Positions 1-56,244 of a DNA stretch of 56,244 nucleotides are shown piece after piece (within the stretch, counting starts at the first letter, position 1; each line of letters opens with the position of its first letter). The notes beneath the pieces were generated by a model. It saw only the letters and a list, made by a program, of their open reading frames with translations. It was not told the origin of the DNA and made no database searches. The stretch lies in IMG/VR virus record IMGVR_UViG_3300030419_002488, positions 1-56,244 of that record. One strand, given 5' to 3'. The translations under genes were made by a program, and so were the position numbers. The stretch comes from a virus (taxonomy: Duplodnaviria; Caudoviricetes).

Positions 1-189
1 CTTGTTGATATGGGATTTAATATGGGTGTGCCAAGATTAATGAAATTTGTTAATATGTGGAAAGCTATAGATAACGCTGATTTTCAATGGGCAAGCGAAG
101 AGATGCTTGATTCTCGTTGGGCAAAACAAGTAAAGGGGAGAGCAACCCATTTATCTGAAGTTATGAAAACGGGAGAATGGGGTGAATAA
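1..189 (+). CDS. 3' fragment of lysozyme (alternative allele of 55457-55942)
   Basis: Translates LVDMGFNMGVPRL...DSRWAKQVKGRATHLSEVMKTGEWGE*. Confidence 0.9.
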   Translation, partial: LVDMGFNMGVPRLMKFVNMWKAIDNADFQWASEEMLDSRWAKQVKGRATHLSEVMKTGEWGE

Positions 190-239
190 AAAACGATGTG
201 ACACTTGCGAATGTTACGAATGTAACTGTGACGAGTGTG
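1..239. repeat. Imperfect terminal overlap (copy A) with 55757-56244; indicates circular/permuted assembly
   Basis: 1-98 identical to 55757-55854 and 195-239 identical to 56200-56244; the intervening sequence is diverged. Confidence 0.95.
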
Positions 240-307
240 AATGTGATTGCCACCACAATGATAGAGTTTCTACTGATCTTCATGATCGACAACCAGATAG
301 TGAATAA
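182..307 (+). CDS. Small Cys-rich, metallothionein-like peptide (41 aa; not in ORF track)
   Basis: GTG start after GGAG; MNKKRCDTCECYECNCDECECDCHH...; the other allele has ATG at 56184 with GGGGA RBS in the same frame. Confidence 0.7.
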   Translation: MNKKRCDTCECYECNCDECECDCHHNDRVSTDLHDRQPDSE

Positions 308-434
308 GACACAAAGATTTCAAGATATAGACAGGTGTCTGTATTTTGCAGAACGTTTAACCAAACAACCAACAATACCTTCTGAGGAAGGAGGTAAGCG
401 AATAACAGCATATTGCAAACCAGTAAACAAGTAA
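258..434 (+). CDS. Small hypothetical protein, hydrophobic N-terminus, two Cys
   Basis: MIEFLLIFMIDNQ...; ATG at 258 preferred to GTG at 198. Confidence 0.6.
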   Translation: MIEFLLIFMIDNQIVNKTQRFQDIDRCLYFAERLTKQPTIPSEEGGKRITAYCKPVNK

Positions 435-443
435 GGGGAATAC

Positions 444-887
444 ATGTTAGCAGAACTTGCAGCGGCAAATGCCGCCTTCGGGGTCATAAAAAGTTTTATT
501 TCTAACGGAAAAGAATTAGCAAGTTGTGGTAAACAAATTTCTGATTTCGTTTTTGCAAAAGAACAAATACAAAAAAAAGCAAACAAGAAAAGAGCAAAAG
601 GCGTAAGTGGGGGAGATTTAGAAGAGTTTATGGCTTTAGAAAAAATAAAGCAACAAGAAGATGAACTTAAACAAATTATGATTTATGCAGGGCGACCCGG
701 ACTTTGGCAAGATTGGCAAAGATTTCAAGCGGAAGCACGTAAATCACGAAGATACGCAGAAAAAATGGCTCAAAAACAAAGAGAAGAATTATTACAAATT
801 ATAGCGTGGAGTATTGGAGTTATAATATTTGTTGGTTTAACTGTTGCATTAGTGTATGGGGCTGCTAAATGGCAGGGAAAAATATAA
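444..887 (+). CDS. Hypothetical coiled-coil protein with C-terminal TM helix
   Basis: AAGGGG RBS; hydrophobic IIAWSIGVIIFVGLTVALVYG. Confidence 0.8.
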   Translation: MLAELAAANAAFGVIKSFISNGKELASCGKQISDFVFAKEQIQKKANKKRAKGVSGGDLEEFMALEKIKQQEDELKQIMIYAGRPGLWQDWQRFQAEARKSRRYAEKMAQKQREELLQIIAWSIGVIIFVGLTVALVYGAAKWQGKI

Positions 888-892
888 TTTAC

Positions 893-921
893 TTGCATTA
901 TACTTAGTTTATCTGTATAAT
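893..921 (+). promoter_or_regulatory. Sigma70-type promoter
   Basis: TTGCAT-17nt-TATAAT in an intergenic gap. Confidence 0.65.
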
Positions 922-946
922 AAAGCAATACAAGGAGTTATCCCCC

Positions 947-1150
947 ATGAAGACTTTAGCAGCCCAAGCATTAGCTTATCAATACAAATTACAGATTGAT
1001 ACATCAACAACAATAATTAATAATAGTGACAAAGCATTAAACCAGATAGATAAAGCATTAAAAGATTTATTAGAAGCAAGAGACAAATTAAGATTGTTGA
1101 ATGATATGGCGAAAGATAAACTTAAAGAAGGGGAAAAGAAATCTGAGTGA
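947..1150 (+). CDS. Hypothetical protein
   Basis: AAGGAG RBS, 67 aa helical. Confidence 0.75.
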   Translation: MKTLAAQALAYQYKLQIDTSTTIINNSDKALNQIDKALKDLLEARDKLRLLNDMAKDKLKEGEKKSE

Positions 1151-1437
1151 ATCTAGGGTATAATGATAAAGTATTTCAAGTAGATATTATAAAATTAAAA
1201 AAAAGTTTACGAATTTTTATACCCAAAAAAGCCAAGCCGTTAAGATTTTTTACTACAGAGACTATAGAAAAATTAAATAAGTTTTTAAATAACCCTGTTA
1301 GAAAAAAGGAAAAACGCAAAGAATATTTAGAAAAAAGACAACTTCAAGAAAAAATAAAGTATTTAGAATTACAAAAAAAACTTGAAGAAGAAAAACAACT
1401 AACAAAGAAAAGACCTCGCAAAAGATATGGCAAGTAA
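1147..1437 (+). CDS. Lys-rich hypothetical protein
   Basis: GTGA overlap with the previous gene; fills the operon gap. Confidence 0.6.
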   Translation: MNLGYNDKVFQVDIIKLKKSLRIFIPKKAKPLRFFTTETIEKLNKFLNNPVRKKEKRKEYLEKRQLQEKIKYLELQKKLEEEKQLTKKRPRKRYGK

Positions 1438-2491
1438 TTATCTTACATTAGTAAACAACGTATTAAGAGATATGAATGAAGTAGAATTAACAAGTTCTAA
1501 TTTTGCTACTTCACGAGGGGTGCAAACTACAGTTAAAGATTACGTAAATAGATCTATATCAGATATACTTAACGCTGAACTTAACTGGCCCTTTACTCGA
1601 TCAGAAGGGGCAATGGATGTAATTGCAGGTAAACAATTATATAGTTACGCTAGTATATCATCTTCTTTAAAATACATTGATTACGACAACATATTTCTTA
1701 CACCAAAAGATTATATAACAAATGGTGACTTTGAAGTTAGTGGTTCAGCAAGTATAACAGGTTGGACTACTGTTTCTGGTAGCCCTGCAGCCAGTTCAAA
1801 GTTTGGTAATACAATGAGATTAACAAGTGCAGAAGCAACGCAAGCCGTTGCTGATCTTATTGTTGGAAGAACATACACAGTTCTTGTTCAGACAAGTGGT
1901 GCTACTCTTACTTTAGAGATTGGAACAAGTTCGGGAGCAGCCCAGACAAAATCATCTACTCTTACTATAAGTAGTGGTAACGAAGTATTACTATCTGAAT
2001 TAACATTTACAGCAACTGCAACAACTCACTATATTAGTTTTACTGAAGGTGCAGGGTCAACAGCGTACATTAAATTAGTTCAATTGATGGAGAATGTAAC
2101 TCCTATACCTTTAAAATATCTTTCTTACGAAGAATACAATGATTTGTACCGTGAAAGAGATTCCCGACCAGATGCTGACAAATTTGCAGATCCAGAATTT
2201 GTATACACAACTTACAACGATGAATTAGGTTTGACACCTATACCAGATACAAGCAATCGAACACTAAAGTTTGATTATTACATAACAAACACGGCTTTAT
2301 CTTCTTACGATGATACATCAATAATACCGACGAGATTTGAGCCTGTTGTTAATTCTCGTGCAAAGTATTACACATATATGTTTCGTTCAGACGTGCAAAC
2401 AGCACAATTTGCTTTGAAAGAATACGAAGATGGTATTAAACGTATGAGAGTAGAACTGATAAACAGAAAGAATTATATGAGGGCAGTATAA
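1427..2491 (+). CDS. Tail tubular protein A / adaptor-like, with inserted carbohydrate-binding-like domain
   Basis: N-term YLTLVNNVL..NE, WPF motif, C-term helical YEDGIKRM; position ahead of the nozzle gene. Confidence 0.65.
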   Translation: MASNYLTLVNNVLRDMNEVELTSSNFATSRGVQTTVKDYVNRSISDILNAELNWPFTRSEGAMDVIAGKQLYSYASISSSLKYIDYDNIFLTPKDYITNGDFEVSGSASITGWTTVSGSPAASSKFGNTMRLTSAEATQAVADLIVGRTYTVLVQTSGATLTLEIGTSSGAAQTKSSTLTISSGNEVLLSELTFTATATTHYISFTEGAGSTAYIKLVQLMENVTPIPLKYLSYEEYNDLYRERDSRPDADKFADPEFVYTTYNDELGLTPIPDTSNRTLKFDYYITNTALSSYDDTSIIPTRFEPVVNSRAKYYTYMFRSDVQTAQFALKEYEDGIKRMRVELINRKNYMRAV

Positions 2492-4039
2492 GTGGCGGAT
2501 CTTAGCGAAACTGGTGCATTTCCTTTTGTTTGTGAAGGTGGGTTAGTTCTTAACCAATCAACTTTCATAATGAAACCCGGACAAGCACTTGAATTGCTAA
2601 ATTTTGAACCCGACATTGAAGGCGGATACAGAAGAATAAGTGGGTTTAGTAAGTACGTATCAGCAATAGTTCCTCAAACAAGTTCATCTGGTGAAGAAGT
2701 TTTGATGGTTGCAACATTTGGATCGAGTGTTGTTGCTGCACGTGGAGAAAAGATACACAGTGCAACTCCGGGTGGATCAAGTTGGACTGAAAGAGATACA
2801 GGAAGAACAAGTGCAGGAAGATACGATTTTGAACGATTTAATTTTGATGGAAACGATAAATTAATTGTAGCAGACGGAGCAAATGCTCCTACAGTGTTTA
2901 ACACTTCCTTTACTGCAACAGATGTTTCATCAGGTGGTGGTGGAGAGGTTAGCACTGCAGTAACAGGTGCTAAATACGTAACTGCATTTAAAGATCACAT
3001 GTTTTATGCAGGCATGTCTGCAACTAAACAAGAGTTAGTTTTTAGTGTACCGTTTGATGAAGATAATTTTGCTACAGGTAGTGGTGCAGGAAGTATTAAA
3101 GTTGATGACGAGATAACAGGACTTAAAGTTTTCCGTGAAGACCTATTTATATTTTGTGAAAATAGAATATTTAAACTTTCAGGTACGTCAAGTAGTAACT
3201 TTGCTGTAACACCTGTTACTAGAAATATAGGGTGTGTAAATGGAAATACTATTCAAGAATTTGCAGGAGATCTTATCTTTCTTGGTCCTGACGGGTTACG
3301 CACTATTGCAGGTACTGCAAAAATTGGTGACGTTGAGTTGGGTACTATAAGTTCTAATGTCCAATCTATATTTGATGATAATTTATCTAGTGCTTCTGAA
3401 TTTCAATCAATAGTTATACCTGATAAGACTCAATACCGAATATTTTTTACTAAAGATGGTCAAGGTCAAAATACAACAAGAGGTGTAATTTGTGTTCTTA
3501 GAGGACAACAATTTGAATTTTCAGAAATGCGGGGTATTAGACCAACAGCAACAGATACATTTGTATCATCGGGGGATGTATTAGCTATACACGGTGCAGG
3601 GGATGGTTACATTTACAGACAAGAGTCAGGTAACGATTTTGATGGCACATCTATAAATGGAAGATACCGAAGCCCAGACCTTACACTTAACGATCCGGGT
3701 ATCAGAAAACACATGCAAAGAGTAGTTGTTAACTACGCACCAGAATCTTCTATTGACGCAGACCTTTTTGTTCGGTATGATTATGAGAGTAAAGATTCTG
3801 CACGACCCGCCGCATACGCTTTAGATTCAAGTGATATTGCGGCAATATACGCCACTTCTACATACGGTTCAGGTTCATCTGTAACAGGTACGTATGGTGG
3901 TGCATCTCAACCCTTAGTAAGACAAGCCGTAGAAGGATCTGGGTTTGCAATAGCTTTAAGGGTAAATGACGGGGGAACAACCGCACCCTATTCACTAAAA
4001 GGATTCCAATTGGAATATCAACTAGGAGCGAGAAGATAA
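2492..4039 (+). CDS. Tail tubular protein B / nozzle (stabilization protein)
   Basis: 515 aa beta-rich; NFE...GGYRRI.G, NIGCV, FLGPDGLR motifs typical of podovirus nozzle proteins. Confidence 0.7.
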   Translation: MADLSETGAFPFVCEGGLVLNQSTFIMKPGQALELLNFEPDIEGGYRRISGFSKYVSAIVPQTSSSGEEVLMVATFGSSVVAARGEKIHSATPGGSSWTERDTGRTSAGRYDFERFNFDGNDKLIVADGANAPTVFNTSFTATDVSSGGGGEVSTAVTGAKYVTAFKDHMFYAGMSATKQELVFSVPFDEDNFATGSGAGSIKVDDEITGLKVFREDLFIFCENRIFKLSGTSSSNFAVTPVTRNIGCVNGNTIQEFAGDLIFLGPDGLRTIAGTAKIGDVELGTISSNVQSIFDDNLSSASEFQSIVIPDKTQYRIFFTKDGQGQNTTRGVICVLRGQQFEFSEMRGIRPTATDTFVSSGDVLAIHGAGDGYIYRQESGNDFDGTSINGRYRSPDLTLNDPGIRKHMQRVVVNYAPESSIDADLFVRYDYESKDSARPAAYALDSSDIAAIYATSTYGSGSSVTGTYGGASQPLVRQAVEGSGFAIALRVNDGGTTAPYSLKGFQLEYQLGARR

Positions 4040-5926
4040 ATGGGAGCAACCTATACAAGACAATCTTCGTATAGTGATGGAGACGTAATAACTGCGGCTC
4101 ATACCAATGATGAGTTTAATCAGTTATTAGCGGCTTTCCAAGCATCAACGGGGCATACCCACGATGGTACAGCTAACGAAGGGGGACCAATTACTAAACT
4201 TCTAGGTAATTCTATTACACTGGGAGCAGGCACAGCAGGCACGGATATAACACTTACATTTGATGGTGAAACATCCGATGGTGTTATGTACTGGATGGAA
4301 GACGAAGATCACTTTAAATTTGCCGACGACGTTGTTATAGACAGTACAAAAAAGTTATATTTTTACGATGAAGGCGGAGAATATATCTACGCTTCTGCAG
4401 ACGGGCAGTTAGATCTTGTAGCGGGAACAGAAATTCAAATTGCAGCAACAACCATAGATATAAATGGTGCTGTTGATATATCAGGCAATACAACTATAGG
4501 TGGAAGTTTAATAATAGGTGGTAGCACTTTATCTTCTGCTGAACTAACATTTTTAGACGGAGTTACTGCAGGAACAGTATCAGCAAGTAAAGCACTTGTG
4601 GTTGATAGTGACAAAGATATAGCAAGTTTACGTAACATTACATTGACAGGTGAACTTGATGCAGGTTCTCTTGATGTATCAGGTGATGCAGACATTGATG
4701 GAACATTAGAAGCGGATGCAATCACAGTTGACGGGGTTGCACTAGCAACATATATTAGGGATACTGTTGGAACAAACATGCTTTCAAGTAACACTGAAAG
4801 TGGTATAACAGTAACTTATGATACATCTAATGATAATATAGATTTTGCGATTGATGCCGCACAAACAGGCATTACAAGTTTACTTGCTACCGATATAAAA
4901 ATCGGGGAAGATGATGAAACAAAGATAGACTTTGAAACTGCTGACGAAATACATTTCTACGCAAATAATGTAAGTCTAATATCTCTTACTAATGCAAACA
5001 GTGGTGACGCAGTATTAACTGTACCAACTGCAGATAAAAACTTTACAATTAAGGGAACAGATGGTTCTTCTGCAGTTACTGCTTTAGACATTGACATGGC
5101 GGCTTCTGGGGATGCTACATTTAACAATAAAGTTATTGCTGCTGAACTTGATATTTCTGGAGATGTTGATGTTGACGGAACACTTGAAGCAGACGCAATT
5201 ACAGTTGACGGAACAGCGTTAGCAACGTATATAAGAGATACAGTTGGCACAAACATGTTATCTAGTAATACAGAAAGTGGTATTACTGTAACTTACGACA
5301 CAAGCAATGATAACATTGACTTCGCAATAGATGCTGCACAAACTGGGATAACAAGTTTGTTAGCAACAGATATAAAGATTGGTGAAGATGACCAAACTAA
5401 AATAGATTTTGAAACTGCAGATGAAATACATTTTTACGCAAATAATGTAAGTCTAATATCTCTTACTAATGAAAATAGTGGGGATGCAGTGTTGACTGTT
5501 CCTACTGCTGACAAAAACTTCGCTATCAAAGGAACAGACGGCTCTTCAGGCATTACTGCTCTTGATATAGACATGGCAGATTCAGGTAAAGCTACCTTTA
5601 ACGGTGATGTTAACGTAGGTGGGGAAGTACAAACTGCAAATATAGGATATACTGATGGTGATAATGCGATGTCAATTGCAGACGGAGGAGCAGTTACTTT
5701 TTCACAAGCACCAGTATTTCCCGATGGATCAATTAACATAGCCGACTTAGATATAGACGGTGGAAGTGACATAGGGGCTGATTTAACTACATCAGACTTA
5801 ATTGTAGTAGACGATGGAGCAAGTGGGGCTAACAGAAAAGCTGCTTTATCGAGATTAACAACATTTATGAGTGGACAAGGGTTTTCAACAGACGATCCGA
5901 CCGCACTTGCCATCGCTTTGGGCTGA
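4040..5926 (+). CDS. Tail fibre protein with internal 159-aa duplication
   Basis: N-term YTRQSS...NDEFNQL...GHTHDG anchor; G/D/T-rich repeats; C-term ALAIALG. Confidence 0.8.
   Translation: MGATYTRQSSYSDGDVITAAHTNDEFNQLLAAFQASTGHTHDGTANEGGPITKLLGNSITLGAGTAGTDITLTFDGETSDGVMYWMEDEDHFKFADDVVIDSTKKLYFYDEGGEYIYASADGQLDLVAGTEIQIAATTIDINGAVDISGNTTIGGSLIIGGSTLSSAELTFLDGVTAGTVSASKALVVDSDKDIASLRNITLTGELDAGSLDVSGDADIDGTLEADAITVDGVALATYIRDTVGTNMLSSNTESGITVTYDTSNDNIDFAIDAAQTGITSLLATDIKIGEDDETKIDFETADEIHFYANNVSLISLTNANSGDAVLTVPTADKNFTIKGTDGSSAVTALDIDMAASGDATFNNKVIAAELDISGDVDVDGTLEADAITVDGTALATYIRDTVGTNMLSSNTESGITVTYDTSNDNIDFAIDAAQTGITSLLATDIKIGEDDQTKIDFETADEIHFYANNVSLISLTNENSGDAVLTVPTADKNFAIKGTDGSSGITALDIDMADSGKATFNGDVNVGGEVQTANIGYTDGDNAMSIADGGAVTFSQAPVFPDGSINIADLDIDGGSDIGADLTTSDLIVVDDGASGANRKAALSRLTTFMSGQGFSTDDPTALAIALG
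4670..5602 (+). repeat. Intragenic direct repeat, period 477 nt (about two copies)
   Basis: DGTLEADAITVDG...TALDIDMA.SG.ATFN occurs twice; TACGCAAATAATG at 4958 and 5435. Confidence 0.9.
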
Positions 5927-5940
5927 TATAGGAGAAAATA

Positions 5941-6300
5941 ATGGCAAATACATTTAAAGTAGTAACTTTTGCAGCCGAGCCAAATTCTGCAGGAACTCCA
6001 TATACTATTTATACCACACCAAGTAGCACAACAACAGTTGTAATTGGGTTAATCTTAACAAATATACATACTTCACAGGTTACTGCAGAAGTAGAACTTG
6101 TTAGTGACACATCAGGTGGTGGTAGAGGAGCTACGAACGGAACAGCGTTTCTTGCAAAAGATGTACCTATACCAGTAGGTTCGTCTTTAGAATTGTTATC
6201 GGGAGGTAAAGTAATACTAGAAACAACAGATATTTTAAAAGTGGACTGTAGTGTCGCTGACAAATTAAGTGGTACACTAAGTATAATGGAGATTACATAA
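5941..6300 (+). CDS. Virion structural protein (fibre-associated)
   Basis: MANTFK... beta-rich 119 aa, GGAG RBS; common arrangement after ALAIALG-ending fibres. Confidence 0.7.
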   Translation: MANTFKVVTFAAEPNSAGTPYTIYTTPSSTTTVVIGLILTNIHTSQVTAEVELVSDTSGGGRGATNGTAFLAKDVPIPVGSSLELLSGGKVILETTDILKVDCSVADKLSGTLSIMEIT

Positions 6301-6301
6301 T

Positions 6302-6754
6302 ATGCCCTATATAGGTAATGAAGTTCCTGCACACTTTCAGTCATCACCTGCAGTCGTAAGATTTAGTGGGGATGGTTCTGATACTACATTTGCATTAGGA
6401 AGAACTATAGGTTCTGTTCAAGATATACTTGTATCGGTTGATGGTGTTGTCCAAGACAGTGCCGCTTATACTGTTCCTGATGGTTCTACATTAACATTTA
6501 CTGCTGCACCAAGTTCAAATTCAGGTAATAATATTTTTGTTTATTTTCTTGAACCAAATGCAGGTTCAGTTACTCCTGCAGCAGAAAATAAAGGTAATTT
6601 TAAAGCAGGTGGTTTATTTAAAACAAACGCACAAACTTTAGATTCAAACGTAACTATCTTGGCTACAGAAAATGCACAAGTTACAGGTCCACTTACAGTT
6701 TCAAGTGGAGTTACACTTACTATTGAAAGTGGTGGAAGGTTGGTAACATCATGA
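6302..6754 (+). CDS. Fibre adaptor-like protein A (MPYIG family)
   Basis: FSGDGSDTTF..VSVDGVVQ..YT motif; C-terminus similar to 9298-9759. Confidence 0.7.
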   Translation: MPYIGNEVPAHFQSSPAVVRFSGDGSDTTFALGRTIGSVQDILVSVDGVVQDSAAYTVPDGSTLTFTAAPSSNSGNNIFVYFLEPNAGSVTPAAENKGNFKAGGLFKTNAQTLDSNVTILATENAQVTGPLTVSSGVTLTIESGGRLVTS

Positions 6755-7182
6755 GTAATATTTATGTAGATACAATACGAAAGACTGGTGGTTCATTAGG
6801 AACAGACATAAGAATTAAGAATACATCTGTATATGAATCTGATGGTGGCACAAGTGTTACACAGAATTTAGTGCAGGGGTTATGTAAACATTGGGTAAGT
6901 TTTGACCCATTAGACAGTAATAACTTGGAAGATTCATATAATAATGCTTCTGTTACAGATGTTAATACAGGACAGTTTACATTTACAAATACTAATAATA
7001 TGGCAAATGCAAATCATGCACCCTTAATAGGTTCAGAAATACAAACTGATTACCGAGATGCAGCAGATTCTGTATTATCTACACCACGCACCACAACTTC
7101 AATGGGTGCATATCATGTTGAAAACAATACGGCTACAGACAATGCTATTCTTACAATGGCAACATTTGGAGACCTAGCATGA
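6751..7182 (+). CDS. GDLA-family fibre tip paralogue A1
   Basis: QGLCKHW, DSYN, C-term FGDLA. Confidence 0.75.
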   Translation: MSNIYVDTIRKTGGSLGTDIRIKNTSVYESDGGTSVTQNLVQGLCKHWVSFDPLDSNNLEDSYNNASVTDVNTGQFTFTNTNNMANANHAPLIGSEIQTDYRDAADSVLSTPRTTTSMGAYHVENNTATDNAILTMATFGDLA

Positions 7183-7586
7183 GTACCTTAAAAACAAACA
7201 CCTTAACAGGTACAACTTCAGCAGGTAGCATTGTTGTTACAGGAGAGGGTGGTTCTACCACAACGAACTTACAACAAGGTCTTGCTAAAGTTTGGTGTTC
7301 TGCAACTATTAGTAGTAACACTCATACAATTCAGGATAGTCTTAATGTAACTTCTTTAACTGATGGAGGTGCGGGTATTACTTCTGTGGTCATTGCTAAC
7401 GATATGAATAATGATGATTATGCTGTTTCTGCTTGTATAGGAATAGATGGTGCAAGATGTTTTGCAAACTTAAATGCAAACTCTGATGTAACTACAGGGA
7501 GTTATAAAATGAATAGCTCAAATCATGCAGGTGGTTTTGAAGATTATGACGTATTTGGCAGTTCAATACACGGAGATTTAGCATAA
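7179..7586 (+). CDS. GDLA-family fibre tip paralogue A2
   Basis: NLQQGLAKVW, DSLN, C-term HGDLA. Confidence 0.75.
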   Translation: MSTLKTNTLTGTTSAGSIVVTGEGGSTTTNLQQGLAKVWCSATISSNTHTIQDSLNVTSLTDGGAGITSVVIANDMNNDDYAVSACIGIDGARCFANLNANSDVTTGSYKMNSSNHAGGFEDYDVFGSSIHGDLA

Positions 7587-8017
7587 TGGCAAACGGAACA
7601 ATAGCATTTGATACATTAACAACATCTGACCAAGTTAGCACTGGTACAGAGAAGTCTGTTGATACAAGTTATATTTATAATGGGGTTGCTAAATATTTAG
7701 TTCATTATAATCAATCTACTCCTGCTGTTTTAAAAAGTTTAAACAGTAGTTCTGTTTCAGATGATTCAGCAGGTCATTTTACAATTAACTATACAAATAA
7801 TTTTAGTGATGCTTTATATTTGTTAAATAGTGGACTTCATGAAAATACAGATGATGCAGATTCAGACAGAGGGGGTCATTCTATAGGTTTTGAAAACGGA
7901 CAAACAGAAACAACAGCATTGGCAAAAATAAATTATTTGTATGGTGCAAGTCAGAGTAGTGCTTCTACAGATGAGGATACAACTTCAAGCCATACTTTAT
8001 ATGGAGATTTAGCATGA
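7586..8017 (+). CDS. GDLA-family fibre tip paralogue A3
   Basis: GVAKY, SLNSSSVSD, C-term YGDLA. Confidence 0.75.
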   Translation: MANGTIAFDTLTTSDQVSTGTEKSVDTSYIYNGVAKYLVHYNQSTPAVLKSLNSSSVSDDSAGHFTINYTNNFSDALYLLNSGLHENTDDADSDRGGHSIGFENGQTETTALAKINYLYGASQSSASTDEDTTSSHTLYGDLA

Positions 8018-8502
8018 CAAAAATAGAAACACCAGAATTTCAGGGAACACATCTTTGGGATAGATTATGTTGGGCGAAAGAAAAGCTAGAAGGTAAACAA
8101 TCTGATTATCGTGTGGTATGGGAAGACCCTGATAATTTAGATGAGTGTGCAAAGATAACTATACCTGACCCTAACTGGATGGCTTGTGCATTACAGGGTG
8201 GCATATTACCACCAGTTGAAGTCTACTGGGCATTACAGGAAGATGAAGCTAAACCTGATTTTAAGAAACACACAAGAGGTTATTTACTGCATAATACAAA
8301 ACCGATTGATGCGATGACAGAAGAACAGGCAATAGAATATTTAATTATGAAGGATATACCACAAAGAGTGTGGAGAGATTATGAGAAAGCCAATAGACCT
8401 AGATTGGTTATCTGTAAAAAGGATCAGCTTCCAAGTACAAGAGTTTGGAGAAATGCTTGGAAGATTGATGAAGAAGTAAATAAACTTGAAGAAGTAGCCT
8501 AA
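8014..8502 (+). CDS. Tail-module hypothetical protein (possible fibre assembly factor)
   Basis: ATGA coupling; C-term LPSTRVWRNAW resembles VPSDRHFRNAW in the next gene. Confidence 0.65.
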   Translation: MTKIETPEFQGTHLWDRLCWAKEKLEGKQSDYRVVWEDPDNLDECAKITIPDPNWMACALQGGILPPVEVYWALQEDEAKPDFKKHTRGYLLHNTKPIDAMTEEQAIEYLIMKDIPQRVWRDYEKANRPRLVICKKDQLPSTRVWRNAWKIDEEVNKLEEVA

Positions 8503-8515
8503 AAGGAGATTAACT

Positions 8516-8887
8516 ATGGCAACAACAATGATAATGGATAAAGATGGAAAAAGTATCGATGCTTCTACAGCAACTGTTCCATCTGACCGACATTTTAGAA
8601 ATGCTTGGACACTTAATGGTAAGGTTATATCTGAAGATATGACTGAAGCTAAAAAGATTTTCCAAGATAAAATCAGAGAAGTAAGGAAACCTTTACTTGA
8701 AGAACAAGATGCTTTGTTTATGAAAGCATTGGAAGATGATGATTCATCTGCTCAATCTACAATTAAGACAAAGAAGAAAGCACTAAGAGATGCACCTGCT
8801 GCAAAGGCAATATCAGATGCAGACACTATTGCTAAACTTAAAGCATCTTGGGATTCAACTAATCTAGGCACAAGTCCTTACATATAG
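8516..8887 (+). CDS. Tail fibre assembly chaperone-like protein
   Basis: REVRKPLLEEQD...KKALRDAP motif like Tfa/gp38-type chaperones. Confidence 0.6.
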   Translation: MATTMIMDKDGKSIDASTATVPSDRHFRNAWTLNGKVISEDMTEAKKIFQDKIREVRKPLLEEQDALFMKALEDDDSSAQSTIKTKKKALRDAPAAKAISDADTIAKLKASWDSTNLGTSPYI

Positions 8888-8896
8888 GAGTAATAG

Positions 8897-9298
8897 ATGG
8901 CTTTAACTCAAGTTATAGGGTCGGGTATTGGGTCTATAGGAGCAACCACTGTAACTGGTGAAGGAACTGCTACGACTAGCCTACAACAAGGTTTAGCAAA
9001 AGCATGGATTAATTTAGATGGCACAGGAACTATTGGCACAAACGACAGTCTTAATACTGGGTCTATTACAGATAATGGAACAGGAGATTATTCAATAACT
9101 ATAACAAATGATATGAATAATGCTAATTATTCCCACACACATGGGGATTATACTTCTGATAGAAATGATGTTCAGGTTTCAGGAAGTGCAGGTAATGCAC
9201 CTGCTGCAGGTTCTATAAGAATACAGTGTGTTCAAACAGGAAATAGTCCAGATGATGCAGACCAAGCCTGTGTTACAATTCACGGAGATTTAGCGTAA
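8897..9298 (+). CDS. GDLA-family fibre tip paralogue (singleton, A2/B2-like)
   Basis: MALT start, TGEG..TSLQQGLAKAW, C-term HGDLA. Confidence 0.75.
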   Translation: MALTQVIGSGIGSIGATTVTGEGTATTSLQQGLAKAWINLDGTGTIGTNDSLNTGSITDNGTGDYSITITNDMNNANYSHTHGDYTSDRNDVQVSGSAGNAPAAGSIRIQCVQTGNSPDDADQACVTIHGDLA

Positions 9299-9759
9299 TG
9301 CCATATATAGGAAAAAGTCCAAGCAGAGGTGTAAGAAACAGATTCGTATACCAAGCAACAGAAGGGCAAACAACATTCAGTGGTAGTGATGCTAACTCAT
9401 TAACACTTAGTTATACAGACACTTTATATATGGATGTATATCAGAATGGAGTTTTGTTAAAAGCAGGAACAGATTACACTGCAACAAGTGGAACATCCGT
9501 AGTATTAGTTCAAGGTGCAAGTTTAAATGACCACGTAGAAATGATAACCTACGATGTATTTTCTGTTAATGAAACTTATACTAAAACAGAATCAGATGAC
9601 AGGTATCCATTCTTGGGAAACAACAGTATTATAAGAACAAATGGTAACACCATAAGTGCAGACATAACAATTAGTTCAAGCACCAATGGATTATCAGCAG
9701 GTCCTATTACACAGGATAATGCTACTGTTACTGTTAATGGTTATTGGAGTATTGTATGA
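9298..9759 (+). CDS. Fibre adaptor-like protein B (MPYIG family)
   Basis: GQTTF, VYQNGVLL..DYTAT.GTSVVL; C-term RTN..I...TI....N..SAGP as in 6302-6754. Confidence 0.7.
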   Translation: MPYIGKSPSRGVRNRFVYQATEGQTTFSGSDANSLTLSYTDTLYMDVYQNGVLLKAGTDYTATSGTSVVLVQGASLNDHVEMITYDVFSVNETYTKTESDDRYPFLGNNSIIRTNGNTISADITISSSTNGLSAGPITQDNATVTVNGYWSIV

Positions 9760-10166
9760 CAAGTCAATTAAATGTAGATAACATTGTAGATAAAGCAGGT
9801 TCAGGTGGCACGAATGTTAAGATAGGTAACACTTCTACTTATGTAGGTGAAAATAGTGGTATAACACGAAATACTGTTCAATGTGTAGCTAAAATATGGA
9901 GAAAATTTCAATCAGATGCAAGTTCTTATGATTCAATCGGTATATCATCAGGCACTGATAATAGCACAGGTAATTATACTCATACTTTTTCTAGTAATAT
10001 GAACGCAATTCATTATTCAAATACTTTAGGGAATAACACAAGTGGAAACTATATAATTACAGGGCATACAGTAGCGACAAGTTATTTTACAACTAAATCA
10101 ATGAGTGATAGCACATCGGCTCATGATGATGATGGTGCATTAACATTACATGGAGACCTAGCATAA
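9756..10166 (+). CDS. GDLA-family fibre tip paralogue B1
   Basis: ATG at 9756 (ATGA overlap, GGAG RBS); C-term HGDLA. Confidence 0.75.
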   Translation: MTSQLNVDNIVDKAGSGGTNVKIGNTSTYVGENSGITRNTVQCVAKIWRKFQSDASSYDSIGISSGTDNSTGNYTHTFSSNMNAIHYSNTLGNNTSGNYIITGHTVATSYFTTKSMSDSTSAHDDDGALTLHGDLA

Positions 10167-10591
10167 TGGGTAGTCAATTAAAAGTAGATACAATTACAGG
10201 TGTAACCACAGCAGGTAGTGTAGCAGTTACAGGTGAGGGAAACTCAACGACAACCAATCTCCAACAGGGATTAGCAAAGTGTTGGGTGAAACTTGATGGT
10301 ACAGCTTTATCAGGAACTGGTAGTACAGGGGTAGGTGATTCTTTTAACTTAACAAGTACAACAGATAATGGTTCTGGAAATTACACAATTACTATGAATA
10401 ATGATATGAGTAGTGCTAACTATTCAACAACAGCTTCCCCTAATGCTGACCTTACCAGTAGTGGTTATGGACTTTATGGTGGAACGAACAATAGCCATGC
10501 AGCAGGAAGTTTTGTTCTTATATCAAAACGAACTGATACTCCTACTGACAGTAATTATTTTGGAGCTACAGCACATGGAGATTTAGCATAA
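10166..10591 (+). CDS. GDLA-family fibre tip paralogue B2
   Basis: NLQQGLAKCW, DSFN, C-term HGDLA. Confidence 0.75.
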   Translation: MGSQLKVDTITGVTTAGSVAVTGEGNSTTTNLQQGLAKCWVKLDGTALSGTGSTGVGDSFNLTSTTDNGSGNYTITMNNDMSSANYSTTASPNADLTSSGYGLYGGTNNSHAAGSFVLISKRTDTPTDSNYFGATAHGDLA

Positions 10592-10977
10592 TGGCAAGTA
10601 TATTAAGAGTAGACACATTAACAGATGCAAGTAGTAATAATTCAATAGGCATGAGTTATGTTGCAGAAGGTTCAGCTAAATCATGGGCGAATTTAAATGG
10701 AACAAGCACAATAGCTTTAAGAGATAGTTTTAATGTAAGTTCAATAGCAGACGATGGAACAGGGGATTATGATTTTACATATACAAGTAATTTTGGGAAT
10801 GTAAATTATTCTATTTCATCGCATGGTAGTTTTACAAGTACAGGAGCATGGCCCACTTTAAATTCCGCAGAAGAAGTGCCTGCTACAACTTTTCATAATT
10901 ATAAAATGGTTGATAGAACTGGCTCTGCACAAGATGCAACCTACGCTTACTATTCAGCACATGGAGATTTAGCATGA
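10591..10977 (+). CDS. GDLA-family fibre tip paralogue B3
   Basis: GSAKSW, DSFNVSSI.D.GTG.Y, C-term HGDLA. Confidence 0.75.
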   Translation: MASILRVDTLTDASSNNSIGMSYVAEGSAKSWANLNGTSTIALRDSFNVSSIADDGTGDYDFTYTSNFGNVNYSISSHGSFTSTGAWPTLNSAEEVPATTFHNYKMVDRTGSAQDATYAYYSAHGDLA

Positions 10978-12074
10978 GTAAAGCAGCAGAATTAGCCAAG
11001 ATGGGTGAAGTCTTAACCAACAATCAAGTTGGTGGGCGAAGAAATATGCTTATTAATGGTGCTATGAATGTAGCACAAAGAAGCACAAGTGAAACTGGAT
11101 TAGGTGCAAGTGCAGGATATTTTACATTAGATAGATGGAAAATGGATTTTAATGCTACAGCAGGTCGCTTAACAATGTCACAAACTGCTGATGGTCCTAG
11201 TGGTTTTGCTAATTGTCTAAAATTAGATTGTACTACAGCAGATACTTCTATTGCAGCAGGTGAATACATTATGTTAGAGCAAAGACTTGAAGGACAAGAT
11301 GTTCAAGGTATCTGCAAAGGAACAGCAGATGCAAAACCTGTAACTGTTAGTTTTTATGTAAAAGCTAATGGGTCTTTTACTTTTGGTCTTGAACTTTCTG
11401 ATAACGATAATACTAGACAAATAACTAAACTTTTTGCCACAACTACAAGTTGGGTTAGACACGAAATTACTTTTCCTGCTGATACAACAGGAGCATTTGA
11501 TGATGATAATGCTCGTAGTTTACTCGCTACTTTTTGGTTACACGCAGGTTCAACATATTCAGGTGGTACATTAAATTCATCTTCATGGGCAAGTAGAACT
11601 CATGCTAATCGTGCTGCAGGAATTGGTAGCTTTTTTTCTAGCACCGACAATGAATTTTATATTACTGGAGTGCAAATGGAAATTGGTTCTACTGCCACAC
11701 CATTTGAACATAGGTCATATGGAGATGAGTTAGCTTTGTGCCAAAGATATTTTTATAGATGGGAATCAAGTTCTACTTATGCAGGAGTTGGTGTTGGTCG
11801 TGCTTATGATACAAGTAATTCAGTTGCTATGATAAATACTCCTTGTGCTATGAGAGCCAATGCTACTGTTAGTGTATCTGCTGTAGGCGATTTTGCTGTA
11901 GCAGGTATTGGTGGTACTCCTTCTTCAATTAGCAATGGCGAAAGAACAACAGATTTTAGAAGTTATAAATTAACAATTAATCAGGGTTCTACTCCTTTTA
12001 CATCAGGTACAATTTACCAATTAGAGTCTGATAATCAGGCAAACGCAAAGATTAATTTTGATTCGGAGTTATAA
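10974..12074 (+). CDS. Tail fibre / receptor-binding protein with carbohydrate-binding-like domain
   Basis: RNMLINGAMNVAQR, DRW, ITGVQMEIGSTATPFEHR..ELALCQRYF motifs. Confidence 0.8.
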   Translation: MSKAAELAKMGEVLTNNQVGGRRNMLINGAMNVAQRSTSETGLGASAGYFTLDRWKMDFNATAGRLTMSQTADGPSGFANCLKLDCTTADTSIAAGEYIMLEQRLEGQDVQGICKGTADAKPVTVSFYVKANGSFTFGLELSDNDNTRQITKLFATTTSWVRHEITFPADTTGAFDDDNARSLLATFWLHAGSTYSGGTLNSSSWASRTHANRAAGIGSFFSSTDNEFYITGVQMEIGSTATPFEHRSYGDELALCQRYFYRWESSSTYAGVGVGRAYDTSNSVAMINTPCAMRANATVSVSAVGDFAVAGIGGTPSSISNGERTTDFRSYKLTINQGSTPFTSGTIYQLESDNQANAKINFDSEL

Positions 12075-12248
12075 ATGAATATTACATCAGCACAATATTT
12101 TAAAAGACAAGATGGAAGTAATGGAAGTATTATGGCTACAATAGATGGTGAGGTTATGTCTGTTCCAATAGCTGAAGATAATAGACATTACATTGAAATA
12201 AAAAAACAAGTAGACGCAGGAACACTGACCATCAAGGATGCCGACTAA
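12075..12248 (+). CDS. Small fibre chaperone-like protein (57 aa; not in ORF track)
   Basis: MNITSAQY...SVPIAEDNRHY...GTLTIKDAD*; GGAG RBS. Confidence 0.7.
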   Translation: MNITSAQYFKRQDGSNGSIMATIDGEVMSVPIAEDNRHYIEIKKQVDAGTLTIKDAD

Positions 12249-12250
12249 AG

Positions 12251-12484
12251 ATGGAAATAGATGCCATGCTATTTTGGAACATTATCTTAACAATGGTTGT
12301 TGTTCCATTTGGTTGGGCGTTCAACAAGATGTTTCAAGAAGTTAAACGTTTACAAATATTGTTAAACAAGACTCGTGAAGAATATGCACGTAAAGACGAT
12401 GTAAAAGAAGATATGCACGATTTGATGGATGCAATAAAAAGACTAGAAGATAAATTAGATAAAATATTGATTGGAGCTAAATAG
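12251..12484 (+). CDS. Small membrane protein with coiled coil (holin/hemolysin-like)
   Basis: N-term TM helix then RLEDKLDK coiled coil. Confidence 0.6.
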   Translation: MEIDAMLFWNIILTMVVVPFGWAFNKMFQEVKRLQILLNKTREEYARKDDVKEDMHDLMDAIKRLEDKLDKILIGAK

Positions 12485-13821
12485 TGGCTACTATAACAAC
12501 TGACGACCAACTAACAGAAGAAATAGGTAAACTTGCAGGGGGTGAACAAGGAGTAATGCCTAAAGTTGAATCTATTTCACCTACAATTAAACCTGAAGAA
12601 ATTCAAGCAAAAGAACCATCACAAGTTCAAGGAACAATAACAACGCAAGGATCATTACCTGTAGTTGCACCAACAATAACTAGACCTGTTGCGACAGAGG
12701 GGATTGGACAAATTGCAGGAGTTGAAAGAAACGTTCCTAGTTTAACACAGACTACTGCTCCAGAAATAACAGACCCAAAAGGTGTTATATCAGATATTCC
12801 ACAAGGCACAGTAAGTGACAAAGCTGTTGTAGATCCCGCACAAGCAGAATTAGACCAAAGAGCAACAGTAAAATTTCAGTTGGGGGAGTTGTTTACTTCT
12901 ATTAAAGAAGGTGAAGAATTACCTGCGTGGGCATCTCCTGCTGTACGAAAAGTATCATCAATTATGCAAGCAAGAGGGTTGGGTGCATCTAGTATGGCTT
13001 CTGCAGCCATTACTCAAGCACTTATGGAATCAGGTATTCCTATTGCAACCCAAGATGCAAATAAATACGCCACAATCCAATTACAAAATTTAAATAACAA
13101 ACAACAAGCAACCCTAACTAACGCCGCTACTTATGCAGCAATGGATAAAGCAAATTTGTCAGCACGACTTCAAGGAGCAGTTACAAACGCACAAACTTTA
13201 CTATCTGTAGATACTGCTAATTTATCTGCCAGACAAAAAACTAACGAATTAAATTATAGTGCATTAACTCAAGCACTATTTAAAGATAGTGCTGAAGAAA
13301 ATGCTCGAAGAGAATTTAATGCAAAAAATGAAGCTCAAGTTCAAGAGTTTTTTTCAGAATTAGGTTCACAAGTTGAAACAGCCAACGCTAACAGACAAGT
13401 TGCTACATCTCAATTTAATGTAAACCAAGCAGATGCGATGGCTCAATATAATTCGTCTATGAGAGATGCACGAGAAAAATTTAATGCTAACATGGGGTTT
13501 GCAATAGATCAGTCAAACGTGCAGTGGAGAAGACAAATTAACACTGCTGATACGGCATTACAAAATGAAACAAATAGAATTAACGTTCAAAATCAACTTA
13601 ACGTTACACAAACTGCTTTGAATACTTTGTGGCAAAAATACAGAGACAATGCAAGTTGGAATTTTACAAAGTCAGAATCTAATTTGCAAAGACAACACGA
13701 AATAGGTCTTATGGCAATGGAGTTTGCAAACAGCAGAGAAGTTTACGATAAAGAGCAGAAAGACAGTATTGGTTTAGGGGTTGGAAATTGGTTAGCAACT
13801 TGGGCTGCAAACGCATTTTAA
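12484..13821 (+). CDS. Putative internal virion (ejection) protein
   Basis: Q/N/A-rich helical; RGLGASSMA motif; position after the fibres. Confidence 0.6.
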   Translation: MATITTDDQLTEEIGKLAGGEQGVMPKVESISPTIKPEEIQAKEPSQVQGTITTQGSLPVVAPTITRPVATEGIGQIAGVERNVPSLTQTTAPEITDPKGVISDIPQGTVSDKAVVDPAQAELDQRATVKFQLGELFTSIKEGEELPAWASPAVRKVSSIMQARGLGASSMASAAITQALMESGIPIATQDANKYATIQLQNLNNKQQATLTNAATYAAMDKANLSARLQGAVTNAQTLLSVDTANLSARQKTNELNYSALTQALFKDSAEENARREFNAKNEAQVQEFFSELGSQVETANANRQVATSQFNVNQADAMAQYNSSMRDAREKFNANMGFAIDQSNVQWRRQINTADTALQNETNRINVQNQLNVTQTALNTLWQKYRDNASWNFTKSESNLQRQHEIGLMAMEFANSREVYDKEQKDSIGLGVGNWLATWAANAF

Positions 13822-13836
13822 TAAAGGAATAAGAAT

Positions 13837-14331
13837 ATGAATCTTTGGGATACATTAATTTCGTGGGTTGATCCTATAGCAGAAGCAATAGGGTATGAAG
13901 ACACCGTTGATATAGGAGCAGGTCTAACTACGGCAGGTGATTATCTAACATCAGATGTGCTTGGTTTTATAAAAAAAGGTGCAACTGCATATTCTGTTTT
14001 AAGTGGGGCGGACAGTCCTAAAGGTTACAAAAAAATGCCTACAATAGAAGGTGCAAGCCACAAAAAAATTCGACCTTTAAATCAATTAACTAGAGGGGGA
14101 ACTAGAACTTCTTTTCAAACATCCCAAGCAACTGGAAACCCTACTTATGCAAATCCTGATGTTCAATCAGCTTTTGCAAATTTAACAGCAACAGGTAAAA
14201 ATGTACAAATGAACAACTTATTAAGTCAGTTTGCTGTATCCCCAAATATAAGAGGTGGAGGACAAACTGTTGGAATTGGGTCTACAAACGTAAAGGGTAT
14301 AACTAAAAGACCAGTAGCGTCAACAAAATAG
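13837..14331 (+). CDS. Putative internal virion protein
   Basis: AAGGA RBS; operon context. Confidence 0.55.
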   Translation: MNLWDTLISWVDPIAEAIGYEDTVDIGAGLTTAGDYLTSDVLGFIKKGATAYSVLSGADSPKGYKKMPTIEGASHKKIRPLNQLTRGGTRTSFQTSQATGNPTYANPDVQSAFANLTATGKNVQMNNLLSQFAVSPNIRGGGQTVGIGSTNVKGITKRPVASTK

Positions 14332-14339
14332 GGTATGGT

Positions 14340-14936
14340 ATGGCAGAAGAAATAGAAATAGAAATGGAAGAACAAGATGTGCCAGTTGGTTCTATTGAAG
14401 CAAAAGATGATTTTGCTGTAGCACCTCCCGGACATTCCTTAACACAAGATAATTCTAAATGGGCGTGGGGAAAACCTCCACAAGATGTTGACCCAGAGGT
14501 AGTCTTAGAAAAAGCCATACGGGGATTAAAAAACAAAAAAACTCAACAAGAAATGCAAAAATTACTTTTTGCGGGAGTGTCTGTTGAAACAATGGTAGAA
14601 GGGTATATACTTCAAGGATTTCACGAAGGTAAGTTTACCCCAGATGTAGGGCTACTTATAAAAGCTCCTTTAGCAATAGTTATTGCTGACATGGCTGAAC
14701 GAAATTCTATACCTTATCGTATGTTTGAAAACAACGATGCAGGGCAAGAAGGTGTTATGGATGATAAGACATTTTTTAGAATGATTAAAACAAATAACCC
14801 ACGTATGTTCGAGTACATAAGAGAAAGTGTTAATCAGGCAATACGACAAGGAAATGAACCTTTACCAGAAGAGACTGAAGAAAACTTTTTAAACATGAAC
14901 CCACCAACAGAAGAAACAGAGGAAGAAAAGATATGA
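14340..14936 (+). CDS. Conserved-looking structural-module protein
   Basis: APPGHSLT...W..PP, G.FTPDV.LL motifs. Confidence 0.6.
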   Translation: MAEEIEIEMEEQDVPVGSIEAKDDFAVAPPGHSLTQDNSKWAWGKPPQDVDPEVVLEKAIRGLKNKKTQQEMQKLLFAGVSVETMVEGYILQGFHEGKFTPDVGLLIKAPLAIVIADMAERNSIPYRMFENNDAGQEGVMDDKTFFRMIKTNNPRMFEYIRESVNQAIRQGNEPLPEETEENFLNMNPPTEETEEEKI

Positions 14937-17356
14937 GTTTTGGATTAGCATTTGCAAAAGGACTTGTCGGCGGTTTTACAAAAAACATTGAACGAGAGAT
15001 TGAAGCACGAGGAGCTGACGATCAACGTCTTGCAAACTTAGAAGATTTTCTTTTTCAAAAACACGCTGAAGTAAACGCAGCAGGAGAAGGGTCTGTTCCT
15101 AAAGCGTTAGGTGAGATGTTGCAAGATGCAAAATCAAAAATGGATAAAAGAGGTCGTATTGATTTAATTGGTTCACCGGGAGACAGATTAAGTCTTGATA
15201 TAGGGCAATTAAACACAGCACTTTCTGAAGCAGACGATGATGATGGGTATATAACATTTGGTAAAAAGGGAACAAATCTATTTAAAATACCTTTACCTCA
15301 AGAACACGCAACTTACCACGATAAAACTATATTAGGTGATACTTTTAAAAGAACAGAAGCGTGGAATAATACTGTTATGACATATTTAGGAAATGAAAAT
15401 AATTTTAAAAAGCTCATGCTTGCAAATGAACTAAACCCGACTATACTACCCCATCTTTTACAATCTTATAAAGTTAATAAAGGAGAGTATCACGATGCTT
15501 GGATTGGCAAACAATACAAACAGGGAGTACTAAAAGACGCTATAAAGCATTTAGATTATAAAGGGAAGTATGGCCCTGAACTTGTTAAAAGACTAGATAA
15601 AATGGCAGGTATATTAAAAGATTCGTTGCTTAGTAAAACGCTAGAAAATAATAAAAAGTTATTTAAAAATAATAAAGAAGATCCAAAAGAAAATACTTTA
15701 TTTTTTTTAATTGATGATAAAGATGATAATACGGAAAAAGATGGTTTAGAATTTTTATCTTTATCTGTAACACCTGAAGAATATAAAGCAGCAACAAAAT
15801 TATCTCAACATTTTTTTAAAGACAAAAATGCTAAACCTTCTGATTACTTTCTTTACCTTCAACAAACACTTCCAAACGCAGTATTTGAAACAAACAAGGC
15901 GGGGTATGTAGAGCCTTTTCAATACGGTGGTAAAGAAAGTGTTGCAGCACAAGATAAAATACGATTAGTGTTAGAAACAGGTTTTAATTCTCTTAATCTT
16001 GTTAAAAATGGTTTTCTTAGTGGCCCTATGAATACTGAAGCTCAAAAAATGGCTTTATATAAATTATATGAAAAGGTAAATGGTAATAGGCTTAAACTAG
16101 CAATGGCAGTATCTCCTCTTATAACTCCAGAAAAAAGTGCTGAAGAAATAGCAGCAGAAGGTGGGGGCTTTGCTAAATATACACCTGCGTCTAAAATTGA
16201 ATCTATGTTACAAGATTTTAAAATAGATAAAACATTATTTGATAAAGCATACGAAAACACAGAAACTGCAATATTTAAATTAAATTCTATTATGGATTTA
16301 GAAAAGGATACTGCGATTGGTGCTAACTGGTTAAGAAAAGCATACGTAGCATTTGGGGGAGCTTTCAGTGAAGGGGGTGGTGTTAGTGGAATATGGGATA
16401 TTATAACGACAAAAGGTGGAGTAAAAGATATAAACAAAGACACTAAAGAAGCTTTTGAAACAACTTTAAAAGCGGCATATGAACGAGGAATTATAAGTAG
16501 TCTATCGAAATTTAGTATGGCGGATGCACTAAAATTATCTGTTGCTGCAGACATGGCTAGAGCAATCGATCCTAATGGAAGATTATCTAACCAAGATTTT
16601 TCTATACAATTAGACAGATTAGGTAATACTGTATTCGGGGGTAAAGAACAAACTATAAATAACTTAAAAGTTGTAATAGAAGAGTTCCAAAGAAGGATGA
16701 AGAGATTACAAGTTGTAAGAGAAATTTTTACAAAAAATGATCCAAGTAATCCATATGGCAGAGGATTAAGTATTAACGAAAGAAGATGGCTTCAGGCAGA
16801 TATGGTGGTAACTGATTTGTTAGGTCAAATAGAAAATAGTTTATTTTCAAATTCTTTAAATAGAAGTTCTGGTGAAGGCGGAGGAATAACATTTAACGAT
16901 AATTTACAATTTGAAAGTAATCGCTTTACAGCTCCTGACGGAGAAGCAATAATTGTAAAAGAAGGGACTGACGGTAAGCAATATTATTTTGGAAAAAATT
17001 CAGGCAACCAGTATGAAATGAGTAAATTAATTTCAAAAAGTAACGATCTTGAAGCCCAAAACAATAGCAATACGTTTGATTACGCTAATGATATTAATTT
17101 AAATAATAATCAAGTTCAAAACAACCAAACTAATAACCAAAGTAACAATGAATCAGGTTGGAAAAAACTAACATCTGATGAATTAAAAAAAGTAAAAGAA
17201 AATGTTATGGGGGGCAACGAAACAGTTAAAGGAGTTGTTGTAGGGGGCAACGGAAAGACTGGTTGGTTATTAAGAGGAAAAGATAATAACCGCCTTCCGG
17301 GAAAATACAAAAAAAATAAAGATGGCAGTTTTACAAGAATAACAGGATCACAATAA
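14933..17356 (+). CDS. Large internal virion protein
   Basis: 807 aa; Gly/Phe amphipathic N-terminus; DPNGRLSNQD motif. Confidence 0.6.
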   Translation: MSFGLAFAKGLVGGFTKNIEREIEARGADDQRLANLEDFLFQKHAEVNAAGEGSVPKALGEMLQDAKSKMDKRGRIDLIGSPGDRLSLDIGQLNTALSEADDDDGYITFGKKGTNLFKIPLPQEHATYHDKTILGDTFKRTEAWNNTVMTYLGNENNFKKLMLANELNPTILPHLLQSYKVNKGEYHDAWIGKQYKQGVLKDAIKHLDYKGKYGPELVKRLDKMAGILKDSLLSKTLENNKKLFKNNKEDPKENTLFFLIDDKDDNTEKDGLEFLSLSVTPEEYKAATKLSQHFFKDKNAKPSDYFLYLQQTLPNAVFETNKAGYVEPFQYGGKESVAAQDKIRLVLETGFNSLNLVKNGFLSGPMNTEAQKMALYKLYEKVNGNRLKLAMAVSPLITPEKSAEEIAAEGGGFAKYTPASKIESMLQDFKIDKTLFDKAYENTETAIFKLNSIMDLEKDTAIGANWLRKAYVAFGGAFSEGGGVSGIWDIITTKGGVKDINKDTKEAFETTLKAAYERGIISSLSKFSMADALKLSVAADMARAIDPNGRLSNQDFSIQLDRLGNTVFGGKEQTINNLKVVIEEFQRRMKRLQVVREIFTKNDPSNPYGRGLSINERRWLQADMVVTDLLGQIENSLFSNSLNRSSGEGGGITFNDNLQFESNRFTAPDGEAIIVKEGTDGKQYYFGKNSGNQYEMSKLISKSNDLEAQNNSNTFDYANDINLNNNQVQNNQTNNQSNNESGWKKLTSDELKKVKENVMGGNETVKGVVVGGNGKTGWLLRGKDNNRLPGKYKKNKDGSFTRITGSQ

Positions 17357-20300
17357 TGGAAATATTATCTAAAGACATGATAAACACTGAAAATGAAAAC
17401 AACGAAACTGAAAAAAACGTTGTTGTAGAACCTGAAAAAAAAGTAGTTGAAACAGATACAACTACAACAGATACAACTACAACAGATACAACTACAGAAG
17501 ATAAAAATCCGTTATCTTCACAGTACGCAGGATACTATGAAGATAGTTCTGATACAACTACAACCAATGCAGATAATGAAGTTGAAGTTAATGTTAACGT
17601 TGACCCCTCTGAACTCCCTACTGCTAATCTTTCTGATCCTAACCTTAAAAATATAGTTAAAAAAGATCTTGCGTTACAAAAAGAAGACCAAACTATAACT
17701 TTAGACAAAGTTTTGTCAGGAGAAATTAATTTTGTAAATAACAAAGAAATAAATCCTATTATTAGAGAAAAAGCAAATCAAGGGGATGCTAAATCTTTAC
17801 TTTATCTTGAATCTCAAGTTAATCAGGCGAAAAACGTAGATAAAGAAGTAACAATAGGGGGAGTACGAAAAAAAGAAGTTAGTATAGACCCACGTTTACA
17901 ACCAATACCTGAACAACATTCAGAGTCTTTAAAGGCATACGCTGAAGGAAGATTGTTAGTTTTAAATGCTTTACGAAAAAATAATCCTGCTACTAATGAA
18001 CCTTACGTTGTTGATACAGATGTGCAACAACTTATTGTTGATTATTTTAGCACAGGAAATTTTTACACAGAAATGTCTCGTAGATTTGCCCAATCAGGCA
18101 GAGGTATAACTTTACTACCTGTTCTTTTAAATATGGCATATAATCTTGCGGGGGCTACAAAAGATGCCTTCGATTTACCAGAGGATGTGCAAAAATATTT
18201 TTTTGGTGAAGTAGAAGACGAAACATTTGAAAAGTCTTGGGAATCAAGACAAGCAGGAATGGCAGAGTTTTATTCTAGGTACAAAACTACAGTAGAAAAG
18301 GTCTTTTCAGGATTAACTGCAGCTCAAGGGATAAACGATGATTTAAAAGAAAAATATATTGAAAGACACGGCATTGATCAATACAACGAATTTTATACAA
18401 TTAAAAATCCAGAAGGAAAAGTTATTGATATGCCTATAATTAGTACAGAAGTGGGAGAAGAGTTGTACAGATTAGGATTTCAAGAATTACCACTTGCTCA
18501 AAGATTTGCAGCAATGATTATAGAAAACGTAGGGTTTGGTGGGCTACTTGCAAAATTAAAAGTAAAAAAAGGTCAATTACAAATGCAAGATATTACTGAC
18601 CTTAAAACTAGCAACCCAACAAGATACAAAAATCTTAGCCCGATAGAAGTTTTACGAGTTTCTAAAATAGACAACGCTACAAATGCTTTTACTAAAGCGT
18701 ATCATCAAACTATAGCAACTCTCGGTAGAAAATTTAAAGCGAGAGGAGCAGTTGCTGCTCACCAAATAGATTTAAATAGAAAAAATACTTTAGAATTAAT
18801 GGACAAACAAATAGATGATTTAAAAAATCAACTAAACAATACGTCGTTACTTAGAAGAGAACGAGATTTAATTAATTCAAAAATTGAAAATATACAATCC
18901 CAAAAAGCAAAATACATTTTTCCGTATGCTCGTAAAACTTTTGTTAAAACTGTAATGAAAGATGAAATAGTTATGGGATTAGGGCAAGGGTTTGGATACG
19001 AAATAGCAAATTATTTTGGTTTTAGCACAGATGCAGGAGAGTTTTTTGGAGCTATGTCTACAGCAATTCAAGCACCCCAATTCTTAATAAGAAAAGGAAT
19101 AGGTATTCCTGCAGGGTGGGTCAACAGGTGGACAGGCGGAGCAGTAAGTAATTTTGCAGCCACCATAGAAGCTCTTCCTTTTATTCCTAAAGGTGCTTTT
19201 ATTGACAGACGGTTTGATACTTTACGAGATGAAATGGGAGAAGCCCTTACAGGAAAACAAAGATTAGCAATAGAAAAAATTGCAGAAATTATAAAAGATT
19301 TATCTCCTGATAAAAGAGAATTAGTGTGGCAATCAATTAATGAATACCAACAATTAAGAACAAGAATATTAAACCATTTTAAAGACCCAGAAAAAAAAGA
19401 AAAAGCTAGAAAACTTTTTTCTTTACAATTTTCTCATGTAACAGGGTTAGCTCCTCTAATAGCCCTAGAACGTAGAGCTGCTGTAAAACTTAGTGCGAAT
19501 GGAAAAAATCTTGATGAAGCAATTGAGTACCAATTACAATCAGAAAACGCAATGGCTGCGGCTACGGAAGCTATGGAAAATTTAAAAATAATGTTAAAAG
19601 AAGAGGTTGGTGTTGACATTACTGATAGAACTCTTGTAGCAGATTTTGCAGAAAATTTTAAAGACGCTTCTATTAAATTTGAACGAAACGTTAACGAAAC
19701 AAAAATAGAATACTTAAAGTTGTTAAACGATTTTAAAGATAAAATGTTAAGTAACCCTGAATTACCCCTTGACGAAAATTTAATAACTCGACTAGCTGAA
19801 ATGGAAGTTAAAGTAACACGAGGGGCAACAGATGATATTGAAAAACAAAGAGAAATATATCAAAAGGTAACTGAACAAGTTACAGAAGCATTAAATAAAA
19901 GATCAGAAAACATAATTGCACTTCGAGGTAAACCGGGATACAAAAAAAGAATGGGGCGGTGGATAGAAGATGTTTACGATGTTATGGAAGATAATTTACA
20001 AAATCAAAGCAGACTTATTTATAAACCTATTGATGATATGGAAGGTGAATATGATTTGACTTCTTTGGTTGATGATATGCTAGATAAAAAAGAAAATTTA
20101 GATTCAAACATATTAAGAAGTAAATTTGGAGCAGACGGAGAATTTTTTAAAGGTAAATCAGGAAGGTACGCCAGACAAGCTTTTGACGCTATGGCTAAAA
20201 GAGCAATAATAAAAGATTTAGGATTAGACGGAAAAGAGTGGGCTGAGTTAGTAACTTATCATACAAGTCCTGCAACTTTAAAAAACTTTCCTGATGATTT

Positions 20301-22143
20301 TTTAGGTGAAAGTGCAACTTACTTAGATATTGCTTTACATTTAAGTAGACAAGAAGGTTCAACTTTAAAACCATTTCAAGGTAAACCTTTTGAATTAGAA
20401 GAAATGAGAAGACATTTTATGGGAGTTGCAAGAAGACTAGAAAACTCTAATCCCTCGTTAAGTAATAAATACAACGAATACGCAAATAAAATAGATACTT
20501 TATTAAAAACAGATAAAGTAAAATACGAAAAAATTACTCAAGCAAGAAAACAATATCAAGCATTAAGATTTGATCCTAAACGTAAAGGTTCGTATGGGGA
20601 TGAGTTAGATAACGCTAGAATAGGACCTGCCTATGTTGACCAAAACCCTGATGGGTATAAATACCCTTACAAGAAGGGATTTCTACCTGAAAATTTCCAC
20701 GATGGTTTTGGAAAAAACATAGACGGTCTACTACAAGGTACGTTAAAATCAACAGATGAATTAAAAACCCAAATGGAACAATTAGTAAGATTTTGGGCAA
20801 GAGGAGATAATGCTCCCCCCCTTGTATTTGATGTAAGCACACCTCAAGGAAGAAAAAAACTTAAAGTTGTTAGTCAGCTTGTTAAAATGAGTTTATATGA
20901 ACATTGGGGTGAAGCTCGAAAAGCCGTTGTAGAAAAATTAAAAGCACAAGCTAAAGAAGGAATTAAAATTAAAGCTTCGGATTATAATTTTACGGCGGCG
21001 GATAATATTAATAAATTACAAGATGTTTTTGTTGTTAACGTTAAAACTGCAGATGGAGAAATTCAACCTCGAACATTAGTTGATGTAGGTGATATTGTAG
21101 CTGAAGAAAAAGAACTTATGACTTTAATGGAATTAAGTGGTGATATGCAAAAAAGGTATGATAAATTAGCTAGAGATATAAATAGTACAGGGGGATTACT
21201 TAAAGAAAAAGCAATGAAAGAAATTAGTATACAAGAAAAAGGTGTAAAAGAGTTAGATAAAATAATTGGCTCTGATTCAATGCAGATATATAACAATTAT
21301 GTTTATAAAAAACCTCCTAGTATGATGTTAGCACTTAAAGAACAATATGTTGATACTAAACTAGCGGCTTTAGGAGATACCGTAGATACGGAAACTCTTA
21401 TGACAAGTCGCCTTGTGTTTGAAAAAGAATTTGATCAAGGTATGCTGTACCATGTTATGAACGCCCTTCAAGAAAGATCAGAATTAAAAAGAAGCCCTAA
21501 AACTTTAACTGGTTTTGATGGTGATCAATTTAATTTAATGACTATGGATAATGCAGGACAACTTGCATCTGATTTAAGTGAAGAGTCTACTCAACAAATT
21601 TTAAAACAGCTTGGGTTTACACAAGACCACGTTCAGCACGTACAAGACATAGCTCGATACATGGAATTTGCACAAGGATCATCTCTTGCAAGATATGATT
21701 TACAAGGAAATGTAAGATCTATATCTCCTAACGAATTAATTAGTCGTGCCTTTAACTTAGCAAGAGGAATGGTTAGTCCAACTTATGTTGCGGGTGAAAT
21801 GGGTGTTAGATTAGCAATGTCAAAAAATATTCAAATAATGAATCTAGCGGCTCAAAGTAAGGAAGCAGCAAGCATAATGCTTGACATGCTTAAAAACCCT
21901 AGAGCAGTATCACCAGATAGAGTAAAAACATTTGGAGTATTAGTAAATGAGTTTGTAATTACAGAGTTTACAAGACTTGGTTTAAAAGCTCCACAGTTTT
22001 TACCTCAAGACGACATTATGGCTGCACGTATGCAACAAAAGGAATTTTCGTTTGATTCGTTTAAACACCTATTTAAAGGTAGAAAGCCACAACCTATTGA
22101 AAGAGAATACATAACTCAACCATTAAGTGCCGTAAAAAGTTAA
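17356..22143 (+). CDS. Very large internal virion (ejection) protein
   Basis: 1595 aa helical, last large gene of the structural operon (T7 gp16-like position). Confidence 0.65.
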   Translation: MEILSKDMINTENENNETEKNVVVEPEKKVVETDTTTTDTTTTDTTTEDKNPLSSQYAGYYEDSSDTTTTNADNEVEVNVNVDPSELPTANLSDPNLKNIVKKDLALQKEDQTITLDKVLSGEINFVNNKEINPIIREKANQGDAKSLLYLESQVNQAKNVDKEVTIGGVRKKEVSIDPRLQPIPEQHSESLKAYAEGRLLVLNALRKNNPATNEPYVVDTDVQQLIVDYFSTGNFYTEMSRRFAQSGRGITLLPVLLNMAYNLAGATKDAFDLPEDVQKYFFGEVEDETFEKSWESRQAGMAEFYSRYKTTVEKVFSGLTAAQGINDDLKEKYIERHGIDQYNEFYTIKNPEGKVIDMPIISTEVGEELYRLGFQELPLAQRFAAMIIENVGFGGLLAKLKVKKGQLQMQDITDLKTSNPTRYKNLSPIEVLRVSKIDNATNAFTKAYHQTIATLGRKFKARGAVAAHQIDLNRKNTLELMDKQIDDLKNQLNNTSLLRRERDLINSKIENIQSQKAKYIFPYARKTFVKTVMKDEIVMGLGQGFGYEIANYFGFSTDAGEFFGAMSTAIQAPQFLIRKGIGIPAGWVNRWTGGAVSNFAATIEALPFIPKGAFIDRRFDTLRDEMGEALTGKQRLAIEKIAEIIKDLSPDKRELVWQSINEYQQLRTRILNHFKDPEKKEKARKLFSLQFSHVTGLAPLIALERRAAVKLSANGKNLDEAIEYQLQSENAMAAATEAMENLKIMLKEEVGVDITDRTLVADFAENFKDASIKFERNVNETKIEYLKLLNDFKDKMLSNPELPLDENLITRLAEMEVKVTRGATDDIEKQREIYQKVTEQVTEALNKRSENIIALRGKPGYKKRMGRWIEDVYDVMEDNLQNQSRLIYKPIDDMEGEYDLTSLVDDMLDKKENLDSNILRSKFGADGEFFKGKSGRYARQAFDAMAKRAIIKDLGLDGKEWAELVTYHTSPATLKNFPDDFLGESATYLDIALHLSRQEGSTLKPFQGKPFELEEMRRHFMGVARRLENSNPSLSNKYNEYANKIDTLLKTDKVKYEKITQARKQYQALRFDPKRKGSYGDELDNARIGPAYVDQNPDGYKYPYKKGFLPENFHDGFGKNIDGLLQGTLKSTDELKTQMEQLVRFWARGDNAPPLVFDVSTPQGRKKLKVVSQLVKMSLYEHWGEARKAVVEKLKAQAKEGIKIKASDYNFTAADNINKLQDVFVVNVKTADGEIQPRTLVDVGDIVAEEKELMTLMELSGDMQKRYDKLARDINSTGGLLKEKAMKEISIQEKGVKELDKIIGSDSMQIYNNYVYKKPPSMMLALKEQYVDTKLAALGDTVDTETLMTSRLVFEKEFDQGMLYHVMNALQERSELKRSPKTLTGFDGDQFNLMTMDNAGQLASDLSEESTQQILKQLGFTQDHVQHVQDIARYMEFAQGSSLARYDLQGNVRSISPNELISRAFNLARGMVSPTYVAGEMGVRLAMSKNIQIMNLAAQSKEAASIMLDMLKNPRAVSPDRVKTFGVLVNEFVITEFTRLGLKAPQFLPQDDIMAARMQQKEFSFDSFKHLFKGRKPQPIEREYITQPLSAVKS
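17452..17496 (+). repeat. 15-nt tandem repeat x3 (TDTTT)
   Basis: ACAGATACAACTACA three perfect copies, in frame. Confidence 0.95.
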
Positions 22144-22158
22144 AAAGGAGAAAAACTA

Positions 22159-22365
22159 ATGAAAATGTATAACAACGGACAACGCCCTGCTAAAATGTAC
22201 GGTGGGGGAATGGCGTGGAGAAAACCTATGCAAATGGGTGGACTTGCTCAACAAAACAGAAGAATGACAGTCGGCTCTGCGGGTATGCAAAACCCAATGG
22301 GAACAATGACTGATAAAAAACGATACGACATGGGTATGAAAAAAGGTGGTAAAGTAAAATACTAA
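22159..22365 (+). CDS. Small Met/Gly/Lys-rich protein with MxxGG repeats
   Basis: AAGGAG RBS; MYGGG, MQMGG, MKKGGKV. Confidence 0.75.
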   Translation: MKMYNNGQRPAKMYGGGMAWRKPMQMGGLAQQNRRMTVGSAGMQNPMGTMTDKKRYDMGMKKGGKVKY

Positions 22366-22586
22366 ATGTAATTACGTGACCCACTCATTATATCATCTCC
22401 ACACTTTCGTAAATATCTAAGAAGTGATGCAACCTGACTCGTGCCTGTATACATAGGTAATCCCGAGTTTAACTCTTTTTCTAAATCTTCGGGTTTGACT
22501 GCTTCATAATTCATCTCAACATTACCATCCTTATTCAGATAGGCTTCTATTGAAAATAATTTCGCTTTGACTTTACTTAATTTCAT
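22362..22586 (-). CDS. Hypothetical protein
   Basis: Likely start MKLSKVK; last gene of the minus-strand operon. Confidence 0.65.
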   Translation of the reverse strand: MKLSKVKAKLFSIEAYLNKDGNVEMNYEAVKPEDLEKELNSGLPMYTGTSQVASLLRYLRKCGDDIMSGSRNYI

Positions 22587-23058
22587 AAACTGAATCCAAT
22601 TCACCTATTTTTAAATTATAACAATCCGCCTTAAAAACAAATCCATTATCAGAATCAACTTGACCCTTCCTATACAAAGTAGCTTTATTGTAAAAGTCTG
22701 CTTTAGAAATCCCCCCAAGAATCCAAGCTTTACGTAAATCACACAATAAGCGAACAAACACATACGCATCACAATCTTGTTCCGTTCCGTGTAACGCTAC
22801 AGAACAATCATAATTAGGCATAGGTTTTGTGTTGCAACGTTTTGTTTTAACATCTATCCGTTTACCTTCTTTAACTAAATCGTAATGATATGTGTTAACT
22901 TCTTTCGCCTTAATACTATCAGCAACAATCACCTCTCCTATCGCCCCTACAACGTTACTAGAGCCACCTGTAATACTTCCCTGAAGGATGCCCATCTGGG
23001 AAGCCTTTTCCCTCGCACGGAGCATGTGTTCGTCACTAATCGGTATCTCAATAATCAT
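22573..23058 (-). CDS. PD-(D/E)XK-fold nuclease-like protein
   Basis: GAIGE...YD....RIDVKT motif. Confidence 0.5.
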   Translation of the reverse strand: MIIEIPISDEHMLRAREKASQMGILQGSITGGSSNVVGAIGEVIVADSIKAKEVNTYHYDLVKEGKRIDVKTKRCNTKPMPNYDCSVALHGTEQDCDAYVFVRLLCDLRKAWILGGISKADFYNKATLYRKGQVDSDNGFVFKADCYNLKIGELDSVYEIK

Positions 23059-24987
23059 TTACGATGCACTCAAGTCCACAACTTCACAGGCATCTGCAGT
23101 ACACGCAAGTTCTCGAGATCCACTTGTATTATCCTCTTTTTCGTAAGAAGAAAACTTATCCCAATCTAAAGTCGGGGGAACAATATTCTTCCACTCATTA
23201 TATTCATCAACATCTATATCTTGGTATGGTGCTTGTTTGTACGTATGATCACTAAAGGGTAGAAAGGAAACCCCTGAAGCTATATCAAAATTCCTGTACA
23301 TCCAAGCACCCACTTCCATCCACTCTTTCTCTTTTACAGAGATAGTAACAGATGGCTTGTGTTCACACCACAAGTCTGCATATAATTTCCACAACTCAAG
23401 TTGTTCAATTGCACTCATTTCAGTTCGAGTAATTGCACCGCTTGGAGATTGCATCGGAAAAGAAAAAACAGTTACACTATCTGGTTTAGTAATATCTGGT
23501 TCATTAGGAACACCTTCCTTTTTCATAAACTCTGTTAGCGGATCTTTGTTATCCCCCCTCACAGTTCTTACGTAAAAATCGTTGTGTCTTGCGTGAATAC
23601 CAGAAGACGCATCTACAAGTTGTGATACTGTTCCACTAGGCTTAACACAAGTAATTGCCGTTGATTGTGGTATACCTATTGCCTTTGCGTATTGTTTATT
23701 TGTATCTATTGCAACCTGTCTCATTTCTTGTAGCCAAATTTTAGAATCTACTGTCCTAGATAGAATACCATGATCCATAATACCTGTCAAGGAAACACCA
23801 AGTAACCTTTCTTCTTCTGTGTTGTTTTTCCATATTTTTCGTAAATATTTAAGATCTGTTAAGGTAGACTGGAATGTTCCTAGTATTGTTGCAACTCTTA
23901 CTTTGCTACGTAAGGTTTGTAAATCATCTGTCTGTCTAACTACAACCTCTGACAGATTACAAAACTGATAAGGTCGAAGTATAATCTCTGAACATGGATT
24001 TGTTCCCCACATGTGTCCAACTTCTCTCCTACCATTCTTTGCGACCTGTTTGTCAGCAGCCTGCCTGTTAAACATACCCCGTTCCCCAGACTTTGACTCA
24101 TACAAAGCTAACCATTCTCTCATGTAAGTATCCATGTCTGGCTTGCCTTTATACGCAATAGAGTTGTTTGCTAATGCTCTTTGTCCATTTGCGTTCCACC
24201 ATTCTCCTGCTTTAGCGTGTCTCATTTGATCATCTCCTAGATTAGATAGACTAATCAACGCTGATCTTCTCACACCACCAACAACAACAACCTCGCCAAT
24301 TTTGCACATAATGTCGTGGCACTCTACACAATAAAGTTTGCGACCTCTTGCCTTTTTAAACTTACGAACAGTAAACTCAAATAAATTAACCAATGGGTCT
24401 GCCCCTGATGCTCTACCCCCCATAACTTTTAATCTTGCACCCGCAGGTCTAATCTTGGACACATCCCAAGATGGAATCATCCCTGAATAGAGTAGTGCAA
24501 CCAATTCTCTGTATGCCTTTGCCCAACCTACTTTACTATCGTCAACAACAATAACAACATCAGACTTTTGCATACACTCACTAATTACAGGTAGTTTATC
24601 TATGTTTTCTCGTTCTACAGAAAACCCCACACCTGTTCCACACATAAGTATATACATGGCTTCATCAAATGAACGTGGACTATCTACAGGAAGATAGCTA
24701 CAATTATAACCACACACATTATCTCTTTCAAGTGCTTCTCCTGCCGTCATCATTGCCCTCATAGAAGGCATTACAGATAGATTAGTTATATATTCTGTAA
24801 TTATATCCTTGTCGGCTTTTGATATTTTATAATCGTGCTTTTCTTTTAAAGATTTCTCCATAAAAGAAACATATCTATTTACAGTTTCATCCCAATTTTC
24901 TCTGCGATTTTCTGCGTCAATCCATCTTGCGTATCTCGATTTATGTATAAATTGTTGATACGATGTAGGTAAACTATTACTACTCAT
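23059..24987 (-). CDS. nrdJ: Class II (adenosylcobalamin-dependent) ribonucleotide reductase
   Basis: YNCSY, GTGVGF, GGVRRSA, TNPCSEI, TCVKPSGTVS, C-term CTADAC; no beta subunit gene nearby. Confidence 0.92.
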   Translation of the reverse strand: MSSNSLPTSYQQFIHKSRYARWIDAENRRENWDETVNRYVSFMEKSLKEKHDYKISKADKDIITEYITNLSVMPSMRAMMTAGEALERDNVCGYNCSYLPVDSPRSFDEAMYILMCGTGVGFSVERENIDKLPVISECMQKSDVVIVVDDSKVGWAKAYRELVALLYSGMIPSWDVSKIRPAGARLKVMGGRASGADPLVNLFEFTVRKFKKARGRKLYCVECHDIMCKIGEVVVVGGVRRSALISLSNLGDDQMRHAKAGEWWNANGQRALANNSIAYKGKPDMDTYMREWLALYESKSGERGMFNRQAADKQVAKNGRREVGHMWGTNPCSEIILRPYQFCNLSEVVVRQTDDLQTLRSKVRVATILGTFQSTLTDLKYLRKIWKNNTEEERLLGVSLTGIMDHGILSRTVDSKIWLQEMRQVAIDTNKQYAKAIGIPQSTAITCVKPSGTVSQLVDASSGIHARHNDFYVRTVRGDNKDPLTEFMKKEGVPNEPDITKPDSVTVFSFPMQSPSGAITRTEMSAIEQLELWKLYADLWCEHKPSVTISVKEKEWMEVGAWMYRNFDIASGVSFLPFSDHTYKQAPYQDIDVDEYNEWKNIVPPTLDWDKFSSYEKEDNTSGSRELACTADACEVVDLSAS

Positions 24988-25303
24988 TACTATTCCTTTC
25001 TTTTATATTTATAAGTCTATCAAGATACCATCGTGCTTTCTTTAAATCTTCTGCCCCATTTTTATATCTATATCTCCACAAGTATTTTAATATGTTGCCC
25101 TGCAAATAATATTCAAATCCCGCCCCCGTTGCAGATTCAATAGCTTCGATAGTCTCGATAGTAGCGTTGTTATAATGTGGCGGGTGATTTACCATATCAG
25201 CCTTACCTTTGCCCGTTAAATATTTGGGCGGAATATTTTCTTCATTTTTCATATTCTCATATACCTCACTAATTCTTTGCCTTATCATTTCTCTGTATTT
25301 CAT
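24980..25303 (-). CDS. DUF3310 / T7 gp1.7-like nucleotide kinase family protein
   Basis: DMVNHPPHY...GNILKYLWRY..KNG.EDL.KA.WYL. Confidence 0.85.
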   Translation of the reverse strand: MKYREMIRQRISEVYENMKNEENIPPKYLTGKGKADMVNHPPHYNNATIETIEAIESATGAGFEYYLQGNILKYLWRYRYKNGAEDLKKARWYLDRLINIKERNSNE

Positions 25304-25307
25304 ATCA

Positions 25308-25655
25308 TTAATCTTTACCAAAATCAACTTCAATTACATTATCTCTATATTTTGGTTTTGTTTGGTGTGTATTATCTTTCATCTCATTAAACAACCTGCC
25401 AGTTGTATATTTAAACGCCAATTCAGACATACCAAAATTATACAGATCTTCTCCTTTTGTTTGCAACAACCCTACGAGTCCTTCGTGCATAACTGATGCT
25501 ACAGAGTGATCCATCTCATTTCTGTAATTTGTATTTGTTGTATCGTAGGCTACCATTTCAAATTTACCATCTTCCATGTCTGTCAAAATAATATAATAGT
25601 GACCTTTCTTTAAGTCAAATTGTCTCATCTTTTTTTTAATTTCTTCTTCATCCAT
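25308..25655 (-). CDS. Hypothetical protein
   Basis: Operon context; C-term NVIEVDF. Confidence 0.7.
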   Translation of the reverse strand: MDEEEIKKKMRQFDLKKGHYYIILTDMEDGKFEMVAYDTTNTNYRNEMDHSVASVMHEGLVGLLQTKGEDLYNFGMSELAFKYTTGRLFNEMKDNTHQTKPKYRDNVIEVDFGKD

Positions 25656-26019
25656 TTTTAAACCACTCCATAGGTATTGTTCCCTCTGCCCACGTAAAAT
25701 CGTATCTGTTACACCAATCAGCGTAAGTTGTTTTACTTCCTCTATATATTCTGTTACGTGCGTTCATAAATACAAAACGAATATCCAAATCTTTGTGTTG
25801 ATCTTTTACAAGAACCATCTTTACTCTATCTGCCTTATCAAGATGCCCTTTTGCTTCAATAAATATATCTGTATCGGGTAAATAAAAATCTGGAGTGTAT
25901 GTTCTTACTTTAGGAACGTAAAGGAATTTTTTTGATTCGTATTCAAATTTTACTTTGTTGTTAGCCAACACTTTTGCTAACTCCAATTCAAACTTTGATC
26001 TGTATTTTACTCTTTTCAT
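25648..26019 (-). CDS. T7 endonuclease I-like Holliday junction resolvase
   Basis: YRSKFE, YTPDF, IEAKG, LDIRFVF, KTTYADWC; start moved to ATG at 26019. Confidence 0.9.
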   Translation of the reverse strand: MKRVKYRSKFELELAKVLANNKVKFEYESKKFLYVPKVRTYTPDFYLPDTDIFIEAKGHLDKADRVKMVLVKDQHKDLDIRFVFMNARNRIYRGSKTTYADWCNRYDFTWAEGTIPMEWFKNG

Positions 26020-26408
26020 TTCTTTAATTTCATCCGTAAGTTTAAAGATTCCATTCTTGTGTTTATGTATCCTGCTAGTCTTATAGATTGTTTTTCTATT
26101 GTAATAAGTTCTTTTGTTAGGTGGTACATCGGTAGGCATATCATCTTTCCGTAACTCAAAGCTTGACTAATTGCTTGAAATTCATTTTCTATTCTTACTA
26201 TATCCCGTTGTTCAGTGGCTGAAGTGAGAGTGCCGTTTTCTGAAAAGTTTTCACGAAGAGTAAGGGGAATACCTCTTTCATGTTGACGTAAGAAAACGAC
26301 ATCTCTACCGCCCCCCGCTTCACGGTGGGATTCTATATAGACGTGGTACAAAGTTTCATTGTGTTCCATCAGTTCTATCAAATAACTATGTGAGTATATA
26401 ATTGACAT
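26016..26408 (-). CDS. Hypothetical protein
   Basis: Coupled to both neighbours. Confidence 0.65.
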   Translation of the reverse strand: MSIIYSHSYLIELMEHNETLYHVYIESHREAGGGRDVVFLRQHERGIPLTLRENFSENGTLTSATEQRDIVRIENEFQAISQALSYGKMICLPMYHLTKELITIEKQSIRLAGYINTRMESLNLRMKLKK

Positions 26409-27299
26409 CTATACTACTTTCTTTTTTAATCTTGAATACCACGCTTGAGGTGGGTGCTTTGCTCGTGATGTTACTTTGTTGTGTAACACGGCATCTTTCC
26501 AACAATACTTTTTAAACCCACACATATTACAAGGTTTAGGTAATAATTTATTTCCTGTTCTGACATCTTCCCCTTTATCTCTGTAAGTTTCAAATACATC
26601 TTTGTAAGGAACAACAAACTCCTTATCAGGATTAGTTAATATCTTTATTCTTTTCTTTGCATCTTCTAAATATTCTTTTCTGTCTTCATCTTGCCATTCT
26701 GGTGCTTCAACAACTGCTACTTCGCCACTAGACTTATTAATTGCTATCCACCCGCCAAACGGCAATCCCGTTGCTTCGCCATACAAATGACCTTGCATGA
26801 TGTATCCAAACGGATCATCTTCTTTTATTTTATTGTAACCACCATACCCCGTATACTTATATTTAAATGCCCAGTCACTTGCTGATTTAATATCCCAAAC
26901 TTTCTCTTGTCCTAGTTCATCTCTTATAATTAAATCAAGTGTTCCCGTAACTTCTGTTCCTTCAATGTTTAATTTAACTGCTTTTTGTTTTGCAACAACA
27001 TCAACTCCTGCCCGTTCTAAAATAAGAACGGCTATAGATTCAACAATATCCCCGAACAAAAACCTGAACAAAAGATTGTATTCTGTTTCTTGCTTAATAC
27101 CTTGACGTTCAAGGAGTTGCTGACAAATGGGTCTACCTAACCCAGACATACGTATTTTGTATTCTTTAGTTTTATTAAGTTGAATAAGAACGGACTCTGT
27201 GCAGGAATCAGCAAAGTCTTTGGTTGCTTCAGGGGGAATATTAACTTCCCCCCTACTTGCCCGTTCCATATAGTCTTGGATTTTAAGCGTTAGCAGCAT
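26409..27299 (-). CDS. PD-(D/E)XK (Cas4/RecB-like) exonuclease
   Basis: RMSGLGRPIC, GTLD, WDIKSAS, Y..Q..LY, CxxC+C cluster. Confidence 0.8.
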   Translation of the reverse strand: MLLTLKIQDYMERASRGEVNIPPEATKDFADSCTESVLIQLNKTKEYKIRMSGLGRPICQQLLERQGIKQETEYNLLFRFLFGDIVESIAVLILERAGVDVVAKQKAVKLNIEGTEVTGTLDLIIRDELGQEKVWDIKSASDWAFKYKYTGYGGYNKIKEDDPFGYIMQGHLYGEATGLPFGGWIAINKSSGEVAVVEAPEWQDEDRKEYLEDAKKRIKILTNPDKEFVVPYKDVFETYRDKGEDVRTGNKLLPKPCNMCGFKKYCWKDAVLHNKVTSRAKHPPQAWYSRLKKKVV

Positions 27300-28140
27300 T
27301 ATTGAAATCGCCTGCCAAGTCATCATCTCCTGCGGGAGATTTTAGTTTAGTTGCTTCTCTGTATTGATTCATAATGTTCTCGTTATGAGCCTTAACAGTT
27401 TCGGCAAACTTTTTCATTAACGCCTTATCATCATCTGTTATTTCACATTCAGAAGAAAGAGTAGGAACTGGAATCCAATACGTAACTGATCCTTTCTTTT
27501 GCTTGCTTGTTGCTAACTTAATCCAAACCTTTTGCATAATCTTTTTTTGCTTGGTTAAGCTATTAATAAAATTACTCATGGGTATAAACCCTGAACGCTT
27601 AAAGTATGCAACTACTGGATGATTTGTAAGCTCGACATTTTCTTTGTTACCCTTTTTAAAAGAGCCACTAACCATACCATATATTACTTGGTTGCAAACC
27701 GCAGAACGTGATTTTAACCTCAAGGGATCATCATCTTTCAATTTTTCTTCTTCTTCTCCAGACAATCTTCCACACTTACTTCCACCTTCTGTATCAGGAA
27801 AATCCCCCGACATAGTTGGTTTCTGTACAGACTTACAAGAAAATGCACCTTCGTCAGCATCGAACATACTCCATTCAAACGTTCGTAAGATTGGTCGGAA
27901 GTTGATTTCTTTGGCGTATAAATACTCGCCGTCAACAAATACTTTCCAATCTCCTCGTGTTAAGGTTACACCATCTTCAGTCTCGGTGTCGTAATTTATA
28001 TTTATTCGTGATAATCCTTCACGCCTACCAGAGCTACTGCCTTGACCAGTCATCTCCATTAGAGCTTCAGTATTATCCGCACTAAAAGCATCAACAATTT
28101 GATTCATTTCAGTGTCTATAGTTTGTAAATTATTATCCAT
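27283..28140 (-). CDS. Putative ssDNA-binding / annealing protein
   Basis: Position between PolA and exonuclease; acidic C-terminal tail DDDLAGDF. Confidence 0.55.
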   Translation of the reverse strand: MDNNLQTIDTEMNQIVDAFSADNTEALMEMTGQGSSSGRREGLSRININYDTETEDGVTLTRGDWKVFVDGEYLYAKEINFRPILRTFEWSMFDADEGAFSCKSVQKPTMSGDFPDTEGGSKCGRLSGEEEEKLKDDDPLRLKSRSAVCNQVIYGMVSGSFKKGNKENVELTNHPVVAYFKRSGFIPMSNFINSLTKQKKIMQKVWIKLATSKQKKGSVTYWIPVPTLSSECEITDDDKALMKKFAETVKAHNENIMNQYREATKLKSPAGDDDLAGDFNNAANA

Positions 28141-28184
28141 AAATTTTTCCTTTTCTGTTTATTTAAGGTTAATGTAATTAGAGA

Positions 28185-29708
28185 CTACGAATTAACTTCT
28201 AATAAGTCAAGCCAATTCTTACCTATTTTTAATTCTATACCAACTGGCATATCATACTCAACTCCATACCTGCGTTTTGTCTCCGTTGGTAAACATAGCA
28301 TAGAGTCTTTAAGTATCTGAATACATTGATCTTTTTCGTCTGGGTGAACATCAATCACAATAGAATCGTGAACGGTATTACAAATTTTTGATTTCATATT
28401 TCTCATTGCCTTGTCCAACTTAACTAATGCAATGGGTAATAAATCAGCAGTTGCAAAACCTTGAACAGGATAGTTACAAATGGCAGTTCTGTTCGTTGCT
28501 GAACCCCACTCTGTCCATCTAGCATCTGGGAAAGAATACTCTCTTCCTGATGGTAATTTAACTACTTTATTTGTTACTGCTTGTTTCTCAAGTTCTTTGT
28601 GCCAATCCGTCACTTTCTCATACTTTTCTTTAAATCTTTGGTAGTATTGTTGTTGACTTCGTGTGCCACTAACACCCCCATACAAAGGTTTAAACGTGTG
28701 TGCTTTTGCTTCTTGTCGGCTACATCCTATAACAGACGCAGTATAGCTATGAACGTCTGTGCCTTCAAGAACATCTTTATAAACTTGTGGGTCTTTAGAT
28801 AAGAACCCCGCTACCCTAAATTCTAATTGAGAATAATCCCCCTCAAGTATAAAACCCCCATCAAATCTACTTTCTACAACTTTTCGTATAGCAAATGTTG
28901 AACCTCGTGGCATATTCTGAAAGTTTGGGTTGCGACTAGATAGACGACCAGTTGCCGTTACACATTGCATAAACTCTGGGTGAATAAAACCATCGTCATC
29001 AACGTTGTTCTTCATCCCCTCTACAAAAGTTGATAGATATGTTCGCAACGCATTGTATCGTGAATACGCCGAACAAAACTCACGAGCATCCCCTTCTAAC
29101 TCGGGCAGTCTATCCTCAAGAGTTGTCTTATCTGTTTTGAATCCTGCTGATGCCGTATCTCGCACCGTTCGAGGTATTATCTTAAACCCTGCAACTTCTC
29201 CTGTTGAAGTGTAAACTACACCCTTACCTAAACAGGTTTTACAAACACGCTTTGCTTTCCCCATAGAACCATCTTTTCTTTTTAAAGTAATTCTACCTGT
29301 TCCAAAACATTCCTTACATTGATTCCCAATTGTTTTGTAAACTATATCAGTCATGTTGCGAACATGTCTTACAAAATCTGTGTGTTTCATACGGGTTCTC
29401 ATCTTTGGTTTTATTGTGTTGCCCCTCATCTCATGACCAAGATTAAATGTAATTGACCAAAGATTTTTATCTTTTACTTTCCTTGAATACAAAAGAACAC
29501 TCTTGTCGTCAGGACTGGCAAGATTAATAGGAGTATCCCCCATAGCTTTCTTTGCCAGTTCACTTAACTTCTTTTCCAACGAAAGCATTTCTGTTTCGTA
29601 TTCTTTTTCTATCTGATCTAAAGTATTCAAGTTTATTTTTAATCCGTTTGTTTCTACCCTAGATAGTGTGTTTACCATCTCAAATGATAGTTTAAGTGTC
29701 TCTTTCAT
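28185..29708 (-). CDS. polA: DNA polymerase family A, polymerase domain with DnaJ-like zinc finger
   Basis: TATGRLSS.NPNFQN, DYSQLEFRV, RQEAKAHTFKPLYG, NYPVQGFA, TVHDSI; CKECFGTG and CKTCLGKG; start MKETLK at 29708. Confidence 0.93.
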   Translation of the reverse strand: MKETLKLSFEMVNTLSRVETNGLKINLNTLDQIEKEYETEMLSLEKKLSELAKKAMGDTPINLASPDDKSVLLYSRKVKDKNLWSITFNLGHEMRGNTIKPKMRTRMKHTDFVRHVRNMTDIVYKTIGNQCKECFGTGRITLKRKDGSMGKAKRVCKTCLGKGVVYTSTGEVAGFKIIPRTVRDTASAGFKTDKTTLEDRLPELEGDAREFCSAYSRYNALRTYLSTFVEGMKNNVDDDGFIHPEFMQCVTATGRLSSRNPNFQNMPRGSTFAIRKVVESRFDGGFILEGDYSQLEFRVAGFLSKDPQVYKDVLEGTDVHSYTASVIGCSRQEAKAHTFKPLYGGVSGTRSQQQYYQRFKEKYEKVTDWHKELEKQAVTNKVVKLPSGREYSFPDARWTEWGSATNRTAICNYPVQGFATADLLPIALVKLDKAMRNMKSKICNTVHDSIVIDVHPDEKDQCIQILKDSMLCLPTETKRRYGVEYDMPVGIELKIGKNWLDLLEVNS

Positions 29709-30255
29709 ATAAATCCCCAAATGTTAAGCCAAAAGCTTCTAATTGTTTTAATGCAACTTGTTCTGTTGCAATTACATCTGCTTTACCATATTCCTCTACT
29801 ATTTCTGATGGAATTTCGTAAAACGTTTTTCCTTCTTTAAGATACGGCGAAACCAAGTCCGTCTCCTTTTGGGTAACGTTATAGCGTTTTGCAAGAGAAG
29901 CAAGTGCCAAAGACCAACGCCTTCCTTTCGCCCTAATATATTCCGCAACCATCGTATCATAAATTTCTCCCTTATATTCAAACCCACACGCACGCAACCA
30001 AGTCAAATCAAATTTTATATTTTGTCCGACAAGAACATCAGCCTTGTCCAGATCATCTTGTATTAGTTTTGCCGTATTTGAATCGTAGTTGTATTCACTA
30101 TCCTTGTGATAAAAAAATTTGTAATTAACTTCTTTGTTTAAGAGCCACTTCCAACCTATTGATACCAAACGATTATTAAAGTAAGGCAACGCAGTAGTTC
30201 CGCCCGATACTTTATCTCTGTGAGTTGTCTCAACGTCTAGTGTTAGGATATTCAT
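29692..30255 (-). CDS. 3'-5' proofreading exonuclease domain of PolA, separate ORF
   Basis: ExoI LDVET, ExoII NIKFD, YDTM, ExoIII YGKAD. Confidence 0.88.
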   Translation of the reverse strand: MNILTLDVETTHRDKVSGGTTALPYFNNRLVSIGWKWLLNKEVNYKFFYHKDSEYNYDSNTAKLIQDDLDKADVLVGQNIKFDLTWLRACGFEYKGEIYDTMVAEYIRAKGRRWSLALASLAKRYNVTQKETDLVSPYLKEGKTFYEIPSEIVEEYGKADVIATEQVALKQLEAFGLTFGDLYERDT

Positions 30256-30376
30256 TTTTTAATTTCTCCATTGAACAATAAAAACAACATAACTTTTGTT
30301 TAATCCAAAACATTTTTGTAAAAATAAATTGCTGCCAACATACTTCACATTTCTCTTTGTGTTCATATTTATACAT
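30230..30376 (-). CDS. Small CxxC...CxxC zinc-ribbon-like protein (48 aa; not in ORF track)
   Basis: MYKYEHKEKCEVCW...LCCFYCS; TAATG coupling to helicase. Confidence 0.5.
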   Translation of the reverse strand: MYKYEHKEKCEVCWQQFIFTKMFWIKQKLCCFYCSMEKLKNEYPNTRR

Positions 30377-31602
30377 TAGTAATACACCCCTTTCTGCACA
30401 TCTATTTGAACATTAATCATTCCGTGCCACCCATTCACTTTATTTTTTGAAACACAAATGTGTCGCACAACATTGTCAACCTCACTTGATCCTGTCTTAC
30501 CTATACCAATTATAACATCAGCTTCCCCTGCCTTTCCTGTCTTGGAATTGTCAAGCATAGCGTAATCTATAAATTGTCTGTCGTGAGCATCGTAACTCGC
30601 CTGACTGACTGCCCAAACCAAGCAATCATTTCGTTTGGCTATCTCTCTTGCAGTAACATAGGTTTCCTTCAATCGTTCATCTCCACGATTGTATTCGCCC
30701 TTGATTCTGAATTTGTCAAGCTGATCACAAAACATAATGTCTGGTTTGTTTAGTTTAGCATACTCATCAACTTCTTCTATAGATGTTCCCACCGAATCCA
30801 TTATAACCAAATAAGGTTCTATTTCTTTTCTGTATCTATCTAGCAAATCAAATCTTTTTTCTATCATCTCATCTTTAGTCAATTCAAAATAAGATTGTAT
30901 TATTCGTAACTTAATTCTACTGGCGGGTTCTTCGTTTGCCCAGTAAACAACTTGGAAACCTTGCTTAATATATGAAGATGCAATAAAACAACAAAAGGTA
31001 GTTTTACCTACTTCTGGTCGTGCAAATATAATACCCAAGTTTCCTCTATCTAGTCCTTTAATGTGTTCGTTGATTAAATGAAACTGAAACGGAAAGTCAT
31101 TATCCCCCGCTTCTTCTGTCAACAACTCATCTAGGTTCTTGTCAACAATAGTATAAGTTGTCTTATCCCCTATTCTACCATCTTCTACCACATCAATTAA
31201 TTTTCTTAACTCACCAAACTCGTCATTTTCACCTGTAAATATTTCTAGTGCTTTCTCGCCTATCTGTCTGGCTTTGTCACGCAACCACAAGTTATTAACC
31301 AGATCTAAATGAATATCATCACAAGATTCTACAACAACCAGTTGTGATATAATTTCTTGAATCCGTTTTCTACTTGAATCAGGCATTGCAGGGTTTCTGT
31401 CATTAAAGATTCCTTGCAATTCTGAAACAGATAAAGTTCGGTTGTATTTTGTGTGTGAATAAACTAGCGTGTCAAATATGTCACGCAGTTCTGCGTCAAA
31501 CATTTCTCTGTCAATTTTGTTTTTAACTTTTGCAAAGAAGTCAATGTTAAGGCAGTAACCTAAAACTTGTCGGTCAATTGATATACCGTTTGATAAACTC
31601 AT
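30376..31602 (-). CDS. DnaB/SF4 replicative helicase
   Basis: Walker A ARPEVGKT, NEE, DQLDK, VSQA, SKTGKAGEAD, SKNK. Confidence 0.9.
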   Translation of the reverse strand: MSLSNGISIDRQVLGYCLNIDFFAKVKNKIDREMFDAELRDIFDTLVYSHTKYNRTLSVSELQGIFNDRNPAMPDSSRKRIQEIISQLVVVESCDDIHLDLVNNLWLRDKARQIGEKALEIFTGENDEFGELRKLIDVVEDGRIGDKTTYTIVDKNLDELLTEEAGDNDFPFQFHLINEHIKGLDRGNLGIIFARPEVGKTTFCCFIASSYIKQGFQVVYWANEEPASRIKLRIIQSYFELTKDEMIEKRFDLLDRYRKEIEPYLVIMDSVGTSIEEVDEYAKLNKPDIMFCDQLDKFRIKGEYNRGDERLKETYVTAREIAKRNDCLVWAVSQASYDAHDRQFIDYAMLDNSKTGKAGEADVIIGIGKTGSSEVDNVVRHICVSKNKVNGWHGMINVQIDVQKGVYY

Positions 31603-32377
31603 CTCTTTCCCCTCTATTCATATCTTTCAAATCCTTGTTCAAAACAATTAATTTAGTTGGAACATAGTTCCGTAATTTTCTTATTAACGATATTGCCTTA
31701 CTTGTAGCATCTTTGTCAAGTGCTACATAAACTTTTTTAAATTTTTTTATAATTTCAATGTGTTCATCTAATAAAGATGTTCCCATCAAACTTATTCCGT
31801 GTGCAAGGTGACTAATACTGCAAGCACTAGGACAATCTTCGACAATAATTCCACAAAATCCGTTTCCAGATAAAAAAGGATTTCTGCTATTTCCATATCT
31901 TCTCCATTTCGGTTTCCTGTTATTTAAACTCCTACCAGTTGCATCAACTACCCTTCCATTACTAAGACTTTTGACAAGAAAGACAACACGATCTTGTTGG
32001 AAGTCATACCGAATGTCAGCCAGTCCAGACAAATAAGCGTCGTAAGAGTTTACTTCTTTTACATAATTTTCTGCATTAATATTACGAGATAAAGAAACAA
32101 ATGTGTCAGGTAAAACAAACTCACTTGCTTCTTTCTTTTCTTCTTTTTCTATGTGTTCTTTAAATGCGACTTTTGAGTTCTCTTTTGTCAGTTGCACACC
32201 AGTTGATCCTTTAGTGTTACAATCAACATGAAAACAATTCCAAAGTCTTTCAAATCCTGTATCAGTTACGCTAAAGGTATTTGTCCTATGACATACAGGA
32301 CAATCCCCACGATAACGCCCGTAAGATACAATATGTAAAGTTCCCACATAGTTTTTTATCCAACTAGGGTTTGTCAT
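31574..32377 (-). CDS. DNA primase (Zn finger + TOPRIM)
   Basis: CPVC...CFHVDC, IVED, ALDKDA, DLKD. Confidence 0.88.
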   Translation of the reverse strand: MTNPSWIKNYVGTLHIVSYGRYRGDCPVCHRTNTFSVTDTGFERLWNCFHVDCNTKGSTGVQLTKENSKVAFKEHIEKEEKKEASEFVLPDTFVSLSRNINAENYVKEVNSYDAYLSGLADIRYDFQQDRVVFLVKSLSNGRVVDATGRSLNNRKPKWRRYGNSRNPFLSGNGFCGIIVEDCPSACSISHLAHGISLMGTSLLDEHIEIIKKFKKVYVALDKDATSKAISLIRKLRNYVPTKLIVLNKDLKDMNRGERDEFIKRYIN

Positions 32378-32582
32378 TTTTACCCAGATGTTTTTCGTAA
32401 TAAGGTTTTAAATCTTCGTTTGAATAGATTTCAACTTCTTGTTTGTTCTGTTCAACAATTTTAAAATCACTAACAAATATATCCCTTTTATCATCTTCCC
32501 CTACTTCGTAAGGTATAAATATATTTAGTCGTGCATCTGGTTTACACTTTTTAAGTTCTTTAATTAATTCAGCTACTCGCAT
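32364..32582 (-). CDS. Hypothetical protein
   Basis: MRVAELIKELK start with GAAAGGG RBS downstream of the promoter. Confidence 0.65.
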   Translation of the reverse strand: MRVAELIKELKKCKPDARLNIFIPYEVGEDDKRDIFVSDFKIVEQNKQEVEIYSNEDLKPYYEKHLGKNDKP

Positions 32583-32609
32583 AAATTTTCCCTTTCTATA
32601 TTTGTCAGC

Positions 32610-32639
32610 ATTATAATCACGGATAAATTTTATTGTCAA
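32610..32639 (-). promoter_or_regulatory. Sigma70-type promoter for the replication operon
   Basis: Minus strand TTGACA-18nt-TATAAT. Confidence 0.7.
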
Positions 32640-32652
32640 CAAAATAAATAAT

Positions 32653-32681
32653 TTGACACAATTTTTAATCTATGGTATGTG
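32653..32681 (+). promoter_or_regulatory. Divergent sigma70-type promoter for early genes
   Basis: TTGACA-17nt-TATGTG with upstream TG; back-to-back with the minus promoter. Confidence 0.5.
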
Positions 32682-32776
32682 TGTGAAACCCGTTGGGTGA
32701 TATACCCCACTAGGATTAATTTAAAAATAAATAATAAAATACTTTACATACAGATTGACACGGAGTATAAATAATT

Positions 32777-32998
32777 ATGACTAGACCAAACAAAATACTT
32801 TCTGAAACAATGTCATACAATTTGACAATAGAAAAGAAGGATCACAAAGAATTAAAAGAATATTCAGTTAAAGAAACAGAACGCTTTAATCAACAGATAA
32901 GCGTTGCTGACTTAATACGGACTTCTGTTAAGTTATATCTTGACGATTTAAAACAAGTTTACGAGGAAAACAATGGAACAAGCACAAGTAGAGATTGA
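32777..32998 (+). CDS. Ribbon-helix-helix-like transcription regulator
   Basis: SYNLTI beta strand, helix, SVADLIRTSVKLYL; next to the divergent promoters. Confidence 0.55.
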   Translation: MTRPNKILSETMSYNLTIEKKDHKELKEYSVKETERFNQQISVADLIRTSVKLYLDDLKQVYEENNGTSTSRD

Positions 32999-33239
32999 AC
33001 AACGCCAAGATGGTAACTGGATAGTTTACGCAAAATTGTCAGCAGTAAGAATAGGATTAGAAAGTAAAGAATTTGTCAAAAATGGAAACAGAATAGATTA
33101 TCGTAAGTGGATAACTTGTTTTGTCGCCAAGACACAAAAAGCTTGTATTGAATGGCAAAAGAATAACAAGACTAAACTAGATAAGTTAAGTCAAAAATAT
33201 TCTGTGAATGTCAAGCAATATAAGGAAAGCACAAGTTAA
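32973..33239 (+). CDS. Hypothetical protein
   Basis: GAGG RBS. Confidence 0.65.
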   Translation: MEQAQVEIEQRQDGNWIVYAKLSAVRIGLESKEFVKNGNRIDYRKWITCFVAKTQKACIEWQKNNKTKLDKLSQKYSVNVKQYKESTS

Positions 33240-33262
33240 GTGCATTTTTATTTTCCTCCAAG

Positions 33263-33295
33263 AAAAAGGGTAACTTTAGGGTTACCTTTTTTTTT
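33263..33295 (+). terminator. Rho-independent terminator (possibly bidirectional)
   Basis: AAAAAGGGTAAC-TTTAGG-GTTACCTTTTTTTTT. Confidence 0.8.
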
Positions 33296-33297
33296 AG

Positions 33298-33327
33298 TTG
33301 ACAAGTTATTTTAATTAGTTGTATAAG
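33298..33327 (+). promoter_or_regulatory. Sigma70-type promoter
   Basis: TTGACA-18nt-TATAAG right after the terminator. Confidence 0.55.
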
Positions 33328-33367
33328 TTTCCCTGTAATAAATATTTTTAATGAAAGGGGAAATATT

Positions 33368-33616
33368 ATGTTACCAAAATATAAAAAATGGGAAGATTGG
33401 GCAAAAAAATATTATGGTCAATTAGTCGGTTATACTATTAAAGAATTTAAAATTGAAGATAATAGTGAAGTTGATGATGGTTATACAGATGATCAATTTC
33501 CAGTTTTTGTTTTAACAAAAGGAAATTCTAGTGGTGAACCAGAATTAAAAATTTCTGTTTCTCAAGATGAAGAAGGAAACGGAAGTGGTTTTTTATTTAT
33601 AGAGAGGAATGAATAA
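33368..33616 (+). CDS. Hypothetical early protein
   Basis: GAAAGGGG RBS; SQDEEGNGSGFL. Confidence 0.75.
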   Translation: MLPKYKKWEDWAKKYYGQLVGYTIKEFKIEDNSEVDDGYTDDQFPVFVLTKGNSSGEPELKISVSQDEEGNGSGFLFIERNE

Positions 33617-33783
33617 TGAAGATAGATAACGACTACAAAAATGGTTGGCGATATATAGTTTGGGTTGGTGGTGTTGATGACTACTATATAAACTATAAAG
33701 ATGCCAAGCGAGATGCAGACGAATGGAAAGACAAGGGTTACAATGATGTAATCATTGAACAAATAAAGGAGTATAGACAATGA
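33616..33783 (+). CDS. Small hypothetical protein (55 aa; not in ORF track)
   Basis: MKIDNDYKNGWRYIVWVGGVDDYY...; TAATG and ATGA coupling. Confidence 0.7.
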   Translation: MKIDNDYKNGWRYIVWVGGVDDYYINYKDAKRDADEWKDKGYNDVIIEQIKEYRQ

Positions 33784-34046
33784 GTGGGCATAGTTTTGAC
33801 ACAGAGTGTCCTAATTGTAATGGTATTATGAGTGCATATACAGATCATAAACCATTTCAATACGAAAGTGGTGAGTGCTACGATTGTGGGTTTCATTTCT
33901 ATACAATCGCAAAGCAGATGGATTTAAAAACACTTAACAAATGTAGAGCAGATGAAGAACTACACGAAATGAAATTAGATCCACTAAAGAAGTTACCAAA
34001 AATACAAGAATGGTTAAAACCATATTTAACAAAGGGGGATAAATGA
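33780..34046 (+). CDS. Zinc-ribbon protein
   Basis: CPNC...CYDCG; AAGGAG RBS. Confidence 0.7.
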   Translation: MSGHSFDTECPNCNGIMSAYTDHKPFQYESGECYDCGFHFYTIAKQMDLKTLNKCRADEELHEMKLDPLKKLPKIQEWLKPYLTKGDK

Positions 34047-34198
34047 TGGATAGATATGCTAGACCAAAAGTAAAAATATATTTTAGAATAGATGAGGAAG
34101 ACGATACAAAGTTACATATAGATGCAGAAGCAATGTTAAAAGATGCTCTATCTATACTAAAAAAAGAAAACCCTAATTGTAAAGTGGAGATTGGATAA
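34043..34198 (+). CDS. Small hypothetical protein (not in ORF track)
   Basis: AAGGGGG RBS, coupled at both ends. Confidence 0.6.
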   Translation: MMDRYARPKVKIYFRIDEEDDTKLHIDAEAMLKDALSILKKENPNCKVEIG

Positions 34199-34383
34199 TG
34201 GATATGAACGAATTTTCAAGGCAATTACAACACAATGTTATCAAACCATTTAAAGATGGTGTAGAAGATGGATTGTTACATGGGGAACGAGATGAAAGGC
34301 AAGGTAGTCATTACTACAAACAAGGTTATGACTATGGTATTTATCTACATGGTGAACTTAAAATAGAGGAGAATAGTGAATGA
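34198..34383 (+). CDS. Hypothetical protein
   Basis: FKDGVEDG...YKQGYDYG; GGAG RBS. Confidence 0.7.
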   Translation: MDMNEFSRQLQHNVIKPFKDGVEDGLLHGERDERQGSHYYKQGYDYGIYLHGELKIEENSE

Positions 34384-35522
34384 ATTGGTTAAATTTATGT
34401 AGTGGTGGTGAGATAGGTCGCCAAGCAGTAAAAGAGTTAGGACTACCAGTAGATAACTGGTTTAGTTCAGAAGTAGATAAGTTTGCTATCAAGGTAGCTA
34501 AAGATAATCATAAAGATGTAATTCACATAGGTGACATTTGTAATGCACTTCACAATACACGAACATTAAAGATAGATGTTATGCTTTGTGGTTCACCCTG
34601 TCAGGGTTTTTCAGTTGCGGGTAAAGGGTTGAACTTTGAACACCCGCAATCAAAATTATTTTTTGAATTTGTCAAGATATACAAATACCATTATGAACGC
34701 TTCCCCCAAATGAAGTTATTATTTGAAAATGTAAGAATGAAAAAAGAGTGGCAAGATATTATTGTCAACACATTACAAGAGATTAACCCAAACTTAAAAT
34801 TACACATTATTAATTCATCTATCGTGTCAGCACAGAATAGGGTGCGAATGTATATCACGGATTTTGATTTTAAGATACCTGAAGATAGAGGTATTAAACT
34901 TAAAGATATAGTTGAGTGTGGTTGTGTAGATAGGGAGAAGTCTTATTGTTTAGATGCTAACTATTGGAAAGGTGGTAATTTAAAGTCTTATTTTGAAAAG
35001 TCACGCAGACAATTAGTGTTCGGAGATGGTTGCAAACAAGTTGGAATTGCTGATCTAAATGGACATGATATACTCAAGCGTGTCTATTCAGTTGAAGGAA
35101 AGTCACCAACATTAAATACTTGTGGTGGTGGTAATCGTGAACCAAAGATACTTTGTAAATCAGCGTCAATTACTGGTCGTAGACTAGACAAACAAGGCAT
35201 ACGCAAAGATAACGATTTGTCAATTCCAATAACACAAACATTAGAAGTTTCAAACAAAGATAAATCTCGTTGTCTATCTACAATAACCAAAGATGCAGTT
35301 GTTTCACCACTACCAGTTGGTCGTTATCCAGATGCGTATGAAAATAATTCTTTACAATGGAGAAAATTGTCTGTAAAAGAATGTTGTCGGTTGCAAACAT
35401 TACCAGATGACTATTGTAAATCAGTTAGTAATAGTCAGGCATATAAGATACTTGGTAATGGTTGGACTAACGAAGTAATTAAATTTATTTTAAAAGGGGA
35501 AAATAAAAATGAAAGTAAATGA
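34380..35522 (+). CDS. C5 cytosine DNA methyltransferase
   Basis: GSPCQGFS, FENV, QNRVR, RKLSVKECCRLQTLPD, LGNGW. Confidence 0.92.
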   Translation: MNWLNLCSGGEIGRQAVKELGLPVDNWFSSEVDKFAIKVAKDNHKDVIHIGDICNALHNTRTLKIDVMLCGSPCQGFSVAGKGLNFEHPQSKLFFEFVKIYKYHYERFPQMKLLFENVRMKKEWQDIIVNTLQEINPNLKLHIINSSIVSAQNRVRMYITDFDFKIPEDRGIKLKDIVECGCVDREKSYCLDANYWKGGNLKSYFEKSRRQLVFGDGCKQVGIADLNGHDILKRVYSVEGKSPTLNTCGGGNREPKILCKSASITGRRLDKQGIRKDNDLSIPITQTLEVSNKDKSRCLSTITKDAVVSPLPVGRYPDAYENNSLQWRKLSVKECCRLQTLPDDYCKSVSNSQAYKILGNGWTNEVIKFILKGENKNESK

Positions 35523-36348
35523 AAACTATTATGAATGTAAGTTAGTTAGTGTAGGCGAACAAGCGGATAACATTATTAAAAAATTAAGAGATAAAAATCT
35601 TAAACTTACTACACTACTAGATGAAAAAAACAATAACATTCCAGAAGATTACAAACATGATTTGAAAGTTTATAAATCAAGAGTTGAAAATCTTGAACGG
35701 ACTTGTAGCATACTTAACGAAACAATTAAATCAAAAGACTATCACATAGATGACTTGCTTAACCAGATAGGAAAAGACGAAGAAAACGCTGATAATAAAG
35801 ATCAGGAGTATGTTGATTACACCGCTAAATTAGAAACACAAAATGTAGAGTTACAAAAAAAAGTAAACTATTTAGAAAAGATATTTAATGAACATAAATA
35901 TGTATTTAGCAACATACCTAATAATGATTTTGGTAGAGGGTTTGTTGACAGATTAGAATACTATCTAAATAAGAAAAAGTATAAGTTAAGAAAGCGTGGA
36001 CAATATCTTGTCGATGGAGAAGATTGGAGAAAATATCAAAGAGGTCAACCAATCAGCAAATCAAAATGTATTCGTGTCTACATAGATAACTTGGGAACAC
36101 TAGATACAACAGAGGGTTTTAATCTACAAGAGATTGATCTTATCCTAGATGGATTATATTATAGGGAAGATAAATGTCATGAGTTCATAGATAGTTGGGG
36201 TTACAAGGGTAACGAAAAAGATGAAGATGTTGTCAACGAAAAATCTACACTTAAAAAAACTTTGTCACTTATAAAATATTTTGAAGAAATGAAAACACAC
36301 ATAGAAGAATGTCAATTTAAAATGGGGGAGACAAATAATGTCACATAA
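35509..36348 (+). CDS. Coiled-coil hypothetical protein
   Basis: AAGGGG RBS, 279 aa. Confidence 0.7.
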   Translation: MKVNENYYECKLVSVGEQADNIIKKLRDKNLKLTTLLDEKNNNIPEDYKHDLKVYKSRVENLERTCSILNETIKSKDYHIDDLLNQIGKDEENADNKDQEYVDYTAKLETQNVELQKKVNYLEKIFNEHKYVFSNIPNNDFGRGFVDRLEYYLNKKKYKLRKRGQYLVDGEDWRKYQRGQPISKSKCIRVYIDNLGTLDTTEGFNLQEIDLILDGLYYREDKCHEFIDSWGYKGNEKDEDVVNEKSTLKKTLSLIKYFEEMKTHIEECQFKMGETNNVT

Positions 36349-36514
36349 TGGAAATAGCAAAGTTTACGACCAGTTGTATGACGAGTGTTCGAGTATGACA
36401 ATAGCAGATTTATCTTATTGGTTAGAAAAGAATGGCAAAGTTATTTCTGTAGGTAAACTTGAAAACATAATAACTCTTTATTGTGAAACAGAATTTGACA
36501 AGCGTTTTGATTAG
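36338..36514 (+). CDS. Small hypothetical protein (58 aa; not in ORF track)
   Basis: GGGGAG RBS; MSHNGNSKVYDQLYDE... Confidence 0.65.
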   Translation: MSHNGNSKVYDQLYDECSSMTIADLSYWLEKNGKVISVGKLENIITLYCETEFDKRFD

Positions 36515-36551
36515 TGATAGGTATCTAGTTTAACGAAAGGGGAAAATACAG

Positions 36552-36881
36552 ATGAAACTATATAGCATACATTACAAGGGAGATGAAAATAACCCTAAAA
36601 CTTTTGAGGGAGTTACTGATAACTTTGAGAAATGGTTAGAAGAACATAATTCTCATAGAGAAGAAGATTGTCAAGAAAGAGCAGACAATTTTGAAGTAAA
36701 AGAAATTAAATTGTCTTTGCTTGAAGATGAAAATAAAAAAACTCAAATAATTAAAATAAAAAGTTTTAAAATCTATATTGACGACACATTCAATGATAAA
36801 GTATTGGTTGGAGATGATGTAGAAACTGCTTTAGAAATACTAGGGAACAATGGTTACATTGTAGAAGTGGAGTATGAATAA
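36552..36881 (+). CDS. Hypothetical protein
   Basis: GAAAGGGG RBS. Confidence 0.7.
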   Translation: MKLYSIHYKGDENNPKTFEGVTDNFEKWLEEHNSHREEDCQERADNFEVKEIKLSLLEDENKKTQIIKIKSFKIYIDDTFNDKVLVGDDVETALEILGNNGYIVEVEYE

Positions 36882-37069
36882 TGGATATAAAAGAATTGAT
36901 AAAAAAACTTTCAGACTATCCACAAGACACAAGAATAGATTTTATTCTTTTGGATAAGGATTGGGAAGATAGCACAAAAGATACTTATTTAAATGTTAAA
37001 GGCATTGTAGGTAGTGGTGGAGATGATGCTAATAAATATATTGAATTTGGATTGGAGTATGAAAGATGA
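36881..37069 (+). CDS. Hypothetical protein
   Basis: MDIKELIKKLSDYPQD; GGAG RBS. Confidence 0.7.
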   Translation: MDIKELIKKLSDYPQDTRIDFILLDKDWEDSTKDTYLNVKGIVGSGGDDANKYIEFGLEYER

Positions 37070-37659
37070 GCAAAACAGATAGAGTAAGAGTTTATTATAA
37101 TCTACATAAGAAATGTTTTTCTGTTCAGGATTATAAAACTGGGTTGGTAACTAAACACACTAACCAGTTGAATTTATCTAACGCTATGTTTGTTGTTCGC
37201 AAGAGTGGTAACGAAAGAGTGAGGAGTGAGGGCAAAAAGAATGTCCATGCTTTTGTCAATGGTATTGTCAAAGACAAACCAAGTGACACTATTAGTTTTC
37301 ACAATTCATACAAAGTGCGTTATAACCCATACGAGATGGATTACTTCCATTATGAAAAAATGGTTACTGATTGGCAAGGTGAAAAATCAGTTTGGTTGCC
37401 TGTTTCTAAACATTGGATAGGTGATGTTTATTTATTTATTGAAAATGATAAACCAGTTATGTATGCAGATATTGACAAACTGGGTGACACTAACAATGAC
37501 AAACTGGGTGACACTAAAGGTGATGAAGAATTTGGAGTTACGGATTTGTTAAATACCCAGTTTTTTAGATCGTCAAAGATTGGTGGAGAATTTTTAAGAA
37601 GAAAAAGAAAAATTATTGATAGCAGAAATAAAATAAAAAATAAAACTATTGTAATCTAA
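37066..37659 (+). CDS. Phage hypothetical protein
   Basis: VRVYYNLHKKCFSV, KKNVHAFV.G, YNPY motifs. Confidence 0.75.
   Translation: MSKTDRVRVYYNLHKKCFSVQDYKTGLVTKHTNQLNLSNAMFVVRKSGNERVRSEGKKNVHAFVNGIVKDKPSDTISFHNSYKVRYNPYEMDYFHYEKMVTDWQGEKSVWLPVSKHWIGDVYLFIENDKPVMYADIDKLGDTNNDKLGDTKGDEEFGVTDLLNTQFFRSSKIGGEFLRRKRKIIDSRNKIKNKTIVI
37473..37517 (+). repeat. 21-nt direct repeat x2, period 24
   Basis: TGACAAACTGGGTGACACTAA at 37473 and 37497. Confidence 0.9.
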
Positions 37660-37716
37660 ACAGAATAAGTTTATAAAAGAATTTCATTTTAATTATTTTA
37701 CAGAAAGGGTTTTAAA

Positions 37717-38730
37717 ATGAATTATATAAATCAGGACTTCACTAAAGAAGTAAATACTCATAGAGATTATACAGATGTTAGTTTTTATGAAGACAATTCC
37801 AAGATAACAAAAGTAAATCTACAAGCGGAAATACCAGTTAGCATTAAAACTGAATTTAACGATGCGGAAATATTGGAAAATAAAAGACTTGATGGTTATT
37901 TTGGTCTTTACAATTCAAGTTTGGATAGATTGCTGGTTACTCGACCAGTTAGCGAAACTTATAAATTAATTCCACATCATGAATTATTTAGTGAACAAGC
38001 AAAAATACTTGGTCAATCTGATTTGCCTTTAGATAATGTTACGATAGTTGATCAATTATATAAAGATGGTTTACAAGCACACAGAATAATTTATTTTCAT
38101 GATCTTGAAAAAGCGGTTGGAGATAAACAAGATAAGGTTTTATGTAGAATAGATATATTTAACTCTTGTGATATGTCTTGGTCATTCCAAGTTTTTTCTG
38201 GTGCGTATCGTGATCTATGTAGGAATACAATGGTATTTGGTGGACAAAAATCTTATCATCAAGTAGCGAAACATACTCGTAATCTATCCACTACCGCTTT
38301 AATGACTAAAGCAAGTATTGGATTAGAACATTGGACAAACCAATCTGAACAGATGGATAACTGGGTTAATTCCCAGATGAATATTGAACAATTTGGAAAT
38401 ATTCTTAAAGAAACTATTTGTAAAAAGAAAGGTAAATCAGCAGAACTTAATCTGGTTAAACCAGTTAATGAAACTAAACTTAACTATTTACTAGATAGAT
38501 TTGAAAAAGAACAAAGTGAACTTGGTCAAACTATGTGGGCGGGTTATAATGCCTTAACGCATTGGTCAACACACACAGACGAAACTATTGAAAAAGAAAT
38601 AGACAATAAGTTAGTCAAAATTAGATCTGGTAAATCAACAGCAGATAAACCTAGTGTTCAGCGAACTCGTAACGATGAAGTAAGAAGTGTTATTGAATGT
38701 GATAGTTGGAAACAATTGGAAGTTGCTTAA
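37717..38730 (+). CDS. DUF932-like protein
   Basis: VS..Y..IPH.E, NSCDMSWSF...GAYR.LC.N.M, H T, T.W..YNALTHWSTH. Confidence 0.75.
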   Translation: MNYINQDFTKEVNTHRDYTDVSFYEDNSKITKVNLQAEIPVSIKTEFNDAEILENKRLDGYFGLYNSSLDRLLVTRPVSETYKLIPHHELFSEQAKILGQSDLPLDNVTIVDQLYKDGLQAHRIIYFHDLEKAVGDKQDKVLCRIDIFNSCDMSWSFQVFSGAYRDLCRNTMVFGGQKSYHQVAKHTRNLSTTALMTKASIGLEHWTNQSEQMDNWVNSQMNIEQFGNILKETICKKKGKSAELNLVKPVNETKLNYLLDRFEKEQSELGQTMWAGYNALTHWSTHTDETIEKEIDNKLVKIRSGKSTADKPSVQRTRNDEVRSVIECDSWKQLEVA

Positions 38731-38731
38731 C

Positions 38732-38824
38732 ATGAGTGATGGATTAGAATTAGCGTATATTATTTATAGAATAGTAGTTGTTATATTATTTTGTTTAATA
38801 GTATACGCCATTATATCATGGTAA
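38732..38824 (+). CDS. Single-TM micro-protein (30 aa)
   Basis: IVVVILFCLIVYAIISW. Confidence 0.5.
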   Translation: MSDGLELAYIIYRIVVVILFCLIVYAIISW

Positions 38825-38840
38825 AAGCGGAGTAATTATT

Positions 38841-39002
38841 ATGAACTTAAAACCAAAATCAAAAACAAAAGTTTTGGAAGTTGTAAACCTTATATTTGAT
38901 TGCTTTTTTGATCACAAACCAAATACAAAACATCTGGATTATAATTTTCAAAAACAAATAACAATTGTTGAAACTTACTTAAAAAAAAGATTGGAGATTT
39001 GA
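38841..39002 (+). CDS. Small hypothetical protein
   Basis: GGAG RBS; MNLKPKSKTKV... Confidence 0.55.
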   Translation: MNLKPKSKTKVLEVVNLIFDCFFDHKPNTKHLDYNFQKQITIVETYLKKRLEI

Positions 39003-39146
39003 ATGAGTAAAGTATTTAAGTTGAATATTAAAGACTATAAAAAGTTGGAAAATCTCTTACATTCTTGGTGGGTTAGTTTACCCAATGAAATGCAACAAGA
39101 GATTAGAAAATTTTATGATAACCCTAAAACTTTTAAGGTGGAGTAG
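39003..39146 (+). CDS. Small hypothetical protein
   Basis: GGAG RBS; MSKVFKLNIKDY... Confidence 0.55.
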   Translation: MSKVFKLNIKDYKKLENLLHSWWVSLPNEMQQEIRKFYDNPKTFKVE

Positions 39147-39150
39147 AAAA

Positions 39151-39486
39151 ATGAAAGCAATTAACATTGACACCAGTATTGAAGCACTTGAGAAAGTTAG
39201 CAACAATGCTAGGCAAAAACACAACACCAGTCGTTCAGCAATTCGCATACATGAATTGTCGGTTGATTTGTCAAAAGCGTGGCAAAAATACAAGGTTAAT
39301 CTGGATTTATTTGTCCATAAAGAACTGGTTGTATTTGTCATTAAAAATTCTAGTAATGGGTTAAAATTAAAATCTATTGTTAGAAGATCTGGGTTACCAG
39401 TTGCCAAAGTAAAAGATATTTTAAAAGATTTAAATGAACTAAATGTTATTTCAACGATACGCAATAAATACCAGTTGAAAAAATAA
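39151..39486 (+). CDS. Winged-helix DNA-binding protein
   Basis: GGAG RBS before ATG 39151; GLKLKSIVRRSGLPVAKVKDILKDL...KYQL resembles an IclR-type wHTH. Confidence 0.6.
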   Translation: MKAINIDTSIEALEKVSNNARQKHNTSRSAIRIHELSVDLSKAWQKYKVNLDLFVHKELVVFVIKNSSNGLKLKSIVRRSGLPVAKVKDILKDLNELNVISTIRNKYQLKK

Positions 39487-39489
39487 TAA

Positions 39490-39518
39490 TTGACAGGTTT
39501 TTTAAAATACTATCTAAT
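39490..39518 (+). promoter_or_regulatory. Sigma70-type promoter
   Basis: TTGACA-17nt-TCTAAT. Confidence 0.55.
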
Positions 39519-39520
39519 TG

Positions 39521-39552
39521 GGGTTAGGTTAGAAATTAATCTAACCCTTTTT
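39521..39552 (+). terminator. Hairpin with T-tract
   Basis: GGGTTAGGTTA-GAAAT-TAATCTAACCC-TTTTT. Confidence 0.6.
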
Positions 39553-39568
39553 AATTGGAGTAATAAAA

Positions 39569-40069
39569 ATGACTACTAACAAAGTAAATGAAAACTGGTG
39601 GAAGTGTAGCGATACCAATAAAACAGAAATACAAGCGTATCAGCGTTATTTAGATGAAAATAACGATCCTGTTAAGGTTGGGGGGTTTCATATCGAGATG
39701 GGGTTTACCATTTTTGAAACTTGGGCGGATTTACATATCAATGTTTACGATGCGGAAGACAAGTTAAAAGATCAGGTTGTTATTAAAACTACCCTTGATC
39801 AAATTGTTAAGGTTAAACCAACGAAACGATCTATCCTTATAAGTAAAAAAGAAGCGGATAAATATAAACATTCGGTTGAAATGGGTAGATTTCACTTTTA
39901 TGACTTTTTACCAGATACAACTATCATGAAAGATAAACTATTTGATGAAAGTGAAGTAAAGAAAGCAAAAGAACATATTAATAATGGTAAGTTAAAAGTT
40001 GTGAAAGCAATAAAAGAACAGAACCAGATTGATTTGGAAGACTTAATAAAAGAAAAACAGGGGGTTTAA
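39569..40069 (+). CDS. Hypothetical protein
   Basis: GGAG RBS; C-term QIDLEDLI. Confidence 0.75.
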   Translation: MTTNKVNENWWKCSDTNKTEIQAYQRYLDENNDPVKVGGFHIEMGFTIFETWADLHINVYDAEDKLKDQVVIKTTLDQIVKVKPTKRSILISKKEADKYKHSVEMGRFHFYDFLPDTTIMKDKLFDESEVKKAKEHINNGKLKVVKAIKEQNQIDLEDLIKEKQGV

Positions 40070-40071
40070 CA

Positions 40072-40338
40072 ATGAAAGTATTTAACATGGTTTCAAGTAA
40101 AGGCAATAAGATTGCTAACCAGTTTATTATTAACGATGAATATAATAACCAGTTGTTTCAATCTTATAATTCAATTATTGCAAAGCGTTATACCAACGGC
40201 ATGGTTGAACTTGATAAAAAGTATTGGAACTTTTCAAAAACGACTAGCAAATATCGTAATATGTTTCTTGATGAAAGTAATCAGGAAACTAACTGGAAAG
40301 TTAAAATTGGCGTTTATAAGTTAGTTGATTTAAATTAA
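40072..40338 (+). CDS. Phage hypothetical protein
   Basis: ANQF, FQSYNSIIA, SKTTSKYRNMFL motifs. Confidence 0.75.
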   Translation: MKVFNMVSSKGNKIANQFIINDEYNNQLFQSYNSIIAKRYTNGMVELDKKYWNFSKTTSKYRNMFLDESNQETNWKVKIGVYKLVDLN

Positions 40339-40363
40339 AACAAATACGATTTCCTCCGAGATT

Positions 40364-40396
40364 AACCCTCTAACATAGTTTAGGGGGTTTTTCTTT
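40364..40396 (+). terminator. Rho-independent terminator closing the early block
   Basis: AACCCTCTAA-CATAGT-TTAGGGGGTT-TTTCTTT. Confidence 0.75.
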
Positions 40397-40870
40397 GGGT
40401 TAAACCTTAATTAATAGATAAATGATTAATATAAAAGAATAAATAAAAGGTTGGTTGTTTAGGTTATTACTCGCAATATAACCCTTGAATAAACCCTTTT
40501 AGGATTAGTTGTGCAATTAACTTAATGACAAATAGCATTACATGGGCGTATGCGTGATGCAATTCAGCAATATAATATGGTGGGTTAATGTGTTGGGGTT
40601 GGTTTTTGCCTATGGTTTATTATCATTGATGGGTTGACGACAAATCAGAAAGTCGCAGAAATACTTATTGTGTGCATACGCAAGGGACACCCCACCCCCC
40701 ACCGCATTTGCATGTAATGTCGCCATATTTTTACGTAAATTAGTTACTTGTACAACTATGTGGGCATACCCTTTAGGTAACCCTATATTAAAACGGGGCG
40801 GGGGCATACCCTTTCTCTATACTGATAACAGTTAATTTGGGGGGTGTATATATATCCCGGAGGTTTACAC
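40397..40870. other. Largest non-coding region; candidate genome end/packaging site or origin
   Basis: No convincing ORF, G/C homopolymer runs, GGGCATACCCTTT twice; lies just upstream of the terminase genes. Confidence 0.45.
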
Positions 40871-40874
40871 TCCG

Positions 40875-40903
40875 ATTGTACTAACCAAATCACGATCTGT
40901 CAA
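40875..40903 (-). promoter_or_regulatory. Leftward sigma70-type promoter
   Basis: Minus strand TTGACA-17nt-TACAAT. Confidence 0.65.
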
Positions 40904-40929
40904 GATTTTTTTAATTTATTTTTATTTTC

Positions 40930-40958
40930 TTGACTATTTCTGTATAAATCACTATTAT
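40930..40958 (+). promoter_or_regulatory. Sigma70-type promoter for the packaging/structural operon
   Basis: TTGACT-17nt-TATTAT. Confidence 0.65.
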
Positions 40959-41068
40959 AGTGGTAACAAAGCATTAATTAAAGCACATACAACCAAGTAT
41001 TATAGTAGTTTTAACCGTGTATTTGGCTTTATTAATTAATCCTTTGTATTTTTATTGAAAGAAAACCT

Positions 41069-41290
41069 ATGTTTGAAGCATTTGTACTCGCTTGTCTTTG
41101 GGGTTCACCTATTTCGCCGCAAACATGCCAAGAATTAAGAGACATACGGGGACCATACATAACAAAAGAACAGTGTAAAATGAGAGTTGACGAGATTGTA
41201 GACGACATACCAGTCTACAAACCGTACTTGCAACCTCGAGGATATCGTTGTGACAAATCTACTACCAAAACAACCAAGCAAAGAACGTGA
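41069..41290 (+). CDS. Small Cys-containing protein with hydrophobic N-terminus
   Basis: MFEAFVLAC...C...GPY...C...C. Confidence 0.65.
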   Translation: MFEAFVLACLWGSPISPQTCQELRDIRGPYITKEQCKMRVDEIVDDIPVYKPYLQPRGYRCDKSTTKTTKQRT

Positions 41291-41660
41291 AATAACTCCC
41301 CAACAAGAAGAGTTCCTTACAAACCTCTTTGAAAATGGCGGAAACATAACCGACGCTGCAGTTAAAGCAGGTTACGCACGGGGTACAACCACGTGGTTAC
41401 GCAACACTCTTGCTGACGAAATTATCAGACGTACACAAAACGTCTTATCTATGAACGCATACAAGGCTGCATCACGTCTTGTAAGCACAATTGACAACCC
41501 AACACCCGAAAGAGGAGACGATCTACGCTTTAGGGCTGCAGAATCGCTTTTAAACAGAGTTGGACTGGGAAAACAAGAAACAACCAACGTAAACGTACAA
41601 GCAGTACACGGAATAGTTTTGTTGCCGCCTAAAAAAGAAGTCGTAATTGATGGAAATTGA
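41250..41660 (+). CDS. Terminase small subunit
   Basis: ITPQQEEFL...GNITDAAVKAGY HTH, AAESLLNRVG, LLPPK; upstream of TerL. Confidence 0.75.
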   Translation: MTNLLPKQPSKEREITPQQEEFLTNLFENGGNITDAAVKAGYARGTTTWLRNTLADEIIRRTQNVLSMNAYKAASRLVSTIDNPTPERGDDLRFRAAESLLNRVGLGKQETTNVNVQAVHGIVLLPPKKEVVIDGN

Positions 41661-41772
41661 ATGGTGGCAAGCTCTTTTAGTTACAATGGTATCAATCAAC
41701 ACAACAATTAACCTCATTGTATTCTTCAGAGGTAGAAAAGTATTTAAAAAAAAGGAAATGATTGATGGCTGA
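41650..41772 (+). CDS. Single-TM micro-protein (40 aa; not in ORF track)
   Basis: MEIEWWQALLVTMVSINTTINLIVFFRGRK. Confidence 0.55.
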   Translation: MEIEWWQALLVTMVSINTTINLIVFFRGRKVFKKKEMIDG

Positions 41773-42088
41773 TTATAAAGCATATTATCAAAACAAAAAA
41801 GAAGCTGATAAAAAAGCAAGTAAAACAAATTATCAGCGACCAAGAAAAACTGATTACGTAGAAATAGAAAATAGACCCGGATACAGACCAACTGGTGTTC
41901 CCGGTGGGGGAGGTGCTGCTTTGTGGATAGCTTCTAAATTTGGAGCATTTGACAAAAAAGTAAGTGCAACACGCCCACCTGATCAAGTAGGAATAAATCC
42001 AAAAACTAAAACGTATAAAACAGGATCAAAAAAAGAAAAGAAGGCGGGTAAGCTAAAAAAATTATTTGGTGCAAAACCCGCAAATTAA
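41765..42088 (+). CDS. Basic hypothetical protein
   Basis: AAGGA RBS, Lys-rich. Confidence 0.6.
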   Translation: MADYKAYYQNKKEADKKASKTNYQRPRKTDYVEIENRPGYRPTGVPGGGGAALWIASKFGAFDKKVSATRPPDQVGINPKTKTYKTGSKKEKKAGKLKKLFGAKPAN

Positions 42089-42089
42089 T

Positions 42090-43775
42090 ATGACCGAACA
42101 ACCGAAGCGTGGGAGACCCAAGAAAGATCCCAACGCACCTAAATCATCCTATTATTATTCCTTTGCAGTAAAGGCACGTAAACAATCACAAAAGAGGTTA
42201 CGAGATGCCAAAAAAAGAGCAGAAAAGGTTACGAAGCAGGCTGAAAGCAAACGTAGGTACGCACGAAAGCTTGAAGAAAAAATTACGAAAGTCGAGAAAG
42301 GACTCACCAGTAATGAAACCACACTTATTGATAAAGCAGATTTGGAAAGTTTGCCTAACGCCGTTGAACAACTTGTGGATGGGCGTGAAATTATTTTTAA
42401 ACCAAATGAAGGACCTCAAGAAGAATTTCTTTCCTCGAGTGAAAGAGATGTTTTGTACGGCGGTTCAGCAGGGGGCGGAAAAAGTTTTGCCTTACTTACA
42501 GACCCCCTTAGGTATTGCCATAACGGCAACCATCGTGGGCTTCTTCTTAGGCGTACTCTGGATGAGTTAACCGAACTCATAGACAAATCACGACAGCTTT
42601 ACCCTAAAGCGTTTCCCGGTGCAAAATTTAGGGAATCAAAATCAACGTGGCATTTTCCATCGGGAGCAACCATTTGGTTTACGTACCTAGATAAAGACAA
42701 AGACGTAACTCGATTTCAAGGGCAGTCGTTTAACTGGATCGGCATAGACGAAATAACCCAATACCCAACACCATACGTTTGGGATTATCTTCGTTCACGA
42801 CTTCGTGCAACTGATCCCGAGTTACAAAATAATTTGTATATGCGTTGCACAGCCAATCCGGGTGGAGTTGGTGGTTGGTGGGTAAAAAAGATGTATATTG
42901 ACCCATCAGATCACAATTCTACGTTTCCTGCAGTAGACATCGAAACAGGAAAACCATTTTTGTGGCCCAATGGTCACGACAAAGCGGGGCAACCATTATT
43001 TTATCGCAGGTTCATTCCTGCCCGTTTAACTGACAACCCATACCTGTTAGCAGACGGACAATACGAAGCGATGTTGCGTTCACTTCCTGAAGTTGAACGT
43101 AAACGATTGCTCGAAGGAGACTGGGAAGTCACGGAAGGTGCAGCGTTCCCAGAATTTTCAAGGAGTAAACATGTTACACCGCCTTTTGAGTTACCTACCA
43201 ACTTCCCACGAATACGTGCCGCCGACTACGGCTACTCGAGTCCGTCGTGCGTTCTTTGGGGGGCTATTGACTGGGATAATAATATCTGGGTTTATCGTGA
43301 ATTATACGTAAAACACTTGACAGCAGAGCAGTTAGCCGATAGAATACTAGAAACAGAAGAAGACGACCCAACACCACACTATACAGTCCTTGACTCTTCG
43401 TGTTGGAACAAAACAGGATTTGGTCCTTCGATAGCCGAAACAATGATGAGATCAGGAGTGCGTTGGTTGCCCTCTGATCGAAACCGACTTCAAGGAAAAA
43501 TGGAAATACATCGTAGGCTTGCCGATGACCCTCGAACAAACGAACCTCGACTACGAATATTTCCGAATTGTGTCAACCTTATCAAGCAACTGGCAGGTAT
43601 ACCTCTTAGCAAAACAAATGCAGAGGATGTTGATACAAAGGCAGAAGATCACGCATACGATGCACTAAGGTATATGTTAATGACAAGAACAACAGGATAC
43701 GTTTCAATACACAAGTCCTTACAAGGAATTAAAAATCAGGTGTACCAAGTACACGATCAAACATTTGGATATTAA
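42090..43775 (+). CDS. terL: Terminase large subunit
   Basis: YGGSAGGGKS Walker A, IGIDE Walker B, TANPGG, DYGY, EDHAYDALRY. Confidence 0.95.
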   Translation: MTEQPKRGRPKKDPNAPKSSYYYSFAVKARKQSQKRLRDAKKRAEKVTKQAESKRRYARKLEEKITKVEKGLTSNETTLIDKADLESLPNAVEQLVDGREIIFKPNEGPQEEFLSSSERDVLYGGSAGGGKSFALLTDPLRYCHNGNHRGLLLRRTLDELTELIDKSRQLYPKAFPGAKFRESKSTWHFPSGATIWFTYLDKDKDVTRFQGQSFNWIGIDEITQYPTPYVWDYLRSRLRATDPELQNNLYMRCTANPGGVGGWWVKKMYIDPSDHNSTFPAVDIETGKPFLWPNGHDKAGQPLFYRRFIPARLTDNPYLLADGQYEAMLRSLPEVERKRLLEGDWEVTEGAAFPEFSRSKHVTPPFELPTNFPRIRAADYGYSSPSCVLWGAIDWDNNIWVYRELYVKHLTAEQLADRILETEEDDPTPHYTVLDSSCWNKTGFGPSIAETMMRSGVRWLPSDRNRLQGKMEIHRRLADDPRTNEPRLRIFPNCVNLIKQLAGIPLSKTNAEDVDTKAEDHAYDALRYMLMTRTTGYVSIHKSLQGIKNQVYQVHDQTFGY

Positions 43776-43779
43776 ATAA

Positions 43780-45747
43780 ATGGCGGCAGGAACACAAGCA
43801 TATATAGTAGATCAAGATTATGATCCTAGAACTATTACTTTGGAAGAATGGCTTTCTATGTTTGAAAAAGAAAGCACTGAAACTGGTGGTAGACAAAATA
43901 AAACTTGGGGTAATTTAATAAGAAATAATAAAATTACCAAAAAATATTTAAATCAACCTGTCATAACATTATTTGGTGCAGTTCCATCTGAATCACAAAG
44001 TATATTGGCTGACATTCAAAATGCTGCAGGTAAGCAAGCCAGTACTGTACAATCTAAATTTAGAGTAATAGAAGCAAACATATTTCCTAAATTAGCCGTG
44101 CTTGGTAAAAAAGAAGGGGTTAATTTATTATCAGGTTATACAAAAATATCTGAAGAAGTTAAAAAACTACAAACTAGAGGGGGAAAATTTACAGCTACTA
44201 AAGGTTTTAATGTATCTAAAATTGGGGAACTTGTAAAAAATCTACAAGAACACGTAAAAAAATTTCCAGAAGATAAACCCATAGCAAACGCAATTATTTT
44301 TAATTTAGAAAATGGAAGCAGACCAAGTTTAACAACAGAACTAAGAACTGTCCATTACATACCAAATCAGCTTGGAGAAACAGGAGCTGCAATGGGTTTT
44401 ACAGGCAGGGATGGTTTACTAATACAAGCAGGAACTAAAGGCGTTAAAAGACAAGCAAAGGGTCAAGCTCCGAATATACAACCTTACAATGCCCCTTTAT
44501 CAAAAAGAGGTATAACTATACTCCAAGATCAAAGTGATTATAATTCTAAAATTATAGGAGATAACAAAAAGTTAGATTTTTTCTTTCAAGTATTAGATAA
44601 AAAAGGTAACCCCAGACCAATCACTTTATCTGACATAAACAGAGTTCTTGATAAAACCAGTCCTGTTGGGTTGTTGGTAGAATACACAAAGACGGGAACA
44701 AAACCTTTAAAAACTCCAATAACAGCAAAAAATTTAAGAAATCTATTTATAAACTCAGCAAGTCTTGCTATAAAAAATAAAGAAAACATATCTATGTTAA
44801 CTAATAGAGATGTTTCAGTAAATACAGGGTCACAAGATATTTATATAGGTAAACCCGGACAATACAATCAAGGTGCTATAGACGATTTAGATAGAATAAG
44901 CCAAACAAATTGGGGATTCTTTACTTTACTTGATAAAGAAAATAAACAAATTTACGATCAGTCTGGAGATATGTTAAATCCAAATTCTTTTATATTTGGT
45001 AAAAATGAAATAAATCCTGAAACAAAAACATTCGTTCCAGACAACAAAGAATATACAAAGTTTATGGATGCAAATCCAAAAGAAATTTCTATACAAACAA
45101 AAGGATTTTCTCCGCCACTAGAAGAAGACTTAATAGAAAGTGAATCTAAAATGGTAAAAGGTGGTGGAGACATAATTTCTCCCAATAATTTTTCAGATGG
45201 ATTAAAAGAAAAATTAGCAAAGAAAAATATAAAACTTGGAAGTGGAAAATTAAAATCTGTAGATCCGTTTTCTATAGGTTTAGGAATAGGAGCAGGTGTT
45301 GAACTGCTAGACAATGCGGGAGAAATTGTTGCAGAAGAAGCCACTACATCAACAATTGGTGCAGCGGCGACCAGAACAATGCCTAGATTAATGCAAACCG
45401 CAGCAGGAAGAGCATTACCTGTAGCAGGTGCAGGATTTGTTTTTCCAACTTCTCCTACAAGTGTAGATGAGATAGAAGGTTTTGCAAGACAAGACATAGA
45501 TAGACGTTTTGGTGGTATAGATCAAATGGACACATCTCAAGAAAAACAAATATACAGAGATGATCCTAGAGTAAGGAGAGGTACAGGAATGTATGACCCT
45601 TCATACTTACCAACCCGTGATCCAAGTGATCCTCTGAGTGACGAAGCTCAAAGAGAAAGATTTCTAGCACGAGCTAGAGAAAAAGCAAGTTCAGGAGTAC
45701 GTGGATTTGTTCAAAAAGCAGAAAAGCAAAAACAAGCAGGGAGATAA
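43780..45747 (+). CDS. Protein with a tyrosine recombinase/TopIB-like catalytic domain and long C-terminal extension
   Basis: NGSRPS..TEL (R181), TK (K220), TAKNLRNLF (K317/R320), SQDIY (Y355). Confidence 0.55.
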   Translation: MAAGTQAYIVDQDYDPRTITLEEWLSMFEKESTETGGRQNKTWGNLIRNNKITKKYLNQPVITLFGAVPSESQSILADIQNAAGKQASTVQSKFRVIEANIFPKLAVLGKKEGVNLLSGYTKISEEVKKLQTRGGKFTATKGFNVSKIGELVKNLQEHVKKFPEDKPIANAIIFNLENGSRPSLTTELRTVHYIPNQLGETGAAMGFTGRDGLLIQAGTKGVKRQAKGQAPNIQPYNAPLSKRGITILQDQSDYNSKIIGDNKKLDFFFQVLDKKGNPRPITLSDINRVLDKTSPVGLLVEYTKTGTKPLKTPITAKNLRNLFINSASLAIKNKENISMLTNRDVSVNTGSQDIYIGKPGQYNQGAIDDLDRISQTNWGFFTLLDKENKQIYDQSGDMLNPNSFIFGKNEINPETKTFVPDNKEYTKFMDANPKEISIQTKGFSPPLEEDLIESESKMVKGGGDIISPNNFSDGLKEKLAKKNIKLGSGKLKSVDPFSIGLGIGAGVELLDNAGEIVAEEATTSTIGAAATRTMPRLMQTAAGRALPVAGAGFVFPTSPTSVDEIEGFARQDIDRRFGGIDQMDTSQEKQIYRDDPRVRRGTGMYDPSYLPTRDPSDPLSDEAQRERFLARAREKASSGVRGFVQKAEKQKQAGR

Positions 45748-45749
45748 TA

Positions 45750-45971
45750 ATGCCTAACAATGACTACAATTATGGACCATCTTATGTTATGAACTCAGAT
45801 AAGACATCTCATAACGACCCGATGGGTTCTAATCAGTTATACAGGGAAAAGAAAGAGTTCTCAACTAAAATTGATGGTAACGCTTTACAGGTAGACATGC
45901 CAAAGAAGCAAACTAAACCAACAGTTGAAGCATCTTTCAACAAAATGGCTGACGATAAAAACTACTTCTAA
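45750..45971 (+). CDS. Small hypothetical protein upstream of the portal
   Basis: GGGAG RBS. Confidence 0.7.
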   Translation: MPNNDYNYGPSYVMNSDKTSHNDPMGSNQLYREKKEFSTKIDGNALQVDMPKKQTKPTVEASFNKMADDKNYF

Positions 45972-45986
45972 TTAAGGTAAAAATTA

Positions 45987-48098
45987 ATGGCTGATGATAA
46001 TTTTCTTCAACCTGAAGATGATACTAGCGTGCCTATACTTGATCCGTCTGGAGAAATGCCGGGACTAGCGGGGTACGTTAAAAGTAAGTTTGAAGATTCA
46101 GAAAACGGCAGACGCACACACGAACAGCGTTGGTTACAAGCGTATAAAAACTTTAGAGGAATTTACGATTCTACAACTCAATATCGTGATTCTGAACGTT
46201 CTAAAGTATTTATAAAAATAACCAAAACAAAAGTTCTTGCAGCGTATGGGCAGATAATAGATATATTGTTTGCTAACAAAAAATTTCCATTGGTGGTTGA
46301 GTCAACTCCTAAACCTGAAGGTATAGAAGAATTTGCTCACATGAAAACACCTGTTGATGAGATGTCTGATCCGTACGGGTTTGAAGGAGATGGTAACGAA
46401 CTTCTTCCGGGAGCTATGTCGGTTAAAGAACCTCATAAACTCGGCTCTTACGGAAAAGAATTTTCTGATATGCTTGTTGCAGGACCCGCAAAGATGGGTG
46501 AACCTCAAGTTAAGCCTGCACAAAAGATGGCTATGCGTATGGAAAAATGTATTCACGATCAGTTGTTGGATACAAATGCTGTTAACGTATTTCGTCAAGC
46601 AATTTTTGAATCATCTTTACTCGGTACAGGTATCGTAAAAGGACCTTTTAATTTTTACAAAAGAGTACATAAATGGGAAAGAGATGAAAATGGTCAACGA
46701 GTTTACACACCTTATGAAAAAATAGTACCTCGTATAGAACACGTTTCTTTGTGGGATTTTCACCCCGATCCGTCAGCAACAAGTATGGATGATTGTGAAT
46801 ACGTTATTCAACGTCATCGTATGAACCGCCAACAACTTCGTGGTCTTATTAAACGCCCTCATTTTGATTCTACAGCTATTGAAGAATGTCTTGCAAAAGG
46901 TTCTAATTACGAAGATAAGTATTACGAAGATACAATCCGAGAAGATGAAACAGAACCTTACCATCAAGAAAGTAGATATGAAGTTCTTGAATATTGGGGG
47001 GTAATTGATAAAAAATACGCTACCGAAATGGGCATGGAAAATGCTAATCAAATGTCAGAATTTGATCAGGCACAAGTTAATGTTTGGGTGTGTGGTAATA
47101 TGGTAATTAGATGCGTTGCAAACCCATTTACTCCTGCACGGATACCTTATCAAGCATTTCCATTTGAAATTAATCCTTACCAATTGTGGGGAGTTGGTGT
47201 AGCAGAAAACATGGAAGATGCACAGATGCTTATGAACGGTCACGTTCGTATGGCAATAGACAATCTCGCACTTGCAGGTAATCTTGTATTTGATGTAGAC
47301 GAAGCAAGTCTTGTTCCCGGACAAAACATGGATATATTTCCCGGAAAAATATTCCGAAGACAATCAGGAGTAACAGGTACTGCTATTAATGGATTAAAAT
47401 TTCCTAATACTGCACCAGAAAATATACAAATGTATCAAATATCAAGGCAACTTGCAGATGAAGAAACAGGTATACCTTCTATACTTCACGGACAAACAGG
47501 AGTAACGGGTACAGGTAGAACTGCTGCAGGATTATCAATGTTGATGGGTTCAGCAAGTTTGTCTATGAAAACAGTTATAAAGAACATAGATGATCACCTT
47601 TTAAAACCAATTGGTGAATCGTTCTTTCAGTGGAACATGCAATTCAATCCAGATATTGAAGACATGGAAGGGGATCTTGAAATAAAACCACGTGGTGTTG
47701 CTGCAGTTATGCAAAAAGAAGTACGCACACAACGATTAACTGCGTTACTTCAAACTGTATCTAATCCAATGCTTGCACCTTTTATAAAAATACCAAATTT
47801 AATAAAAGAACTTGCAATAGCACAAGATATTGATCCAGAAACTTTAGTTAACGACCATAATGAAGCACAGCTATATGCTGAAATGTTAAAAGGAATGATG
47901 CAAGATGCTCAACAAGGAACAGGCGAAAATGCTGTCGCCCCTAATCAACAGCAAGGAATGGGGCAACCTAGTGGACTACCTCAACAGCCTGAAGGAACTG
48001 ACAGTCAAGGGTCTGGTAACGGCACAATCGGAGTCGGAGCTACGCCAACTGCAGGGGAAACTGGCTTTACTGGAAATGCTCCTAGAGTTGAAGAATAA
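45987..48098 (+). CDS. Portal (head-tail connector) protein
   Basis: 703 aa after TerL; GTGIVK, DFHPDP, EYWG, disordered Q/G-rich tail. Confidence 0.88.
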   Translation: MADDNFLQPEDDTSVPILDPSGEMPGLAGYVKSKFEDSENGRRTHEQRWLQAYKNFRGIYDSTTQYRDSERSKVFIKITKTKVLAAYGQIIDILFANKKFPLVVESTPKPEGIEEFAHMKTPVDEMSDPYGFEGDGNELLPGAMSVKEPHKLGSYGKEFSDMLVAGPAKMGEPQVKPAQKMAMRMEKCIHDQLLDTNAVNVFRQAIFESSLLGTGIVKGPFNFYKRVHKWERDENGQRVYTPYEKIVPRIEHVSLWDFHPDPSATSMDDCEYVIQRHRMNRQQLRGLIKRPHFDSTAIEECLAKGSNYEDKYYEDTIREDETEPYHQESRYEVLEYWGVIDKKYATEMGMENANQMSEFDQAQVNVWVCGNMVIRCVANPFTPARIPYQAFPFEINPYQLWGVGVAENMEDAQMLMNGHVRMAIDNLALAGNLVFDVDEASLVPGQNMDIFPGKIFRRQSGVTGTAINGLKFPNTAPENIQMYQISRQLADEETGIPSILHGQTGVTGTGRTAAGLSMLMGSASLSMKTVIKNIDDHLLKPIGESFFQWNMQFNPDIEDMEGDLEIKPRGVAAVMQKEVRTQRLTALLQTVSNPMLAPFIKIPNLIKELAIAQDIDPETLVNDHNEAQLYAEMLKGMMQDAQQGTGENAVAPNQQQGMGQPSGLPQQPEGTDSQGSGNGTIGVGATPTAGETGFTGNAPRVEE

Positions 48099-48126
48099 TT
48101 ACGGAAAAGTTATAAAGAATGGCTAG
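47905..48126 (+). CDS. Small helical protein overlapping the portal 3' end
   Basis: ELRQLQGKLALL motif typical of post-portal genes; stop overlaps the next start. Confidence 0.7.
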   Translation: MLNKEQAKMLSPLINSKEWGNLVDYLNSLKELTVKGLVTAQSESELRQLQGKLALLEMLLELKNNYGKVIKNG

Positions 48127-50692
48127 TGAACTTTTTGATTTTGGTTTAGACTTTGGTCTTAGTTATTTTGAACCTGTTACAAAAAAAGTAACAGCAAAAA
48201 AATACCGAGAAGAAGATGTTGACTACTATGATCAAACATTAGGATTAAAATCAGGAATTTATGTTCCAAGTCAAAAAGAAGAAATAGAAAAAAAAGAAAA
48301 AAAAAGAAACATTAATGTAAATGTGGTGGGCATTGATGATGACGACGACGATGATGGTGTTACAGGGGAAGGTACTGTTTTTCAACAATCTAAAGAAGAA
48401 TTAGCTAATCAAGCTAAGTTGGATAAAGATACTTCTTATGAAAATATAAATTCTTTAAAACTTGGAACTTACGGTGATGCTTTATCTTCGTTAGGATATA
48501 AAGATAAATCTCCATTTAATGTTTTTGGTCAAGATATATATTTAGCAGGAGTTCCAAAAAATAAAGAAGAAGCAAAAAAAGGATTTGAAAAAGTATTTTC
48601 TTCTGAAAATTTAATAAAACAAACAGTAAAAACTGGTGCAAGATTAGCGGGATTTAACCCTCTTATATCTGGAGGGGCTGTGTCTTTTGGGTTTGGAAAA
48701 CAAATAACTGATCCTCTTGGTAATCCAAGTTTTCGACCAAGTAATTTTGTATTTGGTGGAATACACGATATAAATATGTCAATTCAATACGACAATGTAC
48801 GTGAAATACAAAATGCTATAAAATCAGGTTCAAAAACTAAAGGATTTGTTGAATACATAGATGGACAATTAGTTAGTAGAAGCCCAACGGGGTCTAATTA
48901 TACTGGAACAACAGATTTAACGCACGAACAACTTAAAAGGAGAGACGCTTTAAAAAGAGGAATTATACCTTCAACATTTAACTTAAAAACGGAAACAGGC
49001 GAAAGAGGTGAAAGTATTACGTTAAAAGACGGAAGTAAAGCTGTTTATGATAATTATGGTCGATACCACTCCCGAACTGGAACTTCATATTATGGGTCAC
49101 GAAATGCTTCTATTGCGTTAGCTGAAAAATATGGCACAAATTATAAAGAAATTGAAAAAGTGCTTAGTGAAGTAAGAAGTTCAGGAAAAGGTAATTTATA
49201 CGAAATTTTAAATACACGGTTTGGTGGGATTAGTGATTTTGTTGATTTAAAATCTTCTTCTAAAAAAGATAATATATGGGGTATTAATCGTAGAAAAGTA
49301 AGCACTGTTAGAAATCTTCCAAATTATAATGTTTACATGGAATCTCTTGATTACCCTGTGCGTATTAAAGATAGAGGTATAGCAGGCGGAGGGTTTGATT
49401 TTAAATCAGGTGTAATGGATAAAGGTCCGGGAGGAAGTTATTTTTTTAGTGAAACAGAAGGCACAGATGTTTATAGTGAAGATGAATCTGATGAAAAACC
49501 AGATCTTAGCAAAGTAGCTGAAGACGATCCTGCAAGAGGATCATACGAATCTTGGGTGCAAAGTTTAGAAGATAATAACGATGAAAGTTCTGCACCTGAT
49601 ACATCAAGTATGGATACTTCTATGGGTTATACTGCTTACGGCGGACAGATAGGTCGGGGTATGCAAGCGGGTGGTCCTGCAGGTTTTATTGGAGGTCCTC
49701 CAGAAAAATACGGAAATCAAACAACCGTAGCAGATGACATACCTCTTGAAGTAAAAGAAGGTACTTTTGTTATAAATGCACCTGCTGTAGAGTATGCAGG
49801 ATCAGATGATATTAGTAAAATGTTAATTAAAGCATACGAAAAAGCAGGACAAGGGGTTGACAAATCTGGACAAGTTACTAAAATACCAAGTAAGGAACAA
49901 GTTGATATAATGATCTCACGAGGTGAGGTTGTAGTACCCCCAAACATAGCAAAAATTATAGGATACGATAGATTAGAGAAAATAAATAATCGTGGTAAAA
50001 AAGAAGTTGCACGAAGACAACAAAGAGCAGGCGACCAAGAAAAACCACAAGCTATGCAAGGATTTATAAATAAAGCAGGGGGAGATAAGATCACCGTGCA
50101 TAGAGGTGAACCTTACCCTGAACAAATTAGTAAGTTTGACAAGAAATACATGTCAGGTCGAAGAACGACAGGAGCATGGTTTTCATCAAACAAAAGTTAC
50201 GCTAAAATGTACGGTCAACTTCAAAAAAGTTTAGATGTTACTTTTGATGAGTACGCAAAAGGTGCAAGAAAAGCTGAAATTTATAGAAACATAGCTTCAA
50301 TGCAATCCGAAAGTGGTAAACGACAACTAACAAAAAATCAAAAGACAAAACTATTTAAACATGTAAAAGAAATAAAACAAATGGCTAAGCAAGTAAAAGA
50401 TGGAAAAGTAGACCCTAAAAGATTTGTAAACACTTTACACATGGCTCTTTTTCCAGAAAAAAAAGAAGAAGCGACAATTAGAAAAATTGAAAGTTACAAG
50501 AATAATCCAAAACTTTTTGGTAAACTTGTAGTTCGTAATTTAGCAAACAACATTGTAACAAAAGGCGTTCCTTTTTTAAGTAAACTTTCACCGATAGGAA
50601 GTATTGCGGGTATGCTTACCCCAACGGAAATGGGAGACGCAACATTAGATTCAAGAGGATTTGTGGATTATAATCCAAATTTTCCACAATAA
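48119..50692 (+). CDS. Multidomain probable virion protein with C-terminal ADP-ribosyltransferase-like domain
   Basis: ADDIP...EGTFVINA.AV repeat motif; TVHRGE...GAWFSS....AKMY. Confidence 0.55.
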   Translation: MASELFDFGLDFGLSYFEPVTKKVTAKKYREEDVDYYDQTLGLKSGIYVPSQKEEIEKKEKKRNINVNVVGIDDDDDDDGVTGEGTVFQQSKEELANQAKLDKDTSYENINSLKLGTYGDALSSLGYKDKSPFNVFGQDIYLAGVPKNKEEAKKGFEKVFSSENLIKQTVKTGARLAGFNPLISGGAVSFGFGKQITDPLGNPSFRPSNFVFGGIHDINMSIQYDNVREIQNAIKSGSKTKGFVEYIDGQLVSRSPTGSNYTGTTDLTHEQLKRRDALKRGIIPSTFNLKTETGERGESITLKDGSKAVYDNYGRYHSRTGTSYYGSRNASIALAEKYGTNYKEIEKVLSEVRSSGKGNLYEILNTRFGGISDFVDLKSSSKKDNIWGINRRKVSTVRNLPNYNVYMESLDYPVRIKDRGIAGGGFDFKSGVMDKGPGGSYFFSETEGTDVYSEDESDEKPDLSKVAEDDPARGSYESWVQSLEDNNDESSAPDTSSMDTSMGYTAYGGQIGRGMQAGGPAGFIGGPPEKYGNQTTVADDIPLEVKEGTFVINAPAVEYAGSDDISKMLIKAYEKAGQGVDKSGQVTKIPSKEQVDIMISRGEVVVPPNIAKIIGYDRLEKINNRGKKEVARRQQRAGDQEKPQAMQGFINKAGGDKITVHRGEPYPEQISKFDKKYMSGRRTTGAWFSSNKSYAKMYGQLQKSLDVTFDEYAKGARKAEIYRNIASMQSESGKRQLTKNQKTKLFKHVKEIKQMAKQVKDGKVDPKRFVNTLHMALFPEKKEEATIRKIESYKNNPKLFGKLVVRNLANNIVTKGVPFLSKLSPIGSIAGMLTPTEMGDATLDSRGFVDYNPNFPQ

Positions 50693-50700
50693 AAAGAATT

Positions 50701-50767
50701 AGTCAGCTACCCACGTATTAGTGGCCCTGATTGAACCGAAGCAGCTACCCACAGCCAGTGGCACTGC
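50701..50767 (+). promoter_or_regulatory. Tandem structured RNA element (two matching hairpins) in the scaffold 5' UTR
   Basis: TCAG-CTAC-CCAC-loop-GTGG-CC-CTGA and GCAG-CTAC-CCAC-loop-GTGG-CA-CTGC. Confidence 0.7.
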
Positions 50768-50786
50768 ATTAATGAGGTATAAAACA

Positions 50787-51722
50787 ATGGCAACAACAAA
50801 AGTAAGAGGTGTAAGAGCCAACAAACCAAACGACTCCTTTGGAGTGACAAATAACCCTAATCTTTATCGAGGTAAATACCGAGAGGAAGTTTACAAAGAT
50901 GATGAAGAAGGGCAACAAGAAGAGCAACAAAACGAAGAAGCTCAAACTGACCCCACTGAAAAAGTGGCTACTCAACAGAGTGATACCAGTTTTGCAGAAA
51001 AAAAGGTAAAAGAAGAAGATCACGATTACAAAAAACGTTATGATGATTTAAAAAAACATTATGACACAAAACTCAACGAGTTTAAAGGTGAACGTGAAGA
51101 ACTTCAAACTCAATTAGACGCTGTTAAAAAACGGGTGTATGAAATGCCAAGAGGTACGACTCCACCTAAAACAATGGAAGAACTAGAGGAATTTAAAGAA
51201 AAATACCCTGACGTTTTTGAAGTTGTTGAAACAGTATCTAACATGCAAACTGAATCCCAAGTTGCAAAACTTCGTGAGGAAATAGATTCTGTAAAGAAAC
51301 GGGAAAAGAATCTTGAAAAAGAAAAAGCATTTGAAGAACTTCTTCGATTGCACCCTGACTTTCACGATCTAAAAACTAACGAAAAATTTTTAAGTTGGCT
51401 TGATGAACAACCTGAACAATTGAGTGATGGTATTTATAAAAATAATACTGACGCAAAATGGGCAGGTAAAATCATATCTCTTTACAAGGCAGAGAATGGA
51501 ATCTCTACCACAACAAAGAAGTCTACCAAATCAAAAGAAGCTACTGATGCTGCAGCAACGGTTACAAAACAACAACCAAGAGAGGTTGCAACAAAAGAAG
51601 GTTCTAATAAAAAGATTTGGAAGAGTTCTGAAATCGCCAAGCTTAAATCGTGGGAGTTTGAAAAGCTTGAAAAAGAAATAGATCTAGCACGAGAAGAAGG
51701 GCGAATAGACGTAAATAACTAA
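50787..51722 (+). CDS. Capsid scaffolding protein
   Basis: GAGG RBS before ATG 50787; YKKRYDDLK coiled coil, HPDF, C-term AREEGRI; directly upstream of MCP. Confidence 0.85.
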   Translation: MATTKVRGVRANKPNDSFGVTNNPNLYRGKYREEVYKDDEEGQQEEQQNEEAQTDPTEKVATQQSDTSFAEKKVKEEDHDYKKRYDDLKKHYDTKLNEFKGEREELQTQLDAVKKRVYEMPRGTTPPKTMEELEEFKEKYPDVFEVVETVSNMQTESQVAKLREEIDSVKKREKNLEKEKAFEELLRLHPDFHDLKTNEKFLSWLDEQPEQLSDGIYKNNTDAKWAGKIISLYKAENGISTTTKKSTKSKEATDAAATVTKQQPREVATKEGSNKKIWKSSEIAKLKSWEFEKLEKEIDLAREEGRIDVNN

Positions 51723-51752
51723 ACCTCATAAAAATGAGGAAGGAGAGAAAAA

Positions 51753-52742
51753 ATGGCTTTCGGTACATCTGCGGGGTACGCTAACTTACCTAGTGGTAAT
51801 TTTGCACCCTCAATTTTTAGCCAAAAGGTTCTCAAATTCTTTAGACGTGCTTCGGTTGCAGAGGATATTACTAATACCGATTACACTGGGGAAATTGAAA
51901 ACTTTGGTGACACCGTAAATATAATCAAAGAGCCTACAATCACTGTATCAGCGTATACAAGAGGTTCTGTGGTTAACCCTCAAGACTTGGCTGACGATCA
52001 AGTCCAATTAACTGTTGATCAAGCAAATGCTTTTGCATTTAAGATCGACGACATTGAAGAAAGACACTCCCATGTAAACTGGGAAGCGTTATCTACTTCT
52101 TCAGGAGCTTACTCCTTGAAGAGAAAGTACGATGCTAACGTTCTTCAAGTTATGTCAGACGGAGCAGGTATTGTATCTTCTGCAGTATCTGGTACAACTC
52201 CAACATCTACAGAAGCTGCAGGCGTTTTAGGAACAGCAAATGCCCCTATTAACGTTGAAACTGACGATGCAGGTATTAACTTAATGCTTACTATGGGAAG
52301 ACTTTTAGATGACCAATCTGTTCCTGAAGAAAACAGATGGTTCGTAGCACCTCCAAAGTTCTACGAAAAGGCTTTTCAAGCAGGGAACAAAATCGCTGAA
52401 GTACAAGTTACAGGCGATGGAACTTCTCCATTAAGAAACGGACTTGCAACAGTCGGTACTCTTGCAGGCTTTAGATGTTATAAGTCTACTGCACTAAACA
52501 GTACAGGTGGAACTGACCAAGTAACATTAACAGATGCTTCTGCTACATTAGCAACAGACTCATCTGAGCATATTGTTCTTGCAGGTCACATTTCAGCTTG
52601 TGCTACAGCGTCTCACATCGCTAAAACCGAAGTGGTACGTTCAACTGAATCATTCTCTGACGTTATTAGAGGGTTACATGTCTTCGGAAGAAAAGTACTT
52701 AGACAAGAAGCTCTTGTTCGTGGCGTTATAGATTACGCTTAA
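51753..52742 (+). CDS. Major capsid protein
   Basis: F.P.IFSQKV, ITNTDY.GEI..GDTV.I, FSD.IRGLHVFGRKVLR. Confidence 0.92.
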   Translation: MAFGTSAGYANLPSGNFAPSIFSQKVLKFFRRASVAEDITNTDYTGEIENFGDTVNIIKEPTITVSAYTRGSVVNPQDLADDQVQLTVDQANAFAFKIDDIEERHSHVNWEALSTSSGAYSLKRKYDANVLQVMSDGAGIVSSAVSGTTPTSTEAAGVLGTANAPINVETDDAGINLMLTMGRLLDDQSVPEENRWFVAPPKFYEKAFQAGNKIAEVQVTGDGTSPLRNGLATVGTLAGFRCYKSTALNSTGGTDQVTLTDASATLATDSSEHIVLAGHISACATASHIAKTEVVRSTESFSDVIRGLHVFGRKVLRQEALVRGVIDYA

Positions 52743-52759
52743 TTAGGGAGGACTGACTT

Positions 52760-53236
52760 ATGGCTACATATAATAACACCATTACTGGTGGTGGCACTAC
52801 AGGACATATAGCTGATGGTGCTAAAGCTTACGTTAGAACTTCTAAAGTTTGGGATACTGCCGATGGTGGTACAGGCGGAGATGTTGTTCAAATGATGGAC
52901 ATTCCTGCTGACACTATGATCGTTGGTGGATGTCTCGAAGTTCTCGAAGCAAGAGGTAACGGACAGATTACTATGGATATAGGTTTTACTGGCGGTGACG
53001 TTGATACATTTGTTGATGGATCAGCATGTGCGGCGGGTTTTACACCTTTTCTAAACGCTGCGGTTGGAGCATCTGGGGCTAACCCAAAAATGCTTACTTC
53101 TGCTGACACTATCGATGCGTTAATTCTCGATGGTGGATCATCAGGAGAATCTGCACTACGTTTTAGAATCCACGTTGTAATGTGTGACGTTTCTAAAAAC
53201 CCAGTAGAAGCTGCTACAGTTTCAACTGGAACGTAA
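52760..53236 (+). CDS. Minor capsid / decoration protein
   Basis: GGAGG RBS, beta-rich, co-transcribed with MCP. Confidence 0.65.
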   Translation: MATYNNTITGGGTTGHIADGAKAYVRTSKVWDTADGGTGGDVVQMMDIPADTMIVGGCLEVLEARGNGQITMDIGFTGGDVDTFVDGSACAAGFTPFLNAAVGASGANPKMLTSADTIDALILDGGSSGESALRFRIHVVMCDVSKNPVEAATVSTGT

Positions 53237-53244
53237 GACTACAT

Positions 53245-53276
53245 AAAGGGGGCAGGGCAACCTGCCTTCTTTACTT
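53245..53276 (+). terminator. Terminator after the capsid operon
   Basis: AAAGGGGGCAGG-GCAA-CCTGCCTTCTTT. Confidence 0.8.
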
Positions 53277-53314
53277 TATAAGACGGGGGAGTATCTTTAG
53301 TAAAAAGGTAAACA

Positions 53315-53944
53315 ATGTTATTACAGTTACTAAGTAAAGACGACGTAAAAAGATGTTTGGAACTTTGCCCAAGCATGGAAGATGGAAACAAAACACAACC
53401 CCTAAAAGGAATAAAGAAAAATTCAGAGTCAGTAAAAGTAGACGATGAAATAAGAAGTTTAATATCAGCACGAATTATACACAACCCGTTTGTTGATTCA
53501 GTTATTAACCCAACTCGTGTATCGGTTAATTTTTACAACCACTACAGAGAAGGTGATTATTACAACAAACATGTTGACAACTTTAAAGCCGAACCTAAAA
53601 TAAACCACACTTACTTTGATTACGGTTTTACAGTTTGTTTATCAAGTGATTATGAAGGTGGAGAGTTTGTACTTGACAACGAAATAGGTGAAATACCTTT
53701 TAAATTAAAAGCAGGTCAAGTTTTATTTTTTCCAATCATATACCCCCACAGCGTAAATAAAGTAACGGGGGGATTACGAAGAGCATTGATAGGGTGGTTA
53801 TCTACCAATATCAGTTACGAACAAAGTTACGTGTTGCGTAATCTTTACGAAGTAAACGCCCACGCAATTCAAAACAAACAAGATAACCTAGCTGTTAAAT
53901 CAACTATGGTTCAAAATTATCTAAAAAAATTATGGAGTAAATAA
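53315..53944 (+). CDS. 2OG-Fe(II) oxygenase, PKHD-type (PiuC/YbiX-like)
   Basis: HVD, YEGGE, PHSVNKVTGGLRRALIGW, C-term helix ending LW. Confidence 0.88.
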   Translation: MLLQLLSKDDVKRCLELCPSMEDGNKTQPLKGIKKNSESVKVDDEIRSLISARIIHNPFVDSVINPTRVSVNFYNHYREGDYYNKHVDNFKAEPKINHTYFDYGFTVCLSSDYEGGEFVLDNEIGEIPFKLKAGQVLFFPIIYPHSVNKVTGGLRRALIGWLSTNISYEQSYVLRNLYEVNAHAIQNKQDNLAVKSTMVQNYLKKLWSK

Positions 53945-53945
53945 A

Positions 53946-54236
53946 ATGGCAATAAAAGTAATACCAGACGGGTCAAGAAAAGGTGGCGGTGGAATGGACA
54001 TCGGAAAAACACCTAAAAAAAGACCTTCTACTGGAAAGATGAAGAAGGAGAAACCTGCAAGCAGAGTATCAGATCAGGATGTTAAAAGAATTGCATTAGA
54101 AGTATCTACTATGCTTATGGGAGGAGGACTTCCTAGAAGAAGTACTCTTCTAAAAGCTTTTGGATTAAGATCTAAAAAAGCAAATCCGTCAGGAGCGAAA
54201 AAAGCAGGCGGTGGTAAAGTTAAGAAAAAGAAATAA
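53946..54236 (+). CDS. Highly basic small protein
   Basis: GGAG RBS; ends KKAGGGKVKKKK. Confidence 0.65.
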   Translation: MAIKVIPDGSRKGGGGMDIGKTPKKRPSTGKMKKEKPASRVSDQDVKRIALEVSTMLMGGGLPRRSTLLKAFGLRSKKANPSGAKKAGGGKVKKKK

Positions 54237-54238
54237 CC

Positions 54239-54433
54239 ATGAATAAATTAACAAAACTTCCAAAACCAAGACCTAAATATGAAGATCTTACTGATAATCA
54301 AAAGAAACGATTATTTAATGTTTATTTAGATAATTTAAGTGACAAAGAAAAATCTTCTTTTTTAAATAAAGCAATTAAAAAGGTATATCCAAAAAGTTTT
54401 GTTAAACCTAAAATAAAAACCAAAAAAAAATGA
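54239..54433 (+). CDS. Basic small protein
   Basis: LPKPRPK, Lys-rich. Confidence 0.55.
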   Translation: MNKLTKLPKPRPKYEDLTDNQKKRLFNVYLDNLSDKEKSSFLNKAIKKVYPKSFVKPKIKTKKK

Positions 54434-54523
54434 TTACCTTTTATCTTAAACTAGCCAATTTTTTTAATCAAGTAGGTAATTACTTTTATATGAAACACGT
54501 TTACATTATCGATAGGAAAAGAG

Positions 54524-54916
54524 ATGTTAGGAGCATTAATAGGACCAATAGCTAATCTAGCAGGCACTTGGTTTCAAAACAAAGTAGAAAAAACAAAAGC
54601 AGATGGACTAGCTAAAGTAGCTGAAGCCAAAGCTCGTGCTACCGTTGCAGAAAAGGTTGCTGCAGGGGAAGTAGAGTGGGAAGGCAAGATGGCACAAGCA
54701 ACAGATAATTCGTGGAAAGACGAATTTGCTTTAGTAGTTCTACTAGCTCCCGCAATTTTGGTCTTTATTCCGGGTATGACAGAATACGTAAGAAATGGTT
54801 TTGAAGTGTTAAATACGCTTCCAGAATGGTATCAGTATTTATTATTTATTGCCATATCTGCGTCTTTCGGAATTAAAGGCGTTGGTCAAGCGGCAAAGAT
54901 GCTAAAGAAGAAGTAA
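54524..54916 (+). CDS. Holin-like membrane protein (3TM type)
   Basis: SWKDE + TM, LPEWYQ + TM + ASFG; near the lysozyme. Confidence 0.65.
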   Translation: MLGALIGPIANLAGTWFQNKVEKTKADGLAKVAEAKARATVAEKVAAGEVEWEGKMAQATDNSWKDEFALVVLLAPAILVFIPGMTEYVRNGFEVLNTLPEWYQYLLFIAISASFGIKGVGQAAKMLKKK

Positions 54917-55455
54917 TGAAAGAGTATTCTAATCAACCTAGAAAACCTCAATTTGAAGCTGCCTTAAATATAAAGCAAGGTAAAAAAAAGAGAAAAGTAT
55001 CAGGTAGTTTGTATTATGAAGGTGAAAAAACAAAAAAAGAAATAAAACCAAATAAATACGTTACTGTTAAAGAACAAAGCAAAACAAAAGCATTAAGAGG
55101 TAATTTAAGTTTTGATTTAAACCCAATTAGAGCCACGTTGTTTGGAAGCACTGCAACAACAAAGGGAGCTTTTCAGGAACAAGTGCCATTTGGAACTTAC
55201 GAAGGAACATGGAAAAACATAGAAAATGATATAGGTGGTGCGTTAGGTTACCAAATAAATGAAAACAACAGAGTAGGAATACAAGTAAATAAAAAATTTT
55301 TTCAAAATCAAAAGGGTAGTGCAAATCAAATTAGATTAAATTGGGATGTTACGAATTTAGGTGGGGGTAATCTTAATGTAAATTTAATGGGGTCAGATCC
55401 CTTTAGTGGTAAAAAAACAAAAGCAATGACTTTAAACTACAAAGTGAGGTTTTAA
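54916..55455 (+). CDS. Beta-strand-rich protein with C-terminal Phe (beta-barrel-like)
   Basis: Alternating amphipathic strands; ends TLNYKVRF. Confidence 0.55.
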   Translation: MKEYSNQPRKPQFEAALNIKQGKKKRKVSGSLYYEGEKTKKEIKPNKYVTVKEQSKTKALRGNLSFDLNPIRATLFGSTATTKGAFQEQVPFGTYEGTWKNIENDIGGALGYQINENNRVGIQVNKKFFQNQKGSANQIRLNWDVTNLGGGNLNVNLMGSDPFSGKKTKAMTLNYKVRF

Positions 55456-55456
55456 C

Positions 55457-55942
55457 ATGAAATATGACAGAGAAGAATTTGTAAAAATAGTAGCCAAACA
55501 CGAAGGAGTCGTGCTTGAACCTTATAAAGATTCATTAGGTATTTCTACTATAGGTATCGGGAGAAATCTTGAAGATCGTGGCATTACCGATGGTGAATTA
55601 ATGCACATGAACAGAGATCTCGAAGATATAGTTAATAATGGTCTTACTGAAGAAGAAGCATACTATCTCTGTATAAATGATATAAAAAATGTAGAAAAAG
55701 AGTTGGTTGCAAAAAAACCTATTGTTTTACAACTCGATGAAGCACGACAGATGTGTCTTGTTGATATGGGATTTAATATGGGTGTGCCAAGATTAATGAA
55801 ATTTGTTAATATGTGGAAAGCTATAGATAACGCTGATTTTCAATGGGCAAGCGAGGAGATGCTTGATTCCCGTTGGGCAAAACAAGTAAAGGGAAGAGCA
55901 ACACATTTATCAGAAGTTATGAGAACGGGGGAGTGGGCGTGA
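55457..55942 (+). CDS. Lysozyme/endolysin (GH24, T4-like)
   Basis: HEG....YKDSLG..TIGIGRNL (E-x8-D-x5-T), M.FNMG, DSRWAKQV. Confidence 0.92.
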   Translation: MKYDREEFVKIVAKHEGVVLEPYKDSLGISTIGIGRNLEDRGITDGELMHMNRDLEDIVNNGLTEEEAYYLCINDIKNVEKELVAKKPIVLQLDEARQMCLVDMGFNMGVPRLMKFVNMWKAIDNADFQWASEEMLDSRWAKQVKGRATHLSEVMRTGEWA

Positions 55943-56175
55943 GTATTCCAAAGAAAAGAACTAAAAAAAAAGATTTTTATAAAGAAGTAGAAAAATCAAT
56001 TAAAAAACGTGGTATACCTACTACACGCCAAGAAATAAAAATGTTTAAGGACAGACATAAATTTGAAGGGGTAGTTCCTAAATATCAAGAACCTAGACCA
56101 GTTGAAATACCGGGTGAACCTTCACCAAAAGCAAAAGAGCTACTCAAGCAAGGTAAAAAAGTTTATTTTTTATAG
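55939..56175 (+). CDS. Basic hypothetical protein present only in allele B
   Basis: GTGA overlap with the lysozyme stop, GGGGAG RBS; MSIPKKRTKKK... Confidence 0.7.
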   Translation: MSIPKKRTKKKDFYKEVEKSIKKRGIPTTRQEIKMFKDRHKFEGVVPKYQEPRPVEIPGEPSPKAKELLKQGKKVYFL

Positions 56176-56183
56176 GGGAATAA

Positions 56184-56244
56184 ATGGACAAAAAGAAAAG
56201 ATGTGACACTTGCGAATGTTACGAATGTAACTGTGACGAGTGTG
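56184..56244 (+). CDS. 5' part of the Cys-rich peptide (allele B)
   Basis: ATG GAC AAA AAG AAA AGA TGT GAC ACT TGC..., same frame as 182-307. Confidence 0.7.
   Translation, partial: MDKKKRCDTCECYECNCDEC

Follow-up and report, generated by a model that had tools for sequence, protein, structure and literature searches.

A candidate host-recognition module with exchangeable knobs and two tail adaptors in an HMO-2011-type podophage genome

Several phages are known in which a tail-attached protein carries further receptor-binding proteins. In K1-5, SP6 and KP32, further fibres bind through short peptides at their N-termini to an adapter or branching domain (PMC6872550; PMC13352976). In the phiKMV-like phage Ar-KM, as described in the available text, the anchor fibre gp44 is followed by three variable ORFs, gp45-47, whose products are found in virions, the first of them inserting its N-terminus into the anchor (bioRxiv 10.64898/2026.05.18.726046). 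A different arrangement is reported for virophage DSLV2, in which three consecutive tail proteins form a heterotrimer according to AlphaFold3 and co-purification (PMC12724248). HMO-2011-type phages rank among the most abundant groups of viruses in the upper ocean (PMC9038755), and our literature search returned no description of host recognition by them.

The window, that is, the whole stretch of 56,244 nucleotides analysed here, is the complete genome of a marine HMO-2011-type podophage, and the best explanation of its block 4040-12074, held with moderate confidence, is a host-recognition module. All genes of the block lie on the + strand. At its upstream end, the ORF and translation of F1 (4040-5926) give a 628-aa fibre-like protein with an internal duplication, with weak PHROG matches only and a counterpart in HMO-2011, gp43, annotated as tail fiber. 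It is followed by S (5941-6300), a conserved 119-aa structural protein (phrog_26609/1276) that lies directly 5' of the first adaptor, as does its counterpart in relatives. Two paralogous sets of an adaptor plus three tip genes then follow, namely A0 (6302-6754) with tips A1 (6751-7182), A2 (7179-7586) and A3 (7586-8017), and B0 (9298-9759) with B1 (9756-10166), B2 (10166-10591) and B3 (10591-10977). Between them are two conserved helper genes, c1 (8014-8502) and c2 (8516-8887), and a seventh tip, X (8897-9298), which has an anchor of its own (MALTxV) and a type-2-like neck. The block ends with F2 (10974-12074), a 366-aa fibre head with the anchor MSKAAELAK that makes an eighth anchored slot (phrog_4492, E 6.3e-51). 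The earlier note had read a duplicated four-gene cassette between 6302 and 10977, with a seventh copy behind two chaperone-like genes; each of its ORFs was found again at the position given there, as were the duplication and the extra copy, and no GDLA protein occurs in the genome beyond these seven. Translational coupling, also proposed there, fits the ATGA or TAATG overlaps between genes, which extend over the whole block and not just the two quartets. B1 is read from the ATG at 9756, which overlaps the stop codon of B0, with a TTG at 9744 as another open start.

The adaptors combine a probable N-terminal tail-fibre attachment domain with a C-terminal hub motif, which covers 6599-6751 in A0 (about residues 100-150, the hub profile match reaching the end of the frame) and about 9610-9756 in B0. 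A0 and B0 have this motif and the start MPYIG in common and are 25% identical. A0 belongs to phrog_18673 (E 3.1e-30) and matches Phage_T7_tail (PF03906) at 18.6 bits, E 1.6e-3, under the gathering cut-off of 25.2 bits, as does gp41 of HMO-2011 (23.7 bits), whereas a Pfam scan of B0 gave no match to this family; 31 of 79 adaptors match it at E<=0.01, the best at 3.7e-7. Residues 7-107 of B0 match genes annotated 'tail fiber' in 78 phage records, T7-like pelagiphages among them, with 41-57% identity among the matches listed, HMO-2011 and Yersinia phage YerA41 apart. Pfam scans of the 79 adaptors and a PDB sequence search, which returned antibody noise only, found no T4gp10-like branching domain. 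The hub motif is strongly conserved among relatives and is always the C-terminal end of its protein, with the tips next; adaptors of 61-63 aa, consisting of little else, still lie 5' of three tips. The motif and three tips are also present in another phage type (L082), and tblastn found the motif in cyanophage proteins and in a Lentibacter phage protein.

The seven tips are about 135 aa long, match phrog_11355 'tail fiber protein' (E 4.3e-5 to 2.1e-16) and end in GDLA. Each consists of a neck (46, 37 and 36 aa in A1, A2 and A3; 46, 38 and 30 aa in B1, B2 and B3) and a GDLA knob that makes up about 70% of the protein; invariant across the seven are K46, S62, S67, D70, G74 and GDLA. The family is very large, since a profile of 147 members finds 30036 representative proteins at E<=1e-3, and its knob recurs in cyanophage tail fibres. 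The earlier note had described the N-termini as matching position by position between the two modules. Within the window, this is true of A2/B2, whose necks are 73% identical, and weakly so of A1/B1 and A3/B3, where 40% identity is not above that of some non-matching pairs; A1 and B1 also have neck length and an NTS.Y motif in common, the motif proposed for this pair being right but one column off. When relatives are added, the positional pattern goes far beyond chance. The knobs, 28-41% identical to each other without positional pattern, are as variable as had been claimed for the interiors of these proteins.

Relatives' loci were chosen through c2 and therefore sample one phage group, and some are near-identical. 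Three tips with VDT-type anchors per adaptor were found in 41/42 complete first modules and in all 30 complete second modules (71/72 overall), counting the window and HMO-2011, excluding 31 modules cut by contig ends and including several near-duplicate loci, so that the order and number of tips are kept in relatives, as the earlier note had expected. Necks (the N-terminal 26-66 residues) are slot-bound: for 142/160, the nearest neighbour in another locus occupies the same module and slot, and the neck tree needs 21 slot-label changes against 83.4 in shuffles (minimum 76). The strict number and the slot-specific necks would suit an ordered heterotrimer as proposed at the outset, in which one chain each of tips 1, 2 and 3, or their necks alone, co-assemble on the hub into an asymmetric tip with three knobs. 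The DSLV2 tail trio provides a precedent (PMC12724248); the gene overlaps suggest equal dosage, knobs of one module are never alike (<=49% identity), and the conserved knob core (K, S, S, D, G, GDLA) could act as a universal interface. Against this, neck lengths within one module are unequal (38/38/65, 38/66/38 or 46/38/30), with differences of up to 27-28 residues, and on the whole we consider the heterotrimer unlikely. The necks bear on another possibility too, namely that three homotrimeric tips compete for one coaxial site per hub trimer, the virion carrying a random tip mixture over its fibres (bet-hedging) instead of three tips per fibre. This would need no unusual symmetry, and the first ten residues of all tips follow one pattern (hydrophobic-x-V-D/N-T-hydrophobic). 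Yet within that pattern they are slot-specific (for example MTSQLNVDTI, MASxLKVD and MASELRVNTL in module B), and competition for one site would explain neither the strict number three nor three anchor types each slot-conserved over many lineages; we regard it as quite improbable.

Knobs behave differently from necks. Their nearest neighbour is in the same slot in 33/171 cases, about chance, and the knob tree has 93 slot-label changes against 97.5 in shuffles. The three positional clades expected earlier thus exist for necks and fail for knobs, hence do not hold for whole proteins, and joint inheritance of three partners is likewise true of necks only. Knobs are exchanged one at a time between all slots while their supposed partners stay unchanged: in nine module pairs the knobs are >=80% identical in one slot and <45% in both others. 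The A2 knob shows 84% protein identity to a slot-B2 knob (L056), and the B2 knob cassette of the window (10260-10590) is 87-100% identical in DNA to a slot-A2 knob (L003), apart from one 30-nt bin at 80%, with flanks at 30-70%. Recombination breakpoints in the DNA map to the AKxW and GDLA motifs, at the QQGLAK and GDLA-stop junctions, which are repeated DNA in all seven tip genes. That knobs lack slot clades and are replaced singly beside unchanged neighbours speaks against the heterotrimer; were it nevertheless true, each knob would be independently replaceable because of one conserved interface common to all, and one fibre would read three different receptors at once.

The slots also accept heads outside the GDLA family. 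In HMO-2011, slot B2 holds a head with a C1q domain (E 4e-10) and slot A2 a non-GDLA head; each has a chaperone of its own, that of B2 being Phage_tail_APC. In two other loci (L048 and L027), slot B2 holds a Peptidase_S74 fibre (E 3e-11 and 8e-13) with the same N-terminus as a GDLA tip (L051). C1q heads and S74 fibres are trimer-forming families. The X slot of relatives carries C1q, Gly_rich_2, S74 or unknown heads, often with a small chaperone, and the F2 anchor carries other heads, GDLA knobs among them. C1q heads, S74 fibres and other non-GDLA heads could not share a mixed knob with two GDLA domains, and the X slot of the window holds a lone GDLA tip, both of which tell against the heterotrimer.

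Fused forms point in more than one direction. A single GDLA-family knob ends the single-gene fibres P0003, P0002, P0005, P0008 and P0009, of which P0003 joins an MPYLG adaptor domain, shaft and knob in one chain and P0009 has collagen repeats, again in disagreement with an obligate mixed trimer. In P0002 the neck follows directly after the shaft, as in the coaxial joint that competition for one site would require. Conversely, chains with exactly three tandem knobs and linkers of about 12 residues make up 6/150 of the representative clusters listed (P0014, P0017, P0018, P0020, P0074 and P0084), their knobs being orthologous by position in one family and independently triplicated in another. Since the N and C ends of the knob adjoin at its base, such chains would suit three different knobs round one axis, and if the heterotrimer were real they would be its fused form; the single-chain fold of P0014 has a pTM of 0.41 and no confident packing, and so tells neither way. 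Arrays with as many as nine knobs in tandem (P0010) could alternatively mean that the module is monomeric.

In the model the knob is an eight-strand beta-sandwich of about 95 residues. Among solved structures it is best matched by distal C-terminal domains from phage tailspikes and fibre tips, at Z 7.5-5.4, which is middling, a best Z of 7-8 being usual for models without a clear relative. C1q and TNF members score lower (Z 4.0-4.5 by VIA-align); Pfam C1q has no match among the window tips, and hhalign of the GDLA profile with C1q-type heads of relatives gave a probability of 0.2%. According to covariation, the GDLA strand lies next to the first strand of the knob, at the knob base and not at the distal end. 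This is relevant to a serial chain, in which adaptor and tips 1, 2 and 3 would be joined end to end, each N-terminus docking on the preceding GDLA end. GDLA is the very C-terminus in 277/301 family ORFs, and in one sequence, P0004 on a 1052-nt contig, tips of slot 1 and slot 2 are naturally fused by read-through. Besides the basal position of the GDLA strand, however, the adaptors have no GDLA end, the last tip and the lone X tip have one with no follower, and non-GDLA heads occupy the middle slot, which makes a serial chain very improbable indeed.

Of the helper genes, c2 (123 aa; phrog_20196, E 8e-29) is 74-97% identical across 80 loci and always accompanies c1. It has weak matches to tail-fibre-assembly PHROGs and one to Phage_tail_APC (PF16778) at 13.3 bits, E 0.076, against a gathering cut-off of 26.6 bits. 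Hhalign aligned it over 43 columns (probability 72%, E 3.4e-5) with 13 small ORFs of relatives; two of these come from L082 and L083, and the other 11, which were scanned, all matched PF16778. From these profile matches, c2 is probably a fibre-assembly chaperone common to GDLA knobs. The product of c1 (162 aa) has no Pfam or PHROG family, in the Atlas falls into unnamed viral clusters only, and is a possible assembly factor.

Because knobs shuffle singly, slots take non-GDLA heads and the knob ends single-gene fibres, we favour, at about even confidence, a three-socket hub on which autonomous, probably homotrimeric tips dock through peptides specific to their slots. A0 and B0 would be truncated tail fibres that keep a T7-like attachment domain, followed by the hub motif of about 45 conserved residues. 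Each tip comprises a slot-specific predicted docking peptide, about ten residues long, a neck whose length is typical of the slot, and an exchangeable knob of about 95 residues bracketed by the AKxW and GDLA motifs. Each product would self-assemble, most likely as a homotrimer, aided by c1 and c2 as common factors, and we infer that three tips dock simultaneously on one hub, each N-terminal peptide being different and having a distinct socket, so that the fibre would branch into three different knobs. With the second hub and the X and F2 slots, up to eight different receptor-binding heads could be present per virion. Homologous recombination at the conserved junctions would move single knobs between slots and genomes, and host range would evolve in this way. 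The branched, combinatorial receptor-binding system envisaged in the earlier note is in this sense supported. Autonomy of the tips alone gives no explanation for the strict number three, and a trimeric hub offering three different sockets to three trimers is here without a solved model.

If true, up to eight different small knobs on two three-socket hubs in one virion and single-knob recombination at fixed junctions would help to explain the microdiversity of this genome region, and the module would be a compact natural plug-and-play scaffold for receptor-binding domains. As the knob family is so large (30036 representative clusters) and extends to cyanophages, a solved structure and receptor would bear on many marine phages. 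HMO-2011 is in culture, so that mixed and separate trimers can be told apart directly by experiment.

With regard to known systems, A0 and B0 probably begin with an attachment domain of the tail-fibre type, as in T7 gp17, and the fused P0003 has adaptor domain, shaft and knob in one chain; unlike in T7, the fibre here is split after the attachment domain and, as proposed, branches into three tips. K1-5, K1E and SP6 (gp37 adapter with gp46 and gp47) and the anchor-branch systems of Klebsiella KP32 and KP34 likewise use a small tail-attaching protein or domain, and in their further receptor-binding proteins a short N-terminal peptide is conserved while the distal part is exchanged freely (PMC6872550; PMC13352976), a division that sequence comparison also finds in the tips; the start of the second KP34 fibre, MALxxLV, closely resembles the X-slot anchor. 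As far as the available descriptions go, those systems dock one or two proteins, which are large depolymerase spikes, and were demonstrated by experiment, whereas the present one, deduced from its genes, has three tiny knobs per hub, two hubs and two further anchored slots. In Ar-KM, too, a T7-like tail bears an anchor fibre that is short, conserved and trimeric, followed by three far more variable genes, with a single gp45 N-terminus described in the trimeric knob, a 3:1 mismatch; the likeness is by description, and gp45-47, unlike the window tips, are not reported as paralogues in the available text (bioRxiv 10.64898/2026.05.18.726046). DSLV2 likewise has three short tail-protein genes in a row, conserved as a trio (as are the tips) and related to marine phage fibre proteins; in the text at hand, the needle tip of T4 gp37 serves as the model for its proteins, and biochemical evidence supports the heterotrimer (PMC12724248). 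Unlike in DSLV2, as far as it is described there, knobs of the type found in the window shuffle independently, their necks differ in length and their slots accept unrelated heads.

All of the open reading frames named in the earlier note are present in the window, which is rated a complete virus record (56244 bases) and has genes for a portal, a major head protein and the tail tube. Among cultured phages, the closest to it across the fibre region is HMO-2011, a Puniceispirillum phage with a SAR116 host (34% of the query aligned, nucleotide identity 69%), and the terminase-portal region is also similar to that of HMO-2011-type pelagiphages and roseophages; no tRNA genes were found in the window. 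Between the plus-strand structural and replication blocks lies a minus-strand gene block with inverted GC skew (22573-32377), and the 1595-aa ORF at 17356-22143, for which no PHROG family was found, contains a perfect 15-nt tandem repeat of 3.1 copies (17451-17496). The gene F1 (4040-5926) is internally duplicated over a long stretch: its translation shows a block of ~190 residues twice, a repeat missed by TRF. Seven proteins of ~135 aa, namely the tips A1-A3 and B1-B3 of the two modules and the additional tip X (8897-9298), all match phrog_11355, end in GDLA and have a small invariant core in common, and there is no eighth GDLA copy in the genome. The N-terminal likeness by position that the earlier note described stands out in A2/B2 (73%) and is modest in the pairs A1/B1 and A3/B3 (40%), and the identity of the C-terminal GDLA knobs is 28-41% in every pairing within the window.

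Relatives were collected by scanning IMG/VR with c2 (8516-8887), the second of two helper genes between module A and X, whereby 444 were found and 80 loci kept, and modules were traced gene by gene from each adaptor with ATG, GTG and TTG accepted as start codons; that of the first tip is often a GTG overlapping the adaptor stop. The counts omit 31 modules cut by contig ends and are not independent, several loci being near-duplicates: three GDLA tips were present in 36 of 42 complete first modules, five had two GDLA tips and one tip with another head (a small chaperone-like ORF coming next in three of these five), and one had two tips only. Among the 30 complete second modules, 24 had three GDLA tips, three had two GDLA tips and another head, and three apparently had four tips, the fourth having an N-terminus typical of the next (F2) slot. 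Both modules of HMO-2011 consist of a GDLA tip, a tip with another head accompanied by a Phage_tail_APC chaperone, and again a GDLA tip, the other head in the second module being a C1q domain (E 4e-10) within the tip set gp32, gp31 and gp29; Roseophage CRP-1 has a single 1080-aa fibre in place of the modules. The strictness with which the number three is kept speaks for an ordered heterotrimer of tips 1, 2 and 3 on the hub, as the earlier note proposed, a reading that we nevertheless regard as unlikely. Neck lengths within a module are often unequal (46/38/30, 38/38/65, 38/66/38). A stagger of the necks in octads (46/38/30, steps of eight) was dropped as a rule because, while it fits the window and 10 of 26 tabulated second modules, it fails in others. 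At one locus (L018:316-1585) the gene order is B-type adaptor, B1-type tip, A3-type tip and, with nothing between, c1 (8014-8502 in the window), an arrangement that looks like a deletion or a recombinant joining two modules.

The adaptors A0 (6302-6754) and B0 (9298-9759) are 150-aa proteins that start with MPYIG and are 25% identical to each other. A0 has a strong match to phrog_18673 and a weak one to Pfam Phage_T7_tail, the latter being matched at E<=0.01 by 31 of 79 relatives' adaptors, and residues 7-107 of B0 are similar to annotated tail fiber genes of 78 phage records, including T7-like pelagiphages. On the basis of these three kinds of sequence match, A0 and B0 are read as truncated tail fibres in which a putative tail-attachment domain is kept. 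A PDB sequence search with the adaptors returned antibody light-chain noise only. When relatives are compared, the best conserved part of the adaptor is its last ~45 residues, the hub motif, which forms the protein end in every case. In single-module relatives a protein of 61-63 aa with little beyond the hub motif still precedes three tips; such mini-adaptors (L005, L006, L023 and L056) begin with a YIGKSG-like sequence, retain the hub motif and have no T7-like attachment domain. In a phage of another type (L082), three tips and a c2-like gene come after a fibre of 252 aa that has the hub motif at its end, and at a further locus (L083) two tips come after a hub protein of 110 aa. That the hub offers one site for which the tips compete is a weaker explanation than the heterotrimer and somewhat more doubtful still, and a serial chain of tips, weaker too, seems very improbable.

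Each tip was split into neck and knob at the conserved K of AKxW, and nearest neighbours were taken from other loci only, with matches of >95% identity excluded. For 142 of 160 necks the nearest neighbour shares both module and slot; for knobs the figure is 33 of 171, which is about chance (one in six). Module-and-slot labels change 21 times in the neck tree, versus 83.4 in 200 shuffles (minimum 76), and 93 times in the knob tree, versus 97.5 in shuffles (minimum 85). A knob is shared in a single slot (>=80% identity, both other slots <45%) by 9 of the 1596 pairs that can be formed from 57 modules, two slots are shared by one pair and all three by 10 pairs; within one module, knobs are never >49% identical to each other. 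The DNA of the window's B2 knob is 87-100% identical (80% in one 30-nt bin) to that of the slot-A2 knob of L003, the flanks being 30-70% identical, with breakpoints located at the QQGLAK codons and the GDLA stop, both of which are repeated DNA across tip genes. Given the neighbour counts, trees and swaps, the prediction of three positional clades and a conserved 1-2-3 order therefore holds for the necks and for gene order but fails for the knobs. Among the sequencing runs listed as matching the window there is no RNA run. Joints that skip the knob but keep the neck and the GDLA junction occur in contigs from four marine metagenomes, each of a different study: one (7279 to 7569/7572) in X3, X4 and X12, and others at 7624 to 8003, 10643 to 10963 and 6870 to 7175. 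Their sides measure only 21-36 letters, and joints with sides this short often stem from other organisms or from repeats. Low read cover over knobs in metagenomes was not taken as evidence.

Among relatives, one N-terminal anchor type can carry very different heads. In slot B2, L048 and L027 have a fibre of 272 or 337 aa whose Peptidase_S74 domain, an intramolecular chaperone, scores above the Pfam cut-off; the first 23 residues of this fibre are nearly the same as those of the slot-B2 GDLA tip of L051. In slot A1 of L039 there is a head of 178 aa with a Phage_tail_APC chaperone of its own after it. The X slot (anchor MALTxV) carries C1q-domain, Gly_rich_2, S74 or unknown heads in relatives, and 11 small ORFs in the X-slot scan match Phage_tail_APC; the slot after B3 (10974-12074; anchor MSKAAELAK) is occupied by F2 in the window and by other heads, including GDLA knobs, in relatives. 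The block thus comprises eight anchored slots, the X and F2 slots being added to the six of the modules. The heads are autonomous units in their behaviour, and the docking peptide and neck are the slot-fixed parts of a tip. The helper c2 is 74-97% identical across loci with unrelated knobs and is distantly like the private chaperones of non-GDLA heads; c1 has no known family in Pfam or PHROG and only unnamed viral clusters in the Atlas. A short RNAW motif is common to both in DNA and protein (8449-8470 and 8597-8618), lying towards the C-terminal end of c1 and within the first third of c2.

A profile of 147 knob members matched 30036 representative proteins at E<=1e-3. These include single-gene fibres ending in one knob: P0003 joins an MPYLG adaptor domain, shaft and knob in one chain, P0002 and P0005 combine other N-termini with a shaft, a type-2 neck and a knob at the end, P0008 is a long fibre with a terminal knob (sequence cut before GDLA), and P0009 has collagen repeats and a different knob end without GDLA. 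P0010 has nine tandem knobs with a tip-like anchor at its start, and in P0001, a single and possibly chimeric sequence, a neck and half knob are joined to a sorting domain of type IX secretion. Exactly three tandem knobs, with ~12-residue linkers and no anchor, were found in six proteins of ~345 aa from other metagenomes among 150 listed representative clusters (P0014, P0017, P0018, P0020, P0074 and P0084). In one triple-knob family the repeats are orthologous by position, as 11 of 12 best cross matches show, and the three knobs of P0084 are a recent internal triplication. The existence of such single chains is a further point for the heterotrimer, as is a precedent in the virophage DSLV2, in what is available of its description (PMC12724248). 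No genomic context of triple-knob proteins was found, scans with P0014 leading only to loci with separate tip genes; a 459-aa hypothetical protein of Agrobacterium rosae (P0253) matches P0014 at E 8.3e-11 over ~31% of the query.

Because the first knob strand covaries with the last (among the pairs listed for 531 knob sequences), both ends of the knob are predicted to lie together at its base. P0014, folded as a single chain in place of the window's tips (pLDDT 71.2, pTM 0.41), gave confident eight-strand sandwiches for repeats 1 and 3, a repeat 2 below 50, and no confident packing of the three knobs. Among solved structures, those that match best are tailspike domains at the distal C-terminus (phiAB6, Z 7.5; Pam1, 7.4; LKA1 gp49, 6.3), together with the fibre tip AP22 gp53 (6.7), two H-type lectins (6.1 and 5.5) and the foot of the R2 pyocin fibre (5.4), with C1q and TNF members at only 4.0-4.5, a best Z of 7-8 being common. 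The fold is similar to that of lectin-like C-terminal domains in tailspikes. Foldseek found nothing in the PDB at E<=1e-3, a PDB sequence search with the knob gave no match (best E 1.4), an Atlas search with A2 gave unnamed viral clusters only, and no profile relation was found between the GDLA knob and C1q-type heads. This fold also recurs, in arrays, in structures predicted for the tail fibres of cyanophages (Syn5, ACG-2014f).

Where the family of a head is known (C1q, S74 fibres, collagen-tailed fibres), it is one that forms trimers of one chain kind. Because the heads are autonomous, the known head families form homotrimers, docking peptide and neck are slot-fixed and adapter branches have a precedent, we favour, with confidence that is about evenly balanced, a reading in which each hub would have three sockets with one separate, probably homotrimeric, tip docked at each. 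GenBank labels the HMO-2011 genes as tail fiber proteins and nothing more. In the titles and abstract openings of the literature on HMO-2011(-type) fibres and cryo-EM and on heterotrimeric phage tail fibers, the adaptor and three-tip architecture is not described; in the accessible portions of the papers concerned, the term 'tail fiber' is absent from the main text of PMC9038755, PMC6918029 treats fibre variation in general terms only, and PMC4819975 gives HMO-2011 gp44 as tubular tail B. As far as the available text of the reports goes, the closest known designs to separate docked tips are those of phage K1-5, in which an adapter/branching domain of gp37 binds short N-terminal peptides of gp46 and gp47, and of KP32 and KP34, in which such a domain likewise binds short N-terminal peptides of further fibres (PMC6872550, PMC13352976). 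The X anchor MALTxV itself resembles the docking heptapeptide MALxxLV described, in the portion available, for KP34-type Klebsiella phages. Also close in design, in the part of the report at hand, is the phiKMV-like Ar-KM, in which three variable genes come after an anchor fibre (bioRxiv 10.64898/2026.05.18.726046).
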